Shown piece by piece: positions 1 through 64,000 of a stretch of 64,000 bases of DNA. This DNA comes from Polyangiales bacterium. GTDB lineage: Bacteria; Myxococcota_A; Polyangia; Polyangiales; Polyangiaceae. Numbering within the stretch: position 1 is the stretch's first letter; each line of letters opens with the position of its first letter. A model generated the notes under the pieces. It was not told the DNA's origin. It saw only the letters and a program-made list of their open reading frames with translations, and did not search any database. The position numbers and the translations under genes are program-made. The DNA lies in contig JBBRLQ010000003.1 of NCBI GenBank assembly GCA_038231275.1, positions 236,340-300,339 on the forward strand, in the 5' to 3' direction.

Positions 1-1
1 G

Positions 2-757
2 ATCCTGTTCACGGCCCCGACGATGTTTCGCGCCCTCGTCGATCTCGTCCCCAACTACGACCTGCGCTCGCTCACGAAGAGCGTGTCCGCCGGCGAGACG
101 CTCCCCGCCGTCACCTACGAAGCGTGGCGCAAGGCGACCGGCATTCGCATCATCGACGGCCTCGGTTCGACGGAGATGCTCCACATCTTCGTCGCGTGCG
201 CCGGCGACGACATCCGCCCTGGCGCCACCGGCAAGGCGCTCCGCGGCTACGAGGTGCGCGTGGTGGACGACACCCTCCAAACGGTGCCGCCGGGAACGAT
301 CGGCCGCCTCGCCGTGCGCGGCCCGACCGGCTGCCGCTACCTCGACGATCCCGAGCGTCAAGAGCTCTACGTGCAAGCCGGCTGGAACCTCACCGGCGAC
401 GCCTACAAGATGGACGAGGACGGCTACTTCTGGTTCCAGGCGCGCGCGGACGACATGATCATCTCCGCCGGCTACAACATCTCCGGTCCCGAGGTAGAGG
501 CGATCCTGCTCGAGCACCCCAAGGTGAAAGAGTGCGCCGTCGTCTCCGCGCCCGACGAAGCGCGCGGCTTCATCGTCAAAGCGTTCGTCGTCCTCCGCGA
601 CGCCGCCCACGCCAGCGACGCGACCACGAAAGAGCTCCAAGATCACGTCAAGACGACGATTGCACCCTACAAGTACCCGCGCGCCGTCGCGTACGTCGAC
701 GCGCTGCCGAAGACCGAGAACGGCAAGGTGCAGCGCTACAAGCTGCGCATCGGGTGA
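2..757 (+). CDS. AMP-dependent acyl-CoA synthetase/ligase, C-terminal part (5' end lies outside window)
   Basis: Frame open from window edge; translation carries AMP-binding C-terminal subdomain motifs (GLGSTE, YKMDEDGYFWFQARADDMIISAGYNI, C-terminal PKTENGKVQR lysine loop); strong GC3 bias. Confidence 0.85.
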   Translation: MLFTAPTMFRALVDLVPNYDLRSLTKSVSAGETLPAVTYEAWRKATGIRIIDGLGSTEMLHIFVACAGDDIRPGATGKALRGYEVRVVDDTLQTVPPGTIGRLAVRGPTGCRYLDDPERQELYVQAGWNLTGDAYKMDEDGYFWFQARADDMIISAGYNISGPEVEAILLEHPKVKECAVVSAPDEARGFIVKAFVVLRDAAHASDATTKELQDHVKTTIAPYKYPRAVAYVDALPKTENGKVQRYKLRIG

Positions 758-769
758 GCGGCTCGCGTC

Positions 770-1939
770 TCAGCCGCCGCGCATTGCGGTGACGGGGGAG
801 ATGCGCGCTGCGCGGACTGCGGGAAAGAATCCCCCGAGAACCCCCATTCCGGCGGCGAACAGGAGCGCCGTCAGGATAATGCGGGGCGTCGGATCGAAGC
901 TGAAGACGATCTCCGACCAGCTCGCAAAGTTCATCATCGAAAACTTCACCGCGCCCATGCCAAGGGACGCGATCACGCCGACGACGCCCCCGATCATCGC
1001 GAGCGCGATCGACTCGAGGAGGAACGACGTGAGGATGCTCCCACGGGAGAAGCCGAGCGCGCGGAGCGTGCCGATCTCGCGCTGGCGGTTCGCGACGGCG
1101 GCGTACATCGTGATCATGGCGCCAATCATCGCGCCGATCGAGAAGAACACCGAGATGAGCGTCCCCAGCGCGCTCACGAAGGTGCTGGTGCCCGACGACT
1201 GCTTCTCGAAATACTCCGTCTCGCGCATCGCGAGATAGCCGTATTGCTTGTCGCTCTCGATCGACATCTTGAAGGCGTCGAACGCCGCCGGCGAGTCCAG
1301 GCGCACGCGCACCGACGACGTGCTCGCGCCGCGGGAGTACGACGCACGGAGCGTGTCGACGTCGACCCACACCTCCGACTCGAACGACGAGCCGCCCGCC
1401 TCGAAGACGCCGACCACCTTCACGGGGCGGTTCTTGCGCAGATCGAACGACTCGCCGAGATCCGTCCCCTTGAAGCGGCCGCGGATGCGTTGGCCGACCA
1501 TGACCTCGTCGCTCCCAGGCTTGGGCGCTTGCCCTGCGACGACGTGCACTTCGGGGCGGAACTTCATCGCGTTCTCGGTCACGCCGCGGATCTGCACGTT
1601 CGTGAAGCCGCTCGCGCCGATCTTCTCCATCGCGCCGACGACGATGACCTCGCCCACGCCGAGCGGCACGCCCTTCTCGTCCTTCTTCACTCCAGGCGCC
1701 CCGAGGATGACGTTGACCGCCGACACGTCGAGCGTGCTGCTCAGCTCGTTGTCGCTGCCCTTGCGGAGGACGATCGCGTTGTCGTCGCGCCCCGAGACGC
1801 CGAGCGTCTTCTTGATGCCGGCCGAGAGCATGAGCGCCGCGGCGAGGACGAAGACGACGAGGGCGATGCCGAGCGCGGTGGCGACCGTGGTGGTCTTGCG
1901 GACGGCGAGGCTGCGCAAATTGTAACGAATGGGGATCAT
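770..1939 (-). CDS. ABC transporter permease, FtsX/MacB-LolE type
   Basis: 390 aa from MIPIRYNLRSL; N-terminal TM helix, periplasmic domain, C-terminal FtsX 3-TM bundle; start codon overlaps stop of upstream permease (ATGA); the longer 739-aa ORF is an R-rich spurious upstream extension. Confidence 0.85.
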   Translation of the reverse strand: MIPIRYNLRSLAVRKTTTVATALGIALVVFVLAAALMLSAGIKKTLGVSGRDDNAIVLRKGSDNELSSTLDVSAVNVILGAPGVKKDEKGVPLGVGEVIVVGAMEKIGASGFTNVQIRGVTENAMKFRPEVHVVAGQAPKPGSDEVMVGQRIRGRFKGTDLGESFDLRKNRPVKVVGVFEAGGSSFESEVWVDVDTLRASYSRGASTSSVRVRLDSPAAFDAFKMSIESDKQYGYLAMRETEYFEKQSSGTSTFVSALGTLISVFFSIGAMIGAMITMYAAVANRQREIGTLRALGFSRGSILTSFLLESIALAMIGGVVGVIASLGMGAVKFSMMNFASWSEIVFSFDPTPRIILTALLFAAGMGVLGGFFPAVRAARISPVTAMRGG

Positions 1940-3111
1940 CAGGCCACCCTCCGGAGCGCGTCCACGACCTTGAGCTTGGAGGCGCGGTACGCCGGGATCG
2001 CCGCGGCGACCCCGCCGAGGCCCAGCGCCAAGAACATGGCGGCGACGGTCGCCTTCGGATCGATCCGGAAATAAGGGAAGTAGGACCCCATGTTCTCCTC
2101 GATCCAGCGTCCCATCCCTTCTTGCACGAACGGATAGGCGAGGGCGATCCCGAGCGCGCCGCCGAGGGCCGCGATCAGCATCGACTCGACGGCGATGAAC
2201 ATCGCGATGTGCGAGCCGCTGAAGCCGAGCGCCTTCATGACGCCGTACTCGTTGGTGCGCTCGCGGACGCCCATCGCGATCGTGTTGCCGAGGACGAGCA
2301 TCATGATGACGAGGATGACGATCGAGATGATGTCCACCGCCGTGAGGATCGCCGAGAACATCGCGAGGAACGACGCGTTGAAGGAGTGCTCGTCCTGGCT
2401 GAGCGTCTGCGTCTCCTTCTCGTCGAAGATTTTGTCGAGCGCGACGCCGATCGAGGCCGATTGCGACGGCTCGTCGACGCGGCTCACCACCCAGCCGATC
2501 GTGTCTTTCCGGTTCTGCGGGAGGTTGTCGTTCAGGTAGTCCCAGCGGAAGAGGAGCGTGGAGCGGTCCACGACCTTCGATTTGGCCTCGTAGATGCCGA
2601 CGATGTGCAAATCCCAATCGCCGATCTTCGGGTAGATGCCGCTCGTGAGGATGATCTTGTCCCCGATCTTCCAGCCCATCTTCTTGGCGAGCACGTCGCC
2701 GACGATCGCGGCCTGGGGATCGTGGAGGAAGGTGTCGAGCTGGTCCTTCTGGACGGCGACGTCGTCGTAGACCTGGAAGTAGGTCGTCGGGTCGATGGCG
2801 AGCGTCGCGAAGAACTCGTGGTCGTGCTTCTCGTCTTTGCCGCCGAACCAGTTCGAGTACGTCGCCACCTTGATGTGGGGCGCGGCGCGCACGTCGTTGA
2901 TGTAGCGGAGCGGCAGCGGCTGCACGAACGTGATCTTGTGGCGGGTGACGACGCGATCCTTCGACGCGTACTCGGCGCCGGAGGTCCACGCGAAGACGAT
3001 GGTGCGCAGAAGAAGGAACGTGAGGATCGCCACGGCCACGCCGAGGACGGTCAGGACCGCGCGGAATTTGTTCCTGAGGACGTTCCGCGCCGCGAGCGAC
3101 GCGAGGTTCAC
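1939..3111 (-). CDS. ABC transporter permease, FtsX/MacB-LolC type
   Basis: 390 aa, MNLASLAARNVLRNKFRAVLTVLGVAVAIL... typical FtsX-family topology; abuts ATPase gene. Confidence 0.85.
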   Translation of the reverse strand: MNLASLAARNVLRNKFRAVLTVLGVAVAILTFLLLRTIVFAWTSGAEYASKDRVVTRHKITFVQPLPLRYINDVRAAPHIKVATYSNWFGGKDEKHDHEFFATLAIDPTTYFQVYDDVAVQKDQLDTFLHDPQAAIVGDVLAKKMGWKIGDKIILTSGIYPKIGDWDLHIVGIYEAKSKVVDRSTLLFRWDYLNDNLPQNRKDTIGWVVSRVDEPSQSASIGVALDKIFDEKETQTLSQDEHSFNASFLAMFSAILTAVDIISIVILVIMMLVLGNTIAMGVRERTNEYGVMKALGFSGSHIAMFIAVESMLIAALGGALGIALAYPFVQEGMGRWIEENMGSYFPYFRIDPKATVAAMFLALGLGGVAAAIPAYRASKLKVVDALRRVA

Positions 3112-3854
3112 TTGAACGCGCCCTTGTCGAGGTGGCGGATGATCTTCGCGCGCTCGGCGGCGGCGGGATCGTGGGTGACCATCACGATGGTCTTGCCGAG
3201 CTGCTCGTTCAGCTTCTGGAGCAGGTTCAGGATTTCGTCAGCGCTCGTGCGGTCGAGATCGCCCGTCGGCTCGTCGGCGACGATGATCGCCGGATCGTTC
3301 ACGATGGCGCGCGCGATGGCGACGCGCTGCTCTTGCCCGCCCGAGAGCTGGCGGGGGAAGTGCGTGCTGCGGTCTTCGAGGCCGACCACGCGGAGCGCCG
3401 TCTGCGCGCGCTTGCGACGCTCGCCGCTCGCGACCGACGTGAGGAGGAGCGGGAGCTCGACGTTCTCGACCGCCGTGAGGACGGGCAGGAGGTTGTAGCT
3501 CTGGAACACGAAGCCGATCGTGTTCGAACGCCATTTGGCGAGCTCGCCCTCGCTCATCTTGTCGAGGCGCTTGCCGTCGATCTCGAGTGAGCCGCTCGTC
3601 GGGCGATCGAGGCCGGCGATGAGGTTGAGGAGCGTGGATTTGCCGGATCCCGACGGACCCATGAGCGCCTCGAACGAGCCCTTGGGCACGTCGAGATCGA
3701 GGCCGTCCAGGATGCGGAGCTTCTCGCCGCCGCGCTCGTACGTCTTGCCGATGCCGCGGAGCTTGATGAGGATCTCGGCCTTCTCGCCGGCCTCCTCGGT
3801 CTTCTTCTTTGCGGCGCTCTTGCCGTTGCCGGCCTCGGTCGTGGCTTCGGTCAT
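3108..3854 (-). CDS. ABC transporter ATP-binding protein (MacB-N/LolD-like)
   Basis: 248 aa from MTEATTEA; Walker A GPSGSGKST, signature LSGGQEQR, Walker B IVADEPTGDLD, H-loop VTHD; ATGA overlap with upstream MFP gene. Confidence 0.9.
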   Translation of the reverse strand: MTEATTEAGNGKSAAKKKTEEAGEKAEILIKLRGIGKTYERGGEKLRILDGLDLDVPKGSFEALMGPSGSGKSTLLNLIAGLDRPTSGSLEIDGKRLDKMSEGELAKWRSNTIGFVFQSYNLLPVLTAVENVELPLLLTSVASGERRKRAQTALRVVGLEDRSTHFPRQLSGGQEQRVAIARAIVNDPAIIVADEPTGDLDRTSADEILNLLQKLNEQLGKTIVMVTHDPAAAERAKIIRHLDKGAFK

Positions 3855-5110
3855 GACTCCCCTTTTTCTTTGATGGGTTGCCCGTCGACGAGCGCCGCGG
3901 GCGGACTCTTGATGATCTTGGTGCCGGCCGCGGGGCCGTTGAGCAGCTCGAAGCCGCCGGCGAGGGCGGGGCCGAGCGTGATGGTGACGAGGTGCGCCTT
4001 GCCGCTCTCGACGGTGAACGCGACCTTGGCGCCGGCGCGCTCGGCGACGGCGGAGGCCGGGATGACCTTCTTCGGCGGCTCTTTCAGCTGGCTTTCTTCG
4101 AGCGCTTTGGTGAGGAAGCTCACGCGCGCCGCCATCTCGGGGAGCGCGCCGCTCTCGGCATCGATGAAGCGCACCTTCACGGTGCCGCTCGCCTTGGCGC
4201 GGTTGAGGCGCGGGCTCACCTCCACGATCTCGCCTCGCTTGCGCTTGTCGGGGAACGCGTCGAGGACGACCTCGCACGGGCCCTTCGGCTTCACTTGACC
4301 GAGGCGCGCCTCGGGAACGTCGACCTCGACGAGGAGCGACGCGAAATCGGCGAGCTGCACGAGCTCGGCGTTGACGCTCACGACGTCCCCGAGGGCGGCG
4401 GGCTTGGTGACGGCGGTGCCGTCGATCGGCGAGGGGATCGTCATGTTGCCGAGGTTCACGACGAGCGAGCTCATCTCGGCCTGCGCGGCGGAGGCCTCGG
4501 CGTCGGCGGCAGCGGCCTCGGCGTCGGAGGCGCGGACCTGCTCGCCCAACGCCTTCACGCGCGCGCCGAGATCGTCGGCGGTCGCGGGGGAGACGGCGCC
4601 CGAGGCAACGAGCTTCTTCTGGCGCTCCCATTGCAGCTCGATCTCGGCCACGTTCGCCTTTGCGACCATGACGCGCGCGCGTGCGGTCTGCGCGCGGGCA
4701 CGTGCGGCGGCGACGCGGGCCTGCGCGGCAGCGACCGCGCTCTTCTGATCCGACGGATCGAGCTCGAATAGGATTTGCCCCGCCTTGACGCGGTCGCCCT
4801 CGCGCACGTTCACCTTCGCGATGCGTCCGACGACCTTCGCGCCGACCTTGGCGATGACCTGCGGGACGACGTACCCGGTGGCGCTCAGATCGACGGTCGC
4901 CTGCGCGGGCGAGACCATCGCGATCTCGGTCGTCTCGATCTCCGTCTTGAAGACCTTGCCTTCGAAATACGGCACCGCGACTTTGACGCCGACGACGGCG
5001 GTCACCAACAGCGCGCCCGCGACGATCCACCGGCCGAGCCTGCGCGGCGGCGGCGGCTCGTCGCGCGAGATGCGGAGCGAGGCCAGATCGCTGGAGAGTT
5101 GGTCGTTCAT
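3851..5110 (-). CDS. Efflux periplasmic adaptor (HlyD/MacA-family membrane fusion protein)
   Basis: 419 aa; N-terminal TM anchor, coiled-coil with Ala/Arg/Gln heptads, biotinyl-lipoyl-like and beta-barrel segments typical of MFPs. Confidence 0.85.
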   Translation of the reverse strand: MNDQLSSDLASLRISRDEPPPPRRLGRWIVAGALLVTAVVGVKVAVPYFEGKVFKTEIETTEIAMVSPAQATVDLSATGYVVPQVIAKVGAKVVGRIAKVNVREGDRVKAGQILFELDPSDQKSAVAAAQARVAAARARAQTARARVMVAKANVAEIELQWERQKKLVASGAVSPATADDLGARVKALGEQVRASDAEAAAADAEASAAQAEMSSLVVNLGNMTIPSPIDGTAVTKPAALGDVVSVNAELVQLADFASLLVEVDVPEARLGQVKPKGPCEVVLDAFPDKRKRGEIVEVSPRLNRAKASGTVKVRFIDAESGALPEMAARVSFLTKALEESQLKEPPKKVIPASAVAERAGAKVAFTVESGKAHLVTITLGPALAGGFELLNGPAAGTKIIKSPPAALVDGQPIKEKGES

Positions 5111-5125
5111 TCCTTGCGGACGTGG

Positions 5126-6754
5126 TTAGTCGGCCTGCGGCGCGAGGGCGAGCTTGTTTTTCGCCATCTTGCCGACCTTGGCGCGCCCGGCCTTTTTCAC
5201 GACCTCGCTGAGGAGCTCGCGCCCGAGCGGGTGGCGCCCTTCGACGAAGTGGAAGCCGAGGTAATACATCTCCTCCGGTCCGACCGCGCGATCGCGGCGA
5301 AGCGCGCCGGCGAGATCGTAGCCGCGCGAGAGGAGCGTGGAGAGCTGACGCAGCGCCTCATCGGTCGCGCGCGCGCCGGCGCGGGTGTCCTTCGCGCTCT
5401 TGGCGAGCTCCAGCGACGCGAGGAGGTAGCGGTCGTCGTCGGTCGCGCGATCGGTTTTGCAAAGGAGGCGCAGGACCGTCGCCGCCTTGTCGTCGCCCTT
5501 CTTGCGGAGCTTGTTCCCGAGCTCGCGCAGCGCCTTCGCCACCGCGTCGGGATCGGCGTCGCGCACGACGTCGAGCATCGCCTCCCATCCGCGCTCCGCG
5601 TCGCCGATCTTCTCGATCGCCTGATCGAGCAGCTGCTTGCGAATGGCGGGGCTCATCTTCTTGGCGCTGGGGCGTAGGACGTTGCGGATCATCCAGCCGC
5701 GATCGGCGTCCTCGGTCTCGAGGAGCGCCTTGGCGAGGAGCGGCACGGCTTCCTCCTTTCCGGTCAGCGCCTGCGCGGCGAGCTCGGCACGTCGGCGGTC
5801 GACCGACGAAAGTAGCTTGACCAAGACCTTCGCGGCGTCGCCTCCACCTTGCCGACCGAGCTGATCGATCACGAAGCGCGCGCGTTCGAGGTCCGGGTGC
5901 ACGACGAGCTGCTCGAGGAGCTTGGTGACGGCGGCGTTCGAGGGCAAATTCAGGCTTCCCAGCGTGTGCAGCGCCGTGTGCGCGAGCGTGCGATCGGGCG
6001 AGCCGGCGCACTCGAGGAGAACGTCGACGACCTTGGGCGCGTCCTTCTCGCCTTTGAGCGTGAAGCGCAGCGCGATGAGCGCCTCTTGCCGGACGCTGTG
6101 CGGCGCCTTCGCGTCGCGCGCGTACGCCAGCAGCGTCGCCATCGCCTTCTCGTCCTCCAGGTACCCGAGGATCTTGATCGCCGCCGCCATCGCGGCCTCG
6201 CTCTTCTGGTCCTTGGCCTTCTTTTGCTTCTCGAGGAACTTCTCGGTCTCGGTGAGGTAGCTGCGGCGGCGGTTGCCGTCGGCCTCTTTGATGCGCTGGC
6301 GCATCGCGATGGCGGCGCTCTTGGCGGCCTCACCGTCGGATCCGGCGAGCCCGGCGAGGAGCGCCGTGAACGCGTCCTTTCCGCCGAGCAGCGCGAGGAC
6401 GTGATCGAGGGCGCGGTGCTCGTCGGGCGTCGCGTTGGCCATGCGCGTGCGGATGATCGGCACGACCTCTTCGCCGACGCTCGCGATCGCGCGCGCGGCG
6501 CTCTTCTTCACGTCCTCCTCGCGCGAAGCGAGGAGAGGGAAGATCTTGGGGAGCGCCTTCCTCGCGCCGACCCGCGCGAGCGCCTCGAGCGCGTGGTGCT
6601 GAAGGAGCGGGATGCCGCTATCGAGCTTCGCGGCGAGCGCCTCCACGACCTCGGGCCCTTTGGCGCGGAGCTCGCCGAGCACGATCGCCGCGGCGATCTG
6701 CTTCTCGATGGCCTCGTCCCCCAGGAGCCCCACGATTTTGCCGATTTCGCTCAT
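5126..6754 (-). CDS. HEAT/PBS-lyase-like repeat protein
   Basis: 542 aa, repeated ~30-aa helical units (…ALEALARVGARKALPKIFPLL…, …SVRQEALIALRF…); good GC3; 16 bp upstream of MFP gene, same strand. Confidence 0.75.
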   Translation of the reverse strand: MSEIGKIVGLLGDEAIEKQIAAAIVLGELRAKGPEVVEALAAKLDSGIPLLQHHALEALARVGARKALPKIFPLLASREEDVKKSAARAIASVGEEVVPIIRTRMANATPDEHRALDHVLALLGGKDAFTALLAGLAGSDGEAAKSAAIAMRQRIKEADGNRRRSYLTETEKFLEKQKKAKDQKSEAAMAAAIKILGYLEDEKAMATLLAYARDAKAPHSVRQEALIALRFTLKGEKDAPKVVDVLLECAGSPDRTLAHTALHTLGSLNLPSNAAVTKLLEQLVVHPDLERARFVIDQLGRQGGGDAAKVLVKLLSSVDRRRAELAAQALTGKEEAVPLLAKALLETEDADRGWMIRNVLRPSAKKMSPAIRKQLLDQAIEKIGDAERGWEAMLDVVRDADPDAVAKALRELGNKLRKKGDDKAATVLRLLCKTDRATDDDRYLLASLELAKSAKDTRAGARATDEALRQLSTLLSRGYDLAGALRRDRAVGPEEMYYLGFHFVEGRHPLGRELLSEVVKKAGRAKVGKMAKNKLALAPQAD

Positions 6755-6836
6755 CGGCGCGGGATGATGCCGCCAAAAAGGGCAGGATCAAGCCAAAAGC
6801 GCGCAGAGACCGCCCGGACGACCGGAAAAAACGCCC

Positions 6837-7259
6837 TTACGCCGCGTCGACGAGCGCCACGACGCGCTTCGCGACGAGCTGGCCGAGGAGGCGGAGGACC
6901 TCCAGCATCGAGAGGCCCGCGACGTCGAAGAGCTGCTCGATGGGCGCGACGCCGTCCACGAGCGAGAGGAGGAAGCCCTCCCGATGGTCGAGCGAATAGT
7001 GGTGAATTTGGCTACGGAGCGCGATGACGACCGGCACCCGGCGCTTGCCCATCAGGTCGTCGGCGATCGCCAGCGCCCCCAGGAAGTCTCCCCGATCGAA
7101 GAACTCCTGCATCCTGCCGATCAACGCGTTTCCCGAGTCGTCGACCCGCTGGATGCCCGACGGGCGCCGCTCGAGGGCGGGAGGCCGGGCGGTGGGGCGT
7201 TGCGAGACGCGGGCCGCGTCGTTGTCGTAGTCCAAGGCGGAGCGATAGGCAGCTGACAT
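6837..7259 (-). CDS. Hypothetical protein
   Basis: 140 aa from MSAAYRS; coding-like C-terminal half (…FLLSLVDGVAPIEQLFDVAGLSMLEVLRLLGQL…); upstream part of the 237-aa ORF is R-rich and rejected. Confidence 0.5.
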   Translation of the reverse strand: MSAAYRSALDYDNDAARVSQRPTARPPALERRPSGIQRVDDSGNALIGRMQEFFDRGDFLGALAIADDLMGKRRVPVVIALRSQIHHYSLDHREGFLLSLVDGVAPIEQLFDVAGLSMLEVLRLLGQLVAKRVVALVDAA

Positions 7260-7501
7260 GGGTGCTCCCGTTTGGGCGTGGGCTTCCGTGTAGAGCAACG
7301 AAGATGCCGACGACGGCGTGTCACGTCCCGTGCCTCTGTTACGGCCACTTCGCGAAGAAGATGGGCCCCCCAACGACGCCCTGCGACAATCTCTTGACGG
7401 AACGGTGTTGGATTCTCGGCGGTCTCGGAGCCGTTCCGGCGCGCAGTCCTTTCGCGGGAGATGCGTTGCATGCGTCGCGCCGTCGTCTAGGCTCCCCGTC
7501 C

Positions 7502-8131
7502 GTGGAGCTCGTTCGAATCGGAGCGACCGCGGCGAGGCTCGTCGCGTCACGTGACGAGGTAGAGGAGGCGCGCCAAAGGTATGCGCGTGACCACTTCCTC
7601 GCCCTTGGCGGGCTCCTCGACCCTGGGCTCCTGACGACCGTTCGCGCCCATGTCGAGGAGGCGTCCTTCCACGCCCTCGAGGCGTGCGGCACCGAGCAGC
7701 GCCTGGACAACGGTCGCGCGTTCGACCTCATGGAATTCTTGCTGAACGATCGGACCGTGACCGCCGCGATCGAGGACGTCACCGCGTGCGGCCCGATCGG
7801 CTGCTATCAGGGGCGGATTTATCGGATGGGGTCCGAGCACGTCGCCGAGTGGCACAACGACGTCGTCGACACGCGCCTGGTCGCGCTCACCATCAACGTC
7901 AGCGATGCTCCATATCAGGGGGGCGGCGTGGCCATCCGTGAGGTCGGGACCGGCCGGATCGTCGACGTCCCCGCACCGGCAATCGGCGACGGCGTGATCT
8001 TCCGCATTGGTGACGACCTCACGCACCGGAACGCCCCGATCGTTGGACCGGTGGAAAAGACCGCCGTGGCCGGGTGGTTTCGTCGTGAGCCACGCTTCAA
8101 AGACCTCCTCTTTTCGAGGATCGGGCGCTAG
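7502..8131 (+). CDS. 2OG-Fe(II) oxygenase superfamily-like protein
   Basis: GTG start after a 243-bp lower-GC divergent intergenic region; HxD (WHND) … H (LTHRN) spacing typical of prolyl-4-hydroxylase-like 2OG oxygenases. Confidence 0.55.
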   Translation: MELVRIGATAARLVASRDEVEEARQRYARDHFLALGGLLDPGLLTTVRAHVEEASFHALEACGTEQRLDNGRAFDLMEFLLNDRTVTAAIEDVTACGPIGCYQGRIYRMGSEHVAEWHNDVVDTRLVALTINVSDAPYQGGGVAIREVGTGRIVDVPAPAIGDGVIFRIGDDLTHRNAPIVGPVEKTAVAGWFRREPRFKDLLFSRIGR

Positions 8132-8141
8132 AACACGGAAC

Positions 8142-10424
8142 GTGCGTGAGACCCGAGCCATCCTCTTTTTCGCGGCGCTTCTCGTCGCGGCCGCGTCGTC
8201 GTGCAGCAAGCACCAGGACGCGGCGCCCACGCCTGCGCCGCCGGTCGACGACTCCGACATCCTCATGTGCGACCCGCAGGACGGCCTGCCTGCGGTGACG
8301 GGAGACGCGAAGCCCGCGCGCGCGCCGCTCGTCGCGTGGGTCGATCCGTTCATCGGTACCGGCGGCGAGGGCTTCTCGGTCGGCAGCGCATTTCCAGGGC
8401 CGCAGCGGCCGTTCGGCATGGTGCGACCAGGGCCCGACACGTCGAGCGGCCACGAGCCGACGGAGTTCTCGCATTGCTCCGGCTACGCGCACGTCGACAC
8501 GTACATCGAGGGCTTCAGCCACACGCGCATGCACGGCACCGGCATCGCCGACTACGGCGGCGTCGCGCTCATGCCCGTCGTCGGGATGACCGAGGCGAAG
8601 CAGACGCAGACGGGGTACCGCCAGCGCTTCACGCACGCGACCGAGTCCGCGTCGCCCGGATATTACGCGGTGACCCTGGACGACACGAAGGTCAAGGTGG
8701 AGCTCACCGCCACCGAGCGCGTCGCTCTCCACCGCTACACGTTCCCCGTCGGCAGCGACGCGACCGTCCTCGTCGACGCCGCGCACGCGCTCGCCAACGC
8801 CAAGGTCGACAAGAGCGAGGTCCACCTCGACGCGGCCGCGCAGACGATCTCCGGCTCGTCGCACGTCATCGGCTCGTACTCGAACCGCGCCGGCGGCATC
8901 ATGATCTATTACGCGGCGCGCTTCGATCGGCCGTTCATGAAGAGCGGGGTCTGGCAGCAGGGGGCGGCAAACGGCGCGTGGGCGACGTTCGACGCGACGA
9001 GCGACGGCGTGGTCGGCGCCGCGGTCGGAATTTCGTTCGTTGACGAGGCGCACGCGAAGCTGAACCTCGCCGCCGAGGCCGCGCCGTTCGACACCGTGCG
9101 CGCCGGAGCCACCGCCGCGTGGGAGGCCGCGCTCGCGAAGATCCTCGTCGAGGGACGCAGCGAGCGGGACTTCAAGATCTTCTACACGGCGCTCTACCAC
9201 GCGCTCCTGATGCCGACGCTCGCCAGCGACACCGACGGCAGCTACCGCGGCTTCGACGGGCAGGTCCACGTCGCGCAGGGCTTCCGCTTCTTCTCGGATT
9301 TTTCGCTGTGGGACACGTACCGCACGCTTCATCCGTTCCTCGACATGCTCTACCCCGATCTCTCGCGCGAGATGCTCGCGTCGCTGCTCGAGATGGGGCG
9401 CGCGCTCGGGGCGATGCCGCGCTGGCCCGTGGTGAGCGGAGACGCGGACGGGATGGTGGGGGACAGCGCCGCTGTCGTCTTCGCGGACGCGCTTGCGAAG
9501 GGCGTCCCGAACGTCGACTACGCCGCCGCGTACGAAATTCTGAAGAAGAGCGCGACGGTCTCGTACCCGAAGGGGCGCGGCGGCGTCACGGAGTACACGA
9601 CGACCGGGTACGTGCCGATCGAGAGCGGCGGCGCGAGCGCGGCGAGGACGCTCGAGTATGCGTTCGACGACTTCGCGCTCGCGGGCATGGCGACCGCGCT
9701 CGGCCACGCCGACGACGCCGCGATGCTGACCGCGCACTCCGGCGCGTGGAAGAAGCTGTGGGACCCGGCGCAGGGCTACGTCCTCGGGCGCCACGCCGAC
9801 GGCACGTTCCCTCCGGCGATCCCGCTGTCGTGGGCCGACTACTACGCGGAGGGAGACTCGTGGCAGTACACGTTCTTCGCGCCGCACGACCCGCAGGGCA
9901 TGGCCGACGCGATGGGCGGCAAGGGGCCGATGCTCGACAAGCTCGAGCAGTTCTTCACGCACGCCGCATGCAAGCCCAAGGTCGTCGGATTGCCGCAGCC
10001 GTATTACTGGCAGGGCAACGAGGTCGACATCTTCTCGCCGTGGCTCTTCGCGTCGCTCGGCGACTCGGCACGGACGGCGCGGTACACGCGCTGGATCATG
10101 GCGAGCCTCTACGGCGACGGAGCCGACGGCCTGCCCGGCAACGACGACGGCGGCACGATGAGCAGCTGGTACATCTTCGCGTCGCTCGGCTTTTACCCGC
10201 TCGCCGGCACGCCGACCTACATCCTGGGCAGCCCGATCTTCACGCGCGCCACGGTTCACCTCGGCGGTGGGGACCTCGTCGTAGATGCGCCCGCGTCGAC
10301 GCCGCGCGCCCGCTACGTCGGCGGCGTCACGTTCGGCGGCACACCCCTGAACGGCTGGCGGGTGGCGCACGGCGACCTCGCGCGCGGCGGCACGCTCGCC
10401 TTCTCGATGAAAGAGACGCCGTAG
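8142..10424 (+). CDS. Glycoside hydrolase family 92 (alpha-1,2-mannosidase-like) lipoprotein
   Basis: 761 aa from GTG; lipoprotein signal (…LLVAAASSCS); GH92-like segments (…FSDFSLWDTYRTLHPF…, …WQYTFFAPHD…, …GLPGNDDGGTMSSWYIF…). Confidence 0.85.
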   Translation: MRETRAILFFAALLVAAASSCSKHQDAAPTPAPPVDDSDILMCDPQDGLPAVTGDAKPARAPLVAWVDPFIGTGGEGFSVGSAFPGPQRPFGMVRPGPDTSSGHEPTEFSHCSGYAHVDTYIEGFSHTRMHGTGIADYGGVALMPVVGMTEAKQTQTGYRQRFTHATESASPGYYAVTLDDTKVKVELTATERVALHRYTFPVGSDATVLVDAAHALANAKVDKSEVHLDAAAQTISGSSHVIGSYSNRAGGIMIYYAARFDRPFMKSGVWQQGAANGAWATFDATSDGVVGAAVGISFVDEAHAKLNLAAEAAPFDTVRAGATAAWEAALAKILVEGRSERDFKIFYTALYHALLMPTLASDTDGSYRGFDGQVHVAQGFRFFSDFSLWDTYRTLHPFLDMLYPDLSREMLASLLEMGRALGAMPRWPVVSGDADGMVGDSAAVVFADALAKGVPNVDYAAAYEILKKSATVSYPKGRGGVTEYTTTGYVPIESGGASAARTLEYAFDDFALAGMATALGHADDAAMLTAHSGAWKKLWDPAQGYVLGRHADGTFPPAIPLSWADYYAEGDSWQYTFFAPHDPQGMADAMGGKGPMLDKLEQFFTHAACKPKVVGLPQPYYWQGNEVDIFSPWLFASLGDSARTARYTRWIMASLYGDGADGLPGNDDGGTMSSWYIFASLGFYPLAGTPTYILGSPIFTRATVHLGGGDLVVDAPASTPRARYVGGVTFGGTPLNGWRVAHGDLARGGTLAFSMKETP

Positions 10425-10593
10425 GGACGCTTCCCGCGCAAGCATTCAACAAAAGCGCGTGAACGTCGTCGCTTTTCGGGGCAACAAGTCGGGGGCCACA
10501 GCGTAGAACTCCCCCGGACGTCGGCCGGGGAACCATCTCGACCGCCTTTTACCTTGTGGCACCGACGCGCACGCTCGTGAGCGCGCGCGACTT

Positions 10594-10598
10594 AGGAG
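10594..10598 (+). promoter_or_regulatory. Shine-Dalgarno (AGGAG) for lipoprotein gene at 10606
   Basis: AGGAG 7 nt upstream of ATG. Confidence 0.5.
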
Positions 10599-10605
10599 AC
10601 TCGTC

Positions 10606-11382
10606 ATGAAGCTTACTGCCGCTTTCCCCAGCCTCGGGCTGGTCGGGATGGTCGTGTTCGCCGGCTGTGCGTCGTCCCCGCAGCCTCCCGTCGTCGCCGC
10701 TCCCCCCGCGCTCGCGTCGGCCTCCGTTCCCGCCGCGCCGGCCCCGATCGAAGCGAAGGACGAAGCCCCCGCCGAGCCCGCCGCGCTCCCGAGCGAGTGC
10801 GTCGACGCAGACGCCAAGCCCTGTCTCCCCGAGGCCGACTTCGCCAAGCGCCTCTGCGCCGGCGTCTACCCGGAAGTGGCGCTCACGATGTTCGGCAAGT
10901 CGCAGCCGTGGACGCGCGGCTATCTGACCGGCGACACCGAGGCGTGGAACGCGTCGGGCGGCAAGGTGACCCGCTCGCACATGATCTTCGACGAGGAGGT
11001 CCTCGTCATGGCGCGCCGCGAGCACAAGGGGGGCATCGTCGTGACCGGCTCGGCGCAGAGCTTCGACGTACTTCGCTGGGACGGCACGTGCGTCTCGCTC
11101 GAAGGGGGCGAGATGACGTTCAAGAGGCCGCCCGTCGCGAAGAGCCCGTCGATCCCGTGGCGCCGTTTGAGCGAGGCCACGCGCACCGCGCTCCTCGCCG
11201 CGCCGAAGGTCCAGGCGTCGCAGAAGCTCGTGCAGAAAGAGTGCACCGGCGCGCCGCCGACGTCCGCGAGCGCCAAGAGCGGCACGACCCGCTGCGACAA
11301 GGCCGACGCCGCGTTCGATCGCGCGATCACCGAGTTCGTGCGTACTGGCGGCGAGCTGCCGGTCCCCGCGCGACGCCCGTAG
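10606..11382 (+). CDS. Hypothetical lipoprotein
   Basis: 258 aa; signal peptide with lipobox (VFAGCASS), Pro/Ala-rich linker then globular domain; RBS present. Confidence 0.75.
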   Translation: MKLTAAFPSLGLVGMVVFAGCASSPQPPVVAAPPALASASVPAAPAPIEAKDEAPAEPAALPSECVDADAKPCLPEADFAKRLCAGVYPEVALTMFGKSQPWTRGYLTGDTEAWNASGGKVTRSHMIFDEEVLVMARREHKGGIVVTGSAQSFDVLRWDGTCVSLEGGEMTFKRPPVAKSPSIPWRRLSEATRTALLAAPKVQASQKLVQKECTGAPPTSASAKSGTTRCDKADAAFDRAITEFVRTGGELPVPARRP

Positions 11383-11415
11383 TCGTCGCTTCTCGTCGCT
11401 CCTCGTCGGACGTCA

Positions 11416-13008
11416 TCAGGGCGGCAGGCCCTTCGCGCGGTAGCCCATGTACCGCCCGAAGGCGCGCGCCGCCTGGTTCCATTGCTTGGGGTTCTTCGTC
11501 GACATCGCCTCGATCCCGCTGTCGGCGAGCTTGTCGCCGAACGCGAGCCAGTGGCGATCGCCGGTGACCTCGAAGGCCGCGCCGAAGACGTGCACGATGA
11601 GGAGGTTGAGATCCGCGACGCCCGAGTCGTCCATCGGATCGCCGACGCATCCCCACAGATAGCGAAAGGCCTTGAGGTCGCTGGTGACGGCGTCCTTCTC
11701 GAACCACCCGGCCACGCGACGCACGCTCTCGGTGACGCGCGGATCTCCAGTGACCGCGCGGTAGTCCATGAGCGCGTCGACGAGGATCGACGTCATGAAC
11801 GGCGAGCCGCCGCGCGGACCCTTCTCGCACTCGTCGGGGTCGGGGCGCGCGATGTCGTGCTCGAAGGCGCCGCTCTTGCCGAGCGCTTGCCACGCGAACG
11901 CGTCGTCGGCCACGTCGGTCATGGCTTTTTTTACGTCGGGACGCGGATCGACGGCGTAGTACGCGGCGAGGCCCATGAGCGCCCAGCCCATGTTGCGCTC
12001 GGTGACGCGCAGCGTGTTCTCGTGGCCGGTGAAGAGCGCGTGCAGATCGCGCTTGAACGCCTCGCCCATCGCGATGACGGCCTCGCGCGCGGCAGGATCG
12101 CCGGTGAGGAGCCAGTCGTCGAGCATGCCCTGGCCGGTCATGCGGCGCATGACGCTCCAGTCGAGCGGCTTGGCGGGCGTCCAGTCTTTGCGCTCGCACG
12201 CCTGCACCGCCATCGCGCGGCCGTCCATGAAGCGCAGCTCCTTCGCGCGGTAGAGCGTCGACTCGGCGCGCGCGCGCCGGTAGGTGGCGGGGCTCGGGGT
12301 GCGGAGGAAGCGCTGGAAGAAGGCGTGCGGACCGTCGTAGTAGGTGCGGTGGTTGGTCGTGTGCTCGCAGTCCATGCCGTGCGACTCGTACGTCGGGCTC
12401 ATCTCGGCGAGGCCGCGCTCGAGCGCCGTCTCGTAGCGGACGAAGCGCGTGTCGCGCGCGACGGGGACCTGTGGGCCGCTCACGAGCGAGTCCGCGTACC
12501 ATTGCGCGGGGAGCGTCGCGACGAAGGGGCCGTCGGGATTCGGGACGATCGTGTCTTTCACGACGCGTCCCTTCGGCGTGAGCCTTACGACCATCGCGCC
12601 GTTCGGACCGAGCGTCGCGCGGAAGGAGACACGCACGCTGCGCGCAGAGCCGTCGACCGGCCACTTTGCGAGCACCTGCGCGTCACGCGCGAGGCCGTTG
12701 CCGCTCGCGTCGACGAGCGCGAGCGACGATTCGTCCTTCAGCTTGCCGGGCGAGAACGGAACGCCGAGCGAGACGACGACGTCTTTGCCCTCCGCTTTGT
12801 CCGCGGTCACCACGATCGGGATGGCGCTCGGATCCGCCGCAGCGCCCGCGCCCGTCCCCGCGGGAGGCGGCGGCGGAACCTCGGACGACGCGCTCGGCGT
12901 GAGCGCACCCGGTCCTCCGAAATCGGACGGACCGCACGCGACGAGCGCAGCGAACGCGCCGAGCCCGAGCCGGAACGCGCGGGCGCACGAGGAAGGGCGA
13001 CGCGGCAT
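11416..13008 (-). CDS. Hypothetical lipoprotein, alpha-helical (possible alpha/alpha-toroid glycan-active enzyme)
   Basis: 530 aa; lipobox (ALVACGPS), Pro-rich linker, long helical C-terminal domain; convergent with preceding lipoprotein gene. Confidence 0.7.
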   Translation of the reverse strand: MPRRPSSCARAFRLGLGAFAALVACGPSDFGGPGALTPSASSEVPPPPPAGTGAGAAADPSAIPIVVTADKAEGKDVVVSLGVPFSPGKLKDESSLALVDASGNGLARDAQVLAKWPVDGSARSVRVSFRATLGPNGAMVVRLTPKGRVVKDTIVPNPDGPFVATLPAQWYADSLVSGPQVPVARDTRFVRYETALERGLAEMSPTYESHGMDCEHTTNHRTYYDGPHAFFQRFLRTPSPATYRRARAESTLYRAKELRFMDGRAMAVQACERKDWTPAKPLDWSVMRRMTGQGMLDDWLLTGDPAAREAVIAMGEAFKRDLHALFTGHENTLRVTERNMGWALMGLAAYYAVDPRPDVKKAMTDVADDAFAWQALGKSGAFEHDIARPDPDECEKGPRGGSPFMTSILVDALMDYRAVTGDPRVTESVRRVAGWFEKDAVTSDLKAFRYLWGCVGDPMDDSGVADLNLLIVHVFGAAFEVTGDRHWLAFGDKLADSGIEAMSTKNPKQWNQAARAFGRYMGYRAKGLPP

Positions 13009-13037
13009 CGTGATCCCCGCGAGACTACCAGCTCGCG

Positions 13038-14105
13038 GTGTACGCTGGTCGGGTGACGCAGGTGCCCGAGCACGCGCTGTCTCCGATCTTCCGGACGACG
13101 ATCGAGGCGCTCCTCGCGCCGCGCCGGCTCATCCCCATCACCGTCGTCATCCTGCCGCTCCTCTTCCTGCAGGTGAACTACAGCTACGACGCGTTCGCGT
13201 TGCCGCTCGCGATGGTGATGTGCGCGGCGTTCCTGCTCGTCGCGCCGACGTTGTGGCGGTTCTACTTTCCGCTGCGCGGCGGGCGTGGGTCGGTCGTCTT
13301 GCGCGGCGTCGCGTACGGCGCGGCGGGCGTCGGGCTCATCCTCGGCATCGGGCGCGGCGTGCCGGCGGTCGTCGGGATGGGGCACACGTTCCTCACGACG
13401 AACCCGAGCTTGCTGGTGTCGATCGCGCTCTTCTGGGTCGGCGGCTGGGGGCTGGCGCGCGACATCGATCTCGAGGCCGACCTCAAGGCGAGCCACGCGC
13501 GGGCGGATGCGCTCGCGCGCGAGGCCGAGCACGCGCAGCTCCTTGCGCTCCGGAGCCATTTCGATCCGCACTTTCTCTTCAACACGCTGAACGCCATCGC
13601 CGAGTGGTGCCGCTCCGACGGTGCGGTCGCCGAGCAAGCGATCCTTCGTCTGTCGTCCATGCTGCGCACCGTAATGAGCGGAATCCAGGCGAAGAGCTGG
13701 CCGTTGTCGAAGGAGCTCGAGCTCGTCGACACCCTCTTCCAGATGTACCTCCTCCGCGATCCTGCTCTTTTCGTGTACCGCCGCGACGTGCCGGACGATT
13801 TGCCGGAGCTCGAGGTGCCGCCCATGATTTTGCTGCCGGCCGCCGAGAACGCGATGAAGCACGGCCCCAGCGCCGGAAAGCGCGGTGACGTCGCGCTTCG
13901 CGTGCGCGCCGACGCGCGGAGCCTGACCGTCGAGATCGAGAACCCCGGCGCCTTCAAAGGGCGCCGCGTGGGAGGGAGCGGCCTGCCGATGATCGAGAAA
14001 CGCCTCGCGCTGACGTATGACGAGGGAGCCATGTTCGACATCCGCGCCGAGGGAGACAAGACGATCGCCACGATCCGCGTTCCGCGAAAGGAGGTCGCCC
14101 GATGA
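13038..14105 (+). CDS. Sensor histidine kinase, LytS/YehU family
   Basis: 355 aa; N-terminal TM helices, His_kinase region (…LRSHFDPHFLFNTLNAI…), HATPase_c region; stop overlaps next gene (ATGA). Confidence 0.85.
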   Translation: MYAGRVTQVPEHALSPIFRTTIEALLAPRRLIPITVVILPLLFLQVNYSYDAFALPLAMVMCAAFLLVAPTLWRFYFPLRGGRGSVVLRGVAYGAAGVGLILGIGRGVPAVVGMGHTFLTTNPSLLVSIALFWVGGWGLARDIDLEADLKASHARADALAREAEHAQLLALRSHFDPHFLFNTLNAIAEWCRSDGAVAEQAILRLSSMLRTVMSGIQAKSWPLSKELELVDTLFQMYLLRDPALFVYRRDVPDDLPELEVPPMILLPAAENAMKHGPSAGKRGDVALRVRADARSLTVEIENPGAFKGRRVGGSGLPMIEKRLALTYDEGAMFDIRAEGDKTIATIRVPRKEVAR

Positions 14106-14857
14106 GCCTGCCCCTGCGTGTGCTGGTGTGCGACGACGAGATGATCGCGCGGAAGCGTGCGTCGCGACTCTTGTCGGAGATGGAAGGGGTCGAGGTGGTC
14201 GGCGAGTGCGAGAGCGGCGACGAGCTCCTCGCCAAGCTCGGGGAGGATGAGATCGATCTCGTGGTCCTCGACATCAACATGCCGGGGATGACCGGCATCG
14301 AGGCGGCGATGAAGATGCCCGAGGAGCGGCCGTACATCGTCTTCCTCACGGCGCATCCCGAGCACGCGCTCGAGGCGTTCGACGTCGGGGCAACGGACTA
14401 TCTGCTGAAGCCCGTCGACGACGCGCGCCTGAAAAAAGCGCTCGATCGCGCGCGAAAGCAGCTCGACGCGCCAACGGGAGGGGGAGGGGGGCCTGGAACG
14501 GCGGGCGTCGGCTCCGATGGCGCGCCGCTCGCGCGTCTTGCGATCGAGACCAAGGGCGGCGTCGTGCTCGTGTCGCCCGACGAGGTGACGCACGCGGTGT
14601 TCGATGGCCAGCTCGTGACCGTGCATACGAAGGAGAAGTCGTACCTGAGCGACGCGACGCTGCAGGACCTCGAGGACAAGCTGCCGAAGGGGCACTTCGA
14701 GCGCGTTCACCGGCGTGCGCTCGTGAACCTGCACCAGGTGGAGCGGCTCGAGCCGGTTCTGAGCGGCGGCTACGTCGCGCGTTTGAACGGCGGAAAGACG
14801 GCAGACGTGTCGCGGCAGGCGGCGCGGAAGCTGCGGCGCAGGCTGGGAATCACCTAG
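14102..14857 (+). CDS. LytTR-family response regulator
   Basis: 251 aa; receiver domain (VLVCDDE…LVVLDINMPGMTG…), C-terminal LytTR DNA-binding domain (…FERVHRRALVNLHQV…). Confidence 0.88.
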   Translation: MSLPLRVLVCDDEMIARKRASRLLSEMEGVEVVGECESGDELLAKLGEDEIDLVVLDINMPGMTGIEAAMKMPEERPYIVFLTAHPEHALEAFDVGATDYLLKPVDDARLKKALDRARKQLDAPTGGGGGPGTAGVGSDGAPLARLAIETKGGVVLVSPDEVTHAVFDGQLVTVHTKEKSYLSDATLQDLEDKLPKGHFERVHRRALVNLHQVERLEPVLSGGYVARLNGGKTADVSRQAARKLRRRLGIT

Positions 14858-14875
14858 CCTCGCGCGCCACCGGTC

Positions 14876-16645
14876 GTGAACCGCGGGCGAGCGGTCGCCT
14901 CGCACGAGTGGGCTGCGCAACATTGTGGGCGGCTCATGCGTCCATCTCTCATGCAATCTCCGCTGCTTCCGCCGCACGCGTACGTCCCCGTCCGACCCCT
15001 CGGGGATGCGGGGGACTTTCCTCTTCCGGTGGCGCCTCCTCCCATCGCGCCCGCGCGACCCCTGGAGCTGGCAGCGCTCGTGGCGATGGTCGTCCTGTTC
15101 GACGTCGCGACGTACGACGCGCCGGGCGGCGCAGGATTCGCGGCGCTCCTCGCCGGCGTTCCGGTCATGCTCCTCGCCGCGGCGCGCGAGCGGGTGCGAT
15201 CGTGGCGCGGGCTCGTGCTCGGCGCGCTCTTGGCGTTCGCGGCGGCGCGCTGCGCCTGGCAGTGGAGCGCGGGATCGGTCGTCGTCGGGCTCGGGCTCCT
15301 CCTCGCCTTCGCGATCGCGCTGCGGACGAAGCGCTCGTTCGTCCCCGAGCTCGTGGTGTCCTCGTTGGGCTCGCTCTTCGGCTCCTTCCGCGAGCTCTGG
15401 AACTTCGGAGGAACCGGCGTCGCGATGGCGCGGCCGGAGCGCCTCTCGAAGGTGCGCTGGGTCGCGCTGTTCGTGCCGCTCGCGCTCGTCGTCGTCTTCG
15501 GGCTCGTCTTCGCGGCGGCCAACCCCGTCGTCGCGCGGCTGCTGCAGGCCGCGATCGCGCACCTGCCGCGCCTCGCATGGTTTCCGTCGCCGCTGCGCGT
15601 CGTCTTCTGGGCGGCGTGCGCGCTCGCGGCGGCGGGGCTCCTGCGTCCGGTGTGCCGCGAGCTCCTCGGCCTCGATACGCGCCTTGGTCCGGGAGAGGCG
15701 CTGGCGCCGAGCGTCGACGAGGCGACGGCGGCGCGGTTGTCGGTGGCGCGCAACGGCATGCTCGCCTTGAACGTCCTCTTCCTCGCGTACAACGCCCTCG
15801 ACGCGGTCTACCTCTGGGCGGGGCGCGCGCCTTCCGGCGTGAGCCACACCGACTACGCGCACGGCGGCGCGGCGTGGCTGACGGTGGCGCTCGTGATGAG
15901 CACCATCGTCCTCGGCGCGATGTTCCGCGGCGCGATCGCGACGGATCCGCAGGGCAAGATCGCGCGCGCGCTGGCGTACGCGTGGGCCGGGCAGAACGTC
16001 GTGCTCGCGATCGGGACGTTCCGGCGGATCACGATGTATGTATCTTACAGCGGTCTCACCAACCTGCGGATCGTGGGGATTTTCGGCACCGCGCTGGCCA
16101 CCGTCGGGCTGGCGGTGATCGTCGTGAAGCTCGCACGCCGGCGCACGATGCTCTGGGTGCTGCGCCGCCAGCTCGACGCCTTTGCGGTCGCGGTGGCGCT
16201 CTACGCCGTGACGCCGACCGGGTGGATCGCGATGCGGTACAACGTCGCGCGGATCGAAGCCGCGCAGTACCGGCCGCTGCTCCACTTATTCCAGCAGCCG
16301 ATCCGCGCTGAGGCGCTCCCCGAGATGATCGCGCTCGTCGATCACCCGGACGCGACCGTCGCCGACGGCGCCGCCGCGATGCTCGTCGATCAAACGGACC
16401 TGCTCGAGCGGCTCGCGCGCGAAGAGCCGCGATGGTCGGAGTGGGAGGGCTCGCGCAGCCACGCGCGTACGGCGCTCGCCGACGCGGCGCCGCGGATCCA
16501 CGCGCGCGCGCCGACGGCCGAGACGCGCGCGGCGGCGTTGGCGAAGCTGCGAGGGGTCGCCTACGGCATCAACGAGGAGGTCGAGCGCGAAGGCGACGAG
16601 GCGGCGTTCGACTGGGCCTCGCGGCGCTATCCGGCGCGGTATTGA
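14876..16645 (+). CDS. Polytopic membrane protein (DUF4173-like)
   Basis: 589 aa with >10 predicted TM helices and a soluble C-terminal tail; start uncertain (alternative in-frame starts downstream). Confidence 0.7.
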   Translation: MNRGRAVASHEWAAQHCGRLMRPSLMQSPLLPPHAYVPVRPLGDAGDFPLPVAPPPIAPARPLELAALVAMVVLFDVATYDAPGGAGFAALLAGVPVMLLAAARERVRSWRGLVLGALLAFAAARCAWQWSAGSVVVGLGLLLAFAIALRTKRSFVPELVVSSLGSLFGSFRELWNFGGTGVAMARPERLSKVRWVALFVPLALVVVFGLVFAAANPVVARLLQAAIAHLPRLAWFPSPLRVVFWAACALAAAGLLRPVCRELLGLDTRLGPGEALAPSVDEATAARLSVARNGMLALNVLFLAYNALDAVYLWAGRAPSGVSHTDYAHGGAAWLTVALVMSTIVLGAMFRGAIATDPQGKIARALAYAWAGQNVVLAIGTFRRITMYVSYSGLTNLRIVGIFGTALATVGLAVIVVKLARRRTMLWVLRRQLDAFAVAVALYAVTPTGWIAMRYNVARIEAAQYRPLLHLFQQPIRAEALPEMIALVDHPDATVADGAAAMLVDQTDLLERLAREEPRWSEWEGSRSHARTALADAAPRIHARAPTAETRAAALAKLRGVAYGINEEVEREGDEAAFDWASRRYPARY

Positions 16646-16648
16646 CCC

Positions 16649-17803
16649 TCACCGGACGGTGCAGCCAAGCCAGCCCATCGGAGCCGGCAGCGCGGTCAGC
16701 GGCGTCCAGTTGCTCAGGGAGCCGTCGCCCGCGACCGTCGACACGAGCACCTCGGAGAGCGCTCCGCCGTCGCGCGCCGACACGCCGCCCAGTACATAGA
16801 TTCGACCGCCGTACGCGACCGCGCAGTGCTCTCCACGCCCGAGGCCTGGGAGAGGCGTCGGCGTGATCGACCACGCTTGGGGGACGTGCGCTACGAGAGT
16901 GGAGACTTCTATCGCGTTGATCGCCGTGTTTGACCCGTTGAACCCGCCGATGACGTAGAGGTGGCCGCCTACGTGGACGAGCTGGGCCATCATCCGCCCG
17001 ACCTTCAGCGGAGGTCCGAGCGAGAACGCACCCGTGATTCCTCCGTCCGCCGTCAGCCCGCCGAACGTCGTCTCGTCGCTCGCAAAGATCTCGGTGGCCC
17101 CATCATTCACCGCGCCGCCGGCCGTGAAGAGCGAAGTGTCGTCGGTGGCCATCGCGTGGCCCCATAGGCCACGGGTCACCTGACCGAAATTCTGGAGCAC
17201 GACCATCGAGGGGCTTACCTGAAGGGCGTAGAGGTCCGGAGAGCCGAGCCCGCTGGCGCCCTTGAAGCCGCCGAGGACGTACACGTTGCTCCCGACGGCC
17301 ACCGCGGCGTGGCGGAACGAGGCCGGCCCGATCACGAGATCGCTCCAGCCGGCGTCCCCGAAGAGGAGCACGTCGTTGTCGGCGCCGCCGCCGTCGGGCG
17401 GGCGACCGTAGAGCGCGACGACGCGGCCTTGCACGTTCACGGTGTGCGCGCCGAGGCGGGCTGACGGTAGATCCTTTTCTGACGCCCAAGGGCCCAGGGT
17501 GCCGTCCGGCAGGATCGGCGCGGAGTGGACGGTGTTCACGCCGTTCCAGAAGTCGGTGCCGCCCGCGACGGCGTAGAGACGCGCTCCACTGGGCGCTGTC
17601 GAGTCGGCGTGGTCCGCGGCGTCGGGCGAGGAGATCGGCGCGTCGGGCTGCGCGGCGTCCGGCGACCCGGGAGCGTCGGCGGCGTCCTCCCCAGCGGCGC
17701 CTCCGTCGGCCGCGGCGTACTCGACGTCATCGACGCCGAGGATGCCCGCGCACCCGCAAATGCCGGCGAAGGCGGCGACGAGCGCGCGCACGTGAGACCG
17801 CAC
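16649..17803 (-). CDS. Kelch-repeat (galactose-oxidase-like beta-propeller) lipoprotein
   Basis: 384 aa; lipobox (AFAGICGCAG), repeated Kelch-like blades (…VYVLGG…, …LYVIGG…, …IYVLGG…). Confidence 0.8.
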   Translation of the reverse strand: MRSHVRALVAAFAGICGCAGILGVDDVEYAAADGGAAGEDAADAPGSPDAAQPDAPISSPDAADHADSTAPSGARLYAVAGGTDFWNGVNTVHSAPILPDGTLGPWASEKDLPSARLGAHTVNVQGRVVALYGRPPDGGGADNDVLLFGDAGWSDLVIGPASFRHAAVAVGSNVYVLGGFKGASGLGSPDLYALQVSPSMVVLQNFGQVTRGLWGHAMATDDTSLFTAGGAVNDGATEIFASDETTFGGLTADGGITGAFSLGPPLKVGRMMAQLVHVGGHLYVIGGFNGSNTAINAIEVSTLVAHVPQAWSITPTPLPGLGRGEHCAVAYGGRIYVLGGVSARDGGALSEVLVSTVAGDGSLSNWTPLTALPAPMGWLGCTVR

Positions 17804-17823
17804 CCCACCACGTTACTCCGTTC

Positions 17824-20800
17824 GTGAAGCTCCGTCCGGCGCCTTTTCTTTGGTACCACTCGTGTGTGGGCTCTTCGCCGCCTCCGAACGACGACCTCGC
17901 CGCGACGCAAGCCGTGGTGCTGGGCCGCCCCGAAGAGATCGTCGAGCTGCTGCTCGGTCGCCTCGGAGGCGAGGAGGTCCCGCGCGAGCGTGCCGAGCTA
18001 CTCCTCGAGATCGCGACGATCTTCCGCGATCGCCTCGGCGACGCCGCGCAGGCGTTCGACGCCGCGCTCGAGGCGTGGTCGACCGATCCGACGTGGGACG
18101 CGTCGCTCGAGACGCTCGAAGGTCTCACGCGCGCGCAGGGGCGATGGGGTGAGGTCCTCGGTGAGGCGGAGGGGCTCGTCGCCAAAGAGAAGGATCGCGC
18201 GCGTTCGCTCGCGGTCTACGACGCGCTCGTCCGGTGGTACTCCGGCGACGTACCGAGTCCTGAGCGCGCGCGCCTCTACCTCGAACGCATTCGCGCGCTC
18301 GACACCACGCACTGGACGTTGCACCTCTTCCAGGCCGCCGTGTCGCGTGAGCACGGCGATCTGAAGCGCGAGCTCGACGATCTGGATCGCGCCGTCCTCA
18401 GCGCGCGGCGCGTCGACGATCGCACGCGGATCCATCTCCTCATGGCCGCGCGGTACTTGGAGGCGCGCACGCTGAACCTCGCCGAGGCGAAGAAGCATTT
18501 CGCAGCGGCGTGCGCGCTCACGCCGCGCTCGATGGAGGCGCTGCGCGGCCTCGAGACGGTGAGCGAAAAGACCGAGGACTACGCGGGCCTCGCCGACGCG
18601 CTCGCCCGGCAAGCCGACGCCGAGGACGACGTTCCCGCGCGCATCGCCGTCTTGATGCACCTCGCCGAGCTGTACGAGAAGCGGTTCCTGAAGCTCGACA
18701 AGGCCGCGGAGACGCTCGAACGCGTGCTCTCGATCGCGCCGCTCGACACCGCGGCGCTGTCCCACCTCGAGCGCTGCTACCACGCGACGCGCAACTGGAC
18801 CGAGCTCATCACCGCCTTCGAGCGGAGCGTCGTCATGAACGACGAGCCGAGGGAGCAGATCGCGCGCCTCCGCACGATCGCGGAGATCCACGAGTCGAAG
18901 CTCCAAGATCTCGGCTCGGCGCGCTGGGCTCACGAGCGGCTGCTCGTCCTCGCGCCTGACGACGCCCGCGCAGTCTCCGAGCTCGCGCGCATCAGCGACA
19001 AGATGGGCGACGTCCACGGAACGCGTAAATACCGCGAGCTCGTCGCCGAGCTGACCGAAGATCCGGCGGCGAAGGCGCGCGCGTACCTGACGCTCGGGCA
19101 GCTGCTCTCGCCGGCCGATCGCGATCCGGCCGCCGCGCGCGGTCATTTCGAGCGCGCAGTGGAGCTCGACGCGTCGCTCGAGGCCGCGTGGACGGCGCTG
19201 CTCTGGGACGCGCGCAACGCCGGCGACGACGCGCGCGTCACGGCCTACATGGAGCAGCGCGCGCACGCCTCTGGCGGGCCGCGCCAGCGTGCGCAGCTCT
19301 TCGTCGATCTCGCGGTGGCGCGCGCGAAGGAGGCGGGCGGAGAGGAGAGCGCGCTCGCGGCGTACCACGCCGCGCACGAGGCCGATCCCGAGAACGAGAA
19401 GGTCGCGCAGGCGCTGGTGGGGCCGTACGTCGCCGCCGAGCGTTGGGAGGAGGCGGCGCGCACCTACGAGATCGCGCTCGCCGCTGCCGATCGCGATCGC
19501 GACACCGAGCGACGCTTCGCGCTCCTCCTCCTCGGCGGGAAGATCCTCGCGGCGAACGGCGATCCTCGCGGCGCGCTCGCGTCGCAGGTCTCCGCGTTCG
19601 AGCTACGGCCGGATTCGGCGGACGCGCAGATGGGGCTCATCACCACGGCGGCGGCGTTGTCCTCCGAGCCGGACGATCTCGCGCCCGCGAAGGACGCGCT
19701 CGAGGCGGCGGGTCGCGCGCCGGCGGAATTACCACCGGACTGGCTGGCGTCGCTCGCGGATCTGCTCGTCGTCTGCGGAGAGACGAAGCACGCCTACGCG
19801 CTCTACGACGCGGCGCTGAAGAGCGATCCGCAGGAGCGCACCGCGCTCACGGGTTTGGCGCGCCTCAGCGAGCTCGACAAGGACGTCGTCGTCGCGAGCG
19901 CGATCAGCCGCCGCCTCGCCGCGACGCTCGAGGATCAAGACGAGCGCCTCGCGACGCTCCTCCACGCCGGCGAATCGCTCGTGGCAGCAGGCAAGCTCGA
20001 TCTCGCCGCGCAGGCCTACGAGGACGCGCGCCTATCGCACCCGGCCCATCGCCCGGTGCTCCACGTGCTGCTCGATCTCTACACGAAGCTCGAACGCTGG
20101 GAGAGCCTCGTGGGCGTGCTCCGATCGATCGCCGACGCCGACGAGGATCGCGGCCGGCGCGCGCGCGTCGTCGGGACGATCGCCGAGCTCGCGCAGTCGA
20201 AGCTCGCCGATCTCTTCGCGGCGGCGTCGGCGTGTGACGAGGCGCTCGAGCTCGATCCCGAGCGCCTCGAGCCCTTCCAGCGGCTCGTGGGGATTCGCAC
20301 GACGCAGAGGGACTGGACCGCCCTCGAGCGCGACTATCGGAAGATGATCCACAGGTCGCAGGGGCACGGCGATGCGAAGCTCCAGCACGCGCTCTTCCAT
20401 CAGCTGGGGCTGGTCTACCGTGATCGCCTGAAGGATCGCGCGCGCGCGATCGACGCCTTTCGCGCGGCCGTGGAGCGAATGCCCGACGACGCGGCGACGC
20501 AGTCGATGCTGCGCGAGCTCCTCGAGGTCACCGGCAACGTGGCCGACGCGCTCGCCGTCGCGCGCGCGCGCCTCGCCAACGATCCGACCGCGGAGGACGC
20601 GTACGCGCCGCTCGTCGACCTCTCGATCCAGATCGGCGACGCCGACCGAGCGTGGTGCGCGGCGTCCAACATGGATCTCCTCGGCATCCTCGGCGAGAAG
20701 CACGCCGCGTTCTTCCGCGCGTGCCAGCCCGCGATGCTCGCGGCGATCGCGGGGCGCCTCGACGAGGGCGATTGGCGACGGCACCTCCTGCACCCCGGGC

Positions 20801-21552
20801 TCGATCCACGGCTCACGGAGATCTTCGAGATCGTCGCGCCCGCCGCCGTCGACGCCGAAATCGCGCGCATTCCGCTCATGCAGCGGATGGGGCACCCCGG
20901 CAAGGCGCTCGCGAAGACGCCGCAGCTCCAAGCGGCGCGCGACGCGATCGATCGCGCGAGCGAGATCCTCGGGCAGAAGCCTCCGAAGCTGTACGAGCGC
21001 GCCGTAACGGGGGCCGCGTTCGCCGCCGCGCGCACGCGTCCGCCGTCGCTCTTCGTCGACGCGGCGGCGGCGGTGATGATCTCGTGGGCCGAGCTGCCGT
21101 TCGTCCTCGGCAAGCGCCTCTTCGAGCACGCGCCGCCGCTCCTCGCGCGCGCGCTCTTCCCGACGGTGAGCGAGCTCGGGCAGCTCGTGGCGATGGCGGT
21201 GGCGGCGCTCGTCGGCAACCCCAAGACCGACCCGCTGCGCCCGCACATCCGGCCGCAGGATCTCGCGCGCCTCGGACAGCTCGTCGAGTCGAGCCGCGCG
21301 ACCGGAGGGGAGCTCGACGTGAAGCGGTGGGCGCAGCTCGCCGATCTCTCGAGCAGCCGCGCGGGCCTCCTCCTGGTCGGCGACGCGAGGCGGGCGCGCG
21401 CGGCGTTGGCGCGTGAGCCGCAGCTCCCCGGAGATCTGCCGGCGCGCGATCAAGCGCGCGAGCTCCTCGCGTTCATGGTGAGCGACGCGCACCTCGCCCT
21501 GCGCCGCACGCTCGGGATCGCGGTCGGCCCAGGAGCGATCCTCCGCCCGTGA
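17824..21552 (+). CDS. Large TPR/helical-repeat protein
   Basis: 1242 aa; dozens of ~34-aa helical repeats (…AYLTLGQLL…, …ALYDAALKSDP…); only 20 bp from the divergent gene, so the true start may be an internal GTG (e.g. near 17914); stop overlaps next start (GTGA). Confidence 0.8.
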   Translation: MKLRPAPFLWYHSCVGSSPPPNDDLAATQAVVLGRPEEIVELLLGRLGGEEVPRERAELLLEIATIFRDRLGDAAQAFDAALEAWSTDPTWDASLETLEGLTRAQGRWGEVLGEAEGLVAKEKDRARSLAVYDALVRWYSGDVPSPERARLYLERIRALDTTHWTLHLFQAAVSREHGDLKRELDDLDRAVLSARRVDDRTRIHLLMAARYLEARTLNLAEAKKHFAAACALTPRSMEALRGLETVSEKTEDYAGLADALARQADAEDDVPARIAVLMHLAELYEKRFLKLDKAAETLERVLSIAPLDTAALSHLERCYHATRNWTELITAFERSVVMNDEPREQIARLRTIAEIHESKLQDLGSARWAHERLLVLAPDDARAVSELARISDKMGDVHGTRKYRELVAELTEDPAAKARAYLTLGQLLSPADRDPAAARGHFERAVELDASLEAAWTALLWDARNAGDDARVTAYMEQRAHASGGPRQRAQLFVDLAVARAKEAGGEESALAAYHAAHEADPENEKVAQALVGPYVAAERWEEAARTYEIALAAADRDRDTERRFALLLLGGKILAANGDPRGALASQVSAFELRPDSADAQMGLITTAAALSSEPDDLAPAKDALEAAGRAPAELPPDWLASLADLLVVCGETKHAYALYDAALKSDPQERTALTGLARLSELDKDVVVASAISRRLAATLEDQDERLATLLHAGESLVAAGKLDLAAQAYEDARLSHPAHRPVLHVLLDLYTKLERWESLVGVLRSIADADEDRGRRARVVGTIAELAQSKLADLFAAASACDEALELDPERLEPFQRLVGIRTTQRDWTALERDYRKMIHRSQGHGDAKLQHALFHQLGLVYRDRLKDRARAIDAFRAAVERMPDDAATQSMLRELLEVTGNVADALAVARARLANDPTAEDAYAPLVDLSIQIGDADRAWCAASNMDLLGILGEKHAAFFRACQPAMLAAIAGRLDEGDWRRHLLHPGLDPRLTEIFEIVAPAAVDAEIARIPLMQRMGHPGKALAKTPQLQAARDAIDRASEILGQKPPKLYERAVTGAAFAAARTRPPSLFVDAAAAVMISWAELPFVLGKRLFEHAPPLLARALFPTVSELGQLVAMAVAALVGNPKTDPLRPHIRPQDLARLGQLVESSRATGGELDVKRWAQLADLSSSRAGLLLVGDARRARAALAREPQLPGDLPARDQARELLAFMVSDAHLALRRTLGIAVGPGAILRP

Positions 21553-22127
21553 CCAACCGCTCGATCGCGGCCCGCCTCCTCTTCGACGCGGAGCACTACA
21601 CCGAGCTCGTGCTCAAGGCGATCGCAGGCGCGAGGGTCTCGCTCTGGATCGCCACCGCCAACCTGAAAGAGATGCGAATCGAGGCGCCGATCGGCACCGT
21701 CGCGCGCGCGAAGGGTCGCTTCCTGTCGATCCTCGACACGCTCGACGATCTGTCGAAGCGCGGCGTCGAGCTGCGCCTCCTCCACGCGAGCCGGCCGTCG
21801 CGCCCCTTCGCCGCCGAGCTCGCCCGCCACCCGCGCCTCAAGCGCGGCGGCCTCGACATGCGTCTCTGCCCGCGCGTCCACATGAAGCTCGTCGCCATCG
21901 ACGGGCGCCTCCTCTACCTCGGCAGCGCGAACTTCACGGGCGCGGGACTCGGCGCGAAAGGCGACGGCCGGCGCAACTTCGAGATCGGGCTCATGACCGA
22001 GGACGACGTCCTCCTCGACGTCACCCAAGCGCGCTTCGACCGTATTTTCTCGGGCAAAGAATGTGCAGGATGCAAGCTTCGCGGCGTGTGCCCGAAGCCG
22101 ATCGACACGCTGGTGAAGCGCCGATAG
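21549..22127 (+). CDS. Phospholipase D-family single-HKD protein (Nuc-like nuclease candidate)
   Basis: 192 aa from GTG; canonical HKD motif HMKLVAIDGRLLYLGSANFTGAGL (HxKx4Dx6GSxN); C-terminal Cys cluster (CAGCKLRGVC). Confidence 0.8.
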   Translation: MTNRSIAARLLFDAEHYTELVLKAIAGARVSLWIATANLKEMRIEAPIGTVARAKGRFLSILDTLDDLSKRGVELRLLHASRPSRPFAAELARHPRLKRGGLDMRLCPRVHMKLVAIDGRLLYLGSANFTGAGLGAKGDGRRNFEIGLMTEDDVLLDVTQARFDRIFSGKECAGCKLRGVCPKPIDTLVKRR

Positions 22128-22152
22128 CGCGGTCGCGAGCCCCGAAGGGCGT

Positions 22153-22740
<588 letters not shown>

Positions 22741-22768
22741 GACCGATGCAGGTAGCAGAGTTCGAGCC

Positions 22769-23371
22769 ATGAAGCGACACGCGCCGGCCACCGATCGCAA
22801 CCGCGAGCCGATCCTCTCCGTTCTCTCTCGGGTGCTTCCGCCCTCCGGAACGGTCCTTGAAATCGCGAGCGGCTCCGGAGAGCACGCCGTGTTCTTCGCG
22901 TCACGGCTTCCCGGCGTCATGTGGCAACCGTCCGATCCCGACGACGCCGCGCGCGCGAGCGTCGACGCCTACCGTGAGGAGACCGGACTCGCCAACGTGC
23001 TCCCGGCACGCGCGCTCGATGCGCGCGACGACGCGGACGTGTGGGGGATCGCGCGCGTCGACGCGATCGTGTGCATCAACATGATCCACATCGCGCCGTG
23101 GTCGTCGTGCGAGGGCATGATGCGCGGCGCCGGACGCCTGCTCGGTCCCGGCGGCGTCCTCTTCTTGTATGGCCCCTTCACGCGCGACGGCGCGCACACG
23201 GCGCCGAGCAACGCGAGCTTCGACGAGAGCCTGCGCGCGCGCGATCCGGCGTGGGGCGTCCGCGATGTCGCCGACGTGACACGCGAAGCCGAGACGAACG
23301 GCCTCGCGCACGTCGAGACCGCCCCCATGCCGGCGAACAACCTCGCCGTCGTCTTCGCGCGCGGCCGCTGA
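22769..23371 (+). CDS. DUF938-like class I SAM-dependent methyltransferase-fold protein
   Basis: 200 aa from MKRHAPATDRNREPILSVL; (…VLEIASGSGEHAVFFA…) glycine-rich SAM-binding-like motif. Confidence 0.65.
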   Translation: MKRHAPATDRNREPILSVLSRVLPPSGTVLEIASGSGEHAVFFASRLPGVMWQPSDPDDAARASVDAYREETGLANVLPARALDARDDADVWGIARVDAIVCINMIHIAPWSSCEGMMRGAGRLLGPGGVLFLYGPFTRDGAHTAPSNASFDESLRARDPAWGVRDVADVTREAETNGLAHVETAPMPANNLAVVFARGR

Positions 23372-23383
23372 TCGCAGCTCGTT

Positions 23384-24622
23384 TCAGTCGGCGCAGCAGC
23401 GGATGCCGAAGTCCGGGCCCGCATCCTTGCGCAGCTGGTACTGAGCGAAGGACTCGGCGAACGCGCACGCGAAGTCGGTGTGCGCCGCATGCGAGTACGA
23501 GCCCCCCTCGGTGCGGCAGAGATCGTCGCTGCCCGTCTCCGCCGAGCATCCGTCGACCCAGTCGTGCAGGGTCGCCGACATGTCGTAGATCCCCGGAAAT
23601 CCGCCGGTGCACGTCGCGAGGGACCCGACGTCGCGCACGGTGGTGATAGGAGACCTCGCGCCGTCGGTCTTGCACGCCTCGGGATCGTAGACGTCACCGT
23701 ACGGGTAGAGGTGGCGGCCGCCCGCCGAACACGCGAGGTACCATTCGCTCCCCGGGTACGACGCGTCGCCCTCCGAGGGGCGCGAACCGCGGAGGTTCTT
23801 GCAGAGGCGCTTGCCCGCCCACGCGCAAAAGCCTTGCGCGTCGCACCAGTCGGCGCCCGCGATCGGCAGATCGTTAATGGGGGCCGACGGGTATCCACTC
23901 TTGAACGCGCAGACTCCGCTCGGCTTCGGTCGCGTCGGATCGGCGACGAATGCGTGGAAGTGGGAGTTGGTCACCTCCGTCGCGTCGATGCAAAATGTGA
24001 CCGCGGGGAGGCTGACGCGAACCATCGCCGCGCCGCGTCCGGCTGGGCACGGACCGGGCGTGGCGTCGCCCGTCGCGACGTCGGCCCCCGCGTCGACGGG
24101 CGCGCACGGCCCCGCCGTGGGGTCGCAATAGCCGGGGACATCGGGATCGTACGTGTAGCAGCCGCCGTCGAAGCACGCGGTCCCTGGGACGCACTTCACG
24201 CCGATGCAGCTCGCGCTGAGCGCGATGGGCAGATCGAGCGGCTGATGGCGGACATACCTGAGGATGCGGTGCGCCTCGATGCACCCCGCGAAATCCTGGG
24301 GACTGCACCCGTCGGGGCTCCGGCCGACGCCCGCGACGACGCGCACCTCGATCTTGGCGCCGCGATCTCCGCTCGGAATGACCACGATCGAGCCAATTTC
24401 CCCTGTCTTCGCGTCACGCGGGCAACCGGTCGTTCGCGCGCTCGTCTCCGCGACAGTCACGAGCTGGCCCGGCTCGCCCGCCGCCACCGTGGCCTGCAGC
24501 GCGCCGCACAGCGACGGATCCGCCGTCACGCGCACCGTGATTTCGGTCGGCGAGAGGCACGCGTACGCGAGCGCCGTCACCACGACGGCGACGGCCGCCC
24601 CTCGCTTGGGGTTCGCGCGCAT
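23384..24622 (-). CDS. Formylglycine-generating enzyme (SUMF1/FGE-sulfatase) family protein with N-terminal Cys-rich domain
   Basis: 412 aa; signal/lipobox-like N-terminus, Cys-rich segment, C-terminal FGE-like motifs (…FCIDATEVTNSHFHAFV…, …GFCAWAGKRL…, …GIRCC). Confidence 0.75.
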   Translation of the reverse strand: MRANPKRGAAVAVVVTALAYACLSPTEITVRVTADPSLCGALQATVAAGEPGQLVTVAETSARTTGCPRDAKTGEIGSIVVIPSGDRGAKIEVRVVAGVGRSPDGCSPQDFAGCIEAHRILRYVRHQPLDLPIALSASCIGVKCVPGTACFDGGCYTYDPDVPGYCDPTAGPCAPVDAGADVATGDATPGPCPAGRGAAMVRVSLPAVTFCIDATEVTNSHFHAFVADPTRPKPSGVCAFKSGYPSAPINDLPIAGADWCDAQGFCAWAGKRLCKNLRGSRPSEGDASYPGSEWYLACSAGGRHLYPYGDVYDPEACKTDGARSPITTVRDVGSLATCTGGFPGIYDMSATLHDWVDGCSAETGSDDLCRTEGGSYSHAAHTDFACAFAESFAQYQLRKDAGPDFGIRCCAD

Positions 24623-24657
24623 CTCGCCGAAGAGTAGACTAGCCTCCGCCTTCCGCC

Positions 24658-25485
24658 ATGACGAAGACGCGCGACAAGCTGACCCCCGTGGAGCGTTTCA
24701 CGTACGACTTCATCAAGGGCAGCTTCGAGTCCGCGCCCCTCGACGCCGCCGTGCGATTTTGCCAGCGCCACATCGGCGCCGAGTGGATCAACTTCTTCAC
24801 GCGCAACCTGCGCCACATCCACGGCCTCGATCGCTTGCCGCCGCTCGATCCGGCCAAGAGTTACCTTTGCGTCAGCAACCACCGGAGCTTCTTCGATCTC
24901 TACGTCGTGACCGGCTTCCTCGTCGGGCGCGGCATGCCGCATCGCCTCATGTTCCCGGTGCGGTCGCAGTTCTTCTACGATCACCCGCTCGGCCTCCTCG
25001 TCAACGGCGCGATGAGTTTCTTCGCGATGTACCCGCCTGTCTTCCGCGAGCGCCAGCGGCAGGCGCTCAACGTGGAGAGCCTCGACGAGGTCGCTCGCAT
25101 CTTGAAGAAGGGCGGCGCCTTCGTCGGCATCCACCCGGAGGGCGCGCGCAAGAAGGACGACGATCCGTATACGTTCCTTCCGGCGCAGAGCGGCGTCGGT
25201 CGCATCATCCATCACGCGCGCGTCCCGGTCATTCCGGTCTTCATCAACGGGCTCGGAAACGACTTCGCGAAGCAAATCGCCGCCAACATGAGCGGGGCCG
25301 GCGAGCGGATCGTCGCGGTCTTCGGATCGCCGGTCGACTTCGGGCCGACGCTCGACCAGCCAGCGAGCCCTCGCGTCTACAAATCCCTCGCCGACAAGGC
25401 GATGGCGGCCGTCGGAGCGCTCGGACAGGAAGAGCGTACGATTCGCGCCGCGCTCGGGATCGGAGAAGCCGAGCCGTTCCGCTGA
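24658..25485 (+). CDS. Lysophospholipid (1-acyl-sn-glycerol-3-phosphate) acyltransferase family
   Basis: 275 aa; HX4D motif (NHRSFFD), PEGxR-like (HPEGAR). Confidence 0.8.
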   Translation: MTKTRDKLTPVERFTYDFIKGSFESAPLDAAVRFCQRHIGAEWINFFTRNLRHIHGLDRLPPLDPAKSYLCVSNHRSFFDLYVVTGFLVGRGMPHRLMFPVRSQFFYDHPLGLLVNGAMSFFAMYPPVFRERQRQALNVESLDEVARILKKGGAFVGIHPEGARKKDDDPYTFLPAQSGVGRIIHHARVPVIPVFINGLGNDFAKQIAANMSGAGERIVAVFGSPVDFGPTLDQPASPRVYKSLADKAMAAVGALGQEERTIRAALGIGEAEPFR

Positions 25486-25597
25486 CGCTGCGAGAGTCCG
25501 TCGCAAGCGGTATTCCGGCGGAATCGTCGACCGTCGGCCATGCGTCGGCTAGGTTCCAATCCCCACGCGAATACGCGGGGACGAGCCACGAGAGGTC

Positions 25598-25603
25598 GGA
25601 GGA
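25598..25603 (+). promoter_or_regulatory. Shine-Dalgarno (GGAGGA) for vWA lipoprotein gene
   Basis: GGAGGA 6 nt upstream of ATG at 25610. Confidence 0.5.
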
Positions 25604-25609
25604 CGAAAC

Positions 25610-26845
25610 ATGGCGCACCGAGTGTCGCAGGTCTCTGGGTCGATCGCTGCAGCGATCCTGTGCTGTGGGATCGTCGTCGCGTGCTCGGGGAGCAAGGACG
25701 GAACCGGCTTCGGAAGCAGCGGCTCGAGCGGGAGCTCCGGGAGCAGCGGTGACGAGGGCGGCCTCGGCAGCTCTGGCGGCTCGAGCGGCAACGTATTCGG
25801 CGACGGCGGCCACGGGCTCAACCCCGACGCCGCATGCGCCGCGGACACGGTGAAGGCGCAGCAGCAACCGCTCGACATGTACATCATGCTCGACCAGTCC
25901 GGCTCGATGAACGACTCCGGGAAGTGGACGTCGGTGACCGCCGCGCTCAACGCGTTCGTCGCGCAGCCGACGGCCGCCGGGATCGGCGTCGGCATTCAGT
26001 ACTTCGGTCTCACCGGCGGCGCGGGCTGTCCGCAGACGTGCGCGAACAACAACGACTGCACCGGCCACGGGACGTGCCTTCCGATCATCAACAAGTGCAG
26101 CGGGTGCCTGGGCGGCGGCGGGGCGAGCTCGTGCAACGGCGCAGACTACGCGGCGCCCGAAATCGAAATCGCGCCGCTCCCCGGCGTCGGGTCGAAAATC
26201 ACCGCCTCGCTCGCCGCGCACGGCCCCGGGACCGACACGCCGACGTATCCTGCGCTCCAAGGTGCGGTCGATCACGCGAAGACCTGGGCCCAAGCGCACG
26301 CCGGCCACGTCACCATCGCGGTGCTCGCGACCGACGGCAATCCGAGCAGCAGCTGCAACGACAACCTCACCGACATCAACGCCCTCGCGGCCGCGGGGGC
26401 CGGCGGCAGCCCGAAGATCCTCACCTTCGTCATCGGTGTTGGCAGCTCGCTCTCGAACCTCAACGGCATCGCCGCCGCGGGCGGCACCGGTCAGGCGTTC
26501 CTCGTCGACACCGGCGGCAACGTGAACCAGCAGTTCCTCGACGCGATGAACAAGATCCGCGGCACCGCGCTCGGCTGCCAGTACCAGATCCCGGCGCCGA
26601 AGAATGGCGGCTCACTCGACTTCGGCACCGTCAACGTCGTCTACACGTCGGGGAGCGGCAAGGTCGAGACGATCCCGAAGGTCACCGACAAGGGCGCGTG
26701 TCCGGCGAGCGGCGACGCTTGGTTCTACGACAACAACACGAAGCCGACGCAGATCCTCCTCTGCGACGCCTCGTGCAAGGTGATCACCGCGGACACCAAC
26801 GGCCAGGTCAGCGTCGCCATCGGCTGCGCCACGGTCGTCAAGTAG
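25610..26845 (+). CDS. von Willebrand factor type A domain lipoprotein
   Basis: 411 aa; lipobox (VVACSG), Gly/Ser linker, MIDAS motif DQSGSM, Cys-rich insertions. Confidence 0.8.
   Translation: MAHRVSQVSGSIAAAILCCGIVVACSGSKDGTGFGSSGSSGSSGSSGDEGGLGSSGGSSGNVFGDGGHGLNPDAACAADTVKAQQQPLDMYIMLDQSGSMNDSGKWTSVTAALNAFVAQPTAAGIGVGIQYFGLTGGAGCPQTCANNNDCTGHGTCLPIINKCSGCLGGGGASSCNGADYAAPEIEIAPLPGVGSKITASLAAHGPGTDTPTYPALQGAVDHAKTWAQAHAGHVTIAVLATDGNPSSSCNDNLTDINALAAAGAGGSPKILTFVIGVGSSLSNLNGIAAAGGTGQAFLVDTGGNVNQQFLDAMNKIRGTALGCQYQIPAPKNGGSLDFGTVNVVYTSGSGKVETIPKVTDKGACPASGDAWFYDNNTKPTQILLCDASCKVITADTNGQVSVAIGCATVVK
25711..25790. repeat. Gly/Ser-linker-coding low-complexity repeat
   Basis: agcggctcgagcgggagctccgggagcagcggt… imperfect (GGC/AGC)n. 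Confidence 0.6.
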
Positions 26846-27407
26846 CGCGACCCCGACCCCGACCTCGTCCCCCGCCGCCGTCGGCGTCACGGCGCGCGTC
26901 CATTTCCGTCAGGATCTGGTCGCGCGTCGCATCGTCGAGGAGCGCCGCGATCGCGGGGAAAATGTCGCGTTCTTCTTCCTCGAGGTGCGTCGCGAACTCC
27001 TTCGCGAGGACGTCGGCGTGCTCGCGGATCGCAGGGGCGAGCTCCGGCCAGCGCGACGGGCTCTCCGCGAGCGAGTCGCAGAGCGCGGCGAGGGCCATCG
27101 TGTCGGGCTCGTGGTCAAGGTGCTCGCGCCGCATCCGGTCGAGCGAAGCGCCCAGCGCCGGTGATTTCTCGGCGAGGCGCGGGGCGATCGAGTCCTCCTC
27201 GTCGCGCACGTGGAACGGCAGCGCGCGGCGAAAATAGCGACGCACGCGCCCGGCGCTGTCGGCCATCTCGTCGTCTGCAGCCCGCGGCTCGGCCGCGAGG
27301 CGTTGCGCGAGGCCGATCATCTCGCGAATGCGCGCGTGGCAGTCGACGAGGCGGGCGACGAGATCGCGCGGGTCCTTCTCCGACTTTTTTCCGAGGGGAT
27401 GGAGCAT
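26838..27407 (-). CDS. Hemerythrin HHE cation-binding domain protein
   Basis: 189 aa from MLHPLG; His/Glu ligand spacing (…HARIRE…, …HVRDEEDSI…, …HLDHE…, …HLEEEERDIF…); 3' end overlaps vWA gene by 8 bp (convergent). Confidence 0.7.
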   Translation of the reverse strand: MLHPLGKKSEKDPRDLVARLVDCHARIREMIGLAQRLAAEPRAADDEMADSAGRVRRYFRRALPFHVRDEEDSIAPRLAEKSPALGASLDRMRREHLDHEPDTMALAALCDSLAESPSRWPELAPAIREHADVLAKEFATHLEEEERDIFPAIAALLDDATRDQILTEMDARRDADGGGGRGRGRGRAT

Positions 27408-27519
27408 GCAGGTTTTATCCTTCTTAGGGTCGCTCCAATCGTTTGCCCGCAACGGTCAAACGATCTCTGCTCGACGTACTCGGAGAGTAGGCCACTCTCA
27501 CCTGGTACGCTCGCCCTCC

Positions 27520-28845
27520 GTGAGCCTGACCCCCGAAGTCGCCGAGCGCGCCGCCGAGGGCGAGCCCAAGAAGCGCCGCCTGCCGAGCCTCTACGTCCAG
27601 GTGCTCGTCGCGATCGCGCTCGGGGTCCTCCTCGGGTGGCTGCGCCCGAAGCTCGGCGTGGAGATGAAGCCGTTCGGCGACGGGTTCGTGAAGCTCATCA
27701 AGATGCTGATCGCGCCGATCGTCTTCACGACCGTGTCGGTGGGAATCGCGAGCATGCGCGACCTGAAGAAGGTCGGCCGGGTCGGCGGCAAGGCGGTGCT
27801 CTGGTTCGAGCTGATGACCACCGCGGCGCTGATCATCGGTCTCGCGATCGCCCACCTCGTGCGTCCCGGCGCCGGCATTCACGCCAGCGTCGACACGCTC
27901 GACACGGGCGCGCTCGACAAGACGATCTCCACGCCCCATCCGCAGGGCTTCGTGCAGCACGTCCTCGCGATCATCCCCGACACGTTCCTCGGCGCGTTCG
28001 TGAACGGCGACGTGCTCCAGGTGCTGCTGCTCGCGGTGCTGATGGGGTCGGCCCTGGCGGCGCTCGGTGAGCGCGTCGCGCCGCTCGTGAAGCTCCTGGA
28101 GCATTTTGCGACCGGCGTGTTCTCGATCGTCGGAATCGTGATGCGCGTGGCGCCGCTCGGCGCGTTCGGCGCGATGGCGTTCACGATCGGCGCGTACGGC
28201 ATCGGTACGCTGGGCAGCCTCGCGAAGATGATGGCGACGTTCTACGCGACGGCGCTCCTCTTCGTCTTCGTCGTGCTCGGTCTCGTCATGCGCGCGCTCG
28301 GACTCTCGATCGTGCGCCTCGTCGTCTACCTGAAGGAAGAGCTCGCGATCGTCCTCGGGACCTCGTCGAGCGAGTCCGTGCTTCCGCGGCTGATGAGCAA
28401 GCTCGAAGGGCTCGGCTGCAGCCCGTCCGTCGTGCGCCTCGTCGTCCCGACGGGATATTCGTTCAACCTCGACGGCACCGCGATCTACCTGACCTTGGCG
28501 GCGCTCTTCGTCGCGCAGGCGCTCGACGTGAAGCTGACCATCGGCGAGGAGGCGAAGCTCCTGGCGGTGCTCCTGCTGACCTCGAAGGGCGCGGCGGGCG
28601 TCACCGGCAGCGGGTTCGTCACGCTCGCCGCCACGCTGGCGTCGACGGGGAGCGTGCCGGTCGCAGGGATCACGCTGCTGCTCGGGATCGATCGCTTCAT
28701 GAGCGAGGCGCGCGCGCTGACCAACACGATGGGCAACGCGGTGGCCACCCTCGTCGTCGCCAAGTGGGAGAAGGAGCTAGACATGGCCAAGGCGCGGCAG
28801 GCTCTTGGCCTCGCGCCGGCGCCCGCGCTACGATCGGATCCATGA
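27520..28845 (+). CDS. dctA: C4-dicarboxylate/cation symporter DctA
   Basis: 441 aa from GTG; near-colinear with remembered E. coli DctA (…YVQVLVAIALGVLLG…, …MKPFGDGFVKLIKMLIAPIVF…, …GTSSSESVLPR…, …VPTGYSFNLDGT…, …SKGAAGVTGSGF…, …GIDRFMSEARALTN…). Confidence 0.92.
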   Translation: MSLTPEVAERAAEGEPKKRRLPSLYVQVLVAIALGVLLGWLRPKLGVEMKPFGDGFVKLIKMLIAPIVFTTVSVGIASMRDLKKVGRVGGKAVLWFELMTTAALIIGLAIAHLVRPGAGIHASVDTLDTGALDKTISTPHPQGFVQHVLAIIPDTFLGAFVNGDVLQVLLLAVLMGSALAALGERVAPLVKLLEHFATGVFSIVGIVMRVAPLGAFGAMAFTIGAYGIGTLGSLAKMMATFYATALLFVFVVLGLVMRALGLSIVRLVVYLKEELAIVLGTSSSESVLPRLMSKLEGLGCSPSVVRLVVPTGYSFNLDGTAIYLTLAALFVAQALDVKLTIGEEAKLLAVLLLTSKGAAGVTGSGFVTLAATLASTGSVPVAGITLLLGIDRFMSEARALTNTMGNAVATLVVAKWEKELDMAKARQALGLAPAPALRSDP

Positions 28846-29213
28846 GTGGCGTGTGCGCTTCGTGCGACGAACCGGTCGAGGACGACGACGAGTCGCTCTG
28901 CGCGAGCTGCCTCGCGAGCCCGGAGGAAGAGGCCGCGCAGGCGCAGGTCGCGCACCTCCTTGGCGTGAAGGTCGAGGTCGCGCAGCTCTATCGCGCGGCG
29001 AAGGGCGCTCTACGTCTCGCCCGTCGCTACATGCACGAGGCGCAGACCGTCGACGCTCGCGCGCGCGCGTGCCTGGACGAGGCGGCCCAATGCCGCGAGC
29101 AGATTCGCGTCCTGCGCGGCGGCCCCGAGGCGGTCACCCCGTCGGGACGCCCGGGCCTGCGCAAGGCCACGTCGCCCGCGGTCGCTCCCGGTCGCCTCCG
29201 CGCAGCTCGCTGA
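28842..29213 (+). CDS. Small hypothetical protein with N-terminal CxxC…CxxC zinc-ribbon-like motif
   Basis: 123 aa from MSGVCASCDEPV…CASCL; strong GC3; ATG overlaps dctA stop (ATGA). Confidence 0.55.
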   Translation: MSGVCASCDEPVEDDDESLCASCLASPEEEAAQAQVAHLLGVKVEVAQLYRAAKGALRLARRYMHEAQTVDARARACLDEAAQCREQIRVLRGGPEAVTPSGRPGLRKATSPAVAPGRLRAAR

Positions 29214-29257
29214 AGCGCGGGGAGGCGTGCTGAAGCGCGCCGAAGCCGCAGACGGGC

Positions 29258-30148
29258 TCAGCCCGACTTCTTCTTCTTGGCCGCGGCCGCGGGGGCCTTC
29301 GGCTCTGCCTTCTTGGGACCCGGGCGCGCCGACTCCGGCGCGGCGTCGACCTTCGCGTCGTTCGCGGCCTTCTGCTCGCGCGCCTCGGAGACGCTGCGCT
29401 TGAGCGCCTCGAGGAGATCGATGATCTGCGCCTTGGGGGCCTCCGGCGAAACGGTGACCTCTTGGCCCGCCGCCTTCTGCTCGACGGCGCTCATCACGCG
29501 CGTCGCGTACTCGTCCTTGTAGCGCGACGCCTCGAACGACGGCTGCGCGAGCTGCTCGATGAGCTTGTCGGCGAGCTCGCGCTCGATGTCCTTGAACTCG
29601 TAGGCGCCGCCGGTCTCGATGTCGTCGAAGGCGCGAACTTCATTTGCATAATACACTTGGTGCAGCGCGAGGCCGTTTTTGTAGGGCCGCACGAGAACGA
29701 TGTTCTCTTTCCCGCGCGTCCAGTACTTGCCGACCGCGATCTTCTGGGAGCGCTCCATCGACTCGCTGAGGAGCCGGTACGCGCGCTCGCCGCCCTTGTC
29801 CGGGCCGAGGTAGTACGTCTTCTCGATGTAAACGAAGTCGACGGTGTTCGCCGGGACGAACTCCATCAGCTCCAGCGAGTTGGTCCGGGCGCTCTCGAGC
29901 TTCTTCAGCTCCTCTTCCGTGAACTGGACGTAGCGGTCCTTCTGGAACTCGTACCCGCGAACCGTGGCGGAGCGCTCGACGACCTCGTTGTCGACGGGGC
30001 AGAAGAGCTGCTGCTTGAGCCGGCTCCCGCACTTGCCGTGGAGCATGTTGAACGACACGCTCTCCGAGGACGCCGCGGTGTAGAGTTTCACGGGGATCGA
30101 TACGAGCCCGAACGAGATCGTGCCCGAGCTGATTGCGCGCGCTGCCAT
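29258..30148 (-). CDS. ku: Ku protein (NHEJ)
   Basis: 296 aa from MAARAISSGTISFGLVSIPVKLY (canonical Ku N-terminus), Lys-rich C-terminal tail. Confidence 0.9.
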   Translation of the reverse strand: MAARAISSGTISFGLVSIPVKLYTAASSESVSFNMLHGKCGSRLKQQLFCPVDNEVVERSATVRGYEFQKDRYVQFTEEELKKLESARTNSLELMEFVPANTVDFVYIEKTYYLGPDKGGERAYRLLSESMERSQKIAVGKYWTRGKENIVLVRPYKNGLALHQVYYANEVRAFDDIETGGAYEFKDIERELADKLIEQLAQPSFEASRYKDEYATRVMSAVEQKAAGQEVTVSPEAPKAQIIDLLEALKRSVSEAREQKAANDAKVDAAPESARPGPKKAEPKAPAAAAKKKKSG

Positions 30149-30204
30149 CCTGACATCGTACCCGAGGGGTTTTGCCGTTGTCGAAAACTGCGAGAGAGCG
30201 GGGC

Positions 30205-31743
30205 ATGGCGGAGCCGATGCTCTGCGCGACCTCGGGCGTCGGTCTCGTCGCAAAGGGATGGGTCTACGAGCTCAAGCTCGACGGTGTTCGCATCCTCTGT
30301 GACAAGCGCGGGAAGGACGTCGCGCTCTGGTACCGCACCGGTCGTGACGCCACGGCCGCGTACCCGGAAATCGCGCGTGGAGTCGCCGATTTGCCGATCG
30401 ACGACGGGGTGCTCGACGGAGAGATTGTCGCCTTCGACCGGGCGGGAAAGCCGAGCTTTCAACGCCTCGAGCAGCGCATCGGATTGGGGCGCCCGCGGGA
30501 CGTCCAAGCGGCCGAGCACGAGGTGCCGGTGGCCTACGTCGTCTTCGATCTTCTTGCCCTGGAGGACCGAGATCTGCGTGAGCTGCCGATGGTGGAGCGG
30601 CGGCGGGTGCTGCAGGGGATCGTGCCGGACGAAGGGCGCGTGCGCTGCCTCGACTGGATGGAGGACGACGGCACTGCGCTCTTCGACATGTGTCGCCGCG
30701 AGCGCCTCGAAGGCGTGATCGCCAAGCGCGCGACGTCTCGCTACGCGAACGGTGCGCGGACGAGCGACTGGGTCAAGATCAAGTGCCAGTCGGACGACGA
30801 CTACGTGGTGGTCGGCTTCACGCGCGGCACCGGCGGCCGCGGCGATCTCGGCGCGCTCGACGTGGCGTCGTACGAGGGGGACGATCTCGTCGTGCGCGGC
30901 AAGGTCGGGAGCGGCCTCGGCGACAAGGAGATGCGCGCGCTCGTGACGCGGCTCAGCGCGCTCGCCGTCGACGCGCCACCGGCGAAGGGCGCCCTCGTTC
31001 CGGCGCCGCGCGGCCGCACGCACGTTCGTCCCGAGGTCGTCGTGAGCGTGCGCTACTCCAGCTGGACCGACGACGGGCACCTCCGTCATCCGGTTTTTCG
31101 CGGCGTGCGTGAGGACGTGCTCCCCGCCGATTGCATCGCGGCGCCGCCGTCGTCGACGATCTCCGAAGAGCTGGCGGCATACTACGCGGCCGTCGGCAGC
31201 GCGATGGTGCCGTACCTCGTCGCTCGTTCGGCGATCGTGGACGCCGCCTCGCTCGCGAAGGTCTCGCCGCCGATTCGTGTGCGCACGACCGGGTGGCTCG
31301 TCTTCGACGCCGACGCGAGGAGCGCCGTCGCGGCGGGCGCGCTCTTTCGCGACCTCGGACTGCCCGCGTTCGCGAAGACCGGCGAGTCGGCCGACTACCA
31401 CGTCCTCGTCGTGGTAGGGGACGCGCCGGCGGCCGGCGTGGACGCGCTCGCGTCGATCGCGACGCACCTCGTGGGCGCGGGGTTCTCACGCGTCGCGGGC
31501 GCGACGATCCTCGCGCCGTATTCGCCTATCGCCGGCGCAGGCTCGCGAGTCTCTGCTCCGTTGGCGTGGGACGAAATCGTCCCTTCTCTGGACCCACGCC
31601 GGCTGACGACGCGCACCGTTCCCGCGCGCCTCGCCAAGGACGGCGATCCGATGGCGCCGCTCCTCCGCGCGCACGTAGACTTCAATTTGGCGGTGCAACG
31701 TCTGGAGGCGCGACTGTCGGGCACGCACGGGGGTCCAACGTGA
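30205..31743 (+). CDS. ligD: ATP-dependent DNA ligase LigD (ligase domain + primase-polymerase-like C-terminal domain)
   Basis: Ligase motif I KLDGVR, OB-fold region; C-terminal ~200 aa with PolDom-like motifs (LVFDADAR ~FDLDP; ILAPYSPIAGAGSRVSAPLAWDEI ~APYSVR…PLTWDEL); no phosphoesterase domain; start codon choice (30172/30205/30217) uncertain. Confidence 0.8.
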   Translation: MAEPMLCATSGVGLVAKGWVYELKLDGVRILCDKRGKDVALWYRTGRDATAAYPEIARGVADLPIDDGVLDGEIVAFDRAGKPSFQRLEQRIGLGRPRDVQAAEHEVPVAYVVFDLLALEDRDLRELPMVERRRVLQGIVPDEGRVRCLDWMEDDGTALFDMCRRERLEGVIAKRATSRYANGARTSDWVKIKCQSDDDYVVVGFTRGTGGRGDLGALDVASYEGDDLVVRGKVGSGLGDKEMRALVTRLSALAVDAPPAKGALVPAPRGRTHVRPEVVVSVRYSSWTDDGHLRHPVFRGVREDVLPADCIAAPPSSTISEELAAYYAAVGSAMVPYLVARSAIVDAASLAKVSPPIRVRTTGWLVFDADARSAVAAGALFRDLGLPAFAKTGESADYHVLVVVGDAPAAGVDALASIATHLVGAGFSRVAGATILAPYSPIAGAGSRVSAPLAWDEIVPSLDPRRLTTRTVPARLAKDGDPMAPLLRAHVDFNLAVQRLEARLSGTHGGPT

Positions 31744-32417
31744 GCGCACGCTTCACCCTCGACGTCGGAGACGGCGACACCGTGACCGCCCATCGCTACG
31801 CCGCGGCGGGCTTTGCGCCCGTGCTCGTCCTCGCGCACGGCGCCGGCGCATCGCAAGCGCACCCGTTCATGGTGGCCGCGGGGGAAGGCCTCGCCGCGCG
31901 CGGCGTGACGATCGTGACGTTCGACTTCGTCTACATGGAGAAGAAGAAGAAGCTGCCCGACAGGCCTCCGCGCCTCGAGTCGTGCTGGCGCGCGGTCCTC
32001 GCAGAGGTGCGGAAGCGAGAGGCGGGCGCCGCAATCCTGATTGGCGGAAAATCGATGGGCGGTCGCATCGCCTCGCAGATCGCCGCGGGACCCGTCGGCG
32101 AAGCAGGCCTCGCGGGGCTCGTTTTCATGGGCTATCCGCTGCATCCGCCCGCAAAGCCGGCGCAGCTCCGCGACGCGCACTTGCCGAGCGTGAAGGCGCC
32201 GATGCTCTTCGTCCAAGGCGAGAAGGACGCGTTCGGCACTCCCGACGAGCTCGCACCGGTCCTCGCCAAGACCGGAGCGGCCCTTCACGTCGTCGTGGGC
32301 GGAGATCACTCCTTCAAGGTGCCGAAGCGCGGCGGCGGGAAGGCGCAGGCGGCGGTGATCGAGGAGGTCTTCGACGTGGTCGCTCGGTTCGCGCACGCGC
32401 GCGCGGGGCAGCGATGA
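31740..32417 (+). CDS. Alpha/beta hydrolase (dienelactone-hydrolase-like, COG3571-type)
   Basis: 225 aa from GTG overlapping ligD stop (GTGA); nucleophile elbow GKSMGG, …LVLAHGAGAS…. Confidence 0.7.
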   Translation: MSARFTLDVGDGDTVTAHRYAAAGFAPVLVLAHGAGASQAHPFMVAAGEGLAARGVTIVTFDFVYMEKKKKLPDRPPRLESCWRAVLAEVRKREAGAAILIGGKSMGGRIASQIAAGPVGEAGLAGLVFMGYPLHPPAKPAQLRDAHLPSVKAPMLFVQGEKDAFGTPDELAPVLAKTGAALHVVVGGDHSFKVPKRGGGKAQAAVIEEVFDVVARFAHARAGQR

Positions 32418-33103
32418 CGGCATCCTCGCGGCCACCGTCGCCGCCGATCGAACCGCCGAGGACCCGCGTAAAATTCCCCGATCCGCGACGCGCACGCGGC
32501 CGCGAGGTGCTCGCGGTCGGCACCGATTTTTCTCCAGGCACCCTCCTCACCGCCTACCGCGCCGGGATCTTTCCCTGGCCACACGGCGACGGCATCGTCC
32601 CGTGGTGCTCGCCGAATCCGCGCGCGATCTTCCCGCTCGAGGACGAGCCTCACTGGTCGCGCAGCCTCCGCCGCACGCTGCGCGTCCACCCGTTCGAGGT
32701 GACCGTCGACCGCGCGTTCCGCGACGTGATGACGGCGTGTGGCGAGACGCGGTCCGAGGGTACGTGGATCATCCCGGAGATGATCGACGCCTACGAAGAG
32801 CTGCACCGCCTCGGCTGGGCGCACAGCGTCGAGGTGTGGGAGGGCGAGCTCCTCGTCGGCGGCATCTACGGCATCGCGATCTCCGGTCTGTTCGCGGGCG
32901 AGTCGATGTTCCACGCGCGCACCGACGCGTCGAAGATCGCGTTCGCGTCGCTCGTGCGCCACCTGCGCGCGCGCCGCTTCGTCCTCTTCGATGTGCAGGT
33001 CCTGACCGATCACCTCGCGTCGCTCGGCTGCGTCGAGATCGATCGCGCGGAGTACCTCGACCTCGTGGAGGGCGCGATCGACCTCCCGGTGACCTTCCTC
33101 TGA
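32414..33103 (+). CDS. aat: Leucyl/phenylalanyl-tRNA--protein transferase
   Basis: 229 aa; ATGA overlap; motifs (…AYRAGIFPW…, …WCSPNPRAIF…, …HSVEVWEGELLVGGIYG…). Confidence 0.85.
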   Translation: MTASSRPPSPPIEPPRTRVKFPDPRRARGREVLAVGTDFSPGTLLTAYRAGIFPWPHGDGIVPWCSPNPRAIFPLEDEPHWSRSLRRTLRVHPFEVTVDRAFRDVMTACGETRSEGTWIIPEMIDAYEELHRLGWAHSVEVWEGELLVGGIYGIAISGLFAGESMFHARTDASKIAFASLVRHLRARRFVLFDVQVLTDHLASLGCVEIDRAEYLDLVEGAIDLPVTFL

Positions 33104-33156
33104 AGCGCATTTCTGTGGCCGCTTCCGATGCTTCGTGTCACCTGTTCCGTTCGGCC

Positions 33157-34569
33157 ATGCGCCCTGTCACGTCGGCCTTCACGTCCGCGCTCCTCGTCGC
33201 CACTGGGTGCGGGGCGCTCGTCGGTGTGGATTTCGACCGGGTCGCGGTCCCCGGTGGTGACGCGTCGGCGGACGGAGGCGAGAGCGGAACCGGCGACGAC
33301 GGCGCGACGACGACTGACGCCCAGCTCCTCCCCGACGGTGCGTGCAGCGCGCAGGGGGCGTGCACGGGAAAGTGCGGCAAGGTCCTCGACGCGTGCGGAT
33401 CGCTGGTCGACTGCGGTGGGTGCCCGAGCGGGCAAACGTGCGGCGGCGGCGGGGCGAACGTGTGCGGCACCGGGACCTGCATTGCGAGCTGCGCCGGCAA
33501 GTCGTGTGGCGCGAGCGACGGATGCAGCGGCGTCTGCACGGACGGGGTGTGCGCCGGACAGGGACAGCGCTGCGTCGCCGGCGTGTGCCGCTGCGGCCCG
33601 TCGTGCGCCGGCTGCTGCCAGGGAACGGCATGCGTCTCTGGGACCGACACCGGCGCGTGCGGGACCGGCGGCGCGATCTGCGCGCCCTGCACCGGCGGCG
33701 CGACGTGCAGCGCCGGCAAATGCACCGGCGGCGCGCCCACGTGGCAGCGCGAGACGACCGGCACGACCAACGTGCTCTACGCGGTCTGGGGGAGCGGCGT
33801 CGGAGACGTCTACGCGGTGGGCGCGCAAGGCACCGTGCTTCATTCGACGGGCAACGGGACCTGGACCGCGCAGGACGCCGGCGTCACGATCGACGTGGCC
33901 GGAGTCTCTGGCGCCGGCAGCGCGAGCGTCTTTGCGGCGACCGCCAGCAAGCTCCTTCATTCGGCCGGCGCCGGCGTCTGGACCAGCGTCTCGAACCCCG
34001 TAGCGCAGTCGCTCTCGGCGATCTCTGCGCGCGGGACCGCCGACGCGTTCGCGGTCGGCGGGGCCGGGACCATCCTCCACTCGGTCGCCGGCGGACCGTG
34101 GTCGCCCGTCACTTCAGGAACGAGCAGCGATCTGTACGGCGTGTGGACCGCCCCGGGCGGCGACGTCTACGCCGTCGGCTCTCTCGGCGCGACGCTCCAC
34201 TCGCTCACCGGCGCGACGTTCACCACCGACGCGCAGATCACCGGCGCGACCCTCTCGGGCGTGTGGGGCACCGGCGTCGGTGACGTGTTCGCGGTCGGCT
34301 CGGGCGGAGCCATCTTGCACACGCTGGGGAACGGGACGTGGACGGCGCAGACTTCGCCGACCACGAACGATCTTCGCGCCATCACCGGAAGGGGCACCGG
34401 CGAGCTCTACGCGGCCGGCGACGGCGGTACGGTTCTGCGCAGCACCGGCGATGGGACGTGGACCGTGATCTCGGGCGTCACGACGTCCTCGCTTTTCGGC
34501 GCCTGGGAAGCCTCCAACGGCGAAGTGTACGTCGTCGGCTCGGGCGGCGCGATCGTCCACTTTCACTGA
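33157..34569 (+). CDS. Lipoprotein with myxobacterial Cys-rich repeats and a 7-fold beta-propeller-like repeat domain
   Basis: 470 aa; lipobox (LLVATGCG), Cys-rich block (…CGGCPSGQTCGGGG…), seven ~40-aa repeats (G.GDVYAVG..GTILHS.GNGTWTAQ). Confidence 0.75.
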   Translation: MRPVTSAFTSALLVATGCGALVGVDFDRVAVPGGDASADGGESGTGDDGATTTDAQLLPDGACSAQGACTGKCGKVLDACGSLVDCGGCPSGQTCGGGGANVCGTGTCIASCAGKSCGASDGCSGVCTDGVCAGQGQRCVAGVCRCGPSCAGCCQGTACVSGTDTGACGTGGAICAPCTGGATCSAGKCTGGAPTWQRETTGTTNVLYAVWGSGVGDVYAVGAQGTVLHSTGNGTWTAQDAGVTIDVAGVSGAGSASVFAATASKLLHSAGAGVWTSVSNPVAQSLSAISARGTADAFAVGGAGTILHSVAGGPWSPVTSGTSSDLYGVWTAPGGDVYAVGSLGATLHSLTGATFTTDAQITGATLSGVWGTGVGDVFAVGSGGAILHTLGNGTWTAQTSPTTNDLRAITGRGTGELYAAGDGGTVLRSTGDGTWTVISGVTTSSLFGAWEASNGEVYVVGSGGAIVHFH

Positions 34570-34598
34570 CGCGCGTTCCTTTCGCCCGGAACCGACGC

Positions 34599-35366
34599 TC
34601 ACCCGTCGGCGTGCATGTCGCCGAGGCGATGTTGCAAGATCGCGAGGCCTGCGAAGACCGCGGTCTCCGCGCGCAGCACGCGGCCGCCGAACGCCAGCGC
34701 AATGGCCCCCGCCGCGTCGAGGCGCGCGCGCTCCGTCTCGGACCATCCGCCTTCGGGACCCACCGCGAGTACGTAGTCGCCGGACGGGGTCGAGGGCGCG
34801 AGCGGATCCGGTCCCGGAGGCGCCGCGCGATCGTCGAGCACGAAGCGCGCGCGTGCCGCCGTCCAGAACGGGGCCGCGAGCGCGCCTTCGAGGGGCATCG
34901 CCTTCGCCACCTCGGGAACCGAGGCGCGACGACACTGACGGCACGCGCGGATCGCCTGCCCCTGCCACGCCCACGGCTTCTCCTTCTCGAGGTCCGGCGG
35001 CTGCACGCTGTGCGCGGAGAGCACCGGCACGACGCGCACGCACCCGAGCTCGGTCGCCTTCTGGACGACGGGGAGCATCCGCTGTCGCCCGAGCACGGCG
35101 CAGACGAGCGTGATTCGCGCCTCCGACTCGGTCGAGCGCGGCATCGCCTCGTAGACGACCGCGCTGCCGGACGTCGTCGAGCGCCCCTTCAAGCTCGCGC
35201 GAAAGAAGCCGCCGCGCGCGTCCACCACCGTGAACGCTTCCTTGACGTTGATCTCGCGCAGCTCGAGCTGACGCAGCTGGTGCTCCTCGAGCGCGAGCTC
35301 GTCGCCGATCGCGAGCGCGCGCGCGACGCGGATCGGAGCCCGGATGTCGTCGGAGGGCGTGGCCAT
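34599..35366 (-). CDS. rsmE: 16S rRNA (uracil1498-N3)-methyltransferase RsmE
   Basis: 255 aa; PUA-like N-terminus and SPOUT C-terminus (…YVLAVGPEGGWSETE…AIALAFGGRVLRAETA…). Confidence 0.8.
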   Translation of the reverse strand: MATPSDDIRAPIRVARALAIGDELALEEHQLRQLELREINVKEAFTVVDARGGFFRASLKGRSTTSGSAVVYEAMPRSTESEARITLVCAVLGRQRMLPVVQKATELGCVRVVPVLSAHSVQPPDLEKEKPWAWQGQAIRACRQCRRASVPEVAKAMPLEGALAAPFWTAARARFVLDDRAAPPGPDPLAPSTPSGDYVLAVGPEGGWSETERARLDAAGAIALAFGGRVLRAETAVFAGLAILQHRLGDMHADG

Positions 35367-35429
35367 CGCCGCGCTCTTAGCACGGCTGGTGGCGTCACGA
35401 CGTGTGGACGTCGAGGTGGAGCTGGAGCC

Positions 35430-35777
35430 TCAGGCGTCGGCGACGACAGCGGCGACGACGGCGATAGCAGCGACAGCGGCGACGACGACCGGGACTGCGG
35501 CGGGCGCGAGGGAGATCGCCTGCGACGCGTAGATCTCCTGCTGCTTCTCCCACGCCATGTTCCGCACCGGCGTGGCGCGCGCGACGTCCTCGTACATGAA
35601 CCTGCGCGTCGACTTGATGCCCCACGGACGCACGACGAACGAGTCGCCGTTCTTGTCCGCGGTGCCGACCACGCTCGCGAAGATCTCGTGCGCGTCGTGG
35701 AAGCGGATGCGCACCTCGCGTGCGAAGCCGATCACGTTGCGGATGGTGTCGTGGCGCGGTGAAGCATTGGAAAGCAC
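35430..35777 (-). CDS. Hypothetical small protein with C-terminal hydrophobic tail
   Basis: 115 aa; strong GC3 bias on this strand; opposing + ORF looks non-coding. Confidence 0.55.
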   Translation of the reverse strand: MLSNASPRHDTIRNVIGFAREVRIRFHDAHEIFASVVGTADKNGDSFVVRPWGIKSTRRFMYEDVARATPVRNMAWEKQQEIYASQAISLAPAAVPVVVAAVAAIAVVAAVVADA

Positions 35778-35958
35778 GGGCGGACCCTATGACGGCGCGA
35801 CGCGATCCACAATGGGTGGCCTGACGAATTGTCCCTCGTTTCGCCGATGTTCGTGAGAGGCATTGCGCGACGCGCCGCGAGGGCGCATAGTCCACGCGGC
35901 TTCGCTGGGCGAGTTCGATCGCTCGCAGCCAAGGGCATGCGGTACTCTCGCGTCACCC

Positions 35959-36432
35959 GTGGACATCTACCTCCTCCGATCGTCGTCGTGCGTGGACGAC
36001 TCGCCCGCCGTGCCCGAGTCGCACCGCTTCCTCTCGCGCGAAGGGCGCCAGCTCGTTCGCGCCATCGGCAACAAGATCCGACTCGACGAGGAGCCGACCT
36101 TCGACTGCATCCTCACGAGCCAGGCGCCTGCGGCGATCCAGACCGCCGAGCTCTTCGCCGATCGCGTGGACTACGTCGGCGTCGTCGAGATCCTGCCGCA
36201 GCTCGGCGCGGGCGTCCCTTCGCAGGTGGCAGCCCCGATCGTGCTCGCGCGCGGCGTCACGGTCGCCGTCGTCGCCGACGAGCCGATGCTCTCGATGCTT
36301 GGCGCCTTCTTGATCGGCCGCACCACGTTCCCGCCGCTCCTGCACGCGCAGGTGTCGGTCATCCACGATCGTCAACCGGCGTGGTGCTTGCGACCCGGCG
36401 AGCCCACGCGTTCGCTGCTGCTCGTCGCGTGA
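35959..36432 (+). CDS. SixA/histidine-phosphatase-fold protein lacking catalytic His (pseudo-phosphatase candidate)
   Basis: 157 aa from GTG after 181-bp lower-GC intergenic; aligns by eye to SixA but RHG is replaced by RSS (VDIYLLRSSS) and the second His is absent. Confidence 0.5.
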   Translation: MDIYLLRSSSCVDDSPAVPESHRFLSREGRQLVRAIGNKIRLDEEPTFDCILTSQAPAAIQTAELFADRVDYVGVVEILPQLGAGVPSQVAAPIVLARGVTVAVVADEPMLSMLGAFLIGRTTFPPLLHAQVSVIHDRQPAWCLRPGEPTRSLLLVA

Positions 36433-36441
36433 GCGGAGCGA

Positions 36442-40560
<4,119 letters not shown>

Positions 40561-40597
40561 CGCCGCCTCCCTTGCAGGTCAGCGTCGCATGGTTTCG

Positions 40598-41524
40598 TTA
40601 CTTGCGCCGTGCGCTTCGGCGACGCGCGGAGAAGAGGCCGAGCGCGACGAGGAGCGATGCGCCCGAGACGCCCGCCGTCGACTCCCTCGACGAGATCGCG
40701 CAGCCGTTCTTCTGGCCTCCCGCGCCGAACGAGCCGGGGTCGGCGCCCGACGAGCCGCCGTCGACGTCGCCGTTCGATCCGCCGCCCGACGAGCCCGCCG
40801 AGCCCGACGTGCCTCCGCTGGTTCCGCCGCTCGTGCCTCCGCTGGTTCCGCCGCTCGTGCCTCCGCTCGCGCTCGCGTCGCCGCCGCTGCTGGTGCCGCC
40901 GTCGATGGTGCTGGCGCCGTGCTTGAGCACGAGATCGATGCACTGGTGGTAGATGTCCTCGACGCCGACGCCCGGCGTCGGATCGTAGGGACCGTGGAAC
41001 GCGTCGTCCTCCATGACCTGGATGATCTGGAGCGTGCAATTCGTGCACTCTACATTCGGCAGCGTGACGTCCCACGAGTAGGTCGGCGAGCCGCTCGGCA
41101 TGTGCGGGTTCAGGTTGTCCATGCCCTTCAGCACGGCGGTCGTGTTGTAGAAGTCGGACGTCCCACAATGATCGCCGGGGCCGTCCGGGCACGCGCGGTT
41201 CGGATCGATCGGGAGGATCGACTGCGGCTCCTTGAAACCGTCGTCGCCGTCGTTGTCGAACGCGATGCGGAAGTAGCTCGGGTGCGCGACCGTCTCGACG
41301 AGCTTGATGGTGATCTTCTGACCGGGCTCGTACGTGTACACGTGGGCGCCGCGTACGCCGTTGGTGCGTCCGCAGGGGCCCGCCTTGATGCTCGACGCGG
41401 AGTCCCCGTAGCGCGAAAGATGCGTGCCCGCGGCCTCGAGGCTGATGTGCGCGGCGGCGGGCGCTGCGACGAAGGCGAGGGCGAGCGAGGGGCCGGCGAA
41501 GGCGGCAAGGAAGCGGAACTTCAT
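40598..41524 (-). CDS. Secreted MYXO-CTERM protein with candidate His-brace (LPMO/AA10-like) domain
   Basis: 309 aa from MKFRFLAAFAGPSLALAFVAAPAAA|HISLE (AxA cleavage would expose N-terminal His); motifs IKLVETVAHPSYFRIAF and EDIYHQCIDLVL resemble remembered AA10 (CBP21: WKLTARH…WRYFITK; AFYQAIDVNL); (GGTS)n linker; C-terminal GC…hydrophobic…RRRSARRK = MYXO-CTERM. Confidence 0.75.
   Translation of the reverse strand: MKFRFLAAFAGPSLALAFVAAPAAAHISLEAAGTHLSRYGDSASSIKAGPCGRTNGVRGAHVYTYEPGQKITIKLVETVAHPSYFRIAFDNDGDDGFKEPQSILPIDPNRACPDGPGDHCGTSDFYNTTAVLKGMDNLNPHMPSGSPTYSWDVTLPNVECTNCTLQIIQVMEDDAFHGPYDPTPGVGVEDIYHQCIDLVLKHGASTIDGGTSSGGDASASGGTSGGTSGGTSGGTSGGTSGSAGSSGGGSNGDVDGGSSGADPGSFGAGGQKNGCAISSRESTAGVSGASLLVALGLFSARRRSARRK
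40795..40875. repeat. 24-nt tandem repeat (gtgcctccgctggttccgccgctc)x2.5 coding (GGTS)n
   Basis: seen directly. Confidence 0.75.
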
Positions 41525-41703
41525 GCCCTTCGCGTACCACGGGGGCGGAAGCGCGGCACGCCGCGGCGTCGCGCCTGAGGGGAAACGCGCTTTGCCGTCG
41601 AGGCCGAGCGCATCCGTTGCGCGCGGCATTTTCCGCGCGCGGGGCTCGTCAACGGCGCGCGAAGGTGCGATGACTTGCGGGCATTTCACGAAAGGCTCGC
41701 ACC

Positions 41704-42096
41704 ATGACCATCCGCCACGCCGCCGTCTGGATCGATCACAACGAGGCGCGCGTCTTCGACGTCGCCGACGCCTCGTTCGACGTCGCGCACGTGAACGCGC
41801 CGCACTCGCACGTGCACCGCCACCCCAAGGTGACCCACGATCACGAGCACCCCGCCGACGCGCAGAAGTTCTTCCACGAGGTCGCGCACGCGCTCGCCAC
41901 CGCCGAAGAGATCTTGGTCCTCGGACCGTCGACCGCGAAGCTCGAGCTCATCAAGCACATCCACAAGCACGACCACGCGCTCGAGCCGAAGATTGTCGGC
42001 GTGGAGACGGTCGACCACCCGACGGACGGCCAGATCGCCGCGTACGCGCGGAAGTACTTCCACGCGGCGGATCGCATGAAGGGCACCGTCCGCTAA
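41704..42096 (+). CDS. His-rich small conserved hypothetical protein
   Basis: 130 aa; ~18 His (HxHxH runs: HSHVHRH, HDHEH, HIHKHDH); strong GC3; GAAAGG upstream. Confidence 0.7.
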   Translation: MTIRHAAVWIDHNEARVFDVADASFDVAHVNAPHSHVHRHPKVTHDHEHPADAQKFFHEVAHALATAEEILVLGPSTAKLELIKHIHKHDHALEPKIVGVETVDHPTDGQIAAYARKYFHAADRMKGTVR

Positions 42097-42153
42097 TCCC
42101 GCGCGCGGGCCCGTTCGCCCCAAAAGGCGCCGGATTCGTGCGACACTCGCGGC

Positions 42154-43116
42154 GTGCATTTCGAGATCCACGCGGATTGCTCGGCGTGCCGCGTGGAGGG
42201 GGCCGTCACCGAGACGTGGGACACCGACGGCGCATGCGGTCGCCTCGGCGTCCCGCTGTCCGCGCGGTGCCGCATGTGCGGCGCGGCGAGCGAGGGGCGT
42301 GCGAGCGCGGACGCGATGTTCCCGTCGGGGTGTCCGGCGTGCGGCGCGGATCTCGACGACGCGTGCCGAGACGCGCACCGCTGTCCGATGTGCGGCGCCG
42401 GTGCCCAGCTCCACGCCGCTTCGGCAGGACGCGCCTTCGCGTCGCGCGCCGAGCTCGAGGCCGCGCTCGACGCGTGGGCGCGCGACGAGGGGCTGTCGTC
42501 GTCGCGTGAGCTCATCGAGTCAGCGTTCGTTCTCGGGACTGTCGAGGCCGTGCACGCGGCCCTCGAACGGGGCGAAAGAGTCGAGACCACCTTCGACGTC
42601 GCCGATCTCCTGTTCGGCTCGGGCCAGTCGGGCGGCGGAGGCGAGACGATCGCGATCGATCGCGAAGAGAAGCCGCCCAATACGCAGCGCATGCGCCCGC
42701 CTCCATCGATCCGTCGCTATGGAGGAGCGTACGACGAGCTCCTCGCCCTCGCGTCGGTCGCCGCCGCCGACGGCGAAGCCAACGCGCAAGATCTCGGCGC
42801 CCTCGAGCGCGCCGCGCAGACCCGCGGCCTCCAGCCGTTGCCGCTGTCGGAGGTGCGCGTGCGCCGTCCCGGCGAGATCGATCCGCCGCCCACCCTCGTC
42901 GATCGCGAACGCCTCCTCGAGGAGATGTTCCAGATGGCGTGGGCCGACGGCGAGATGGACCCGAGCGAGCTCAAGGTCATCCGCGAGTTCTCGCGCGTGT
43001 GGGGCATCGACCCCGAACGCCTCGAGGAGTGGACCAAGATGTACACGTTCGCGGACACCGGCCGCATCGAGCGGTGGTTCCGTCGCGTCGGTCAGATGAT
43101 TTTCCCGGAGAGATGA
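42154..43116 (+). CDS. TerB-like domain protein with N-terminal Cys-cluster (zinc-ribbon) region
   Basis: 320 aa from GTG; 4 CxxC pairs in N-terminal 90 aa; C-terminal TerB/DjlA-N-like helical domain (…LLEEMFQMAWADGEMDPSELKVIREFSRVWGIDPERL…). Confidence 0.7.
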   Translation: MHFEIHADCSACRVEGAVTETWDTDGACGRLGVPLSARCRMCGAASEGRASADAMFPSGCPACGADLDDACRDAHRCPMCGAGAQLHAASAGRAFASRAELEAALDAWARDEGLSSSRELIESAFVLGTVEAVHAALERGERVETTFDVADLLFGSGQSGGGGETIAIDREEKPPNTQRMRPPPSIRRYGGAYDELLALASVAAADGEANAQDLGALERAAQTRGLQPLPLSEVRVRRPGEIDPPPTLVDRERLLEEMFQMAWADGEMDPSELKVIREFSRVWGIDPERLEEWTKMYTFADTGRIERWFRRVGQMIFPER

Positions 43117-44099
43117 GCATGAACGTTCCCGTCGACGCCCCCGCACCGCAGGCGCAGCAAGGACAGAAGGAACGCATCGCCAAGGTGGGCGTGCAGTTTC
43201 GCGCGGTCATGCAGAACGTCGAGCGCGTCATTCTCGGCAAGAGCGACGTCATCGCGCGCGTCCTCGCGGCCATGTGCGCCGGCGGCCACGTGCTCCTCCT
43301 CGACGTGCCTGGCGTCGGCAAGACGATGCTCGCGCGCTCGATCGCCGCGTCGATCCACTGTTCGTTCAAGCGCATCCAGTTCACGCCCGATCTGCTCCCG
43401 CTCGACATCACCGGCACCAACGTCTTCAACCTCCGCAAGAAGGCGTTCGAGTTCGTGCCAGGCCCCGTCTTCGCGAACCTGCTCCTCGCCGACGAGATCA
43501 ACCGCGCGACACCGAAGACGCAGGCCGCGCTGCTCGAGGTCATGGCCGAGGCGCAGGTCACCGTCGACGGCACGACGCACATGATGCCGCCGCCGTTCCT
43601 CGTCATCGCGACGATGAACCCGCTCGAGCATGACGGCACCTTCCCGCTCCCCGCCGCGCAGCTCGATCGGTTCAGCGTGCGCGTCACGATGGGCTTCCCG
43701 CCGCCGGACGCCGAGGTGCGCATGCTCGACGTGCACCTGGGGAAGGACGTCGCGATCTCGGCGCTCCAGCCGGTGCTCGGCGCCGAGGAGTTCCTCTCGT
43801 GGCAGCGCCTTTTGCCGACGATTTACGTCGCGGAGGCCGTGAAACGCTACTCGGTCAACGTGATGAGCGCGATGCGCACGGACTCCGGGTGCCTCACGCC
43901 GCCGAGCCCGCGCGCGACGCTGATGTGGCTGCGCATGGGGATGGCGATGGCGATGCTGCAGGGCCGCGATCACGTCCTCCCCGGCGATTTGCAGCAGTCC
44001 GCGGTGGACGTGCTCGCGCACCGCATCGTCGTCTCGGGCCAGCGCAGCGCGTCGGCGTACGTCGACCACGTCGTCCGCAGCGTCCCCGTGGATCGGTGA
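43113..44099 (+). CDS. MoxR-family AAA+ ATPase
   Basis: 328 aa; ATGA overlap; Walker A GVPGVGKT, Walker B LLADEINRA, …LVIATMNPLE…, …LDRF…. Confidence 0.9.
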   Translation: MSMNVPVDAPAPQAQQGQKERIAKVGVQFRAVMQNVERVILGKSDVIARVLAAMCAGGHVLLLDVPGVGKTMLARSIAASIHCSFKRIQFTPDLLPLDITGTNVFNLRKKAFEFVPGPVFANLLLADEINRATPKTQAALLEVMAEAQVTVDGTTHMMPPPFLVIATMNPLEHDGTFPLPAAQLDRFSVRVTMGFPPPDAEVRMLDVHLGKDVAISALQPVLGAEEFLSWQRLLPTIYVAEAVKRYSVNVMSAMRTDSGCLTPPSPRATLMWLRMGMAMAMLQGRDHVLPGDLQQSAVDVLAHRIVVSGQRSASAYVDHVVRSVPVDR

Positions 44100-44103
44100 T
44101 CGG

Positions 44104-46233
44104 ATGATGAGCGCGCGGCCGCTCCGCCACCAGCCGACCTCCGCGACGAGCAAAGAGACCGTCGCGATCCTGTGGTTTTTCCTCGGATGGACCGGCGCGC
44201 ACCGGATGATCCTCGGCAACGTCGCGGTCGGCGTCGCGTACGGCGCGCTCACCTTCTTGACGTGCGGCTTCGGCGGCATCGTCGGCTGGCTCGACGGCTT
44301 CCTCCTCCTCTTGCGATCGCCGAAGGACCAGTACGGACTGCCGGTGGTGTGGTCGTGGCGCAAGGGGAAACTCTTCATCGATCCGCTCGAGGAAGGCACC
44401 TACGAGCCGGCCGAGTCGCGCGCGCGCATCCTCATGCACTTCGGGCTCCTCTTCTTGATGCCCTACCTCGTGGTGAGCGGCGGCCTCACGCTCTTCGAGA
44501 CGAGCGAGATCAAGAACACGCTCCCGAAGTTCGCGTTCTTCTCGGGCCTCCTCCTCGTGCCGCTCTTCCTCGTGCAGCTCATCGGAACGATCCGCAAGGC
44601 GCGCATGCAGATCGACATGCTCCGTAAGGCGGGCGCGCTCACCAAGCGCACGCGCCTCGACGCGATCGCGCGGGCGGCGTCGATCGTCACGCCGCGCGGC
44701 GGGCTCGTGCTCGTCACCGGACTGGCGTTCTTGGTGCTTTCCTTGGCGTACAAATGGGCGGAGCTCGGCGTCATCGCGGTGCTCGCGCTGAGCGCGTTCT
44801 ACCTCGTGACGTCGACGGCGGCGCTCCTCAGCTCGTTCGTGGTCAAGCGCTTCTCGAACAACCTCCTCGAGCGCGGCGCGGTCGTCCATCGGCGCTTCGA
44901 GCCGGGCGTCACGCGCTCGGGCGCCGCCGCCGAGGATCGGCTGGATTTGCGCGGCGTCCCCGTGCCGCCCGGATTTTTCCTGACGCTCCACGGCATCCTC
45001 CCGCCGCGATTGTCGACCGAGGTGCGTCACGTCGTTCCGCCGAAGGCGCGTGACGAGCGCCTCTCCCTCGTCCAGCAACTGAGGCGCACGCCGCGCGGAA
45101 CGTACGAGGCGCCCGCGCTGCGCGTGGCGTTCACGGATCTCCTCGGCCTCACGAGCGCGCCGGTCGCGTCGCTCGCCACGGCGCGCCTCCGCGTTCTGCC
45201 GTCGATGCGCCCGGCCGAAGTCGTCCCGCCGCCGCCGTCGTCGACCGAAGAGCCGGACATCCTGTCGCGTCCTCACCGCTTCCCGACGGAAGATCTCTTT
45301 CGCTTTCGCGAGTACGTCTCTGGCGACGACACGCGACGCATCCATTGGGGCCTGTCGATGCGCGCGCGCAAGATGATCGTGAAGCAGCCGGACAGCCGCG
45401 AGACGTCGGCGCGTCGCGTGGTCGTCGCGCTCGACACGTGGGTGCCTCCCGATTGGCTCGATCACACCGCCGTCATCGACGACGCGCTCGACTCGCTCGT
45501 CGAGGCGTGGCTCGCGATCGGGCAACGCCTCGTGGAGCAAGGCGAGAAAGTGACGCTGCTCTTGGTCGCGCGCGGCGACGACGGCCTCATTCGTCACGAG
45601 CTCGTCTCGTGCAGCACCGCCAACCACGCGCACTGGCTCGACGCTGGCGCGCGCGCGGAGTGGCAAGCGACACTGCCGATCGAGAACGTCCTCGACTACG
45701 GCGTGCAACAGGGAAATTCCGGCGGAAAGGAAGAGACCGCCTTCGACAACGCGATCGTCGTCACGATGCGCCTGGCGCCGCCGCAGATGCCGCGCGTGGC
45801 GCGCGAGACGACCTGGATCTGGTACGACCCCGACGACGCGCTCGGCGCGCCGCCACGCACCGCGTTCCAGACCTGGCTCGACGACGACGACACCGGTCGC
45901 AAGCCCACTGCGGGTGAGCTGTGGAAGCGCATGTTCTTTCTTCCGTACGCCGTCGGCGCCGAAGAGAACGGGCTCCTCGCGCGCATGAGCCGCCTCGAGC
46001 GTCGCCTCGAAGATCGCGCGCACCGCATCGCGCTGCGGCGCATGGCCGTCATGAGCGGACGGCGCGCGCTGCAAGGCCTCCTCGCGCTGCCCGACGCGGT
46101 CTACAAGCTCGAGGTCGTCGAGGGGCGTCACCGCATGGTCGGCATGAAGGGCTCGAGCCGCGCCGCGCGAACGGTCGATCGGCACCAAGGGCAGCGCGCC
46201 GCGCCGGCCGGACGCGCGGGGGCGTGGCCGTGA
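44104..46233 (+). CDS. TM2-domain::DUF58 fusion protein
   Basis: 709 aa; N-terminal TM2 signature (…FLGWTGAHRMILGNVAVGVAYGALTFLTCGFGGIVGWLDGF…), further TMs, DUF58 core (…FREYVSGDDTRRIHWGLSMRARKMIVKQ…). Confidence 0.85.
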   Translation: MMSARPLRHQPTSATSKETVAILWFFLGWTGAHRMILGNVAVGVAYGALTFLTCGFGGIVGWLDGFLLLLRSPKDQYGLPVVWSWRKGKLFIDPLEEGTYEPAESRARILMHFGLLFLMPYLVVSGGLTLFETSEIKNTLPKFAFFSGLLLVPLFLVQLIGTIRKARMQIDMLRKAGALTKRTRLDAIARAASIVTPRGGLVLVTGLAFLVLSLAYKWAELGVIAVLALSAFYLVTSTAALLSSFVVKRFSNNLLERGAVVHRRFEPGVTRSGAAAEDRLDLRGVPVPPGFFLTLHGILPPRLSTEVRHVVPPKARDERLSLVQQLRRTPRGTYEAPALRVAFTDLLGLTSAPVASLATARLRVLPSMRPAEVVPPPPSSTEEPDILSRPHRFPTEDLFRFREYVSGDDTRRIHWGLSMRARKMIVKQPDSRETSARRVVVALDTWVPPDWLDHTAVIDDALDSLVEAWLAIGQRLVEQGEKVTLLLVARGDDGLIRHELVSCSTANHAHWLDAGARAEWQATLPIENVLDYGVQQGNSGGKEETAFDNAIVVTMRLAPPQMPRVARETTWIWYDPDDALGAPPRTAFQTWLDDDDTGRKPTAGELWKRMFFLPYAVGAEENGLLARMSRLERRLEDRAHRIALRRMAVMSGRRALQGLLALPDAVYKLEVVEGRHRMVGMKGSSRAARTVDRHQGQRAAPAGRAGAWP

Positions 46234-47876
46234 GCGTCAAGGGGACGCTGCGCCGTACCTGGCCGGTGCTGCTCGCGTACGCCGTCTTCTCGGCGTGGGG
46301 CCTCGTGTGCCTCGTCGTCAGCATTTTCCTCTCGAGCGGAGGAGGGGGAGGAGCCGACATCGCGGCGCTCATCGGCATCATCGTCGCCACCGCGGTCGGT
46401 CACGTCGGCGGCAACGTCCTCGGCCTCGCGCGCCTTCGCCTCGCGGTGGTCTTCGTCGCGTTCCTTCTCCTCTTCATCGGCGGCACGATGCTCGCGGCGA
46501 CGCTGGGGCCCATCGGCGTGTACGCCCTCGTCGCGATGATCGCGGCGCTCAGCGGCTACCTCGGCGTCGCGAGCCGCCTCGACGTCGTCGCCGCGTGGTT
46601 CCCGCTCTCGCTCTCGGTCGGCGCCGCCATTCTCTGGATGAACCGCCACGGCGCCGTGTCCACGTTCGAAGGCGGAAACAAGCACGCGATCTGGGATCCG
46701 TTCACGCTCGTCTGCCTCACCGGCACCGTCTTCTTGATGCTCGTCTTCCTGGCGACACGAAACTCGCTCGGCCTCACCGCGTGGCAGGAGTTCGGTCGGC
46801 GCGGCGGACGGCTCGGCGCGGCGCCCGAAGAGGCGGAGCAAGTCACCGTCGCCCGCCCTGGTCGCGGCAGCCTCCTCGTCCTGTTCGCGTTCACGCTCGT
46901 CGTCCTCGGCGCGACGGCCGCGGTCTCGCCGTACCTGTTTCGCACGTCGCAAGATCCGGACGCGAAGGATGGCTCGTCGAAAGACGGCGAGGGAGAGCAC
47001 AAGGGCGACGGCAAGGACGGAAAAGAAGGGAAAGACGGCAAGGAAGCGAAGGACGGCAAAGACGGGAACGGGAAGGGCAAAGGGAAGGGAAAGGGCAAGA
47101 GCGGGCAGGGCAAGGGGAAGGGCACCCGCAAGGGGCGCGGACACGGGGGCGGCCATGGGAGCAGCGGTGGCGGCGGTAGTGGTGGCGGCGGTGGCGGTGG
47201 CGGTGGCGGCGGTCACGGGGGCGGCAGCGGTCACGGCGGCCATGGCAGCGGTCACGGCAGCGGCGACGGAAACGGTGACGGGACCGGCGACGGAAAAGGC
47301 GACGGAAAGGGCGACGGAAAGGGCGACGGCAGCGGCGACGAAGGGGACGAGAGCCAAGCCTCGAACGAGCCGGACACCGAGCACGCGAGCGAGGCCGCCG
47401 GTGAAGCGCTCCGGCTCGGCGCCAAGATCCTGATGTGGTTGCTTGCGGCGGCCTTCGTGCTCCTCCTCTTCCTCTTGATCGTGTTTCCGCCGATTCGCCG
47501 CGCCATTTTGCTACGTCACCTCGAACGCCCCATGTGGCCCGTTCCGCCCACCGCGCGCGTCATGAACCTCTGGCGTCGCGCGCGCGCGCTCCTCGCCGAT
47601 GTGGGCATCGAGCCCGAGCTCGGCGAGACGCCCGGCGATTTCGCGAAGCGCGCGACCGGAGAGGTGCAAGAGAAGCTCGGCTGCGACGCGCCAGGCCTGG
47701 CCGAGGCGGCGGCGATCCTCGAAAAAATCGAGTACGCGGGGCGCGGTCTCGGCGCGGAGGACGCGCAGGCCATGCGCACCGCGGTCACCGCGTTCGTCGC
47801 GGAGGTGGCGCCGCACGTCGCGACGGGCAAGAAGGTGAAGAGCTGGTGGGGCAAGCCGCCGGAGGTCGAGGGGTGA
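46230..47876 (+). CDS. Membrane protein with Gly/Lys/Asp/His-rich low-complexity insert and DUF4129-like C-terminal domain
   Basis: 548 aa from GTG overlapping upstream stop (GTGA); TM helices, ~130-aa low-complexity region, C-terminal TM then DUF4129-like tail. Confidence 0.75.
   Translation: MSVKGTLRRTWPVLLAYAVFSAWGLVCLVVSIFLSSGGGGGADIAALIGIIVATAVGHVGGNVLGLARLRLAVVFVAFLLLFIGGTMLAATLGPIGVYALVAMIAALSGYLGVASRLDVVAAWFPLSLSVGAAILWMNRHGAVSTFEGGNKHAIWDPFTLVCLTGTVFLMLVFLATRNSLGLTAWQEFGRRGGRLGAAPEEAEQVTVARPGRGSLLVLFAFTLVVLGATAAVSPYLFRTSQDPDAKDGSSKDGEGEHKGDGKDGKEGKDGKEAKDGKDGNGKGKGKGKGKSGQGKGKGTRKGRGHGGGHGSSGGGGSGGGGGGGGGGGHGGGSGHGGHGSGHGSGDGNGDGTGDGKGDGKGDGKGDGSGDEGDESQASNEPDTEHASEAAGEALRLGAKILMWLLAAAFVLLLFLLIVFPPIRRAILLRHLERPMWPVPPTARVMNLWRRARALLADVGIEPELGETPGDFAKRATGEVQEKLGCDAPGLAEAAAILEKIEYAGRGLGAEDAQAMRTAVTAFVAEVAPHVATGKKVKSWWGKPPEVEG
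46975..47345. repeat. Composite low-complexity coding repeats: imperfect (GGCAAG)n, poly-GGY (Gly) run, (GGCGACGGAAAG)x4
   Basis: ggcgacggaaaaggcgacggaaagggcgacggaaagggcgacggc and ggtggcggcggtagtggtggcggcggtggcggtggcggtggc seen directly. Confidence 0.8.
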
Positions 47877-49009
47877 GCGCCGCCGGCCTCGTTCTCACGC
47901 TCAACGCCGGATCGTCGAGCCTGAAGGCCGCGCTGTACGACGGCGCGGATCCGCCTTCGGTGCTCATGAGGGACAGCGTCGAACGCATCGGCGCCGGCGG
48001 TCCGAGCGACCACGACGCCGCGGCGTCCAGCGTCCTCGCGAAGCTCGCGCCGTTCGGTGGCCTCGACGCGGTGACGGCGGTCGGGCACCGCGTCGTCCAC
48101 GGCGGCGCGCGCTACGAAGGGCCCGCGCGGGTCGACGACGCGCTGCTCGCCGAGCTTCGTCGCCTCGCGCCGCTCGATCCGCAGCACCTACCCGCGGAGA
48201 TCGCTCTCATCGAAGCGCTCGTGCAGCGCGCCCCGACGACGCCGCAGGTCGCGTGCTTCGACACCGCGTTTCATCGGACGATGCCGCGCGTCTCGCGCCT
48301 CGTCGCGCTCCCGCATCGGTACGGCGACGCGGGCGTCGAGCGCTTCGGCTTTCACGGTCTGTCGTGCACGTTCGTCCTGCGCGAGCTCCGTCGCGTGGCC
48401 GGCGAGCACGCCGCGAGTGGACGCGTCGTCGTGGCCCACCTCGGCTCGGGCGCCAGCCTCACCGGGGTTCGCGACGGGCGATCGATCGACACGACGATGG
48501 GCTTTACCCCCACCGGCGGGATCCCGATGGGCACGCGTTCGGGCGATCTCGATCCGGGCGTCCTCGTTCACCTCGCGCGGACCGAAGGCCTCGACGCTGC
48601 CGCCCTCGACGATCTCGTGAACCGGCGCTCGGGCCTCGCTGGCGTCTCTGGTGGAAGCGGCGACATGCGCGATCTTCTCGCGCGTGAGGCGCAAGATCCG
48701 CGCGCAGCCGACGCGGTCGCGCTCTTCTGTCACGCCGCGAAGAAGGCCATCGGCGCGCTCGCAGCTGTTTTAGGCGGGGTAGACACGCTCGTCTTCACCG
48801 CCGGCATCGGAGAGCGCTCCTCCGTGGTGCGCGCACGCATCGTGCAGGGATTGGAGCACCTGGGAATGCTGCTCGACCAAGATCTCAACGATCGTCACGC
48901 GCCTGTCATCTCGACACCACCAAGCGCGTGCACCGTTCACGTGATGAAGACCGACGAAGAGCTCGTCATTGCGCTCCAGACACGCCGACTCCTCGAAGGG
49001 ACTCCATGA
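47873..49009 (+). CDS. ackA: Acetate kinase
   Basis: 378 aa from GTG (GTGA overlap); …[12 protein letters not shown]…, …HRVVHGG…, …GFHGLS…, …VAHLGSGAS…, …GIGE…. Confidence 0.9.
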
Positions 49010-51375
49010 CCACACCCGTGAGCCACGATCTGCTTCGCACGATGGACGCGTACTGGCGCGCCGCGAATTATCTCTCCGTGGGGCAAATCTACCTGCTCGC
49101 GAATCCGCTCCTGCGTGAGCCGCTGCGTATCGCGCACATCAAGCCGCGCCTCCTCGGCCACTGGGGGACGACGCCAGGCCTCAATTTCGTCTACGTGCAC
49201 ATGAATCGAATCATCCGCGAGCGCGATCTGTCGGCGATCTACATTGCGGGCCCCGGGCATGGCGGGCCTGGGGTCGTCGCCAACACGTACCTGGAGGGAA
49301 CCTACAGCGAGGTCTACCCGAAGGTGTCGATGGACGCGGCGGGCATGTCGCTCCTCTTCAAGCAGTTCTCCTTCCCTGGCGGCATTCCGAGCCACGTCGC
49401 GCCGGAGACGCCGGGGAGCATTCACGAGGGGGGCGAGCTCGGGTATGCGCTCTCGCACGCGTTCGGCGCGGCGTTCGACAACCCCGATCTGTTCGTCTGT
49501 TGCGTCGTCGGCGACGGTGAGGCGGAGACCGGACCGCTCGCGACGAGCTGGCACTCGAACAAATTCCTGAACGCCAAGACCGACGGCGCGGTCCTGCCGA
49601 TTTTGCACCTCAACGGCTACAAGATCGCTGGCCCCACAGTGCTCGCCCGCCTCCCGCGCGAGGAGCTCGAGCAGCTTTTTCGCGGCTATGGGTACGCGCC
49701 GGTCTTCGTCGAAGGAGACGATCCGGCGCGCATGCACGTGCTCATGGCCAAGGCGCTCGACGACGCCGCCGACGAGATCACACGCATCCAGGGCGACGCG
49801 CGCGCGAGGGGCGTGACCACGCGCCAGCGGTGGCCGATGATCGTGCTGCGCACGCCGAAGGGATGGACGGGCCCGAAGGTCGTCGACGGCAAGCCCGTCG
49901 AGGGGACCTTCCGCGCGCACCAGGTACCGCTTTCCAATTTGGCGAAGAGCCCGGAGCACGTCGCGATGCTCGAGGCGTGGATGAAGAGCTACAGGCCCGA
50001 GGAGCTCTTCGACGCGAGCGGACGCTTCTTGCCGGAGCTCGCGGCGCTGGCGCCGAAGGGGACGCGACGCATGAGCGCGAACCCGCACACCAACGGCGGG
50101 ATCCTGCGCAAAGAGCTCGTGATGCCCGATTTTCGAGCGTACGCGATCGACGTCCCTTCACCGGGCAGCGTCGACGCCGAGGCCACGCGCGTCCAAGGCA
50201 AGCTCATTAAAGACGTGCTCGTCCTGAACCGCGACGCCCACAACTTTCGCGTCTTCAGCCCCGACGAGACGGCGTCCAACCGATGGGGCGACGTCTTCGA
50301 CGTGACCAATCGAAACTCGTCGGCCGAGATCCTACCGGGCGACGATCACGTGGCGGTCGACGGACGCGTCATGGAGATGCTGAGCGAGCACCAGTGCCAA
50401 GGCTGGCTCGAGGGTTACCTCCTCACCGGGCGTCACGGGATGTTCTCCTGCTACGAGGCGTTCATCCACATCATCGACTCGATGTTCAACCAGCACGCCA
50501 AGTGGCTGAAGGTGACGAACGGCATCCCGTGGAGGCGCCCCATCTCGTCGCTCAACTACCTCCTCACGTCGCACGTGTGGCGCCAGGATCACAACGGCTT
50601 CAGCCACCAGGACCCGGGCTTCATCGACCACGTGGTGAACAAGAAGGCGGACGTCATCCGCGTGTACTTGCCGCCGGACGCCAACACGCTCCTCTCGGTC
50701 ACCGACCACTGCCTGCGAAGCACGAGCTACGTGAACGTGATCGTCGCGGGCAAGCAGGCGGCGCCGCAATGGCTGACGATGGCAGAGGCCGAGGTCCACA
50801 CGCGGGCGGGCGTCGGGGTCTGGGAGTGGGCGAGCGCAAAGGGCGGGACGGCGCCGGACGTCGTCATGGCCTGCGCGGGCGACGTCCCCACCCTGGAGAC
50901 GCTCGCGGCGGTCGATCTCTTGCGTGCGCACCTCCCGGATCTTCGCGTGCGCGTCGTGAACGTCGTCGACCTGATGAAGCTCCAACCGGCGGGCGAGCAT
51001 CCGCACGGGCTCGCCGATCGCGACTTCGACGCGCTCTTCACGACCGACAAACCGATCATCTTCGCGTACCACGGCTACCCGTGGCTGATTCACCGCCTCG
51101 CCTACCGCCGCACGAATCACAAGAACCTGCACGTGCGCGGCTACAAGGAGGAGGGGACGACGACGACCCCGTTCGACATGACGGTGAAAAACGATCTCGA
51201 TCGCTACCACCTCGTCTGCGACGTGATCGATCGCGTGCCCTCGCTCGGCGAGAAGGGGGCCGCCGTGAGGGCGTGGATGCACGCCAAGCTCGCCGAGCAC
51301 ACGCGGTACATCCGCGAGCACGGAGACGACATGCCCGAGGTGAAGGCCTGGCGCTGGGGCGTCGCCCGCGCGTAG
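49006..51375 (+). CDS. xfp: Phosphoketolase (xylulose-5-P/fructose-6-P)
   Basis: 789 aa; ATGA overlap with ackA; …[10 protein letters not shown]…, …GPGHGG…, …[12 protein letters not shown]…, …GDGEAETG…. Confidence 0.92.
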
Positions 51376-51387
51376 TCCTCGTTTTGG

Positions 51388-53235
51388 CTATTTTTTGGCC
51401 TTCGCCGCGCACGCGAGCGGATCGCCCTGCATGCACGCACGCTCGACCTGCGGTCTTCCGAACCCGGCGTTGCCGGTGGCGAGGTTGATGACGCCGGCGC
51501 TCGCGCAGTCGCGCACCGAGCCGGCGTTGCACTTCGCCGTGAGATCCATGCTCTGCGGTCCCGGCATGACGACCTGGGTGCCGCCGAAGAGCACCTTCAT
51601 GGCGGCGCACGCGACCAAGTTCTGTTTGAACGTGCACGCCGGCTCGAACGCGCGCTTGGCGGCGTCGGCGTTTCCGCCGAACCCGAGCTCGAGGCGCCCC
51701 TGGTTCACGCACGCGTCCGAGTCGCCGCGGACGCACGCGCGCTGGTAGACCATCTTCGCGAGGATGGCGTTCTTGGGGACATCCTTCCCGATCTCGCTCA
51801 TGAGCCCGAGATCGTTGCACGCCGCGATCTGCGAGCCGTCGCACGCGCGCTTCAACGCCACCGCAGCCTTCACCGGATCTTTCGCGGTGCCTTCACCGGC
51901 GAGGAGGACGCGCCCCAGCGCCGCGCACGCGTGATCGTCCCCGCCGTCGCAGCCCTGACGGAGGAGTGTGGCCGCGCGCGCCGGATCCTTCGCGACGCCA
52001 TCGCCGCCGCGCACCATGACGCCGAGCATTCCGCAGCCCTTCGCCTCGCCCGACTGGCAGCCCTTTTCGAAATCCTTCGCCGCGCCCGCCGGATCCTTCG
52101 CGCCGCCGCGCCCCTGCAGGAGAAGCGTCCCGAGCGTCACGCATCCCTTCGCGTCGTTCGCGTCGCACGCCTTGCCGAGCAGCTCGCGCGCCTTCGCGTC
52201 GTCGTGCGGCAGGCCTGCGCTTCCACTCGCGTAGAGCGAGCCCGCGGCCGCGCAGCTCCCGGCGTTGCCCTTCGTGCACTGCTCCGCGCACTCCTTGCCG
52301 TTCACCGGATCGCAGAGGAACGCCGTCGCGTTCTTCCCTTCGGTGCATTTGCCGTCGGCGTAGACGAGGCCCTTCGGGCACGGCTCCTCTTGGACCTCGA
52401 TCGTCGCGTGCTTCGGTGCTTCGGGCGGCGGCGCCGGCTTGGCCGCGGCTTCTGCGGGCGGCTTCGGCAAGATCGCCTTTAGCTCGAGGCGGACGAGCGC
52501 CTGGCACTGCGTCGGTGGCGAGGTCGCATCGGGCGACGACTTGGTGCAGTCGCCAGGGTCGCCGTCCTGGTTGCGCACGTTCTTGCCGCTTGCCGACGCC
52601 CCGCTGGCCCCTGCGCCGAAGATCTGCGCGGCGGTCCGCGCCTGCGCCTTCGATCCGGTCTCCATCACGAACGCGCCGATCGTGGCGCCTTTCACGAAAT
52701 GCGTGGCCCCGTCGCACTCGCCTTTCAGGTCGTCCATCCCGACCTTGGCCCATGTCGTCTTCTTCTTGCCGATGAGGATGAGGGCGACGTCGAGCGTCGC
52801 CCCGCGATCCATCTCGCCGCCGATGCTCGCCGCGATGCCGACGCCTCCGAGCGGGAGGTTGGCCTTCAGCTCGTCGCTGTTCTGCAAGCGAACGAGCTGC
52901 TCCTTCTTGGTCATTCCGAGGAAGCCGTACTGGCCGTCGACCTTGCAGTCTTTCAGGACCTTCAGGCCCTTGCAGCTGTACGCGACCACCGCGACGCCAT
53001 CCTTCATGAGGACCTCGAGGTCGCCGCGCTGCTCCGGCTTCCAGTCGACGACGAGCGGCTCGCCGTACGACTCCACCTCGCGGCACGTGCCGCCGCTTGC
53101 GCCTCCGCCGGGCTCGCCCATCGCCGCCGCGAACGTCTGGTCCTTCGGGCGGATCGCTTCGGCGGGCGTGCCGCCGCAGTCGATCGTCGCGAGCGAGAGG
53201 AGACCGAGTGCGAGAGGCAGCGCGCGCTTGTGCAT
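51388..53235 (-). CDS. Sel1-like repeat lipoprotein
   Basis: 615 aa from MHKRALPLALGLLSLATIDCGG; ~10 Sel1-like units (…KACDANDAKGCVTLGTLLLQGRGGAKDPAGAAKDFEKGCQSGEAKGC…). Confidence 0.8.
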   Translation of the reverse strand: MHKRALPLALGLLSLATIDCGGTPAEAIRPKDQTFAAAMGEPGGGASGGTCREVESYGEPLVVDWKPEQRGDLEVLMKDGVAVVAYSCKGLKVLKDCKVDGQYGFLGMTKKEQLVRLQNSDELKANLPLGGVGIAASIGGEMDRGATLDVALILIGKKKTTWAKVGMDDLKGECDGATHFVKGATIGAFVMETGSKAQARTAAQIFGAGASGASASGKNVRNQDGDPGDCTKSSPDATSPPTQCQALVRLELKAILPKPPAEAAAKPAPPPEAPKHATIEVQEEPCPKGLVYADGKCTEGKNATAFLCDPVNGKECAEQCTKGNAGSCAAAGSLYASGSAGLPHDDAKARELLGKACDANDAKGCVTLGTLLLQGRGGAKDPAGAAKDFEKGCQSGEAKGCGMLGVMVRGGDGVAKDPARAATLLRQGCDGGDDHACAALGRVLLAGEGTAKDPVKAAVALKRACDGSQIAACNDLGLMSEIGKDVPKNAILAKMVYQRACVRGDSDACVNQGRLELGFGGNADAAKRAFEPACTFKQNLVACAAMKVLFGGTQVVMPGPQSMDLTAKCNAGSVRDCASAGVINLATGNAGFGRPQVERACMQGDPLACAAKAKK

Positions 53236-53293
53236 GCGGCGGAGCCTACGAGAGGCCGTCGCGATCCACCAGCGGCGCCGAGTCACCCTGCGC

Positions 53294-54835
53294 TCAGCGC
53301 GGCTTCTTCGGCACCGCCTGGTACGCGATGCTCCAGTCTTGCTGCGGGTTCCACATCAGCCACCCGACGCCGCCCGACTCCGCCGCGCTCTTGATCTCCT
53401 GCGCGAGGTAGTTGGGCCCGTACTCCGACGACTTGTAATACATCGCCTGCAGCCACGGACGCACGACGGCGAGAGGTCGCGTGTCGCTGCCGCCCCGTTT
53501 GGCCATCTGCTCGAGCGTGCCCTTGGTGCCGATGCCGACGATCTCGGGGTGGTTGCCCGGCTCCTCGAATCCGTAGAAGCCCTTGTTGTAGTGTGATGGA
53601 TACACCATCGGACTGAGCGCCTCGCACTCGGGCGCGAGCATCATCGGATCCTGGCCGAGCATGTCGATGTCGAGGTGGTTGCCGTGCGCGACGACGCCGA
53701 AGATGTCGAGCGACAGCGGGACGTTTCGCGCCTTCGTCGTCTCGTGCACCTTCTTCACGAAGCCGGTGATGACCTCGACCTTCGCGAGCGGGTTCTTCGG
53801 ATCGAGCTTGAAATCCGCGTTCTTGATGGCCAAGACCGGGTAGCGGACGTAGTCGAGCTCGATCTCGTCGACGCCGTTGTCCATCGCCTCTTTCACGAGA
53901 TCGAGGAGGTACGCCTGCGCGCCGGGGTTATTGGGATCGAGCCAGCCGTTGCCGTACGGCCCGCCCCATTTGCCGCGCACGCTGATCTCGGGCTTGGCCT
54001 TGGCCATCAGCTCGTCCTCGAAGCACGACACGCGCGCGACGACGCGGATGCCCCGCGCGTGGGCGAAGCGCACCGTCCTCGCGAAATCCGCGATGGGCGC
54101 GTTCTTGGTGGCGCCGACCTCGATCGCCAGCGGAACCTTCGACGGGTAGGTCAGCGGGCCGTCGTAGTCTTTGACGTCGAGGACGATCGCGTTGATGCGC
54201 CGCTCGGCCATGTGATCGAGCATGGAGAGGAAGCCCGCGCGCGCTGCGCTGTCGCCGCGCACGTAAAATCCACGGATCTGCTTGTCCTCGGGCCACCCCA
54301 GACGCTCGGCGTCGCCTGTCTTGTAGGGTACGTCGAGCAGGTGCGGGATCTTGAAGCGCATGCCCTCGAGGACGCCCTTCTTCGCGTCGGGGAGGTTGGC
54401 GTTCACGATCTCTTTGGCGAGGTCCGCGTCGAAGTACACGTCAGTGAGATCGAGGTACGCCTTCGCGATCGACTGCCACGTGTCGCCCTTCTTCGCGACG
54501 TGAACCACGGAGAGCGGCGAGGTCCCGTCGTCGACGATCTCTCCGCCGGCGGGAATGCGCGTCTTCAGCCACGCTGCGAGTGTCGCGCGGGGGCTCTCCT
54601 TCGGCGCGTCGGTCTTCGCACCGACGGCGTCGTCCGTGACGGCCGAGGTCGTCACCGTCGAAGCGGGCACGCCCGTCGATTGCGCGGGATCGCGCGCGAT
54701 GAGGGGGGTCGCTCGGTTCCCCGCGTGACCGCCGCACGCCGCGATCGCCAGCGCGAACGCCGAGACGAGCGCCGCCGCGCCCGAATGCCCCGACCTCGAT
54801 GCCCCGTTCTTTCGCTGCGACTGGACTGCGCCCAT
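53294..54835 (-). CDS. LysM-containing putative glycoside-hydrolase-like (GHL/DUF4015 TIM-barrel) lipoprotein
   Basis: 513 aa; lipobox (LAIAACGG), LysM-like (…VAKKGDTWQSIAKAYL…), TIM-barrel-like region (…NAIVLDVKDYDG…, …HARGIRVVARV…, …DEIELDYVRYP…). Confidence 0.7.
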   Translation of the reverse strand: MGAVQSQRKNGASRSGHSGAAALVSAFALAIAACGGHAGNRATPLIARDPAQSTGVPASTVTTSAVTDDAVGAKTDAPKESPRATLAAWLKTRIPAGGEIVDDGTSPLSVVHVAKKGDTWQSIAKAYLDLTDVYFDADLAKEIVNANLPDAKKGVLEGMRFKIPHLLDVPYKTGDAERLGWPEDKQIRGFYVRGDSAARAGFLSMLDHMAERRINAIVLDVKDYDGPLTYPSKVPLAIEVGATKNAPIADFARTVRFAHARGIRVVARVSCFEDELMAKAKPEISVRGKWGGPYGNGWLDPNNPGAQAYLLDLVKEAMDNGVDEIELDYVRYPVLAIKNADFKLDPKNPLAKVEVITGFVKKVHETTKARNVPLSLDIFGVVAHGNHLDIDMLGQDPMMLAPECEALSPMVYPSHYNKGFYGFEEPGNHPEIVGIGTKGTLEQMAKRGGSDTRPLAVVRPWLQAMYYKSSEYGPNYLAQEIKSAAESGGVGWLMWNPQQDWSIAYQAVPKKPR

Positions 54836-54928
54836 GAGAACGACAGAATGCTAGGGTTCGCACGCAAAGCAAGTTCTCGGACGGTTTCCGGGCTCCCTTC
54901 GGCTCGACGTGCTACGCGAATCGAAACG

Positions 54929-55648
54929 ATGCGTTGGCTCCCCGTCTCGATCGCCGCCGCCGCGCTGTTCACCTCCGTCGCGGCGTTCCCGGGCCGCGCG
55001 CGCGCCGAGGACGTGCGAGACTTGCCCAGCCGCGTCGGCGTCTTGCCGTCGGTCGGCGTGGGCGTCGCGAAGATCGGGAATTCTTCTCCATTCCCGAGCG
55101 TCGTCGGCCTCACCACCTTCGGCATCGAAGTCCACGCCGAGGTCCCGCCCTACGGCGGCTTCTTCCGCTTCCAGTTCGACTCGAGCGGCCTCGACGGACG
55201 ATGGACCACGCCGTCGTTCGCCCTCGGCGGTAGCTACCGCTTCTTCGGCGACGGCGTCGAGCGCCTCGCGCTCCTCGGCCGTTTCGGCTTCCTGTACGAG
55301 CGCTGGCACGCGACGTCCGGCGACTGCCCGATCGATCTCTTCTTTCCGTCGAACTGCAAAGCGCTCGTCGCGCCGGCGCCCTCGGGCGTCCTCCTCAACA
55401 CGGTCCCCATCGTGACGGTGACGGGCGATAACCTGGGCCTCCTCGCCGGCGTGCGCGCGGAGATGCCGATCGCGCTCTTTTACCTCGCGGTGGACGGCGA
55501 GGTCGGCGGCCTGGTCGACGTCTCCGAGTCGACGCCCGGCACCGTGCTCCATTTTCGTCTCTCGCTGGTCGCCGCCTTCCGCGACGCGCGGAAGAAGGAC
55601 AATGAGCCGCAGAGTCGCGACCCGCGCCAACGCCGCCGGCAGCCCTGA
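54929..55648 (+). CDS. Secreted hypothetical protein
   Basis: 239 aa from MRWLPVSIAAAALFTSVAAFPGRARA (signal peptide); beta-rich; the longer 657-aa ORF is an antisense spurious extension. Confidence 0.65.
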   Translation: MRWLPVSIAAAALFTSVAAFPGRARAEDVRDLPSRVGVLPSVGVGVAKIGNSSPFPSVVGLTTFGIEVHAEVPPYGGFFRFQFDSSGLDGRWTTPSFALGGSYRFFGDGVERLALLGRFGFLYERWHATSGDCPIDLFFPSNCKALVAPAPSGVLLNTVPIVTVTGDNLGLLAGVRAEMPIALFYLAVDGEVGGLVDVSESTPGTVLHFRLSLVAAFRDARKKDNEPQSRDPRQRRRQP

Positions 55649-55701
55649 CGTCGGAGGTGGAGGGAGCGGCGCCCCGCGCGCGGCCTGCTAGGCTCCCTGC
55701 C

Positions 55702-56565
55702 ATGAACGCGCGTGGGGTGTGGGGGGTGCTTACGGTGGCTTTGGTCGGGCTGGGCGGCGTGTGGCTCGTTGGCTCGTGCGGCGGCTCGAGCGACGCGAGC
55801 TTCACCAACGCGGACGGCTCGGCGGAGGCTGCGGGCGACGGGCCGGCCAACGGAGGGGACGGCGGCCTCGGCGACGGCGGCAACCCGCCCGGCTGTCCGG
55901 CGACCCAGCCGAGCGGCGCGTGCTCGGGGCAGAAGAGCGGCTGCACGTACGGCTGCGAGTCGTGCTTCTGCCAGTCCGGCCAGTGGCAGTGCTCTGCGCC
56001 GGGATGCGCGGGAGGCTGCTTCCCGACGCCACCCACCGCAGGCACGCAGTGCGGAGGGTGCTGCGGACCGAGCGTCGGAATGAGCTGCGACTACGGATGC
56101 GCCGGCGACGCCGGCACGTTTCGCGCGACGTGCGTGGGCACCAGCGGCCTCAGCGGCACGTGGACCGTCGGCGCCTGCGCGGCGGGCGGGTCGAACCCCG
56201 GGAAGGTGACGTGCGGCGCCGCCGAATGCGATCTCGACGCCGGCCAAGAGTGCTGCGACACCGTGACCAACGACGCCGGAGTACAAAAGTGCGGCTTCTC
56301 GGGCGCCGGGAGCTTCTGCATGCTTGGCGCTCCCGAGGCGTGCGACGAGAAGGCCGACTGCACGGGCGCCAACATTTGTTGCATGCAGTTTCTCCCGCTC
56401 GGCATCGAGACGTCGTGCCTTCCCACGTGCATCACCGGCGCCGAGCGCTACCAGGCGTGCAAGACGAGCGCGGAGTGCGAGAGCGGCACGGGCCCGTGCG
56501 CGACGTACACGTGCAAAAACGGCGAGACCGTCCAGTCGTGCACGAAGCCGGTCGAGTGCAAGTGA
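55702..56565 (+). CDS. Cys-rich lipoprotein (myxobacterial Cys-rich repeat type)
   Basis: 287 aa from MNARGVWGVLTVALVGLGGVWLVGSCGG; ~40 Cys in CxxC/CC patterns. Confidence 0.7.
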   Translation: MNARGVWGVLTVALVGLGGVWLVGSCGGSSDASFTNADGSAEAAGDGPANGGDGGLGDGGNPPGCPATQPSGACSGQKSGCTYGCESCFCQSGQWQCSAPGCAGGCFPTPPTAGTQCGGCCGPSVGMSCDYGCAGDAGTFRATCVGTSGLSGTWTVGACAAGGSNPGKVTCGAAECDLDAGQECCDTVTNDAGVQKCGFSGAGSFCMLGAPEACDEKADCTGANICCMQFLPLGIETSCLPTCITGAERYQACKTSAECESGTGPCATYTCKNGETVQSCTKPVECK

Positions 56566-56680
56566 GTCCCCGCCCTAAGGGCAGGGCACGACCTAGTGGT
56601 TCTCGCAGCACTGCTCGTGCGCCGACGGCGGCACGACGGGAGGAGATGGGGGAGGGGATTGAAACGACTCCGACTCCGAC

Positions 56681-57733
56681 TCAGTTCGGCGGCAGCGCGT
56701 CGACCCAGGACTTGATGAGCCCCAGCCCTACGTCGTCGACGACGTGCGACCCGATCGGCGGCATCTGCTCCTTGCCGTCGCGCAGCGCCGTCAGCGCGAC
56801 GACCAAGCTCTTGCTCGAGTCGCCCGCCTTGATCACGTAGTACCCCTGCTGCACGTAGGTGTAGTGCTGCTTGTGCGACGCGAGGATTCCGACGGTGGTC
56901 TTGTACGCGTCCATGTCCTTCACCTGCGCGCCGCCCTTCAAGAGCTGCGTCGCCGACAGGCGCGTGAAGAGACCGCTCTCGCTTCCCTCCACGTACGACG
57001 CGTTGACGTGGCACGCGACGCCGCAGTTCATGTGCATGTAGGAGAGCGCCGCGACGGCCTTGCCGGTCGAGTCTTCGGGGATCGCGATCTGCGTGCTCGC
57101 GGGCGGCGCGGAGAGGCGCTTGTCCGCGACGAGCGAGGCGAGCGTCACGCCCTGCGCCGACGGCTGCGCCAGCGCGATCGCCTCCACGCCGAGGAGCTTG
57201 TCGCGGCGGCCTCGGTGGCACTTGTCGCAGCCCAGCTCGTCGGGGATCTCGTACTGCGTGCCGGCGACGGCCTTTTCACCGGTGGTGAGGCTCGGCGCGC
57301 GGCTCTCGTCGTCCGACCAGCGGTACGTCGCCCAGATCCACTGCGTCGCGCTCTGCTTGTAGTAGTAGCGCGTCTCGATCCGCTTGCCGTTCAGGCGAAA
57401 CTCTTTCCACGTCTTGGTGCCGACGGGGAACTGCCACTCGTCCATGTCGGTCGTGTCGATCGTCGCGCCCGGCGGCAGGTACAGCCAGCGCTTCTTCTCG
57501 GCGCCGTCCGCGTAGAGGATCATGCCGGGCGTGTACTCTTTCGCCGTCGGCGCGAGCGTCTTGCTCGCGAAGTCAGCGTAGAGGCCGGTGCACTTCAGGT
57601 CCGGCTGGATCTGCCCCGCGACCTCGGTGCAGTCGGGGTTGTACACCGCGGCCGGCTCCGATTTGTGGCTGCAGCTCGCCGCGAGCACGGAGGCAACGGC
57701 GGCGACGAGCGCAAGCAAAGGACGCCGGTTCAT
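56681..57733 (-). CDS. Lipoprotein with c-type heme-binding motifs (putative cytochrome c family)
   Basis: 350 aa; lipobox (VLAASCS); CxxCH (GCDKCH) and CX3CH (NCGVACH). Confidence 0.65.
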
Positions 57734-57750
57734 TCCAGCATCGTACCGCC

Positions 57751-58008
57751 TCAGCGGGCGCGCGTCTTGAGCGAGTCGACCGCGTGAACGGGTGCGCGGT
57801 CTCCCTTCATCAGGTGCGCGATGGCGCCGTACACGAGGCGCTGGCTCGCGAGCATGTTCTTGCCCTCGAAGACCTCGCTCGTGACGTCGATCGTGAAGTG
57901 ACCGCCGGCCCCTTCGACGTGCACGACGGCGCCGGGGATGACGCCCACGATCGCGCTCTTGATCGCGTCGGGGATGCTGCCGTGAAAATCCGTCTCGTGG
58001 TGGCTCAT
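57751..58008 (-). CDS. bolA: BolA-family protein
   Basis: 85 aa from MSHHETDFHGS; BolA-like (…HFTIDVTSEVFEGK…QRLVYGAIAHLM…VHAVD); start overlaps grx stop by 1 nt. Confidence 0.8.
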   Translation of the reverse strand: MSHHETDFHGSIPDAIKSAIVGVIPGAVVHVEGAGGHFTIDVTSEVFEGKNMLASQRLVYGAIAHLMKGDRAPVHAVDSLKTRAR

Positions 58009-58955
58009 CAGTACCGCTTCACGGTCGAATCGACCTGCTGCGACCACGCGTCGATCCCGCCCTCGAGGTTGTACACGTTGCGCCAGCCCTCTTTGACGAG
58101 GCGCTCGGCGGCGGCGCGGCTTCGTCCACCGTGGTGGCAGTGGAAGACGATGCGCGCGTCCTTCGGCAGGCCGAGGAGACGCTTCTCGCCGGCCTCGTCG
58201 AGGTGAACGGACGATGCGATCTTCGCGGTCGCGCGCTCGTCGGGGGTGCGCACGTCGAAGAGCTCGAGCTTCTCGCCCTTGTCGATGAGCCCCTTCAGCT
58301 CCTTCACGCTCATCGCCTTCACGCGCGGCGGCTCGTTGGGGTTCTCGAGCTTGAACGCGCCGCCGTCGGCGGTCTCGACGAAATCGATCGCGAGTCCGTT
58401 CGCGCGCTTCGCCGACGCAGGATCGACGAGGAACGTGACGCCGCTCGCGGTGACCTCCATGTCGTTCGCCTTCTTCGGGGCGAAGAACAGCTCGTGCTGG
58501 AACGCGCCCTGCGCGAGGACCGCGATCTCGAGGCGGAGGCGATCGTCACCGGGCTCGCTCGTCGCGTCCTTCAAGGCCTTCACGGCGCCGGCGCTGAGCG
58601 TAATCGTCGGGACCTCGACCTTTGGCGCCTCGCCGCCGAGGAGCTTCTGGAGCTCGCCCGACGAGTACATGTCCGTGACGATGTCGCAGCCGCCGACGAA
58701 CTGCCCGTCGACGTAGAGCTGCGGGATGGTCGGCCAGCTCGAGTACTCCTTGATGCCGTCGCGTACCGCGGGATCGGCGAGCACGTTCACCGTCTCGTAC
58801 TTGCCGACGAGCTCGGTGAGCATGCCCGCGAGCTTCGCGGAGAAGCCGCACTGCGGGAAGTGCTTGTTGCCCTTCATGAACAAGACGACCTTGTTCTTCT
58901 GGACCAGCGTGTCGAAGTGGCTCTTCATCTCGGGAGTGAGCGGCATGGTGCGCAT
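58008..58955 (-). CDS. Monothiol glutaredoxin (CGFS) :: IscA-like (Cys-less) :: rhodanese fusion
   Basis: 315 aa; Grx4-type N-term (…VVLFMKGNKHFPQCGFS…WPTIPQLYVDGQFVGGCD), HesB/IscA-like middle without Cys, C-terminal rhodanese loop (FHCHHGGRS); alternative start 58946. Confidence 0.8.
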   Translation of the reverse strand: MRTMPLTPEMKSHFDTLVQKNKVVLFMKGNKHFPQCGFSAKLAGMLTELVGKYETVNVLADPAVRDGIKEYSSWPTIPQLYVDGQFVGGCDIVTDMYSSGELQKLLGGEAPKVEVPTITLSAGAVKALKDATSEPGDDRLRLEIAVLAQGAFQHELFFAPKKANDMEVTASGVTFLVDPASAKRANGLAIDFVETADGGAFKLENPNEPPRVKAMSVKELKGLIDKGEKLELFDVRTPDERATAKIASSVHLDEAGEKRLLGLPKDARIVFHCHHGGRSRAAAERLVKEGWRNVYNLEGGIDAWSQQVDSTVKRY

Positions 58956-59176
58956 ATAGTTCGGGTCGGAGATTTTGGCCAGCTGGCGCGTGCGGGCCCC
59001 AGCGCGTCTCGGCCGCGAGACGCAGCGGGAGCGGACGCCGACCGTGCCGCCGGACACGCCGCTCCCGGGCGCCGTTCGGAGAGGAGAAATGCAGCGTCAG
59101 CCGACGAAACGGCTTCCTTTCTCGCTGGCACGGAGTTCGCTCGTACGTGGTCGTACATCGCCCTACGCGGTGCCTC

Positions 59177-59182
59177 ACGGAG
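59177..59182 (+). promoter_or_regulatory. Shine-Dalgarno (ACGGAG) for gene at 59188
   Basis: 5-nt spacing to ATG. Confidence 0.4.
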
Positions 59183-59187
59183 CCCCC

Positions 59188-59673
59188 ATGAACCCTGCGC
59201 GCCGACCGTCGCCTCTTCTTCTTCGCACTTTCGTCCGCCGCGGCGCGATCGCGTTCGCGCTGGTCCTCGGCGCCGTGGCCTGCTCGGCCTCGGACTCCGC
59301 GCAGGACGAAGGGGACGGCGAGGACACGTACACGTCCGACAGCGCGGAGCTCCAGACCGCGGGGCCCTGCGCCGGCAAGCCGATCGATCACGCGGTGAAG
59401 TGCGCGCAGGCGAAGGGCGCGCGTGTGCTGAGCTACTACCGGAGCGTCGCCGAGCAGGAGCGCGTGCGCCGTGAGAACGGGTGCCACGATCGCTGCACCG
59501 GACAGGCCGGCTGCATCCGTCCGACCGCGGGGTGCACGACGTCGCCGCACACGCGCTGCACCGCTGTGGACCTCGTCAATGACGGCGCGCCGGTCAGCCG
59601 CGCGGCACTCCACGCGTGTGGACTAGCGAAGACGACGGCGCCGCACGCGAACCACTACGATCTCGTGAACTGA
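59188..59673 (+). CDS. Small lipoprotein, LAS/peptidase-M15-like zinc-site candidate
   Basis: 161 aa from MNPARRPSPLLL…LGAVACSASDS; H-x6-D (SPHTRCTAVD) and C-terminal HANH resemble Zn ligands of hedgehog/DD-peptidase fold; assignment tentative. Confidence 0.45.
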   Translation: MNPARRPSPLLLRTFVRRGAIAFALVLGAVACSASDSAQDEGDGEDTYTSDSAELQTAGPCAGKPIDHAVKCAQAKGARVLSYYRSVAEQERVRRENGCHDRCTGQAGCIRPTAGCTTSPHTRCTAVDLVNDGAPVSRAALHACGLAKTTAPHANHYDLVN

Positions 59674-59712
59674 ACGCGCCGCTTGGCGCTACTTGGCGCT
59701 ACCCTGCGCGGC

Positions 59713-60432
59713 ATGGCGGAATCGATCGTGCTGGTGACGGGAGCTGGAGGCGCGCTGGGCGGCGCGGTGGCGCGGCGCTCCATCAAGGACGGCATGCGTG
59801 TCGTCCTCGTGGATCTCGCTCGCGGGCGCGCGCGGCTCGAAGCCCTCGCGAAGGAGCTTGGCGCGGAGCGCGCGCTCGTCGAGACCTTCGAGCTCGCCGA
59901 CGCACCGGCGTGGACGGCGTCGCTGGGGCGGGTGAAAGAGAGATTCGGCGGCTTCCCGACGCGCGCGGTCCTCGTGGCAGGCGGATGGGGCGGAGGAACG
60001 CCACTTCACGCGTCCAAAGACGACGCGACCTGGCACGCGATGATGCGCGCGAACGCGGACACCGTGCTGGCATCGCTACGGGCGCTACTCCCGGGGATGG
60101 TGGCCGCGAAGGACGGGAGCGTCGTCGTCATCGGCTCGCGCGCCGTCGAGCGTCCGTGGACGAGCACGAACGCCGCGGAGTACGGCGCGTCGAAGGCGGC
60201 GGTGGTGGCGCTCGCGCAGGCGGTCGCGCAAGAGGTGCTGGAGCACGGCGTGCGCGTCAACAGCATCTTGCCGAGCACGATGGATACGCCGGCCAACCGC
60301 GCGTCGATGCCCGACGTCGATCCGGCGCGCTGGGTCACGACCGACTCGGCGGCGGCGGTGTGCTCCTTTCTCTTGTCCGACGCGTCGCGTGACGTCTCTG
60401 GCGCGGCGCTGCCGGTCTACGGGAGGGCGTGA
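59713..60432 (+). CDS. SDR-family oxidoreductase
   Basis: 239 aa; TGAGGALG cofactor motif, catalytic YGASK. Confidence 0.85.
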   Translation: MAESIVLVTGAGGALGGAVARRSIKDGMRVVLVDLARGRARLEALAKELGAERALVETFELADAPAWTASLGRVKERFGGFPTRAVLVAGGWGGGTPLHASKDDATWHAMMRANADTVLASLRALLPGMVAAKDGSVVVIGSRAVERPWTSTNAAEYGASKAAVVALAQAVAQEVLEHGVRVNSILPSTMDTPANRASMPDVDPARWVTTDSAAAVCSFLLSDASRDVSGAALPVYGRA

Positions 60433-60434
60433 CC

Positions 60435-61127
60435 ATGCGATTCCTCGTTGCCGCTGCCGCCGTCACGCTCGCCGCATGCACGCCGGCCCCCTCCTCGACC
60501 GCGCCCGCGACCTCGACCACGACCGCGCCCGCGCCCACGACCACGACCACGACCACGACCGCGACCACGCCCACGACCACGACCGCGACCGTCGGAAAGC
60601 CCGCGCCCAATTTCACGTTGAAGGATCTCGACGGCAAGACCACCAGCCTCCACGATCTCCTCGGCAAGACCGTCGTCCTCGAGTGGTTCAACCCCGAGTG
60701 CCCCTTCGTGCGCATGTCGCACACGAAGGGTTCGCTCGTCGGCACCGCCAAGAAGCACATGGGCGCAGGAATCGTGTGGCTAGCGATCAACTCGTCGGCC
60801 CCTGGAAAGCAGGGGAGCGGTCTCGACAAGAACGTCGACGGCAAAAAGCGTTACGACATGCCGAACCCGATCCTCCTCGACGAGTCGGGAGACGTTGGGC
60901 ACACCTACGGCGCCACGAACACGCCGCACCTGTACGTCGTCGATCCGCAAGGCGTGCTCGTCTACAAGGGCGCGATCGACAACTCGCCGGATGGCGAAGG
61001 CGAGTCGCCCACGGGCGGCAAGCTCGTCAATTACGTCGACGCTGCGCTCGGCGATCTCGCCGCGGGCCGTCCGGTCGCCGTCAACGACACGCGCGCCTAC
61101 GGATGCAGCGTGAAATACGCGAAATAG
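60435..61127 (+). CDS. Redoxin/thioredoxin-fold lipoprotein (AhpC/TSA-like)
   Basis: 230 aa; lipobox (TLAACTP), poly-Thr linker, …VVLEWFNPECPFV… single-Cys redox site; GTG at 60429 alternative start overlapping SDR stop. Confidence 0.75.
   Translation: MRFLVAAAAVTLAACTPAPSSTAPATSTTTAPAPTTTTTTTTATTPTTTTATVGKPAPNFTLKDLDGKTTSLHDLLGKTVVLEWFNPECPFVRMSHTKGSLVGTAKKHMGAGIVWLAINSSAPGKQGSGLDKNVDGKKRYDMPNPILLDESGDVGHTYGATNTPHLYVVDPQGVLVYKGAIDNSPDGEGESPTGGKLVNYVDAALGDLAAGRPVAVNDTRAYGCSVKYAK
60510..60595. repeat. (ACCACG)n hexanucleotide tandem repeat coding poly-Thr
   Basis: accacgaccacgaccacgaccgcgaccacgcccacgaccacgaccgcgacc seen directly. Confidence 0.8.
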
Positions 61128-61135
61128 GCTTCAAA

Positions 61136-61690
61136 ATGGCCCTAACGGCGACGCGGATGGAATTCAAAATCGCGCTCTCCGACGCGGAGCGCAAGGTCGA
61201 CGTCGCGCAGTCGCTCATCGTCGCGCGCCATCCGTCGGAGACCATGGAGCACGTCGCGCTGCGTGTGCTCGCGTGGTGCGCGCTCTACGAGGAAGGGCTC
61301 GAGATGGGACAAGGCCTCTCCGATCGCGACGCGCCGGATCTGATCGCGAAGGACGCGCGCGGCGACGTGACGGCGTGGGTCACGTGCGGGCGCGTCCCGT
61401 GGGAGCGGCTCCGAAAGGCGCTCAGCCAGAGCTCCGGCGCGCGCGTGTCGGCGTTCTTCTCGGACGAGCGCCGCGCGGGCGAGCTTCGCGACGAGATCGC
61501 CGCGCTCCCGCGGCCGCCGAAGGAGCTGGGGCGCGTCGACGTGTGGCTCGCCGACGCCGGGCTGATCGGCGCGATCTCCAAGGACGCGCGCCGACAGTCG
61601 TGGACCGTCACGCTCGTCGACGGCCACGCGTACGTCGACGTCGACGGCGCGTCCCACGACGGCACGCTCGCCAAGCAGGACCACGCGTGA
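61136..61690 (+). CDS. yaeQ: YaeQ-family protein
   Basis: 184 aa; …MALTATRMEFKIALSDAERKV…IVARHPSETMEHVALRVLAWCALYEEGLEM… matches remembered YaeQ N-terminal signature. Confidence 0.75.
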   Translation: MALTATRMEFKIALSDAERKVDVAQSLIVARHPSETMEHVALRVLAWCALYEEGLEMGQGLSDRDAPDLIAKDARGDVTAWVTCGRVPWERLRKALSQSSGARVSAFFSDERRAGELRDEIAALPRPPKELGRVDVWLADAGLIGAISKDARRQSWTVTLVDGHAYVDVDGASHDGTLAKQDHA

Positions 61691-62451
61691 TCGTCGGCAC
61701 GTGGAACGTCAACGGCCTGCGCGCGCGCGTCAAAGAGGTGATCGCGTGGAGCGAGCGCGTGAAAGCCGATGTCTTCTGCTTGCAGGAGATCAAGGCGGCG
61801 CCCGACCAAATCGAAGAAGCGCTCTTCCTCTTCCCCGAGTACGCGAGCTACTGGCACGGCCAGAAGGGCGGCTACTCCGGCGTCAGCATCCACCTCAAAA
61901 AATCCACCTTCCCCGAGGTGCGCTTCTCGCACCCGACGTTCGATCTCGAGACGCGCATCGTCGAGGCGCGCGCGGGGGATGCGTCGTTCTTTTCGATCTA
62001 CGTGCCCAACGGCGGCAAAGACTACGCGGCGAAGATCGATTTTCTCGAAGCGCTCGTCGCGCACGTCGGCGAGGCCCGGCGCGCGGGTCGATCGATCGTA
62101 CTCTGCGGTGACCTCAACGTCGCGCGCGCGCCGATGGACGTACACCCCAACCAGCGCGACGAAGAGTCGATCGGCCAGCGCCCCGCCGAGCGAAAGCTCT
62201 TCGAGCAGCTCCTCGCCGCAGGCCTCGTCGACACGTCGCGCGCGCTCTTCCCGACCGACGAGGCGATGTTCTCGTGGTGGCCCTATTGGCGAAACCTCCG
62301 CGCGAAGAACGTCGGCTGGCGGCTCGACTACGTCCTGTCGAGCCCTGACCTCGTCCCCGAGACCTCCACGATCGAGCGAGAATTCGGCACCAGCGATCAC
62401 GGCCCGCTCGTCGTCCGCCTCGGCGAAAACGCCAAAACCCCGCAAAAGTGA
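61687..62451 (+). CDS. xth: Exodeoxyribonuclease III
   Basis: 254 aa from GTG (GTGA overlap with yaeQ); …IVGTWNVNGLRAR…CLQEIK…, …VLCGDLNVA…, …SDHGPLVV…. Confidence 0.9.
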   Translation: MIVGTWNVNGLRARVKEVIAWSERVKADVFCLQEIKAAPDQIEEALFLFPEYASYWHGQKGGYSGVSIHLKKSTFPEVRFSHPTFDLETRIVEARAGDASFFSIYVPNGGKDYAAKIDFLEALVAHVGEARRAGRSIVLCGDLNVARAPMDVHPNQRDEESIGQRPAERKLFEQLLAAGLVDTSRALFPTDEAMFSWWPYWRNLRAKNVGWRLDYVLSSPDLVPETSTIEREFGTSDHGPLVVRLGENAKTPQK

Positions 62452-62473
62452 CGCCCCCAGCAAGGGTGATAGA

Positions 62474-62899
62474 ATGGACCCCATGTCGAAGGAAGCGCTC
62501 GTCGCGACGGTCAAGACCGCCGTGTCTTTGTCGCGCGCGGGGAACCACGAGGACGCGTACGTCGCGTACGCGAAGCTCTACGCAAGCCCCACGTTCATGC
62601 AGAACCGCCCGGAGGATCAGCGTCAGGCGCTGAAGCTCCTCATCCTCGCGAAGCGGCCAGGCATGAAGAACACCGAGAACCTCTTCAACGCCCACCGCGC
62701 GGCGCTGGAGCCGCTCACCGAGATGGTCTCGCGCTACAACGAGCCCGAAGACTACGAGATGCTCGGCGCCTGCCACGCGCTCCTCGGCAACGAGTCGAAC
62801 GCCGCGGCGATCTTCAAAGAGGGCATCAACATCGAACGCGGTCGCAACGCCGGCTCGGATCTCTGTGGCTCGATGATGACCCGCCTCTCCGCGCTCTGA
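62474..62899 (+). CDS. Hypothetical small helical (TPR-like) protein
   Basis: 141 aa from MDPMSKEALVA; good GC3. Confidence 0.6.
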   Translation: MDPMSKEALVATVKTAVSLSRAGNHEDAYVAYAKLYASPTFMQNRPEDQRQALKLLILAKRPGMKNTENLFNAHRAALEPLTEMVSRYNEPEDYEMLGACHALLGNESNAAAIFKEGINIERGRNAGSDLCGSMMTRLSAL

Positions 62900-62935
62900 G
62901 AGTCCTCGACGTGGCCCAGCGCCACGTTTACGAGG

Positions 62936-63940
62936 TCAGCCCGCGTTGAAGCGGACGTCGGTGGCGTGCGTGCGCTGGGCGCGCATGGCCGCGATGGCCT
63001 CGGCGACCTCGCGGCTGCCGGAGTCGCGCGCGGCGGTCTCGAAGCGGGCGAGATCGTCGTCGGCGATGGCGCGGACGAGGCCACCTTCCAGGAGTGTCAT
63101 CAGCTGCGACCAGCGCCCGTCCGCGACGAGCCCGTACGCAAGGAGTCGCAATGCTTCGACCTTCAGCTCGGCGCTGTCGGCGTTCGCCGCCACCGTCTCG
63201 GCGCCCGTGATCGCGGCGCGCGCGTTGCCGGTGTTCAGATCCGACACGGCCTTGGCGAGGGTCTCGCGGAGCGGTCCTTCGTCGGCGCCGCGCTTCGATT
63301 GGGCGAGCATGCGGCCGTTCTGGACCGCGAAGGATACGCAGAGGATCACGATCCAGATCCACCCGGTCGCGAGCGCGCCGAGGCCGACGGCGACCGAGAC
63401 GACGAGGGAGACGATGAGCGCCGCCTTCTCCCCTTTGCCCTGGGTGAGCGCGTTCAGCGTGTGGAGCGTGACGTTGCCGCCGTCGAGCGGGAGCATCGGC
63501 AAGAGGTTGAAGAGCGACCAGTAGCCGTTCACGAAGATGAGCGTCTGCGTCGTCGTCAGCGCGAGCGAGTCGTGCTCGCCGCTGCCGAGCACATTGGGCG
63601 TGAGGCCGAGCACGCCGGTCACCAGCACGATCGCCGCGACCACGAGCCCGACCGCCGGCCCCGCGAGGCTGATGAGGATGCGCCGCCCATTCGAGAGCGG
63701 CTTGCTCGGCGCAAACGACGTGAGGCCGCCCATCGCGTAGAGCTCGACCGCAGGCGCGAGCCCGAACGCGCGGCCCATGAACGCATGCCCGAGCTCGTGC
63801 GCGAAGATGCTCGCGGCGACGACCCCGACCCAGATCGCGATCCGCGCGGGATCGCGCGCGCCGGTCGCGCCGAGGATCACCGTCATCACGAAGAACGACG
63901 CGTGCACCCGCACGGGGATCGAGCCGAAGCGAAACTGCAT
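62936..63940 (-). CDS. Site-2 protease family (peptidase M50) membrane metalloprotease
   Basis: 334 aa; HELGH zinc motif in TM helix, LDG motif (MLPLDGG), C-terminal soluble helical domain. Confidence 0.85.
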   Translation of the reverse strand: MQFRFGSIPVRVHASFFVMTVILGATGARDPARIAIWVGVVAASIFAHELGHAFMGRAFGLAPAVELYAMGGLTSFAPSKPLSNGRRILISLAGPAVGLVVAAIVLVTGVLGLTPNVLGSGEHDSLALTTTQTLIFVNGYWSLFNLLPMLPLDGGNVTLHTLNALTQGKGEKAALIVSLVVSVAVGLGALATGWIWIVILCVSFAVQNGRMLAQSKRGADEGPLRETLAKAVSDLNTGNARAAITGAETVAANADSAELKVEALRLLAYGLVADGRWSQLMTLLEGGLVRAIADDDLARFETAARDSGSREVAEAIAAMRAQRTHATDVRFNAG

Positions 63941-64000
63941 CGCTCAGAACCTTAGCATCGAACCGTCGGCGCGGCCGGATCGGTACAGCTCTGCTACGAC

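Follow-up and report, generated by a model that had tools for sequence, protein, structure and literature searches.

Zucchini/MitoPLD (PLD6) is a single-HKD endoribonuclease of the piRNA pathway, with a zinc-binding motif beside its catalytic groove and an N-terminal helix that anchors it in the mitochondrial outer membrane. Nuc (pKM101/Salmonella) and NucT (Helicobacter pylori) likewise carry one HKD motif; they are secreted or periplasmic and have no cysteine cluster. Nuclease members of the PLD superfamily are typically homodimers of single-HKD chains, and lipid-active members usually have both HKD motifs in one chain (PMC10783504). DrmC, of the DISARM system, and MkoB, of Mokosh, are also PLD-fold proteins. 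For the giant TPR protein described below, the closest known systems include BepA, a TPR-containing M48 metalloprotease of E. coli, and the Ser/Thr-kinase-TPR giants of Sorangium (e.g. P0232, 1761 aa), which have an N-terminal Pkinase domain.

The window analyzed here is a stretch of 64,000 nucleotides from a Polyangiales bacterium (GCA_038231275.1 JBBRLQ010000003.1:236340-300339), in which a giant TPR protein gene is directly followed by a gene for a small PLD-superfamily protein. The initial annotation of this locus read the pair as an isolated two-gene unit and a candidate uncharacterized scaffold and nuclease module, with stoichiometric coupling and a possible role in conflict, defense or nucleic-acid processing.

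Gene structure of the locus

The TPR gene (17824..21552, + strand) encodes 1242 aa when counted from the GTG at 17824. A database copy that is 100% identical to it (P0121) is called 14 codons later, from the GTG at 17866 (1228 aa), and the exact start is uncertain because the homologue alignments begin only at residues 34-56. The PLD gene (21549..22127, + strand) starts with the GTG at 21549, which is the earliest possible start in frame, and conserved N-terminal residues are found from aa 4-10. This GTG overlaps the TGA stop of the TPR gene (21550-21552) in a GTGA junction (21549..21552, + strand), and no terminator-like site was found between or after the two genes. Codon-position GC follows the pattern of real genes in this DNA of about 70% GC, with 0.77/0.54/0.86 for the TPR ORF and 0.72/0.54/0.83 for the PLD ORF. 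The homologues of each ORF also number in the hundreds to thousands, so that both can be taken as genuine genes.

Both flanks of the pair are occupied by minus-strand lipoprotein genes in the window. Upstream is a divergent Kelch-repeat lipoprotein gene (16649..17803, − strand), which fills a variable slot between the DUF4153 gene and the TPR gene. Downstream is a convergent lipoprotein gene with a Thr/Ala-rich linker (22153..22740, − strand), whose start is Met61 of the ORF at 22153-22920. The pair is, therefore, isolated in this genome as first described, but the layout is genome-specific. In the related locus L006, the upstream slot holds an AAA_15/DUF4276 pair, and in L093 it is empty, with the TPR gene lying 23 nt after DUF4153 on the same strand. 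Beyond the slot is a syntenic block (13038..16645, + strand) that consists of genes for a LytS-type histidine kinase (13038-14105), a LytTR response regulator (14102-14857) and a DUF4153 membrane protein (14876-16645). The block recurs in L006, L093 and L094, with DUF4153 missing in L094 and L095. The neighbors of the PLD gene in the window are the TPR giant, the lipoproteins, DUF938 and a two-component system. In comparison with L006, conservation was highest for the PLD protein (90%), followed by the TPR protein (81%), the downstream lipoprotein (79%, against L006 8646-9239) and DUF938 (73%).

The TPR giant

A TPR/helical-repeat array takes up aa ~220-927 of the giant (18481..20604, + strand). 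Pfam models TPR_7, TPR_19, TPR_14 and TPR_8 exceed their cut-offs in the part from aa ~310 to 890, and a sequence search of the PDB matches aa 222-941 to consensus TPR proteins and to the TPR domain of OGT. A motif and hydropathy scan of the giant found neither a Walker A motif ([GA]xxxxGK[ST]) nor a TM segment, and no Pfam or NCBIfam NTPase model matched it. It is, therefore, not a STAND/Avs-type TPR sensor, which would require a P-loop NTPase N-terminal to the TPR array. Full-length orthologues are 79-81% identical within the window's clade; others show 43-51% identity at about 1200-1250 aa, and Labilithrix-like orthologues show 33-36% identity at 1400-1900 aa. The protein belongs to a family of giant TPR proteins of the cytoplasm that is found in Polyangiales.

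The array is followed by a C-terminal non-TPR domain of about 315 aa (20605..21549, + strand), a candidate for a zincin-like (M48/M56-like) fold; in zincins, a three-stranded sheet packs on the active-site helix and the helices after it. HExxH and HxxEH were absent from all 17 family members examined, which have [GA][KR][HRK][LVIMA] in place of HExxH on the helix that follows the beta-sheet. An M48/M56 zinc metallopeptidase such as BepA, HtpX, Ste24 or BlaR1 was rejected on this missing zinc-binding motif, and the domain would be an M48/BepA-like zincin that has lost its metal site. The Sorangium kinase-TPR giants share both parts of the protein, with 25-28% identity in the TPR body over 84-98% of the query and 27% identity (E 2e-24) in the C-terminal domain, but the window protein lacks their Pkinase domain. 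None of these giants was seen adjoining a PLD gene. The initial reading of the giant as a protein with no recognizable catalytic motif agrees with these results, and its role is most likely that of a non-catalytic scaffold that binds protein or peptide.

The PLD protein

The PLD gene encodes 192 aa with a pI of 10.2 and no signal peptide; a hydropathy scan found no TM segment or hydrophobic N-terminal stretch. It matches Pfam PLDc_2 at 54.6 bits (E 1.3e-14; cut-off 27) and PLDc at 25.1 bits (cut-off 21.9), with a single PLDc_2 stretch (22-166) and one PLDc motif. The HKD motif lies in HMKLVAIDGRLLYLGSANFTGAGL and reads H111-x-K113-x4-D118-x6-G125-S126-x-N128 (21879..21932, + strand). H111, K113, D118, G125 and N128 were invariant in 25 PLD sequences, down to 33% identity; S126 was at least 90% conserved in that set and invariant among 53 closer relatives. 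Four cysteines are as strictly kept over this range. Three of them form the C-terminal cluster CAGCKLRGVC (C172-x2-C175-x5-C181; 22062..22091, + strand), which is modeled at pLDDT 84-92, and the fourth, Cys107 (21867..21869, + strand), lies four residues ahead of the catalytic His. More than 7400 homologues were found. At least 544 species genomes carry the gene, Polyangiales-wide and at 55-92% identity, and all 53 close homologues are about 180-260 aa long. The protein, thus, belongs to a strongly conserved, order-wide Polyangiales family of small basic cytoplasmic single-HKD enzymes. The perfect HKD motif and the cysteine cluster had been correctly recognized at the outset.

The size of the protein and its single motif place it with the single-HKD nuclease group (Nuc, NucT, BfiI and Zucchini; about 150-200 aa) rather than with two-HKD phospholipases, as the initial annotation had proposed. 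Its AF2 model (pLDDT 86.9) shows the PLD alpha/beta sandwich fold. There were 110 PDB structural matches at E<=1e-3, and those listed were PLD-superfamily or PLD-like-fold proteins. The best were Zucchini (4ggk/4ggj, E ~3e-9, TM 0.56-0.68), NucT and Nuc (6ehi, TM 0.58/0.68; 1byr, TM 0.56/0.69), and NucT was also a profile match (E 3e-5). Zucchini and the window protein are both small domains of about 170-190 aa with one HKD per chain, which would require two identical chains to complete the active site. However, identity to Zucchini is only 18-19%, the window protein lacks a TM segment, and there is no piRNA-like context around its gene. Its Cys4 pattern (C-x64-C-x2-C-x5-C, drawing on the C-terminal tail) is placed differently from the Zucchini zinc motif and is, thus, at most analogous to it. 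Identity to Nuc and NucT is 14-20%, and these proteins differ from the window protein in their export and in lacking the cysteines. Equivalence to Nuc/NucT (NCBIfam PRK13912) was rejected at 12.9-16.4 bits versus cut-offs of 211-351, with no hydrophobic N-terminal segment. A cardiolipin or phosphatidylserine synthase was also rejected, with a single HKD, no second half, and scores of 17.2 bits versus 281 for ClsB and 14.6 versus 290 for bac_cardiolipin.

The best PADLOC and NCBIfam library matches of the PLD protein were to DrmC and MkoB. They raise the question of an anti-phage or conflict module, with the PLD nuclease as a DrmC/MkoB-like effector and the TPR giant as its sensor. The matches to MkoB (E 2e-07) and DrmC models in PADLOC are weak and generic to the PLD fold, and the DISARM_DrmC_I score of 40.2 bits is far under the NCBIfam cut-off of 133. 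No DISARM or Mokosh partner genes were found in the window, and an identification as DrmC was rejected on this score and the lack of drmA, drmB and methylase neighbors. The TPR giant has no PADLOC match and no NTPase motif. A 36%-identical PLD homologue in Segatella hominis does lie among WYL, PD-(D/E)XK, AAA ATPase and helicase genes. However, the gene is widespread and strongly conserved in varied housekeeping contexts (RpiA, thioesterase, Dus and RecA regions), no phage homologues and just two plasmid homologues were found, and composition is flat across the region. A defense role is, thus, extremely unlikely.

Conservation of the gene pair

Neighborhood conservation had been set beforehand as the check on the proposed module. 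The pair was found to be confined to the window's own clade, within which the TPR proteins are 79-83% identical. In that clade, the two genes are adjacent and co-directional in every contig sampled: the window, L006/L007, L093, L100, and a 16-kb contig common to P0001 and P0124. In the PLD-centered test, which covered species-representative PLD loci at 55-73% identity (the best 80 of at least 544), a TPR-giant homologue was found within 7 kb of the PLD gene in 0/80 loci. Similarly, no PLD gene lay downstream of the TPR giant in the 18 loci outside the clade, which comprise the orthologues P0125, L011 and L012 and 15 metagenome loci. The C-terminal domain of the giant was present in 16 metagenome loci, of which 15 were without PLD; the only one that had PLD, L100, is 83% identical and from the same clade.

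The nearest outgroup, L094/L095, has a PLD protein that is 83% identical, and here LytTR is immediately followed by PLD. The order is His kinase, LytTR, PLD, lipoprotein, DUF938 and acyltransferase, which is the synteny of the window minus DUF4153 and the TPR gene. In other lineages, the upstream gene that PLD abuts or overlaps is an unrelated one, such as a 4HBT thioesterase or RpiA gene. The downstream lipoprotein gene adjoins that of PLD in 12 non-redundant loci, one of them in Labilithrix luteola, and is a more widely conserved neighbor of PLD than the TPR giant. On the 0/80 and 0/18 counts and the outgroup site without a TPR gene, a conserved two-gene system was rejected, and the proposed scaffold and nuclease module is not supported. 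As the two genes are neighbors in only one narrow clade and each occurs without the other elsewhere, the adjacency appears to be accidental and not a new two-gene system. We consider it likely that the two genes evolve independently and do not form a functional module, and that they are neighbors, and probably co-transcribed, in no more than a single genus-level Polyangiales clade (Labilithrix/Polyangiaceae-like Myxococcota).

Another possible explanation is that the pair became functional in this lineage alone, the TPR giant having been recruited as a scaffold, regulator or targeting subunit of PLD and co-translated with it from one mRNA. The unbroken co-orientation in all clade contigs, spacing of at most 23 nt, the lack of a terminator-like site, and the GTGA overlap, which permits translational coupling in the window, are all consistent with this. 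However, the overlap itself is not kept in close relatives; L006 and L007 have TAG, 23 nt and GTG, and L093 has a 4-nt gap, so that junction spacing within the clade is -4, +4 or +23 nt. The clade contigs are also about 80-90% identical, and at so small a distance synteny alone would be expected to keep the two genes adjacent. With both families found apart in all other sampled lineages and PLD abutting unrelated genes there, we regard such a recruitment as improbable.

Proposed activity of the PLD protein

By analogy with the characterized single-HKD members, the most likely reading of the PLD protein is a homodimeric enzyme of the cytoplasm, a phosphodiesterase or nuclease, that carries a Cys4 zinc site. 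Two chains would pair to form one active site, as in every characterized single-HKD member. His111 of one chain would attack the phosphodiester to give a phospho-histidine intermediate, and the His of the second chain would protonate the leaving group. The reaction would need no catalytic metal, and the EDTA-resistant phospho-histidine mechanism of Nuc and NucT would be expected. Given their conservation, the four cysteines (C107, beside the catalytic strand, and C172, C175 and C181) are most likely ligands of a structural zinc, which may pin the C-terminal tail onto the active-site strand. The substrate is most likely nucleic acid, as for Nuc, NucT and Zucchini, in a housekeeping role and not in defense.

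A more specific proposal is quite doubtful. It would make the protein an uncharacterized housekeeping nuclease that is inherited vertically in Polyangiales and has scattered relatives among Planctomycetota and Bacteroidota. The protein could then be a zinc-stabilized bacterial counterpart of Zucchini with a part in the processing of RNA or the repair of DNA. Within the window's clade, it might be controlled by or complexed with the TPR/pseudo-zincin scaffold downstream of the LytS/LytTR system.

Homology alone is ambiguous between the nuclease and lipase members of the superfamily. In a PDB sequence-profile search, the nucleases ranked behind 7e0m, a two-HKD bacterial phospholipase D (E 2.4e-11), and vaccinia F13, and the annotation of the best fold match, mouse PLD6/MitoPLD, includes cardiolipin hydrolase. 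The protein could act on phospholipids at the inner membrane face, hydrolyzing cardiolipin like MitoPLD or serving as a small transphosphatidylase, and its basic surface could bind anionic membranes and suit anionic lipids. A PlsC-type acyltransferase gene lies nearby in the window and in L094, and the neighbors in L010 are inositol-phosphate synthase, CDP-alcohol phosphatidyltransferase and PgpA, but these lipid-gene neighbors vary between loci and are not conserved. The protein also has no membrane anchor or amphipathic N-terminus, and its predicted single-HKD homodimer architecture is nuclease-typical, most lipid-active members having two motifs per chain (PMC10783504). We, therefore, consider a lipid substrate somewhat unlikely and favor nucleic acid. 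Several PLD orthologues end in a tail rich in K/R/S, a feature more characteristic of proteins that bind nucleic acid.

The TPR/PLD gene pair and its flanks

Re-reading the window bore out all the sequence-level features of the initial annotation: the open reading frames (ORFs), their junction, the HKD motif and CxxCx5C cluster, both found in the PLD protein, and the flanks. The gene for the TPR giant lies on the plus strand (17824–21552; 1242 aa, GTG start). Its start is uncertain, as the database copy begins at GTG 17866 (1228 aa) and conservation runs from residue ~34–56 onward. The PLD gene (21549–22127, plus strand; 192 aa) also starts with GTG, and the last base of this codon plus the next GA make the TGA stop of the giant's ORF, giving a GTGA overlap. 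Both ORFs show GC1 > GC2 << GC3, as in real genes of this ~70% GC DNA, and database searches found many homologues for each. Pfam identified only TPR families in the giant, above cut-off over roughly residues 310–890, and PLDc_2 (E = 1.3e-14) with the PLDc active-site motif in PLD. The domain-level reading was also upheld: PLD is a single-HKD protein of Nuc/Zucchini-type architecture, and the giant has no catalytic motif.

On the left flank is a Kelch-repeat lipoprotein gene on the minus strand (16649–17803). To the right is a second lipoprotein gene (22153–22740, minus strand), with a Thr/Ala-rich linker after its lipobox and a start at Met61, followed by a DUF938 methyltransferase gene starting at ~22772, both placed by comparison with relatives. 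The longest ORFs here, 22153–22920 (minus) and 22292–23371 (plus), overlap by ~630 nt, and according to the relatives these two genes are the real ones. No paralogy was found between the TPR giant and the window's other giant ORF (36442–40578, minus strand). A promoter and terminator consensus scan of the region gave no match and is uninformative in 70% GC DNA.

Conservation of the pair

The initial annotation had proposed that the two genes form a scaffold–nuclease module, possibly for defence, and had made their conservation as neighbours in related genomes its own test. Full-length orthologues of the TPR giant were found at 79–81% identity (the window clade, to which loci L006/L007, L093, and L100 belong), 43–51%, and 33–36%; the Sorangium giants with an N-terminal Ser/Thr kinase are 25–28% identical. 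No PLD gene was located downstream of three orthologues at 43–51% identity. When metagenomes were scanned with an alignment of six C-terminal domain sequences of the giant, 16 loci were recovered, and PLD was downstream only in L100 (83% identical), a member of the window clade. The 15 others, 33–47% identical and each with at least 680 downstream bases, had no PLD after the giant. The C-terminal domain alone, used as the query in a word-indexed search, returned five fragments only.

From the PLD side, more than 7400 database homologues were found, the best 120 being 66–92% identical; those with names among these 120 belong to Polyangiaceae, Myxococcales MAGs, and Pendulispora. With each species represented by a single genome, an orthologue was detected in at least 544 genomes, including Labilithrix luteola, Sorangium, Chondromyces, Byssovorax, and Polyangium. 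Among the best 80 of these at least 544 species loci (55–73% identity), none had a TPR giant within 7 kb of PLD by tblastn with the whole giant or its C-terminal domain. The gene upstream of PLD is the TPR giant in L006/L007 (PLD 90% identical), an ABC transporter permease in the Pendulispora locus L001 (~68%), a divergent SpoU methylase in L002/L003 from a Myxococcales MAG (~71%), a 4HBT thioesterase with a 4-bp overlap in L004/L005 (~68%), ribose-5-phosphate isomerase with a 4-bp overlap in L008/L009 (81%), and a divergent RpiA in L010 (70%).

Clustering of all neighbours revealed no conserved PLD partner, with no family in more than 12 of 87 non-redundant loci. Those neighbours that recur reflect lineage-specific synteny only: a lipoprotein gene convergent with PLD in 12 loci, a 4HBT thioesterase gene immediately before it in 14, and RpiA in 13. 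The order 4HBT thioesterase, PLD, ribose-5-phosphate isomerase is conserved in Polyangiaceae proper (Polyangium, Byssovorax, Sorangium, and Chondromyces; L035, L037, L056, L057, and L084–L087), where a 4-bp overlap between PLD and the stop of the thioesterase gene is frequent. A metallophosphoesterase was considered as a partner and rejected: it adjoins PLD in Pendulispora, one Myxococcales MAG, and Segatella, three mutually unrelated cases, and did not recur in 80 loci. Longer PLD homologues contained no informative domain fusions.

The module thus fails the annotation's own test of neighbour conservation, with 0 of 80 PLD loci and 0 of 18 TPR giant loci outside the window clade showing the pair. 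Since the check from both sides removes the module, the region is not worth pursuing as a defence or scaffold–nuclease module. What is left is that two uncharacterised proteins, each from a known superfamily, are encoded side by side in one clade; when the start of a small enzyme's gene overlaps the stop of a gene for a large repeat protein in a single genome, this is no evidence of a system. The remaining value lies in having defined a Cys4 subfamily of PLD and, in the TPR giants of Polyangiales, a putative pseudo-zincin domain at the end of the protein; both are uncharacterised and fall within known superfamilies.

Local history of the block

In L093 (TPR 80% identical), the order is His kinase, LytTR, DUF4153, TPR, PLD, lipoprotein (minus strand), and DUF938. 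L094/L095, the next closest PLD relatives (83%), carry His kinase, LytTR, PLD, lipoprotein (minus strand), DUF938, and acyltransferase, with neither DUF4153 nor the TPR gene. These loci keep the block but lack the TPR gene, which is therefore an insertion/deletion difference within it. What stays constant in the block is the two-component system together with PLD, the lipoprotein, and DUF938. When the window is compared with L006, PLD has the highest identity of the block (90%), followed by TPR (81%), the lipoprotein (79%), and DUF938 (73%).

The GTGA junction had been taken to imply stoichiometric co-expression. This overlap is not kept in the closest relatives, being replaced by TAG, 23 nt, and GTG in L006/L007 and by a 4-nt gap in L093. 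The junction differs within the clade and, thus, translational coupling is not a conserved property.

What lies between DUF4153 and the TPR gene also varies. This slot holds the Kelch-repeat lipoprotein gene on the opposite strand in the window (16649–17803, minus), a defence-like pair of AAA_15 ATPase and DUF4276 in L006 (2309–4188), and nothing in L093 (5642–5666). In the nearest outgroup, L094 (6044–8585) and L095, genes for a LytS-type kinase and LytTR lie directly 5' of PLD with a 14-nt gap, so that PLD expression could be linked to the LytS/LytTR two-component system in this lineage.

The PLD subfamily

Alignments of 16, 53, and 25 PLD sequences, reaching 33–40% identity and including AT-rich members and one Planctomycetota protein, showed H111, K113, D118, G125, and N128 to be invariant and S126 to be at least 90% conserved. 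Also invariant down to 33% identity are four cysteines, C107, C172, C175, and C181 (21867–21869 and 22062–22091, plus strand); they suggest a putative Cys4 zinc site defining the subfamily. When 1.84 billion cluster representatives were searched exhaustively, the family proved compact, with 733 matches at E ≤ 1e-3, 71 of them at E ≤ 1e-30. For myxobacterial annotators, this is a well-delimited, highly conserved subfamily (HKD plus C-x64-C-x2-C-x5-C) without a specific model. Literature searches found no paper on it.

PLD falls outside every curated family, scoring 13–16 bits with NucT models (cut-offs 211–351), 17 bits with the ClsB model (cut-off 281), and 40 bits with the DrmC model (cut-off 133). 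Many subfamily members in JGI were named phosphatidylserine/phosphatidylglycerophosphate/cardiolipin synthase-like enzyme by the source pipeline. Given one HKD only and Cls scores below threshold, that name is doubtful and probably wrong. The AF2 model of PLD is confident (pLDDT 86.9), and its best structural matches were mouse Zucchini/PLD6, NucT, and Nuc. The sequence-profile ranking was, in order, two-HKD Serratia phospholipase, vaccinia F13, PLD3, and NucT. Since the profile places the phospholipase and F13 above NucT, homology alone leaves the substrate unfixed.

PLD is very basic (pI 10.2), has no hydrophobic N-terminal stretch or TM segment, and several orthologues have K/R-rich tails. 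Single-HKD chains that dimerise into one site are typical of the superfamily's nuclease members (PMC10783504). We infer a probable housekeeping function for PLD, with nucleic acid as its probable substrate. It would be a cytoplasmic, metal-independent phosphodiesterase, presumably homodimeric, in which a predicted structural Cys4 zinc site would tie the C-terminal tail to the strand carrying the catalytic His.

Membership of a defence system was rejected, as PADLOC and NCBIfam gave PLD-fold matches below threshold only. A mobile origin was examined with tblastn, in which phage records yielded no PLD homologues and plasmids two distant matches. The better one, L096 (Segatella hominis NZ_CP137560.1, 21665–22198; 36% identical), is on a 317-kb secondary replicon. 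There, PLD is immediately upstream of a metallophosphoesterase, surrounded by WYL, PD-(D/E)XK, AAA ATPase, S8 peptidase, and helicase genes, a defence-island-like setting unlike the myxobacterial PLD loci.

The C-terminal domain of the TPR giant

The TPR giant is acidic overall, and neither a Walker A motif nor a TM segment was found in it. PADLOC gave no match and NCBIfam only sub-threshold generic TPR matches. Its final ~300 residues form a domain of their own, which every family member conserves and which also closes the Sorangium kinase-TPR proteins. The AF2 model of this domain is very confident (pLDDT 93.6, pTM 0.92). None of 17 family members has HExxH, and the corresponding helix carries [GA][KR][HRK][LVIMA]. 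We assign the fold, with moderate confidence, to a zincin-like pseudo-peptidase without a metal site. For myxobacterial annotators, Polyangiales TPR giants, including the kinase-fused Sorangium proteins, end in this confidently modelled domain, which would act as the terminal binding module of the TPR scaffold.

Follow-up and report, generated by a model that had tools for sequence, protein, structure and literature searches.

The gene at 40598-41524, on the minus strand of the window (the whole 64,000-nucleotide stretch of DNA that was analysed), raises the question of whether a small bacterial protein carries the histidine brace of the LPMOs and, if so, which of the known brace families is its nearest kin. 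The original prediction had read it, from the letters alone, as a secreted, MYXO-CTERM-anchored protein with a candidate AA10-like copper site. We found that the coding sequence is complete, running from an ATG at 41524 to a stop codon at 40598-40600 and encoding 308 amino acids. Its third-position GC of 0.90 is similar to that of coding neighbours and matches the expectation in DNA of ~70% GC, so we take it to be a real gene; overlapping open reading frames on other frames are by-products of the same ~70% GC composition. A start at a GTG instead (to 41689) would lengthen the protein by 55 residues, with a third-position GC of 0.75 in the added part. Because this value is lower, and because relatives carry about 24 residues before the His, the ATG at 41524 was taken as the start.

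The protein is organised as a signal peptide (MKFRFLAAFAGPSLALAFVAAPAAA), a 180-residue domain beginning with HISLE, a 68-residue Gly/Ser/Thr linker and a tail (GCAISSRESTAGVSGASLLVALGLFSARRRSARRK), with all of these features encoded on the minus strand. A Sec signal peptide is predicted for residues 1-25 (41450-41524), with K2 and R4 in the n-region, a hydrophobic core and an AAA cleavage motif; its sequence has neither a lipobox Cys nor a twin-Arg. His26 (41447-41449) is the predicted mature His1 and, judging by its conservation in relatives, the predicted bidentate copper ligand of the brace. The LPMO-like beta-sandwich domain spans residues 26-205 (40910-41449) and contains six conserved Cys (51, 112, 120, 160, 163 and 195). 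The motif E77-x-x-x-H-P-S-Y-F-R holds His81 (mature His56; 41282-41284), which lies within IKLVETVAHPSYFRIAF and is the predicted second brace His on alignment to solved LPMOs; the predicted axial Tyr192 (40949-40951), aligned to TdAA15A and AoAA13, lies within EDIYHQCIDLVL. Asp190 (40955-40957) occupies the second-sphere position Tyr-2. The low-complexity linker (residues 206-273; 40706-40909), recognised from its sequence, is encoded in part by a perfect tandem repeat of 24 bp x 2.5, (GGTS)n, at 40808-40867. It is followed by a MYXO-CTERM-like sorting signal (residues 274-308; 40601-40705) made up of G274-C275, the hydrophobic helix GVSGASLLVALGLFSA and RRRSARRK. All of the strings on which the original prediction had been built (MKFRFLAAFAGPSLALAFVAAPAAA/HISLE, IKLVETVAHPSYFRIAF, EDIYHQCIDLVL and GCAISS...LLVALGLFSARRRSARRK) were found.

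We next consider conservation, counted at ungapped positions among 268 relatives and given in precursor numbering. His26 was kept in 253 of 256 relatives and was invariant in alignments A1, A2 and A3; His81 was kept in 262/263 and Tyr192 in 251/251. Asp190 was retained in 248 of 251 relatives, Glu77 in 259 of 262 and Gln166 in all 255, and four of the Cys behaved similarly (Cys51, 256/257; Cys160, 257/258; Cys163, 255/259; Cys195, 251/251). The Cys112/Cys120 pair and His177 were missing together in about one third of relatives. Among the 246 relatives with full N-termini, Ala was found immediately before the His (-1) in 237 and at -3 in 217, and a simple hydrophobic-core test detected a hydrophobic region with small -1/-3 residues before the His in 240. 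The AxA-His context is thus conserved family-wide, in support of the predicted cleavage after AAA that would leave His as residue 1. Judged from these alignments, conservation of the brace His/His/Tyr and of AxA-His is far beyond chance. Three conserved carboxylates, Asp173, Glu77 and Asp190, lie near the predicted copper ligands in the sequence. Of these, Glu77 and Asp173 could supply a fourth, X325-like copper ligand, an observation that counts against an LPMO enzyme.

A search of the PDB with the single 308-aa sequence returned low-complexity noise from the linker only, and no AA10 chain. Family profiles were more informative. A 49-sequence profile found 5MSZ, the AA15 protein of Thermobia domestica (TdAA15A), at E=1.6e-4, and a 119-sequence profile found 5MSZ at E=5.4e-4 and 4OPB (AoAA13) at E=7.3e-4; the best AA10 chain in the latter search, 4OY7 (ScLPMO10C), was a weak match at E=1.3, and no X325 chain appeared in the profile searches at E<=10. 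When the family profile was compared by hhalign with residues 72-191 of 5MSZ, the match had 93.7% probability and E=2e-7 over 104 columns, with 26% identity. In the profile alignments His81 was paired with His91 of 5MSZ, His91 of 4OPB and chain His110 of 4OY7, and Tyr192 with the axial Tyr184 of 5MSZ and Tyr224 of 4OPB. In TdAA15A, His1 and His91 are the residues that coordinate copper, Tyr184 takes the axial position and Ala89 lies close by (Sabbadin et al. 2018, PMC5823890). The motifs proposed from the sequence to hold the second His and the axial Tyr therefore align with copper-site residues of solved LPMOs. The short distance between the two His, also pointed out in the original prediction, was borne out: His1 and the second His are 55 residues apart, compared with 90 in TdAA15A, 90 in AoAA13 and 109 in ScLPMO10C (chain His1 to His110).

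Pfam LPMO_10 (PF03067) scored 22.1 bits against a threshold of 23 (E=2.6e-4), and its match covered model positions 82-182 of 183, i.e. only the C-terminal half of the model; 28 of 49 relatives matched it. Pfam BIM1-like_dom (PF20238) did not match the 308-aa protein, and matched one of the 49 relatives (3.6e-4). The sub-threshold, partial LPMO_10 match agrees with the suggestion of a divergent or new His-brace family rather than a canonical AA10. AA10 as the nearest kin was not upheld, since the nearest characterised relative is AA15, at ~21-26% identity. At the level of sequence, the protein is homologous to LPMOs and closer to AA15 than to bacterial AA10.

AlphaFold2 modelling of the mature domain with 49 relatives gave a pLDDT of 90.9 and a pTM of 0.89. 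In the model His81 directly precedes a strand and Tyr192 opens the last strand. Foldseek against the PDB placed 5MSZ first (E=1.5e-4), followed by AA10, AA9, AA11 and AA13 entries, and the top viral Foldseek matches agreed with the top PDB matches. In a fold comparison, 5MSZ (AA15) had a figure of 11.0 (133 residues aligned, 21% identity) and 6IBH (LaX325) 10.8, with 9.1 for 4OPB (AA13), 9.1 for 4MAI (AA11) and 7.0-8.7 for several AA10 structures. The model and the fold searches yielded an immunoglobulin-like LPMO beta-sandwich. On the evidence of the model, the 180-aa domain has an LPMO fold.

The similarity of the 308-aa protein to TdAA15A is significant in both sequence and fold (profile and Foldseek searches) and extends to details of the site. 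The N-terminal His, second His and axial Tyr are shared, both proteins have a carboxylate at Tyr-2, and the family has in common with AA15 the motif V-x-C-x-N-C-x-L-Q and a Cys three residues after the Tyr. There are also clear differences. AA15 has ten conserved Cys (five disulfides) and the family six, of which the CxxC pair and the Cys following the Tyr are the only ones to align; Ala89 is replaced by Val/Ile in the family, and the His spacing is 90 in one and 55 in the other. The residue at Tyr-2 is Glu182 in TdAA15A, Gln222 in AoAA13 and Asp190 here. Asp at this position, rather than Glu (AA15) or Gln (AA13), is a feature that counts against an LPMO enzyme. AA15 has been reported from eukaryotes and Phycodnaviridae, whereas the present family is bacterial.

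With AA10 (PF03067; ScLPMO10C 4OY7, CBP21 2BEN) the protein shares a bacterial origin, Sec secretion and the N-terminal His, and the second-His motif H-P-G-x-F-R is common to the family and ScLPMO10C. The Cys pattern is different, and the axial residue is Tyr; in many AA10s it is Phe.

The protein belongs to a family that already has a name. NCBIfam NF043005, 'SCE4755 family polysaccharide monooxygenase-like protein' (type hypothetical equivalog), matched it with 121.2 bits against a cut-off of 75 and matched all 49 aligned relatives, and several NCBI records from metagenome-assembled genomes (MAGs) of Polyangia already carry the SCE4755 name. The NCBIfam model has 146 positions, compared with the ~180-residue domain described here. 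The 308-aa protein falls into a longer subgroup, distinguished by His177 and an additional Cys112-Cys120 loop; the third or so of relatives without both look like a shorter subgroup, apparently the one that the 146-position model represents. A word-indexed search returned 302 relatives, the best at 82% identity. The family is large: an exhaustive HMMER search of 1.84 billion representative proteins gave 1123 clusters (50% identity) at E<=1e-3 and 441 clusters at E<=1e-10. A genome scan using one genome per species yielded 47 loci, which came from Polyangia and Myxococcales MAGs, Nannocystis, Oligoflexus, Silvanigrellaceae, Pseudoxanthomonas, Pseudohongiella and other Pseudomonadales, and one Pirellulaceae MAG. 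Some genomes encode two paralogues of the family (L005/L010; L023/L032), as is common for LPMO enzymes; the 308-aa protein has no paralogue within the 64-kb window. The family name is purely an annotation: we found no experiment and no literature on sce4755 or its family, and no solved structure of a member. Since the assignment to AA10 failed, the AA15 homology is remote and an NCBI name exists, we class the family as an uncharacterised variant within LPMOs. NCBI curators had already recognised it as monooxygenase-like.

We then examined how the protein may be anchored. The tail was originally described as a textbook MYXO-CTERM. The layout of Cys, helix and Arg cluster is indeed plain, but TIGR03901 (MYXO-CTERM) gave only 11.3 bits on the isolated tail against a cut-off of 20 and did not match the full-length protein, so 'textbook' goes too far. 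Among orthologues, 20 of 49 matched TIGR03901 at E<=0.01, and the Gly-Cys of the tail (G274-C275) is at least 90% conserved. The tripartite layout of MYXO-CTERM has been described for TraA (PMC11980579), and the present protein shows the same Cys motif, hydrophobic helix and Arg-rich C-terminus, Sec export and a Myxococcota-type genome; it has a single Cys (N-G-C-A) in place of the common GCGC motif. A Cys/helix/Arg-rich end was found in 203 of the 246 relatives with full N-termini, while 17 of these end directly after the domain. A few relatives have dockerin-like repeats and PEP-CTERM-like ends; the Pirellulaceae (planctomycete) homologue has a PEP-CTERM-like C-terminus, and gammaproteobacterial and Oligoflexia homologues are without an anchor. 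Linkers in relatives reach ~180 residues with ~28% Gly, and where tails are long they consist of such low-complexity sequence. By analogy with the myxosortase substrates, the 308-aa protein is probably tethered to the cell surface. Two observations on this architecture should be recorded. The tail lies under the curated MYXO-CTERM cut-off, which counts against a surface tether, and a domain followed by a disordered linker and a lipid anchor is likewise the arrangement of every X325 member (PMC8615602), which counts against an LPMO enzyme.

The gene neighbourhood gave no further clue to function. The gene lies 38 bp upstream of the gene for a 1372-aa DUF2339 membrane protein and is divergent from a 130-aa His-rich open reading frame, beyond which are a TerB-like gene and a MoxR / TM2+DUF58 gene pair. 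None of these neighbours recurs near the 47 homologous loci, and we therefore draw no functional link to them. All-against-all clustering of neighbours at the 47 loci revealed no family common to more than five loci, the best being a generic alpha/beta hydrolase; no copper-transport or other copper gene, and no CAZyme, recurred beside the gene in the 47 genomes. Two candidate partners were considered and rejected. A GMC oxidoreductase, a possible LPMO redox partner, adjoins the closest relative (L048-L050) and is absent from the other loci and from the window. An Rce1-like protease lies directly upstream of the homologue in Pseudoxanthomonas sp. J31 and nowhere else, and that homologue has no C-terminal signal; a dedicated sorting pair of protease and client, of the sort described for JDVT-CTERM proteins (sorting enzyme and client), was thus not adopted. 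A scan for promoters and terminators found nothing. The lack of a fused carbohydrate-binding module (by inspection) and of a conserved CAZyme neighbour is a further observation that counts against an LPMO enzyme.

Taken together, we think it somewhat probable that the protein is a mono-copper histidine-brace member of the LPMO superfamily, belonging to NF043005 and with AA15 as its nearest characterised relative, which is tethered to the surface and oxidises polysaccharide nearby. From sequence and conservation, the precursor would be exported by Sec and cut by signal peptidase I after Ala25, making His26 residue 1. The 180-aa beta-sandwich would then fold, probably with three disulfides. By homology, the copper ligands would be His1, through both its amino group and its side chain, and His81; Tyr192 would be axial, and Asp190 would lie in the second sphere. 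If the published MYXO-CTERM pathway (PMC11980579) applies, Cys275 would be lipidated, myxosortase would remove the helix and the type II secretion system would deliver the protein to the surface of the cell, where it would sit on a flexible tether of ~70 residues. There the reduced copper site, with H2O2 or O2, may oxidise polysaccharide close to the cell. Candidate substrates, suggested by the AA15 analogy, are chitin or cellulose; more speculatively, the target may be the cell wall of prey or exopolysaccharide made by the cell itself. For the 308-aa protein itself we infer copper binding, lipidation, surface display and oxidative activity. An active, surface-tethered LPMO is favoured because the sequence links lead to the enzyme families AA15 and AA13, because there is a carboxylate at Tyr-2, because some genomes have two paralogues and because no copper-trafficking genes lie alongside. 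Anchored LPMOs have precedents: GPI anchors occur in AA9, AA14, AA16 and some members of AA15, and some AA10s are attached to the wall via LPXTG (PMC8615602).

Several other explanations were weighed against this one. The protein could be a non-catalytic, surface-anchored copper binder similar to X325/Bim1 (LaX325, 6IBH/6IBJ), in which the brace and an extra carboxylate capture Cu(II) that is then taken up, buffered or handed over, without any cleavage of polysaccharide; we regard this as unlikely. Both share an architecture of signal peptide, LPMO-like domain, disordered linker and C-terminal lipid anchor: all X325 members have a GPI anchor (PMC8615602), as does Bim1 (PMC10952591), in place of the bacterial MYXO-CTERM-type anchor of the 308-aa protein. 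Glu77, Asp173 and Asp190 are conserved near the predicted copper ligands, and in X325 the fourth coordination site is filled by an Asp. However, the Asp of X325 belongs to a Gly-rich loop for which no counterpart was identified in the 308-aa protein. In favour of a copper binder, no carbohydrate-binding module, glycoside hydrolase or other folded domain was seen on inspection of the tails of the 268 relatives, a few linkers are rich in Met (8/224) or His (9/224), and the single relative that matched BIM1-like_dom points the same way. Against this, sequence searches with the family lead to the enzymes AA15 and AA13 but to no X325 chain, even at E<=10. Bim1 works with the importer Ctr1, its reduction by ascorbate is reported to be slow or absent, and bacterial copper-transport brace proteins are often found within copper gene clusters; for the present family no copper transporter or other copper gene recurred at the 47 loci. 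Gammaproteobacterial and Oligoflexia members, being without an anchor, would be released, which also fits poorly with a surface copper binder.

The protein might instead be an ordinary AA10 enzyme active on chitin or cellulose that has merely diverged in sequence. Its H-P-G/S-x-F-R motif is that of ScLPMO10C, AA10 structures were among the matches in both fold searches, and LPMO_10 was matched at E=2.6e-4 and by more than half of the 49 relatives. Yet that match is under the gathering threshold and confined to positions 82-182 of the model, and the best AA10 chain (E=1.3) is far behind AA15 and AA13 (about 1e-4). The Cys pattern follows AA15 (CxxC and a Cys after the Tyr), and with only 55 residues from His1 to His2 the L2 region of AA10 is largely missing. 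This makes a divergent AA10 quite improbable. Least credible of all is a surface beta-sandwich adhesin or structural protein that has no metal site and needs His/His/Tyr for folding only: the three brace positions are kept in all but three, one and none of the relatives counted, and they align with the copper-site residues His91/Tyr184 of AA15 and His91/Tyr224 of AA13, His81 also with the brace His of AA10. Starting from the favoured surface-tethered LPMO, one can go further and propose a new LPMO family at CAZy level, a bacterial sister of the eukaryotic and viral AA15. Such proteins would act as active copper oxidases, which Myxococcota keep tethered on their outer surface and which Oligoflexia and some Gammaproteobacteria release; they would oxidatively breach cell-wall glycans of prey or competitors (chitin, glucan, possibly peptidoglycan) or remodel the matrix of the producing cell. 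We offer this extension tentatively and hold it to be doubtful as a whole.

The value of the finding is tempered by the fact that NCBI curators had already flagged the family as 'polysaccharide monooxygenase-like'. To our knowledge, particular substrates or biological roles have so far been linked to every newly characterised LPMO family (AA13 to AA17). The present family falls where LPMO enzymes meet LPMO-like copper binders such as X325/Bim1, and a small, bacterially expressible domain with a second-sphere Asp would be useful for testing what gives a histidine brace its catalytic activity. As the family is closer by sequence to animal AA15 than to bacterial AA10, it bears on the origin of AA15. 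Finally, because the Myxococcota members are almost always fused to a surface-sorting signal, their chemistry would occur at the cell surface and not in the bulk medium.

Two forms of the family (NCBIfam NF043005, a model of 146 positions; relatives P0137, P0166 and others) were distinguished, one long and one short. The long form, to which the LPMO-like protein of the window belongs, has the Cys112-Cys120 loop and His177 (precursor numbering of the window protein). Both features are missing from the short form, which makes up 73 of the 118 complete representatives at 50% identity.

GMC oxidoreductases constitute CAZy family AA3, the class that gives LPMOs electrons or H2O2. A gene for such an enzyme (838 aa, L048:8444-10960) was found in locus L048, and also in L049 and L050, the contigs that carry P0001, the closest relative of the window protein (82% identity). 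In these three loci it is convergent with the LPMO-like gene and lies approximately 30 bp from the LPMO-like stop; no other locus has it, and neither does the window. Directly upstream of the family member of Pseudoxanthomonas sp. J31 is a gene for an Rce1-like CPBP intramembrane protease of the myxosortase superfamily (L025:5083-5775). A C-terminal sorting signal is missing from that family member, and in no other locus was such a pairing found.

In the window, the LPMO-like gene is followed 38 bp downstream by the start of the gene for a 1372-aa DUF2339 membrane protein (36442-40560, minus strand; DUF2339 match of 191 bits), an adjacency that is not conserved among the 47 homologous loci. 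In the N-terminal region of this membrane protein, 25 tandem copies of a 6-bp unit (40161-40312) encode a long (Thr-Pro)n stretch. Divergent from the LPMO-like gene is a very coding-like ORF of 130 aa (41704-42096, plus strand; GC3 0.95). Its product has His-rich stretches (HSHVHRHPKVTHDHEHP and HIHKHDH), no obvious signal peptide and no match in Pfam or NCBIfam, and no counterpart was found near the homologous loci. The products of a plus-strand gene run (42154-46233) are a 320-aa protein whose N-terminus is Cys-rich and whose C-terminal domain is TerB-like, an AAA+ ATPase of the MoxR type (AAA_3 match, 202 bits) and a 709-aa TM2 and DUF58-like protein; we take this run to be similar to the MoxR/DUF58 gene clusters of other genomes.

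In a small part of the relatives (P0181, P0167, P0135, P0189; P0244, P0137, P0162) the linker is Met-rich, with up to 16% Met and PEMM/PEMN repeats, or contains His/Asp/Glu-rich stretches. Over 224 linkers, only 8 were Met-rich (Met >= 6%) and 9 His-rich (His >= 5%). Such linkers could bind copper in some relatives. The linker of the window protein is neither Met-rich nor His-rich; within it, 2.5 perfect tandem copies of a 24-bp unit (40808-40867) encode (GGTS)n, suggesting that the tether length of this protein changed recently.

Follow-up and report, generated by a model that had tools for sequence, protein, structure and literature searches.

A MoxR–DUF58–DUF4129 cassette lying head to tail with an acetate kinase–phosphoketolase gene pair in a Polyangiales bacterium: a genuine physical linkage, though probably no conserved functional unit

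Gene organization of the locus

We analysed a window of 64,000 nucleotides from a Polyangiales bacterium, a Labilithrix-like myxobacterium (assembly GCA_038231275.1, contig JBBRLQ010000003.1, positions 236,340 to 300,339), and all positions are given in the numbering of this window. Six consecutive genes on the plus strand comprise a four-gene cassette (module A, 42154–47876), encoding a zinc-ribbon/TerB-like protein, a MoxR-type ATPase, a TM2::DUF58 protein and a DUF4129 protein, and the pair ackA–xfp (module B, 47873–51375), encoding acetate kinase and phosphoketolase. The gene identities, domains and architecture given for all six in a preliminary description of this DNA are supported by the open reading frames and by the Pfam and NCBIfam profile searches used for the domain calls, and the five junctions that it listed all lie where it had placed them.

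Read directly from the sequence, these junctions are four 4-nt overlaps and one 4-nt gap: an ATGA overlap at 43113 between gene 1 and the MoxR gene (use of an alternative MoxR start, the ATG at 43119, would replace it with a 2-nt gap), the gap at 44100 between the MoxR stop codon (TGA, 44097–44099) and the ATG of the TM2::DUF58 gene at 44104, GTGA overlaps at 46230 (TM2::DUF58/DUF4129) and 47873 (DUF4129/ackA), and an ATGA overlap at 49006 (ackA/xfp). Four overlaps in a run are a mark of tight operon-like packing. The DUF4129/ackA overlap, the sole junction carrying the claim of a linkage, is by itself not unusual; gene calls from relatives' loci gave 4-nt overlaps in 18 of 69 co-directional neighbour pairs, and outside the cassette and ackA–xfp, where the figure serves as the base rate for unrelated neighbours, in 7 of 48 pairs (15%).

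The four cassette genes

Gene 1 (42154–43116, plus strand), which leads the cassette, encodes a cytosolic protein of 320 residues with an N-terminal zinc-ribbon domain, a disordered linker and a C-terminal TerB-like helical domain. The Pfam TerB profile (PF05099) scored 37.5 bits, above its gathering score, and the fold evidence likewise showed a TerB-like helical fold. Four CxxC pairs were located (C9/12, C39/42, C60/63 and C77/80), bearing out the earlier account of a TerB-like lead protein with four such pairs, of which only the first two are kept across the family. No structural match was found for the zinc-ribbon domain.

Gene 2 (43113–44099, plus strand) encodes the MoxR-type AAA+ ATPase of 328 residues, with Pfam matches to AAA_3 (202.2 bits against a cut-off of 27, E = 3.1e-60) and AAA_lid_2 (52.6 bits against 22.7); the identity of MoxR among the full-length matches of relatives is 82–90%.

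Gene 3 (44104–46233, plus strand) encodes a membrane protein of 709 residues, in which an N-terminal TM2 domain (PF05154, 34.9 bits against 27.9, residues 16–65) is followed by about five further transmembrane helices, a beta-sandwich, the DUF58 signature GDDTRRIHW and a VWA-fold domain. The DUF58 profile (PF01882) scored 21.4 bits, just under its cut-off of 23.4 bits; a precomputed PF01882 match is present in many homologues of 65–75% identity, and the GDDTRRIHW motif is invariant among the homologues compared. The soluble domain has the VWA (Rossmann-like alpha/beta) fold, as judged by the fold evidence. In the 36 sequences compared, the MIDAS position after the first beta-strand is occupied by D444-T445-W-V-P448, invariant or nearly so, and the canonical DxSxS...T...D was not found, the serines being absent there. 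This replacement of DxSxS by D-T-W-x-P therefore makes metal-dependent ligand binding doubtful.

Gene 4 (46230–47876, plus strand), the last of the cassette, encodes a polytopic membrane protein of 548 residues with about eight N-terminal transmembrane helices, a low-complexity linker rich in G, K, D and H, one further transmembrane helix (residues 400–418, predicted from hydropathy) and a C-terminal DUF4129 domain (PF13559, 42.2 bits against 24.8, residues 447–519). Its C-terminus, ...KPPEVEG*, is kept in relatives. No Pfam match to a Transglut_core (Cys-His-Asp) was found in it at E ≤ 0.01, and PDB sequence searches with a gene 3 profile and with gene 4 returned only noise and matches to low-complexity linkers. 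PADLOC gave no defence-system match for the four cassette proteins, only an insignificant TRIP13 P-loop match (E = 6e-4), after which an anti-phage defence reading of the cassette, including MoxR-vWA conflict systems, was dropped.

Acetate kinase, phosphoketolase and the downstream genes

The ackA gene (47873–49009, plus strand) encodes an acetate/propionate-family kinase of 378 residues, matched over its full length by Pfam Acetate_kinase (336 bits) and TIGR00016 (336.9 bits against a cut-off of 293.4). No in-frame start was found between 47873 and a conserved 11-residue motif, and the only alternative, a GTG at 47846, would deepen the overlap with the DUF4129 gene. The overlap is therefore robust. 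The phosphoketolase gene, xfp (49006–51375, plus strand, 789 residues), carries the Pfam domains XFP_N, XFP and XFP_C and scored 1477 bits with NF003619, against a cut-off of 962. The phosphoketolase makes acetyl-phosphate, which the acetate kinase turns into acetate and ATP, an established route to ATP (XPK-ACK; PMC10365998).

Convergent with xfp, with 12 nt between the two stop codons, lies a gene on the minus strand for a Sel1-repeat protein (51388–53286, 632 residues, Pfam Sel1), for which no homologue was found in any relative locus compared. It is followed, also on the minus strand, by a DUF4015 gene (53294–54835, Pfam DUF4015, 1.4e-66), encoding a putative glycosyl hydrolase.

Conservation of the cassette and of the ackA–xfp pair

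The order TerB/Zn-ribbon–MoxR–TM2::DUF58–DUF4129 recurs intact in 14 distinct Labilithrix-like loci, with its internal overlaps in every relative examined, while the flanking genes vary; this operon of four genes, module A, is restricted to Labilithrix-like myxobacteria. Neither tblastn nor the gene tables revealed AckA or Xfp at any of these 14 loci, where the downstream sequence covered is at least 1.5 kb in 13 and 0.5 kb in the remaining one (L007), and no cassette gene was found within 10 kb of ackA at any of 80 ackA loci. The pair ackA→xfp is widespread in its own right: among 77 metagenome loci, 45 have xfp no more than 300 nt after ackA, and none of these has a cassette gene within 10 kb. 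In relatives whose AckA is 83% or 68–69% identical, the gene upstream of ackA encodes a GGDEF response regulator or LysE, and in every case xfp comes next after ackA, overlapping it by 4 nt.

Both modules are present, apart from each other, in the metagenome-assembled genome (MAG) GCA_043785185.1, one of the relatives with about 82% DNA identity: contig 592 carries ackA–xfp, preceded by a gene for a GGDEF response regulator, and the cassette is on contig 256 with DUF4015 after it. In these relatives, the gene that comes after the cassette is the DUF4015 gene found at 53294 in the window; in L104 this gene begins 7 nt past the DUF4129 stop codon, and in L106 a single Uma2 gene lies between them. 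The junction of cassette and ackA–xfp is common only to a species-level metagenomic contig, 94.6% identical. The preliminary description had treated ackA–xfp as part of the cassette unit, a claim that does not hold across the 14 cassette loci and 80 ackA loci, and the comparison of synteny that it had itself named as the check found the linkage absent in relatives beyond that contig, the outcome for which it had been prepared to give the claim up. Across diverged genomes, we did not find the conserved neighbourhood from which a functional linkage between the MoxR cassette and ackA–xfp would be read.

The junction and the lineage-specific segment

A segment of about 5.4 kb (47877–53293), holding ackA and xfp on the plus strand and the Sel1-repeat gene on the minus strand, is missing at the matching site in the nearest cassette-bearing relatives. 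In blastn comparisons, L104 and L105 are collinear with the window over 43494–47883 and next match it from 53299 onward, for L106 the collinearity extends to 47879 and resumes at 53303, and the homology of L101 to the window starts at 47857. The module junction was examined in an alignment of the window (47846–47883, plus strand) with L104, L106, L007 and L101. The codons for the conserved PPEVE of gene 4 contain a GGAGG at 47861–47865, 7 nt upstream of the ackA start, and the GTG of that start at 47873 is made up of the last G of the GGG codon of gene 4 and the TG of its TGA stop. At the point where homology to the cassette-only relatives ends there is a shared GAGCG motif, which is also present in the ackA leader of L101.

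No terminal direct or inverted repeats were found at 47877 or 53293, so that nothing here speaks for a transposon-type insertion. AckA is 83% and Xfp 94% identical to the proteins of GCA_043785185.1, values comparable to the 80–93% of the cassette proteins; this points to relocation within the lineage rather than to acquisition from outside it, and a horizontal origin of ackA–xfp was rejected on this ground.

Interpretation of the linkage

The linkage is real in the DNA, but it is probably not a conserved functional unit. Very likely, two independent modules have been placed head to tail by a recent rearrangement in the species-level lineage. In the species-level lineage of the window, the segment of about 5.4 kb would have separated the DUF4129 gene from DUF4015, which formerly adjoined it, with the joint exactly at the DUF4129 stop, leaving ackA to start at a GTG drawn from the last codon and stop of the DUF4129 gene; a GGAGG already present in the DUF4129 coding sequence now stands upstream of the ackA start. 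The direction of the event, insertion here rather than loss elsewhere, is based on parsimony over three roughly equidistant lineages and outgroups rather than on a rooted genome phylogeny.

Two observations were counted against the reading as two modules, namely that there is no intergenic space between DUF4129 and ackA, and that at least one other population, some 95% identical, shares the arrangement as a fixed feature. Selection for co-expression is a conceivable contributor.

In the species of the window, ackA–xfp is probably expressed through read-through or translational coupling from the cassette. Because the DUF4129/ackA junction has no intergenic region, co-transcription by read-through from the cassette is plausible, judged from the sequence; any such read-through would be a by-product of the insertion point and not evidence that MoxR and phosphoketolase cooperate. 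A promoter within the 3' part of the DUF4129 gene might instead drive ackA–xfp, so that the six genes would not be one unit, and this we regard as a real, if distinctly less favoured, possibility. Promoters within operons are common, and although no promoter-like site was found in 40500–52500, this is weak evidence, since the scan used a sigma-70 consensus, which captures myxobacterial promoters poorly. The Rfam scan of 40000–54000, in which no element was found, is equally weak evidence against such a promoter, and the terminator-like matches in 40500–52500 were at chance level (six against 5.5 expected).

The arrangement could also be an adaptive operon fusion, in which the acetyl-phosphate and ATP output of Xfp and AckA has come under control of the cassette because the functions cooperate, for example if MoxR chaperones Xfp or AckA, or if acetyl-phosphate signals the same membrane stress. 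The 4-nt overlap and the well-spaced GGAGG leave no room for an intergenic promoter, and the junction is unchanged in a population about 5% diverged. There is also a precedent for MoxR binding metabolic enzymes, as the Francisella MoxR is reported to bind the pyruvate and oxoglutarate dehydrogenases (PMC5368251), so that connecting MoxR with central metabolism is not absurd. Nevertheless, we consider adaptive fusion unlikely: no conservation was seen above the species level, with co-occurrence at none of the 14 cassette loci or the 80 ackA loci, the GGAGG and the stop-codon context are already there in relatives that lack ackA at this place, and in the sister MAG a similar overlap, given the called ATG as start, joins ackA to an unrelated gene for a GGDEF protein. 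It is just as doubtful that the insertion made a true six-gene operon, with phosphoketolase and acetate kinase slaved to the promoter of the MoxR cassette, that has been kept by selection; if it did, selection might act through a stress response shared by MoxR and the supply of acetyl-phosphate and ATP, or through an action of MoxR on Xfp or AckA.

It is highly improbable that the ancestor of the clade already had the linkage and that separate losses removed it from the relatives, with ackA–xfp moving elsewhere in them. Among the window, L104 and L106/L007, nucleotide identity is much the same (about 81%), so that no branching order is favoured, but at least two independent excisions, each precisely restoring the adjacency of cassette and DUF4015, would be needed in L104 and L106, the linkage would also have to be missing from each of the ten more distant genomes that carry the cassette, and the relatives at 68–69% identity have yet other ackA–xfp neighbours. 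An assembly chimera at the DUF4129–ackA junction is scarcely credible and was rejected, because although chimeric or recombinant joins at xfp occur in assemblies of this kind, as L108 illustrates, the window has exactly the same junction sequence as two contigs (L107 and L108) assembled independently from two different samples, and identity is uniform, at about 94–96%, on either side of it.

Proposed role of the cassette and relation to known systems

By analogy with NorQ/NorD, RavA/ViaA and further MoxR-VWA pairs, the MoxR hexamer of module A most likely docks on the VWA-like domain of gene 3 at the inner membrane, where ATP would power the remodelling or maturation of a membrane-associated client. 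The DUF4129 protein would be a partner or client of MoxR, and the TerB-like protein would be an adaptor or sensor. The degenerate MIDAS site of gene 3 is a caveat to this mechanism. The pairs of MoxR-family AAA+ proteins and VWA adaptors also include BatI/BatA-BatB of Bacteroides and Borrelia (PMC5700661). In contrast with these three systems, gene 3 lacks the DxSxS MIDAS and has the invariant D-T-W-x-P in its place, and no NorB-like or respiratory-complex client is identifiable beside the cassette. Unlike the tellurite-resistance TerB and the N-terminal domain of DjlA, the TerB domain of gene 1 is fused to a zinc-ribbon domain in a MoxR operon, and the ter operon genes (TerA, C, D, E and Z) are absent at the cassette.

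The TgpA-type loci of Pseudomonas are among the triads of MoxR, DUF58 and transglutaminase/DUF4129 genes. That such cassettes are known but poorly understood, as had been said of this locus at the outset, agrees with the literature, in which further examples are the Bifidobacterium PFNA cluster, with its core of AAA-ATPase, DUF58 and TGM, and the mycobacterial moxR1-DUF58-vWA genes (PMC12067865). Our cassette resembles these triads in its order (a MoxR ATPase, DUF58 and a membrane protein ending in DUF4129), in its tight packing and in a function that is unknown or chaperone-like; it differs in adding a strictly conserved zinc-ribbon and TerB-like lead gene, in the fusion of its DUF58 to TM2 and a multi-helix membrane anchor, in a DUF4129 protein in which no Pfam transglutaminase core was detected, and in having no kinase or FN3 genes. 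It is a modest clade-specific variant of the known MoxR–DUF58–DUF4129 modules. The ackA–xfp pair, in turn, matches the pathway pair of those 45 metagenome loci in enzymes and order, and differs from it only in its upstream neighbour and in the loss of a private upstream region, the ackA start lying inside the preceding gene. Our literature search found no paper describing MoxR adjoining ackA or xfp, and none mentioning both Labilithrix and phosphoketolase.

Significance of the locus

A fusion of a MoxR chaperone with the phosphoketolase shunt, if true, would newly connect AAA+ remodelling with central carbon metabolism. As a young, lineage-specific juxtaposition, the arrangement is unsuitable for guilt-by-association annotation of the MoxR, DUF58 and DUF4129 proteins. 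The locus offers instead a clean, base-resolved case of operon fusion by insertion, in which the downstream gene gains its start codon and a Shine-Dalgarno-like motif from the upstream coding end. It also defines a clade-restricted four-gene MoxR cassette with a zinc-ribbon/TerB lead protein and a TM2-anchored, MIDAS-less VWA protein, whose strict conservation makes it a tractable system for studying the function of MoxR–DUF58–DUF4129 modules.

Junctions of the six-gene run

Six open reading frames, all on the + strand, fill 42154–51375 of the window (G+C approximately 70%): genes 1–4, referred to here as the cassette, encode TerB-like/Zn-ribbon (42154–43116), MoxR (43113–44099), TM2::DUF58 (44104–46233) and DUF4129 (46230–47876) proteins, and are followed by ackA (47873–49009) and xfp (49006–51375). 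The preliminary description, which read these genes as one unit, was borne out as to their domain identities, because Pfam and NCBIfam gave TerB, AAA_3/MoxR, TM2 with a DUF58 match below threshold, DUF4129, acetate kinase and phosphoketolase, respectively. Its five junctions were also read directly in the sequence at the positions it had reported, as ATGA at 43113, TGA with a 4-nt gap before ATG at 44104, GTGA at 46230, GTGA at 47873 and ATGA at 49006 (all +). The MoxR gene has a second possible ATG start at 43119. No in-frame start codon lies between 47873 and the conserved 11-residue ackA motif, and the sole alternative, GTG at 47846, would make the overlap with gene 4 larger still. The stops of xfp and a convergent Sel1-repeat gene (51388–53286, −) are separated by 12 nt, with no terminator-like hairpin found between them (51373–51390); scans for promoters, terminators and Rfam elements yielded nothing of use.

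Of 69 co-directional pairs of neighbouring genes called in the relatives' loci, 18 shared a 4-nt overlap, and the count was 7 of 48 once the cassette and ackA-xfp were left out. Unrelated genes joined in this way included abhydrolase/Leu-Phe-tRNA transferase/sigma-factor fragment, cyclase/kinase and GGDEF/ackA, and a crude scan found more candidate overlaps elsewhere in the window. Since unrelated pairs overlap as well, such a junction shows compaction and probable co-transcription, rather than common function.

The cassette in related genomes

The named homologues of genes 1 and 3 belong to Labilithrix sp. and to Polyangiaceae and Myxococcales MAGs, which marks the source organism as a Labilithrix-like myxobacterium. 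Neighbourhoods were fetched for homologues of these two genes at every distance obtainable, from protein-indexed contigs and from a scan covering one genome for each species, giving 14 distinct cassette loci, 13 with at least 1.5 kb downstream of the DUF4129 gene and one (L007) with 0.5 kb. The order TerB-like, MoxR, TM2::DUF58, DUF4129 was kept in all cassette loci fetched, with internal junctions at which most genes overlapped or lay a few bases apart (up to 36–38 nt between TerB and MoxR in some relatives) and full-length matches to the window proteins at 82–90% (MoxR) and 66–93% (TM2::DUF58) identity. No AckA or Xfp homologue was found in the 14 loci, either by tblastn with the window proteins or in gene tables. 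The gene 3′ of the cassette varied by locus, being an RRM gene (opposite strand), a haem-binding-like gene, hypothetical genes, a VWA lipoprotein or, as judged by eye without a profile scan, a subtilisin-type peptidase-like gene or a bestrophin-like protein.

The predicted VWA lipoprotein (~400 aa, intact MIDAS motif FVLDRSGSM) was seen in five more distant relatives, 0.2–1.7 kb downstream of the cassette on the same strand (L004 17091–18311, L010 6231–7424, L011 16936–18132, L012 16174–17364 and L018 16290–17597). The 64-kb window lacks a homologue, and in those five genomes the lipoprotein could act as an accessory partner of the cassette. Two relatives carry a second TerB-domain gene (166–178 aa) a few kb downstream on the opposite strand (L001 16883–17383, −; L004 18271–18807, −), followed by a gene of ~249 aa.

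Gene 4 encodes approximately eight TM helices, a low-complexity G/K/D/H-rich linker, one TM helix and the DUF4129 domain, and no transglutaminase core was detected in it. Nowhere in the cassette except in the linker (window ~46980–47420, residues ~250–395; GKDGKEGKDGKE...GGGGSGGGGGGGGGGGHGGGSGHGGHGSGHGSGDGNGDG...) do nucleotide alignments with relatives break (47171–47253), and the linker gives spurious PDB matches to engineered linkers. Gene 1 and the TM2::DUF58 fusion were found in Labilithrix-like Myxococcota only, the ~40%-identical gene 3 relatives in other Myxococcota being without the TM2 part. A 42%-identical TM2::DUF58 homologue (P0306) has an additional zinc-ribbon domain (PF13248), so the association of zinc-ribbon with TM2/DUF58 exists as a fusion too. 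PADLOC defence models did not match the cassette proteins. Cassettes of this kind are already known, if poorly understood, and this one is a variant specific to its clade. By analogy with MoxR–VWA pairs (PMC12067865), and with the structural matches NorQ/NorD and BatB, a MoxR hexamer would dock on the VWA-like domain that the membrane-anchored DUF58 protein exposes in the cytosol and, at the cost of ATP, would remodel or assemble a client in the membrane; the DUF4129 protein would be the obvious candidate partner, and the TerB/Zn-ribbon protein a putative adaptor or sensor.

ackA-xfp as a separate pair

A metagenome scan with the window AckA as query returned 80 loci, 77 of them informative. 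On the same strand, xfp followed ackA within 300 nt in 45 of the 77, and it lay downstream within 10 kb in 56; no cassette-gene homologue occurred in the 10-kb surroundings in any of the 80. Because of this frequent adjacency of xfp and the absence of cassette genes at ackA loci, ackA→xfp is, on these sequence comparisons, an independent, widely conserved pair, consistent with the already known phosphoketolase–acetate kinase route to ATP (PMC10365998). The nearest non-identical AckA (83% identical, its Xfp 94%) lies behind a response-regulator/GGDEF gene in MAG GCA_043785185.1 and in a Logan contig, and AckA relatives at 68–69% identity have a LysE gene upstream; the 4-nt ackA/xfp overlap is present in all of these.

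Just upstream of the cassette lies a gene for a His-rich 130-aa protein (41704–42096, +), which has no significant match in Pfam (faint pelota/eRF1-like similarity, E 0.0095). Two unrelated metagenome loci carry homologues (41–45% identity) in divergent orientation immediately 5′ of ackA-xfp (L064 1726–2103, −; L087 9523–9858, −). This gene may be a recurrent ackA-xfp neighbour, separated here from the pair by the cassette and differing in orientation.

Probable insertion of ackA-xfp behind the cassette

In MAG GCA_043785185.1, the cassette (L104) and ackA-xfp are on different contigs, and a convergent DUF4015 gene lies 7 nt past the DUF4129 stop; in a second lineage (L106), the order is DUF4129, Uma2 gene, DUF4015. 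By blastn, L104 and L105 are collinear with window 43494–47883 and then 53299–55590, L106 is collinear to 47879 and again from 53303, and homology of L101, an ackA locus, starts only at 47857. Relative to L104/L105 and L106, the window has an extra 5.4 kb (47877–53293), containing ackA, xfp and the opposite-strand Sel1-repeat gene, before its DUF4015 gene (53294–54835, −). Because the window, L104 and the L106/L007 pair are approximately equidistant (~81% nucleotide identity), and ackA is missing at the cassette site in 10 of 10 more distant genomes too, the parsimonious reading is that the 5.4 kb was inserted in the window lineage. No terminal repeats were found flanking 47877–53293.

Other length differences were seen nearby. 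L007 is collinear with window 24653–33697 and then 42137–47879, and the ~8.4 kb missing from it (window 33700–42137; compare L007 8053–8987) holds a 1372-aa DUF2339 membrane protein, an LPMO-like ORF and the 130-aa gene, so that the cassette has lineage-specific DNA on both flanks. Downstream of the DUF4129 stop (14560–15145), L007 has a short tandem repeat of GGATCCCGGTGCCGATCGACC-like units and then a frameshifted minus-strand ORF, where the contig ends and which looks, by eye without a profile scan, like an IS630-family transposase. The window also has ~1.1 kb more than L104 (window 55590–56677 vs L104 6167–6226), including a 119-aa high-GC3 ORF (56091–56447, −).

In all cassette-only relatives the DUF4129 gene ends ...CCGCCGGAGGTGGAG-(AGC or GGT)-TGA-GCG, with divergence after that; in the window it ends ...CCGCCGGAGGTCGAG-GGG-TGA-GCG and runs on into ackA. 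The GTG start of ackA at 47873 takes its first G from the end of the GGG codon and its TG from the stop. A GGAGG (47861–47865) stands 7 nt before this start, within the conserved PPEVE codons, and is already present in relatives without ackA. The L101 ackA leader has GAGCG at the corresponding place too, a possible microhomology. In L101 the codon immediately preceding LTLNAGSSS is an in-frame GTG; the window has GTT there. We infer that ackA has lost its own upstream region and that its start is now supplied by the end of the preceding gene.

The second member of the AckA cluster comprises contigs from two samples, L107 and L108. L107 is 94.6% identical to window 47210–51020 and carries the same DUF4129 3′ end, ackA and xfp; its junction sequence is identical to that of the window, which rules out an assembly artefact as the source of the junction and, at the level of sequence, shows it to be fixed in the window's species-level lineage. 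L108 equals L107 (100%) to approximately window 49160; beyond this point, within xfp, identity falls to ~70% (L108 ~1800–2418). The contig is a chimera assembled across a conserved stretch of xfp, or else it carries a recombinant xfp allele. These contigs do not extend conservation of the junction beyond that lineage.

The proposal that ackA-xfp belongs to the cassette finds no support in the 14 cassette loci without AckA/Xfp and the ackA loci without cassette genes, and the synteny check in relatives found the joint arrangement absent beyond the 94.6%-identical species-level contig. Functional coupling has a precedent in Francisella, whose MoxR is reported to bind metabolic dehydrogenases (PMC5368251); no evidence in the window or its relatives favours it here, and we consider it unlikely. 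Judged from these comparisons, two independent modules have been brought side by side recently, at species level.
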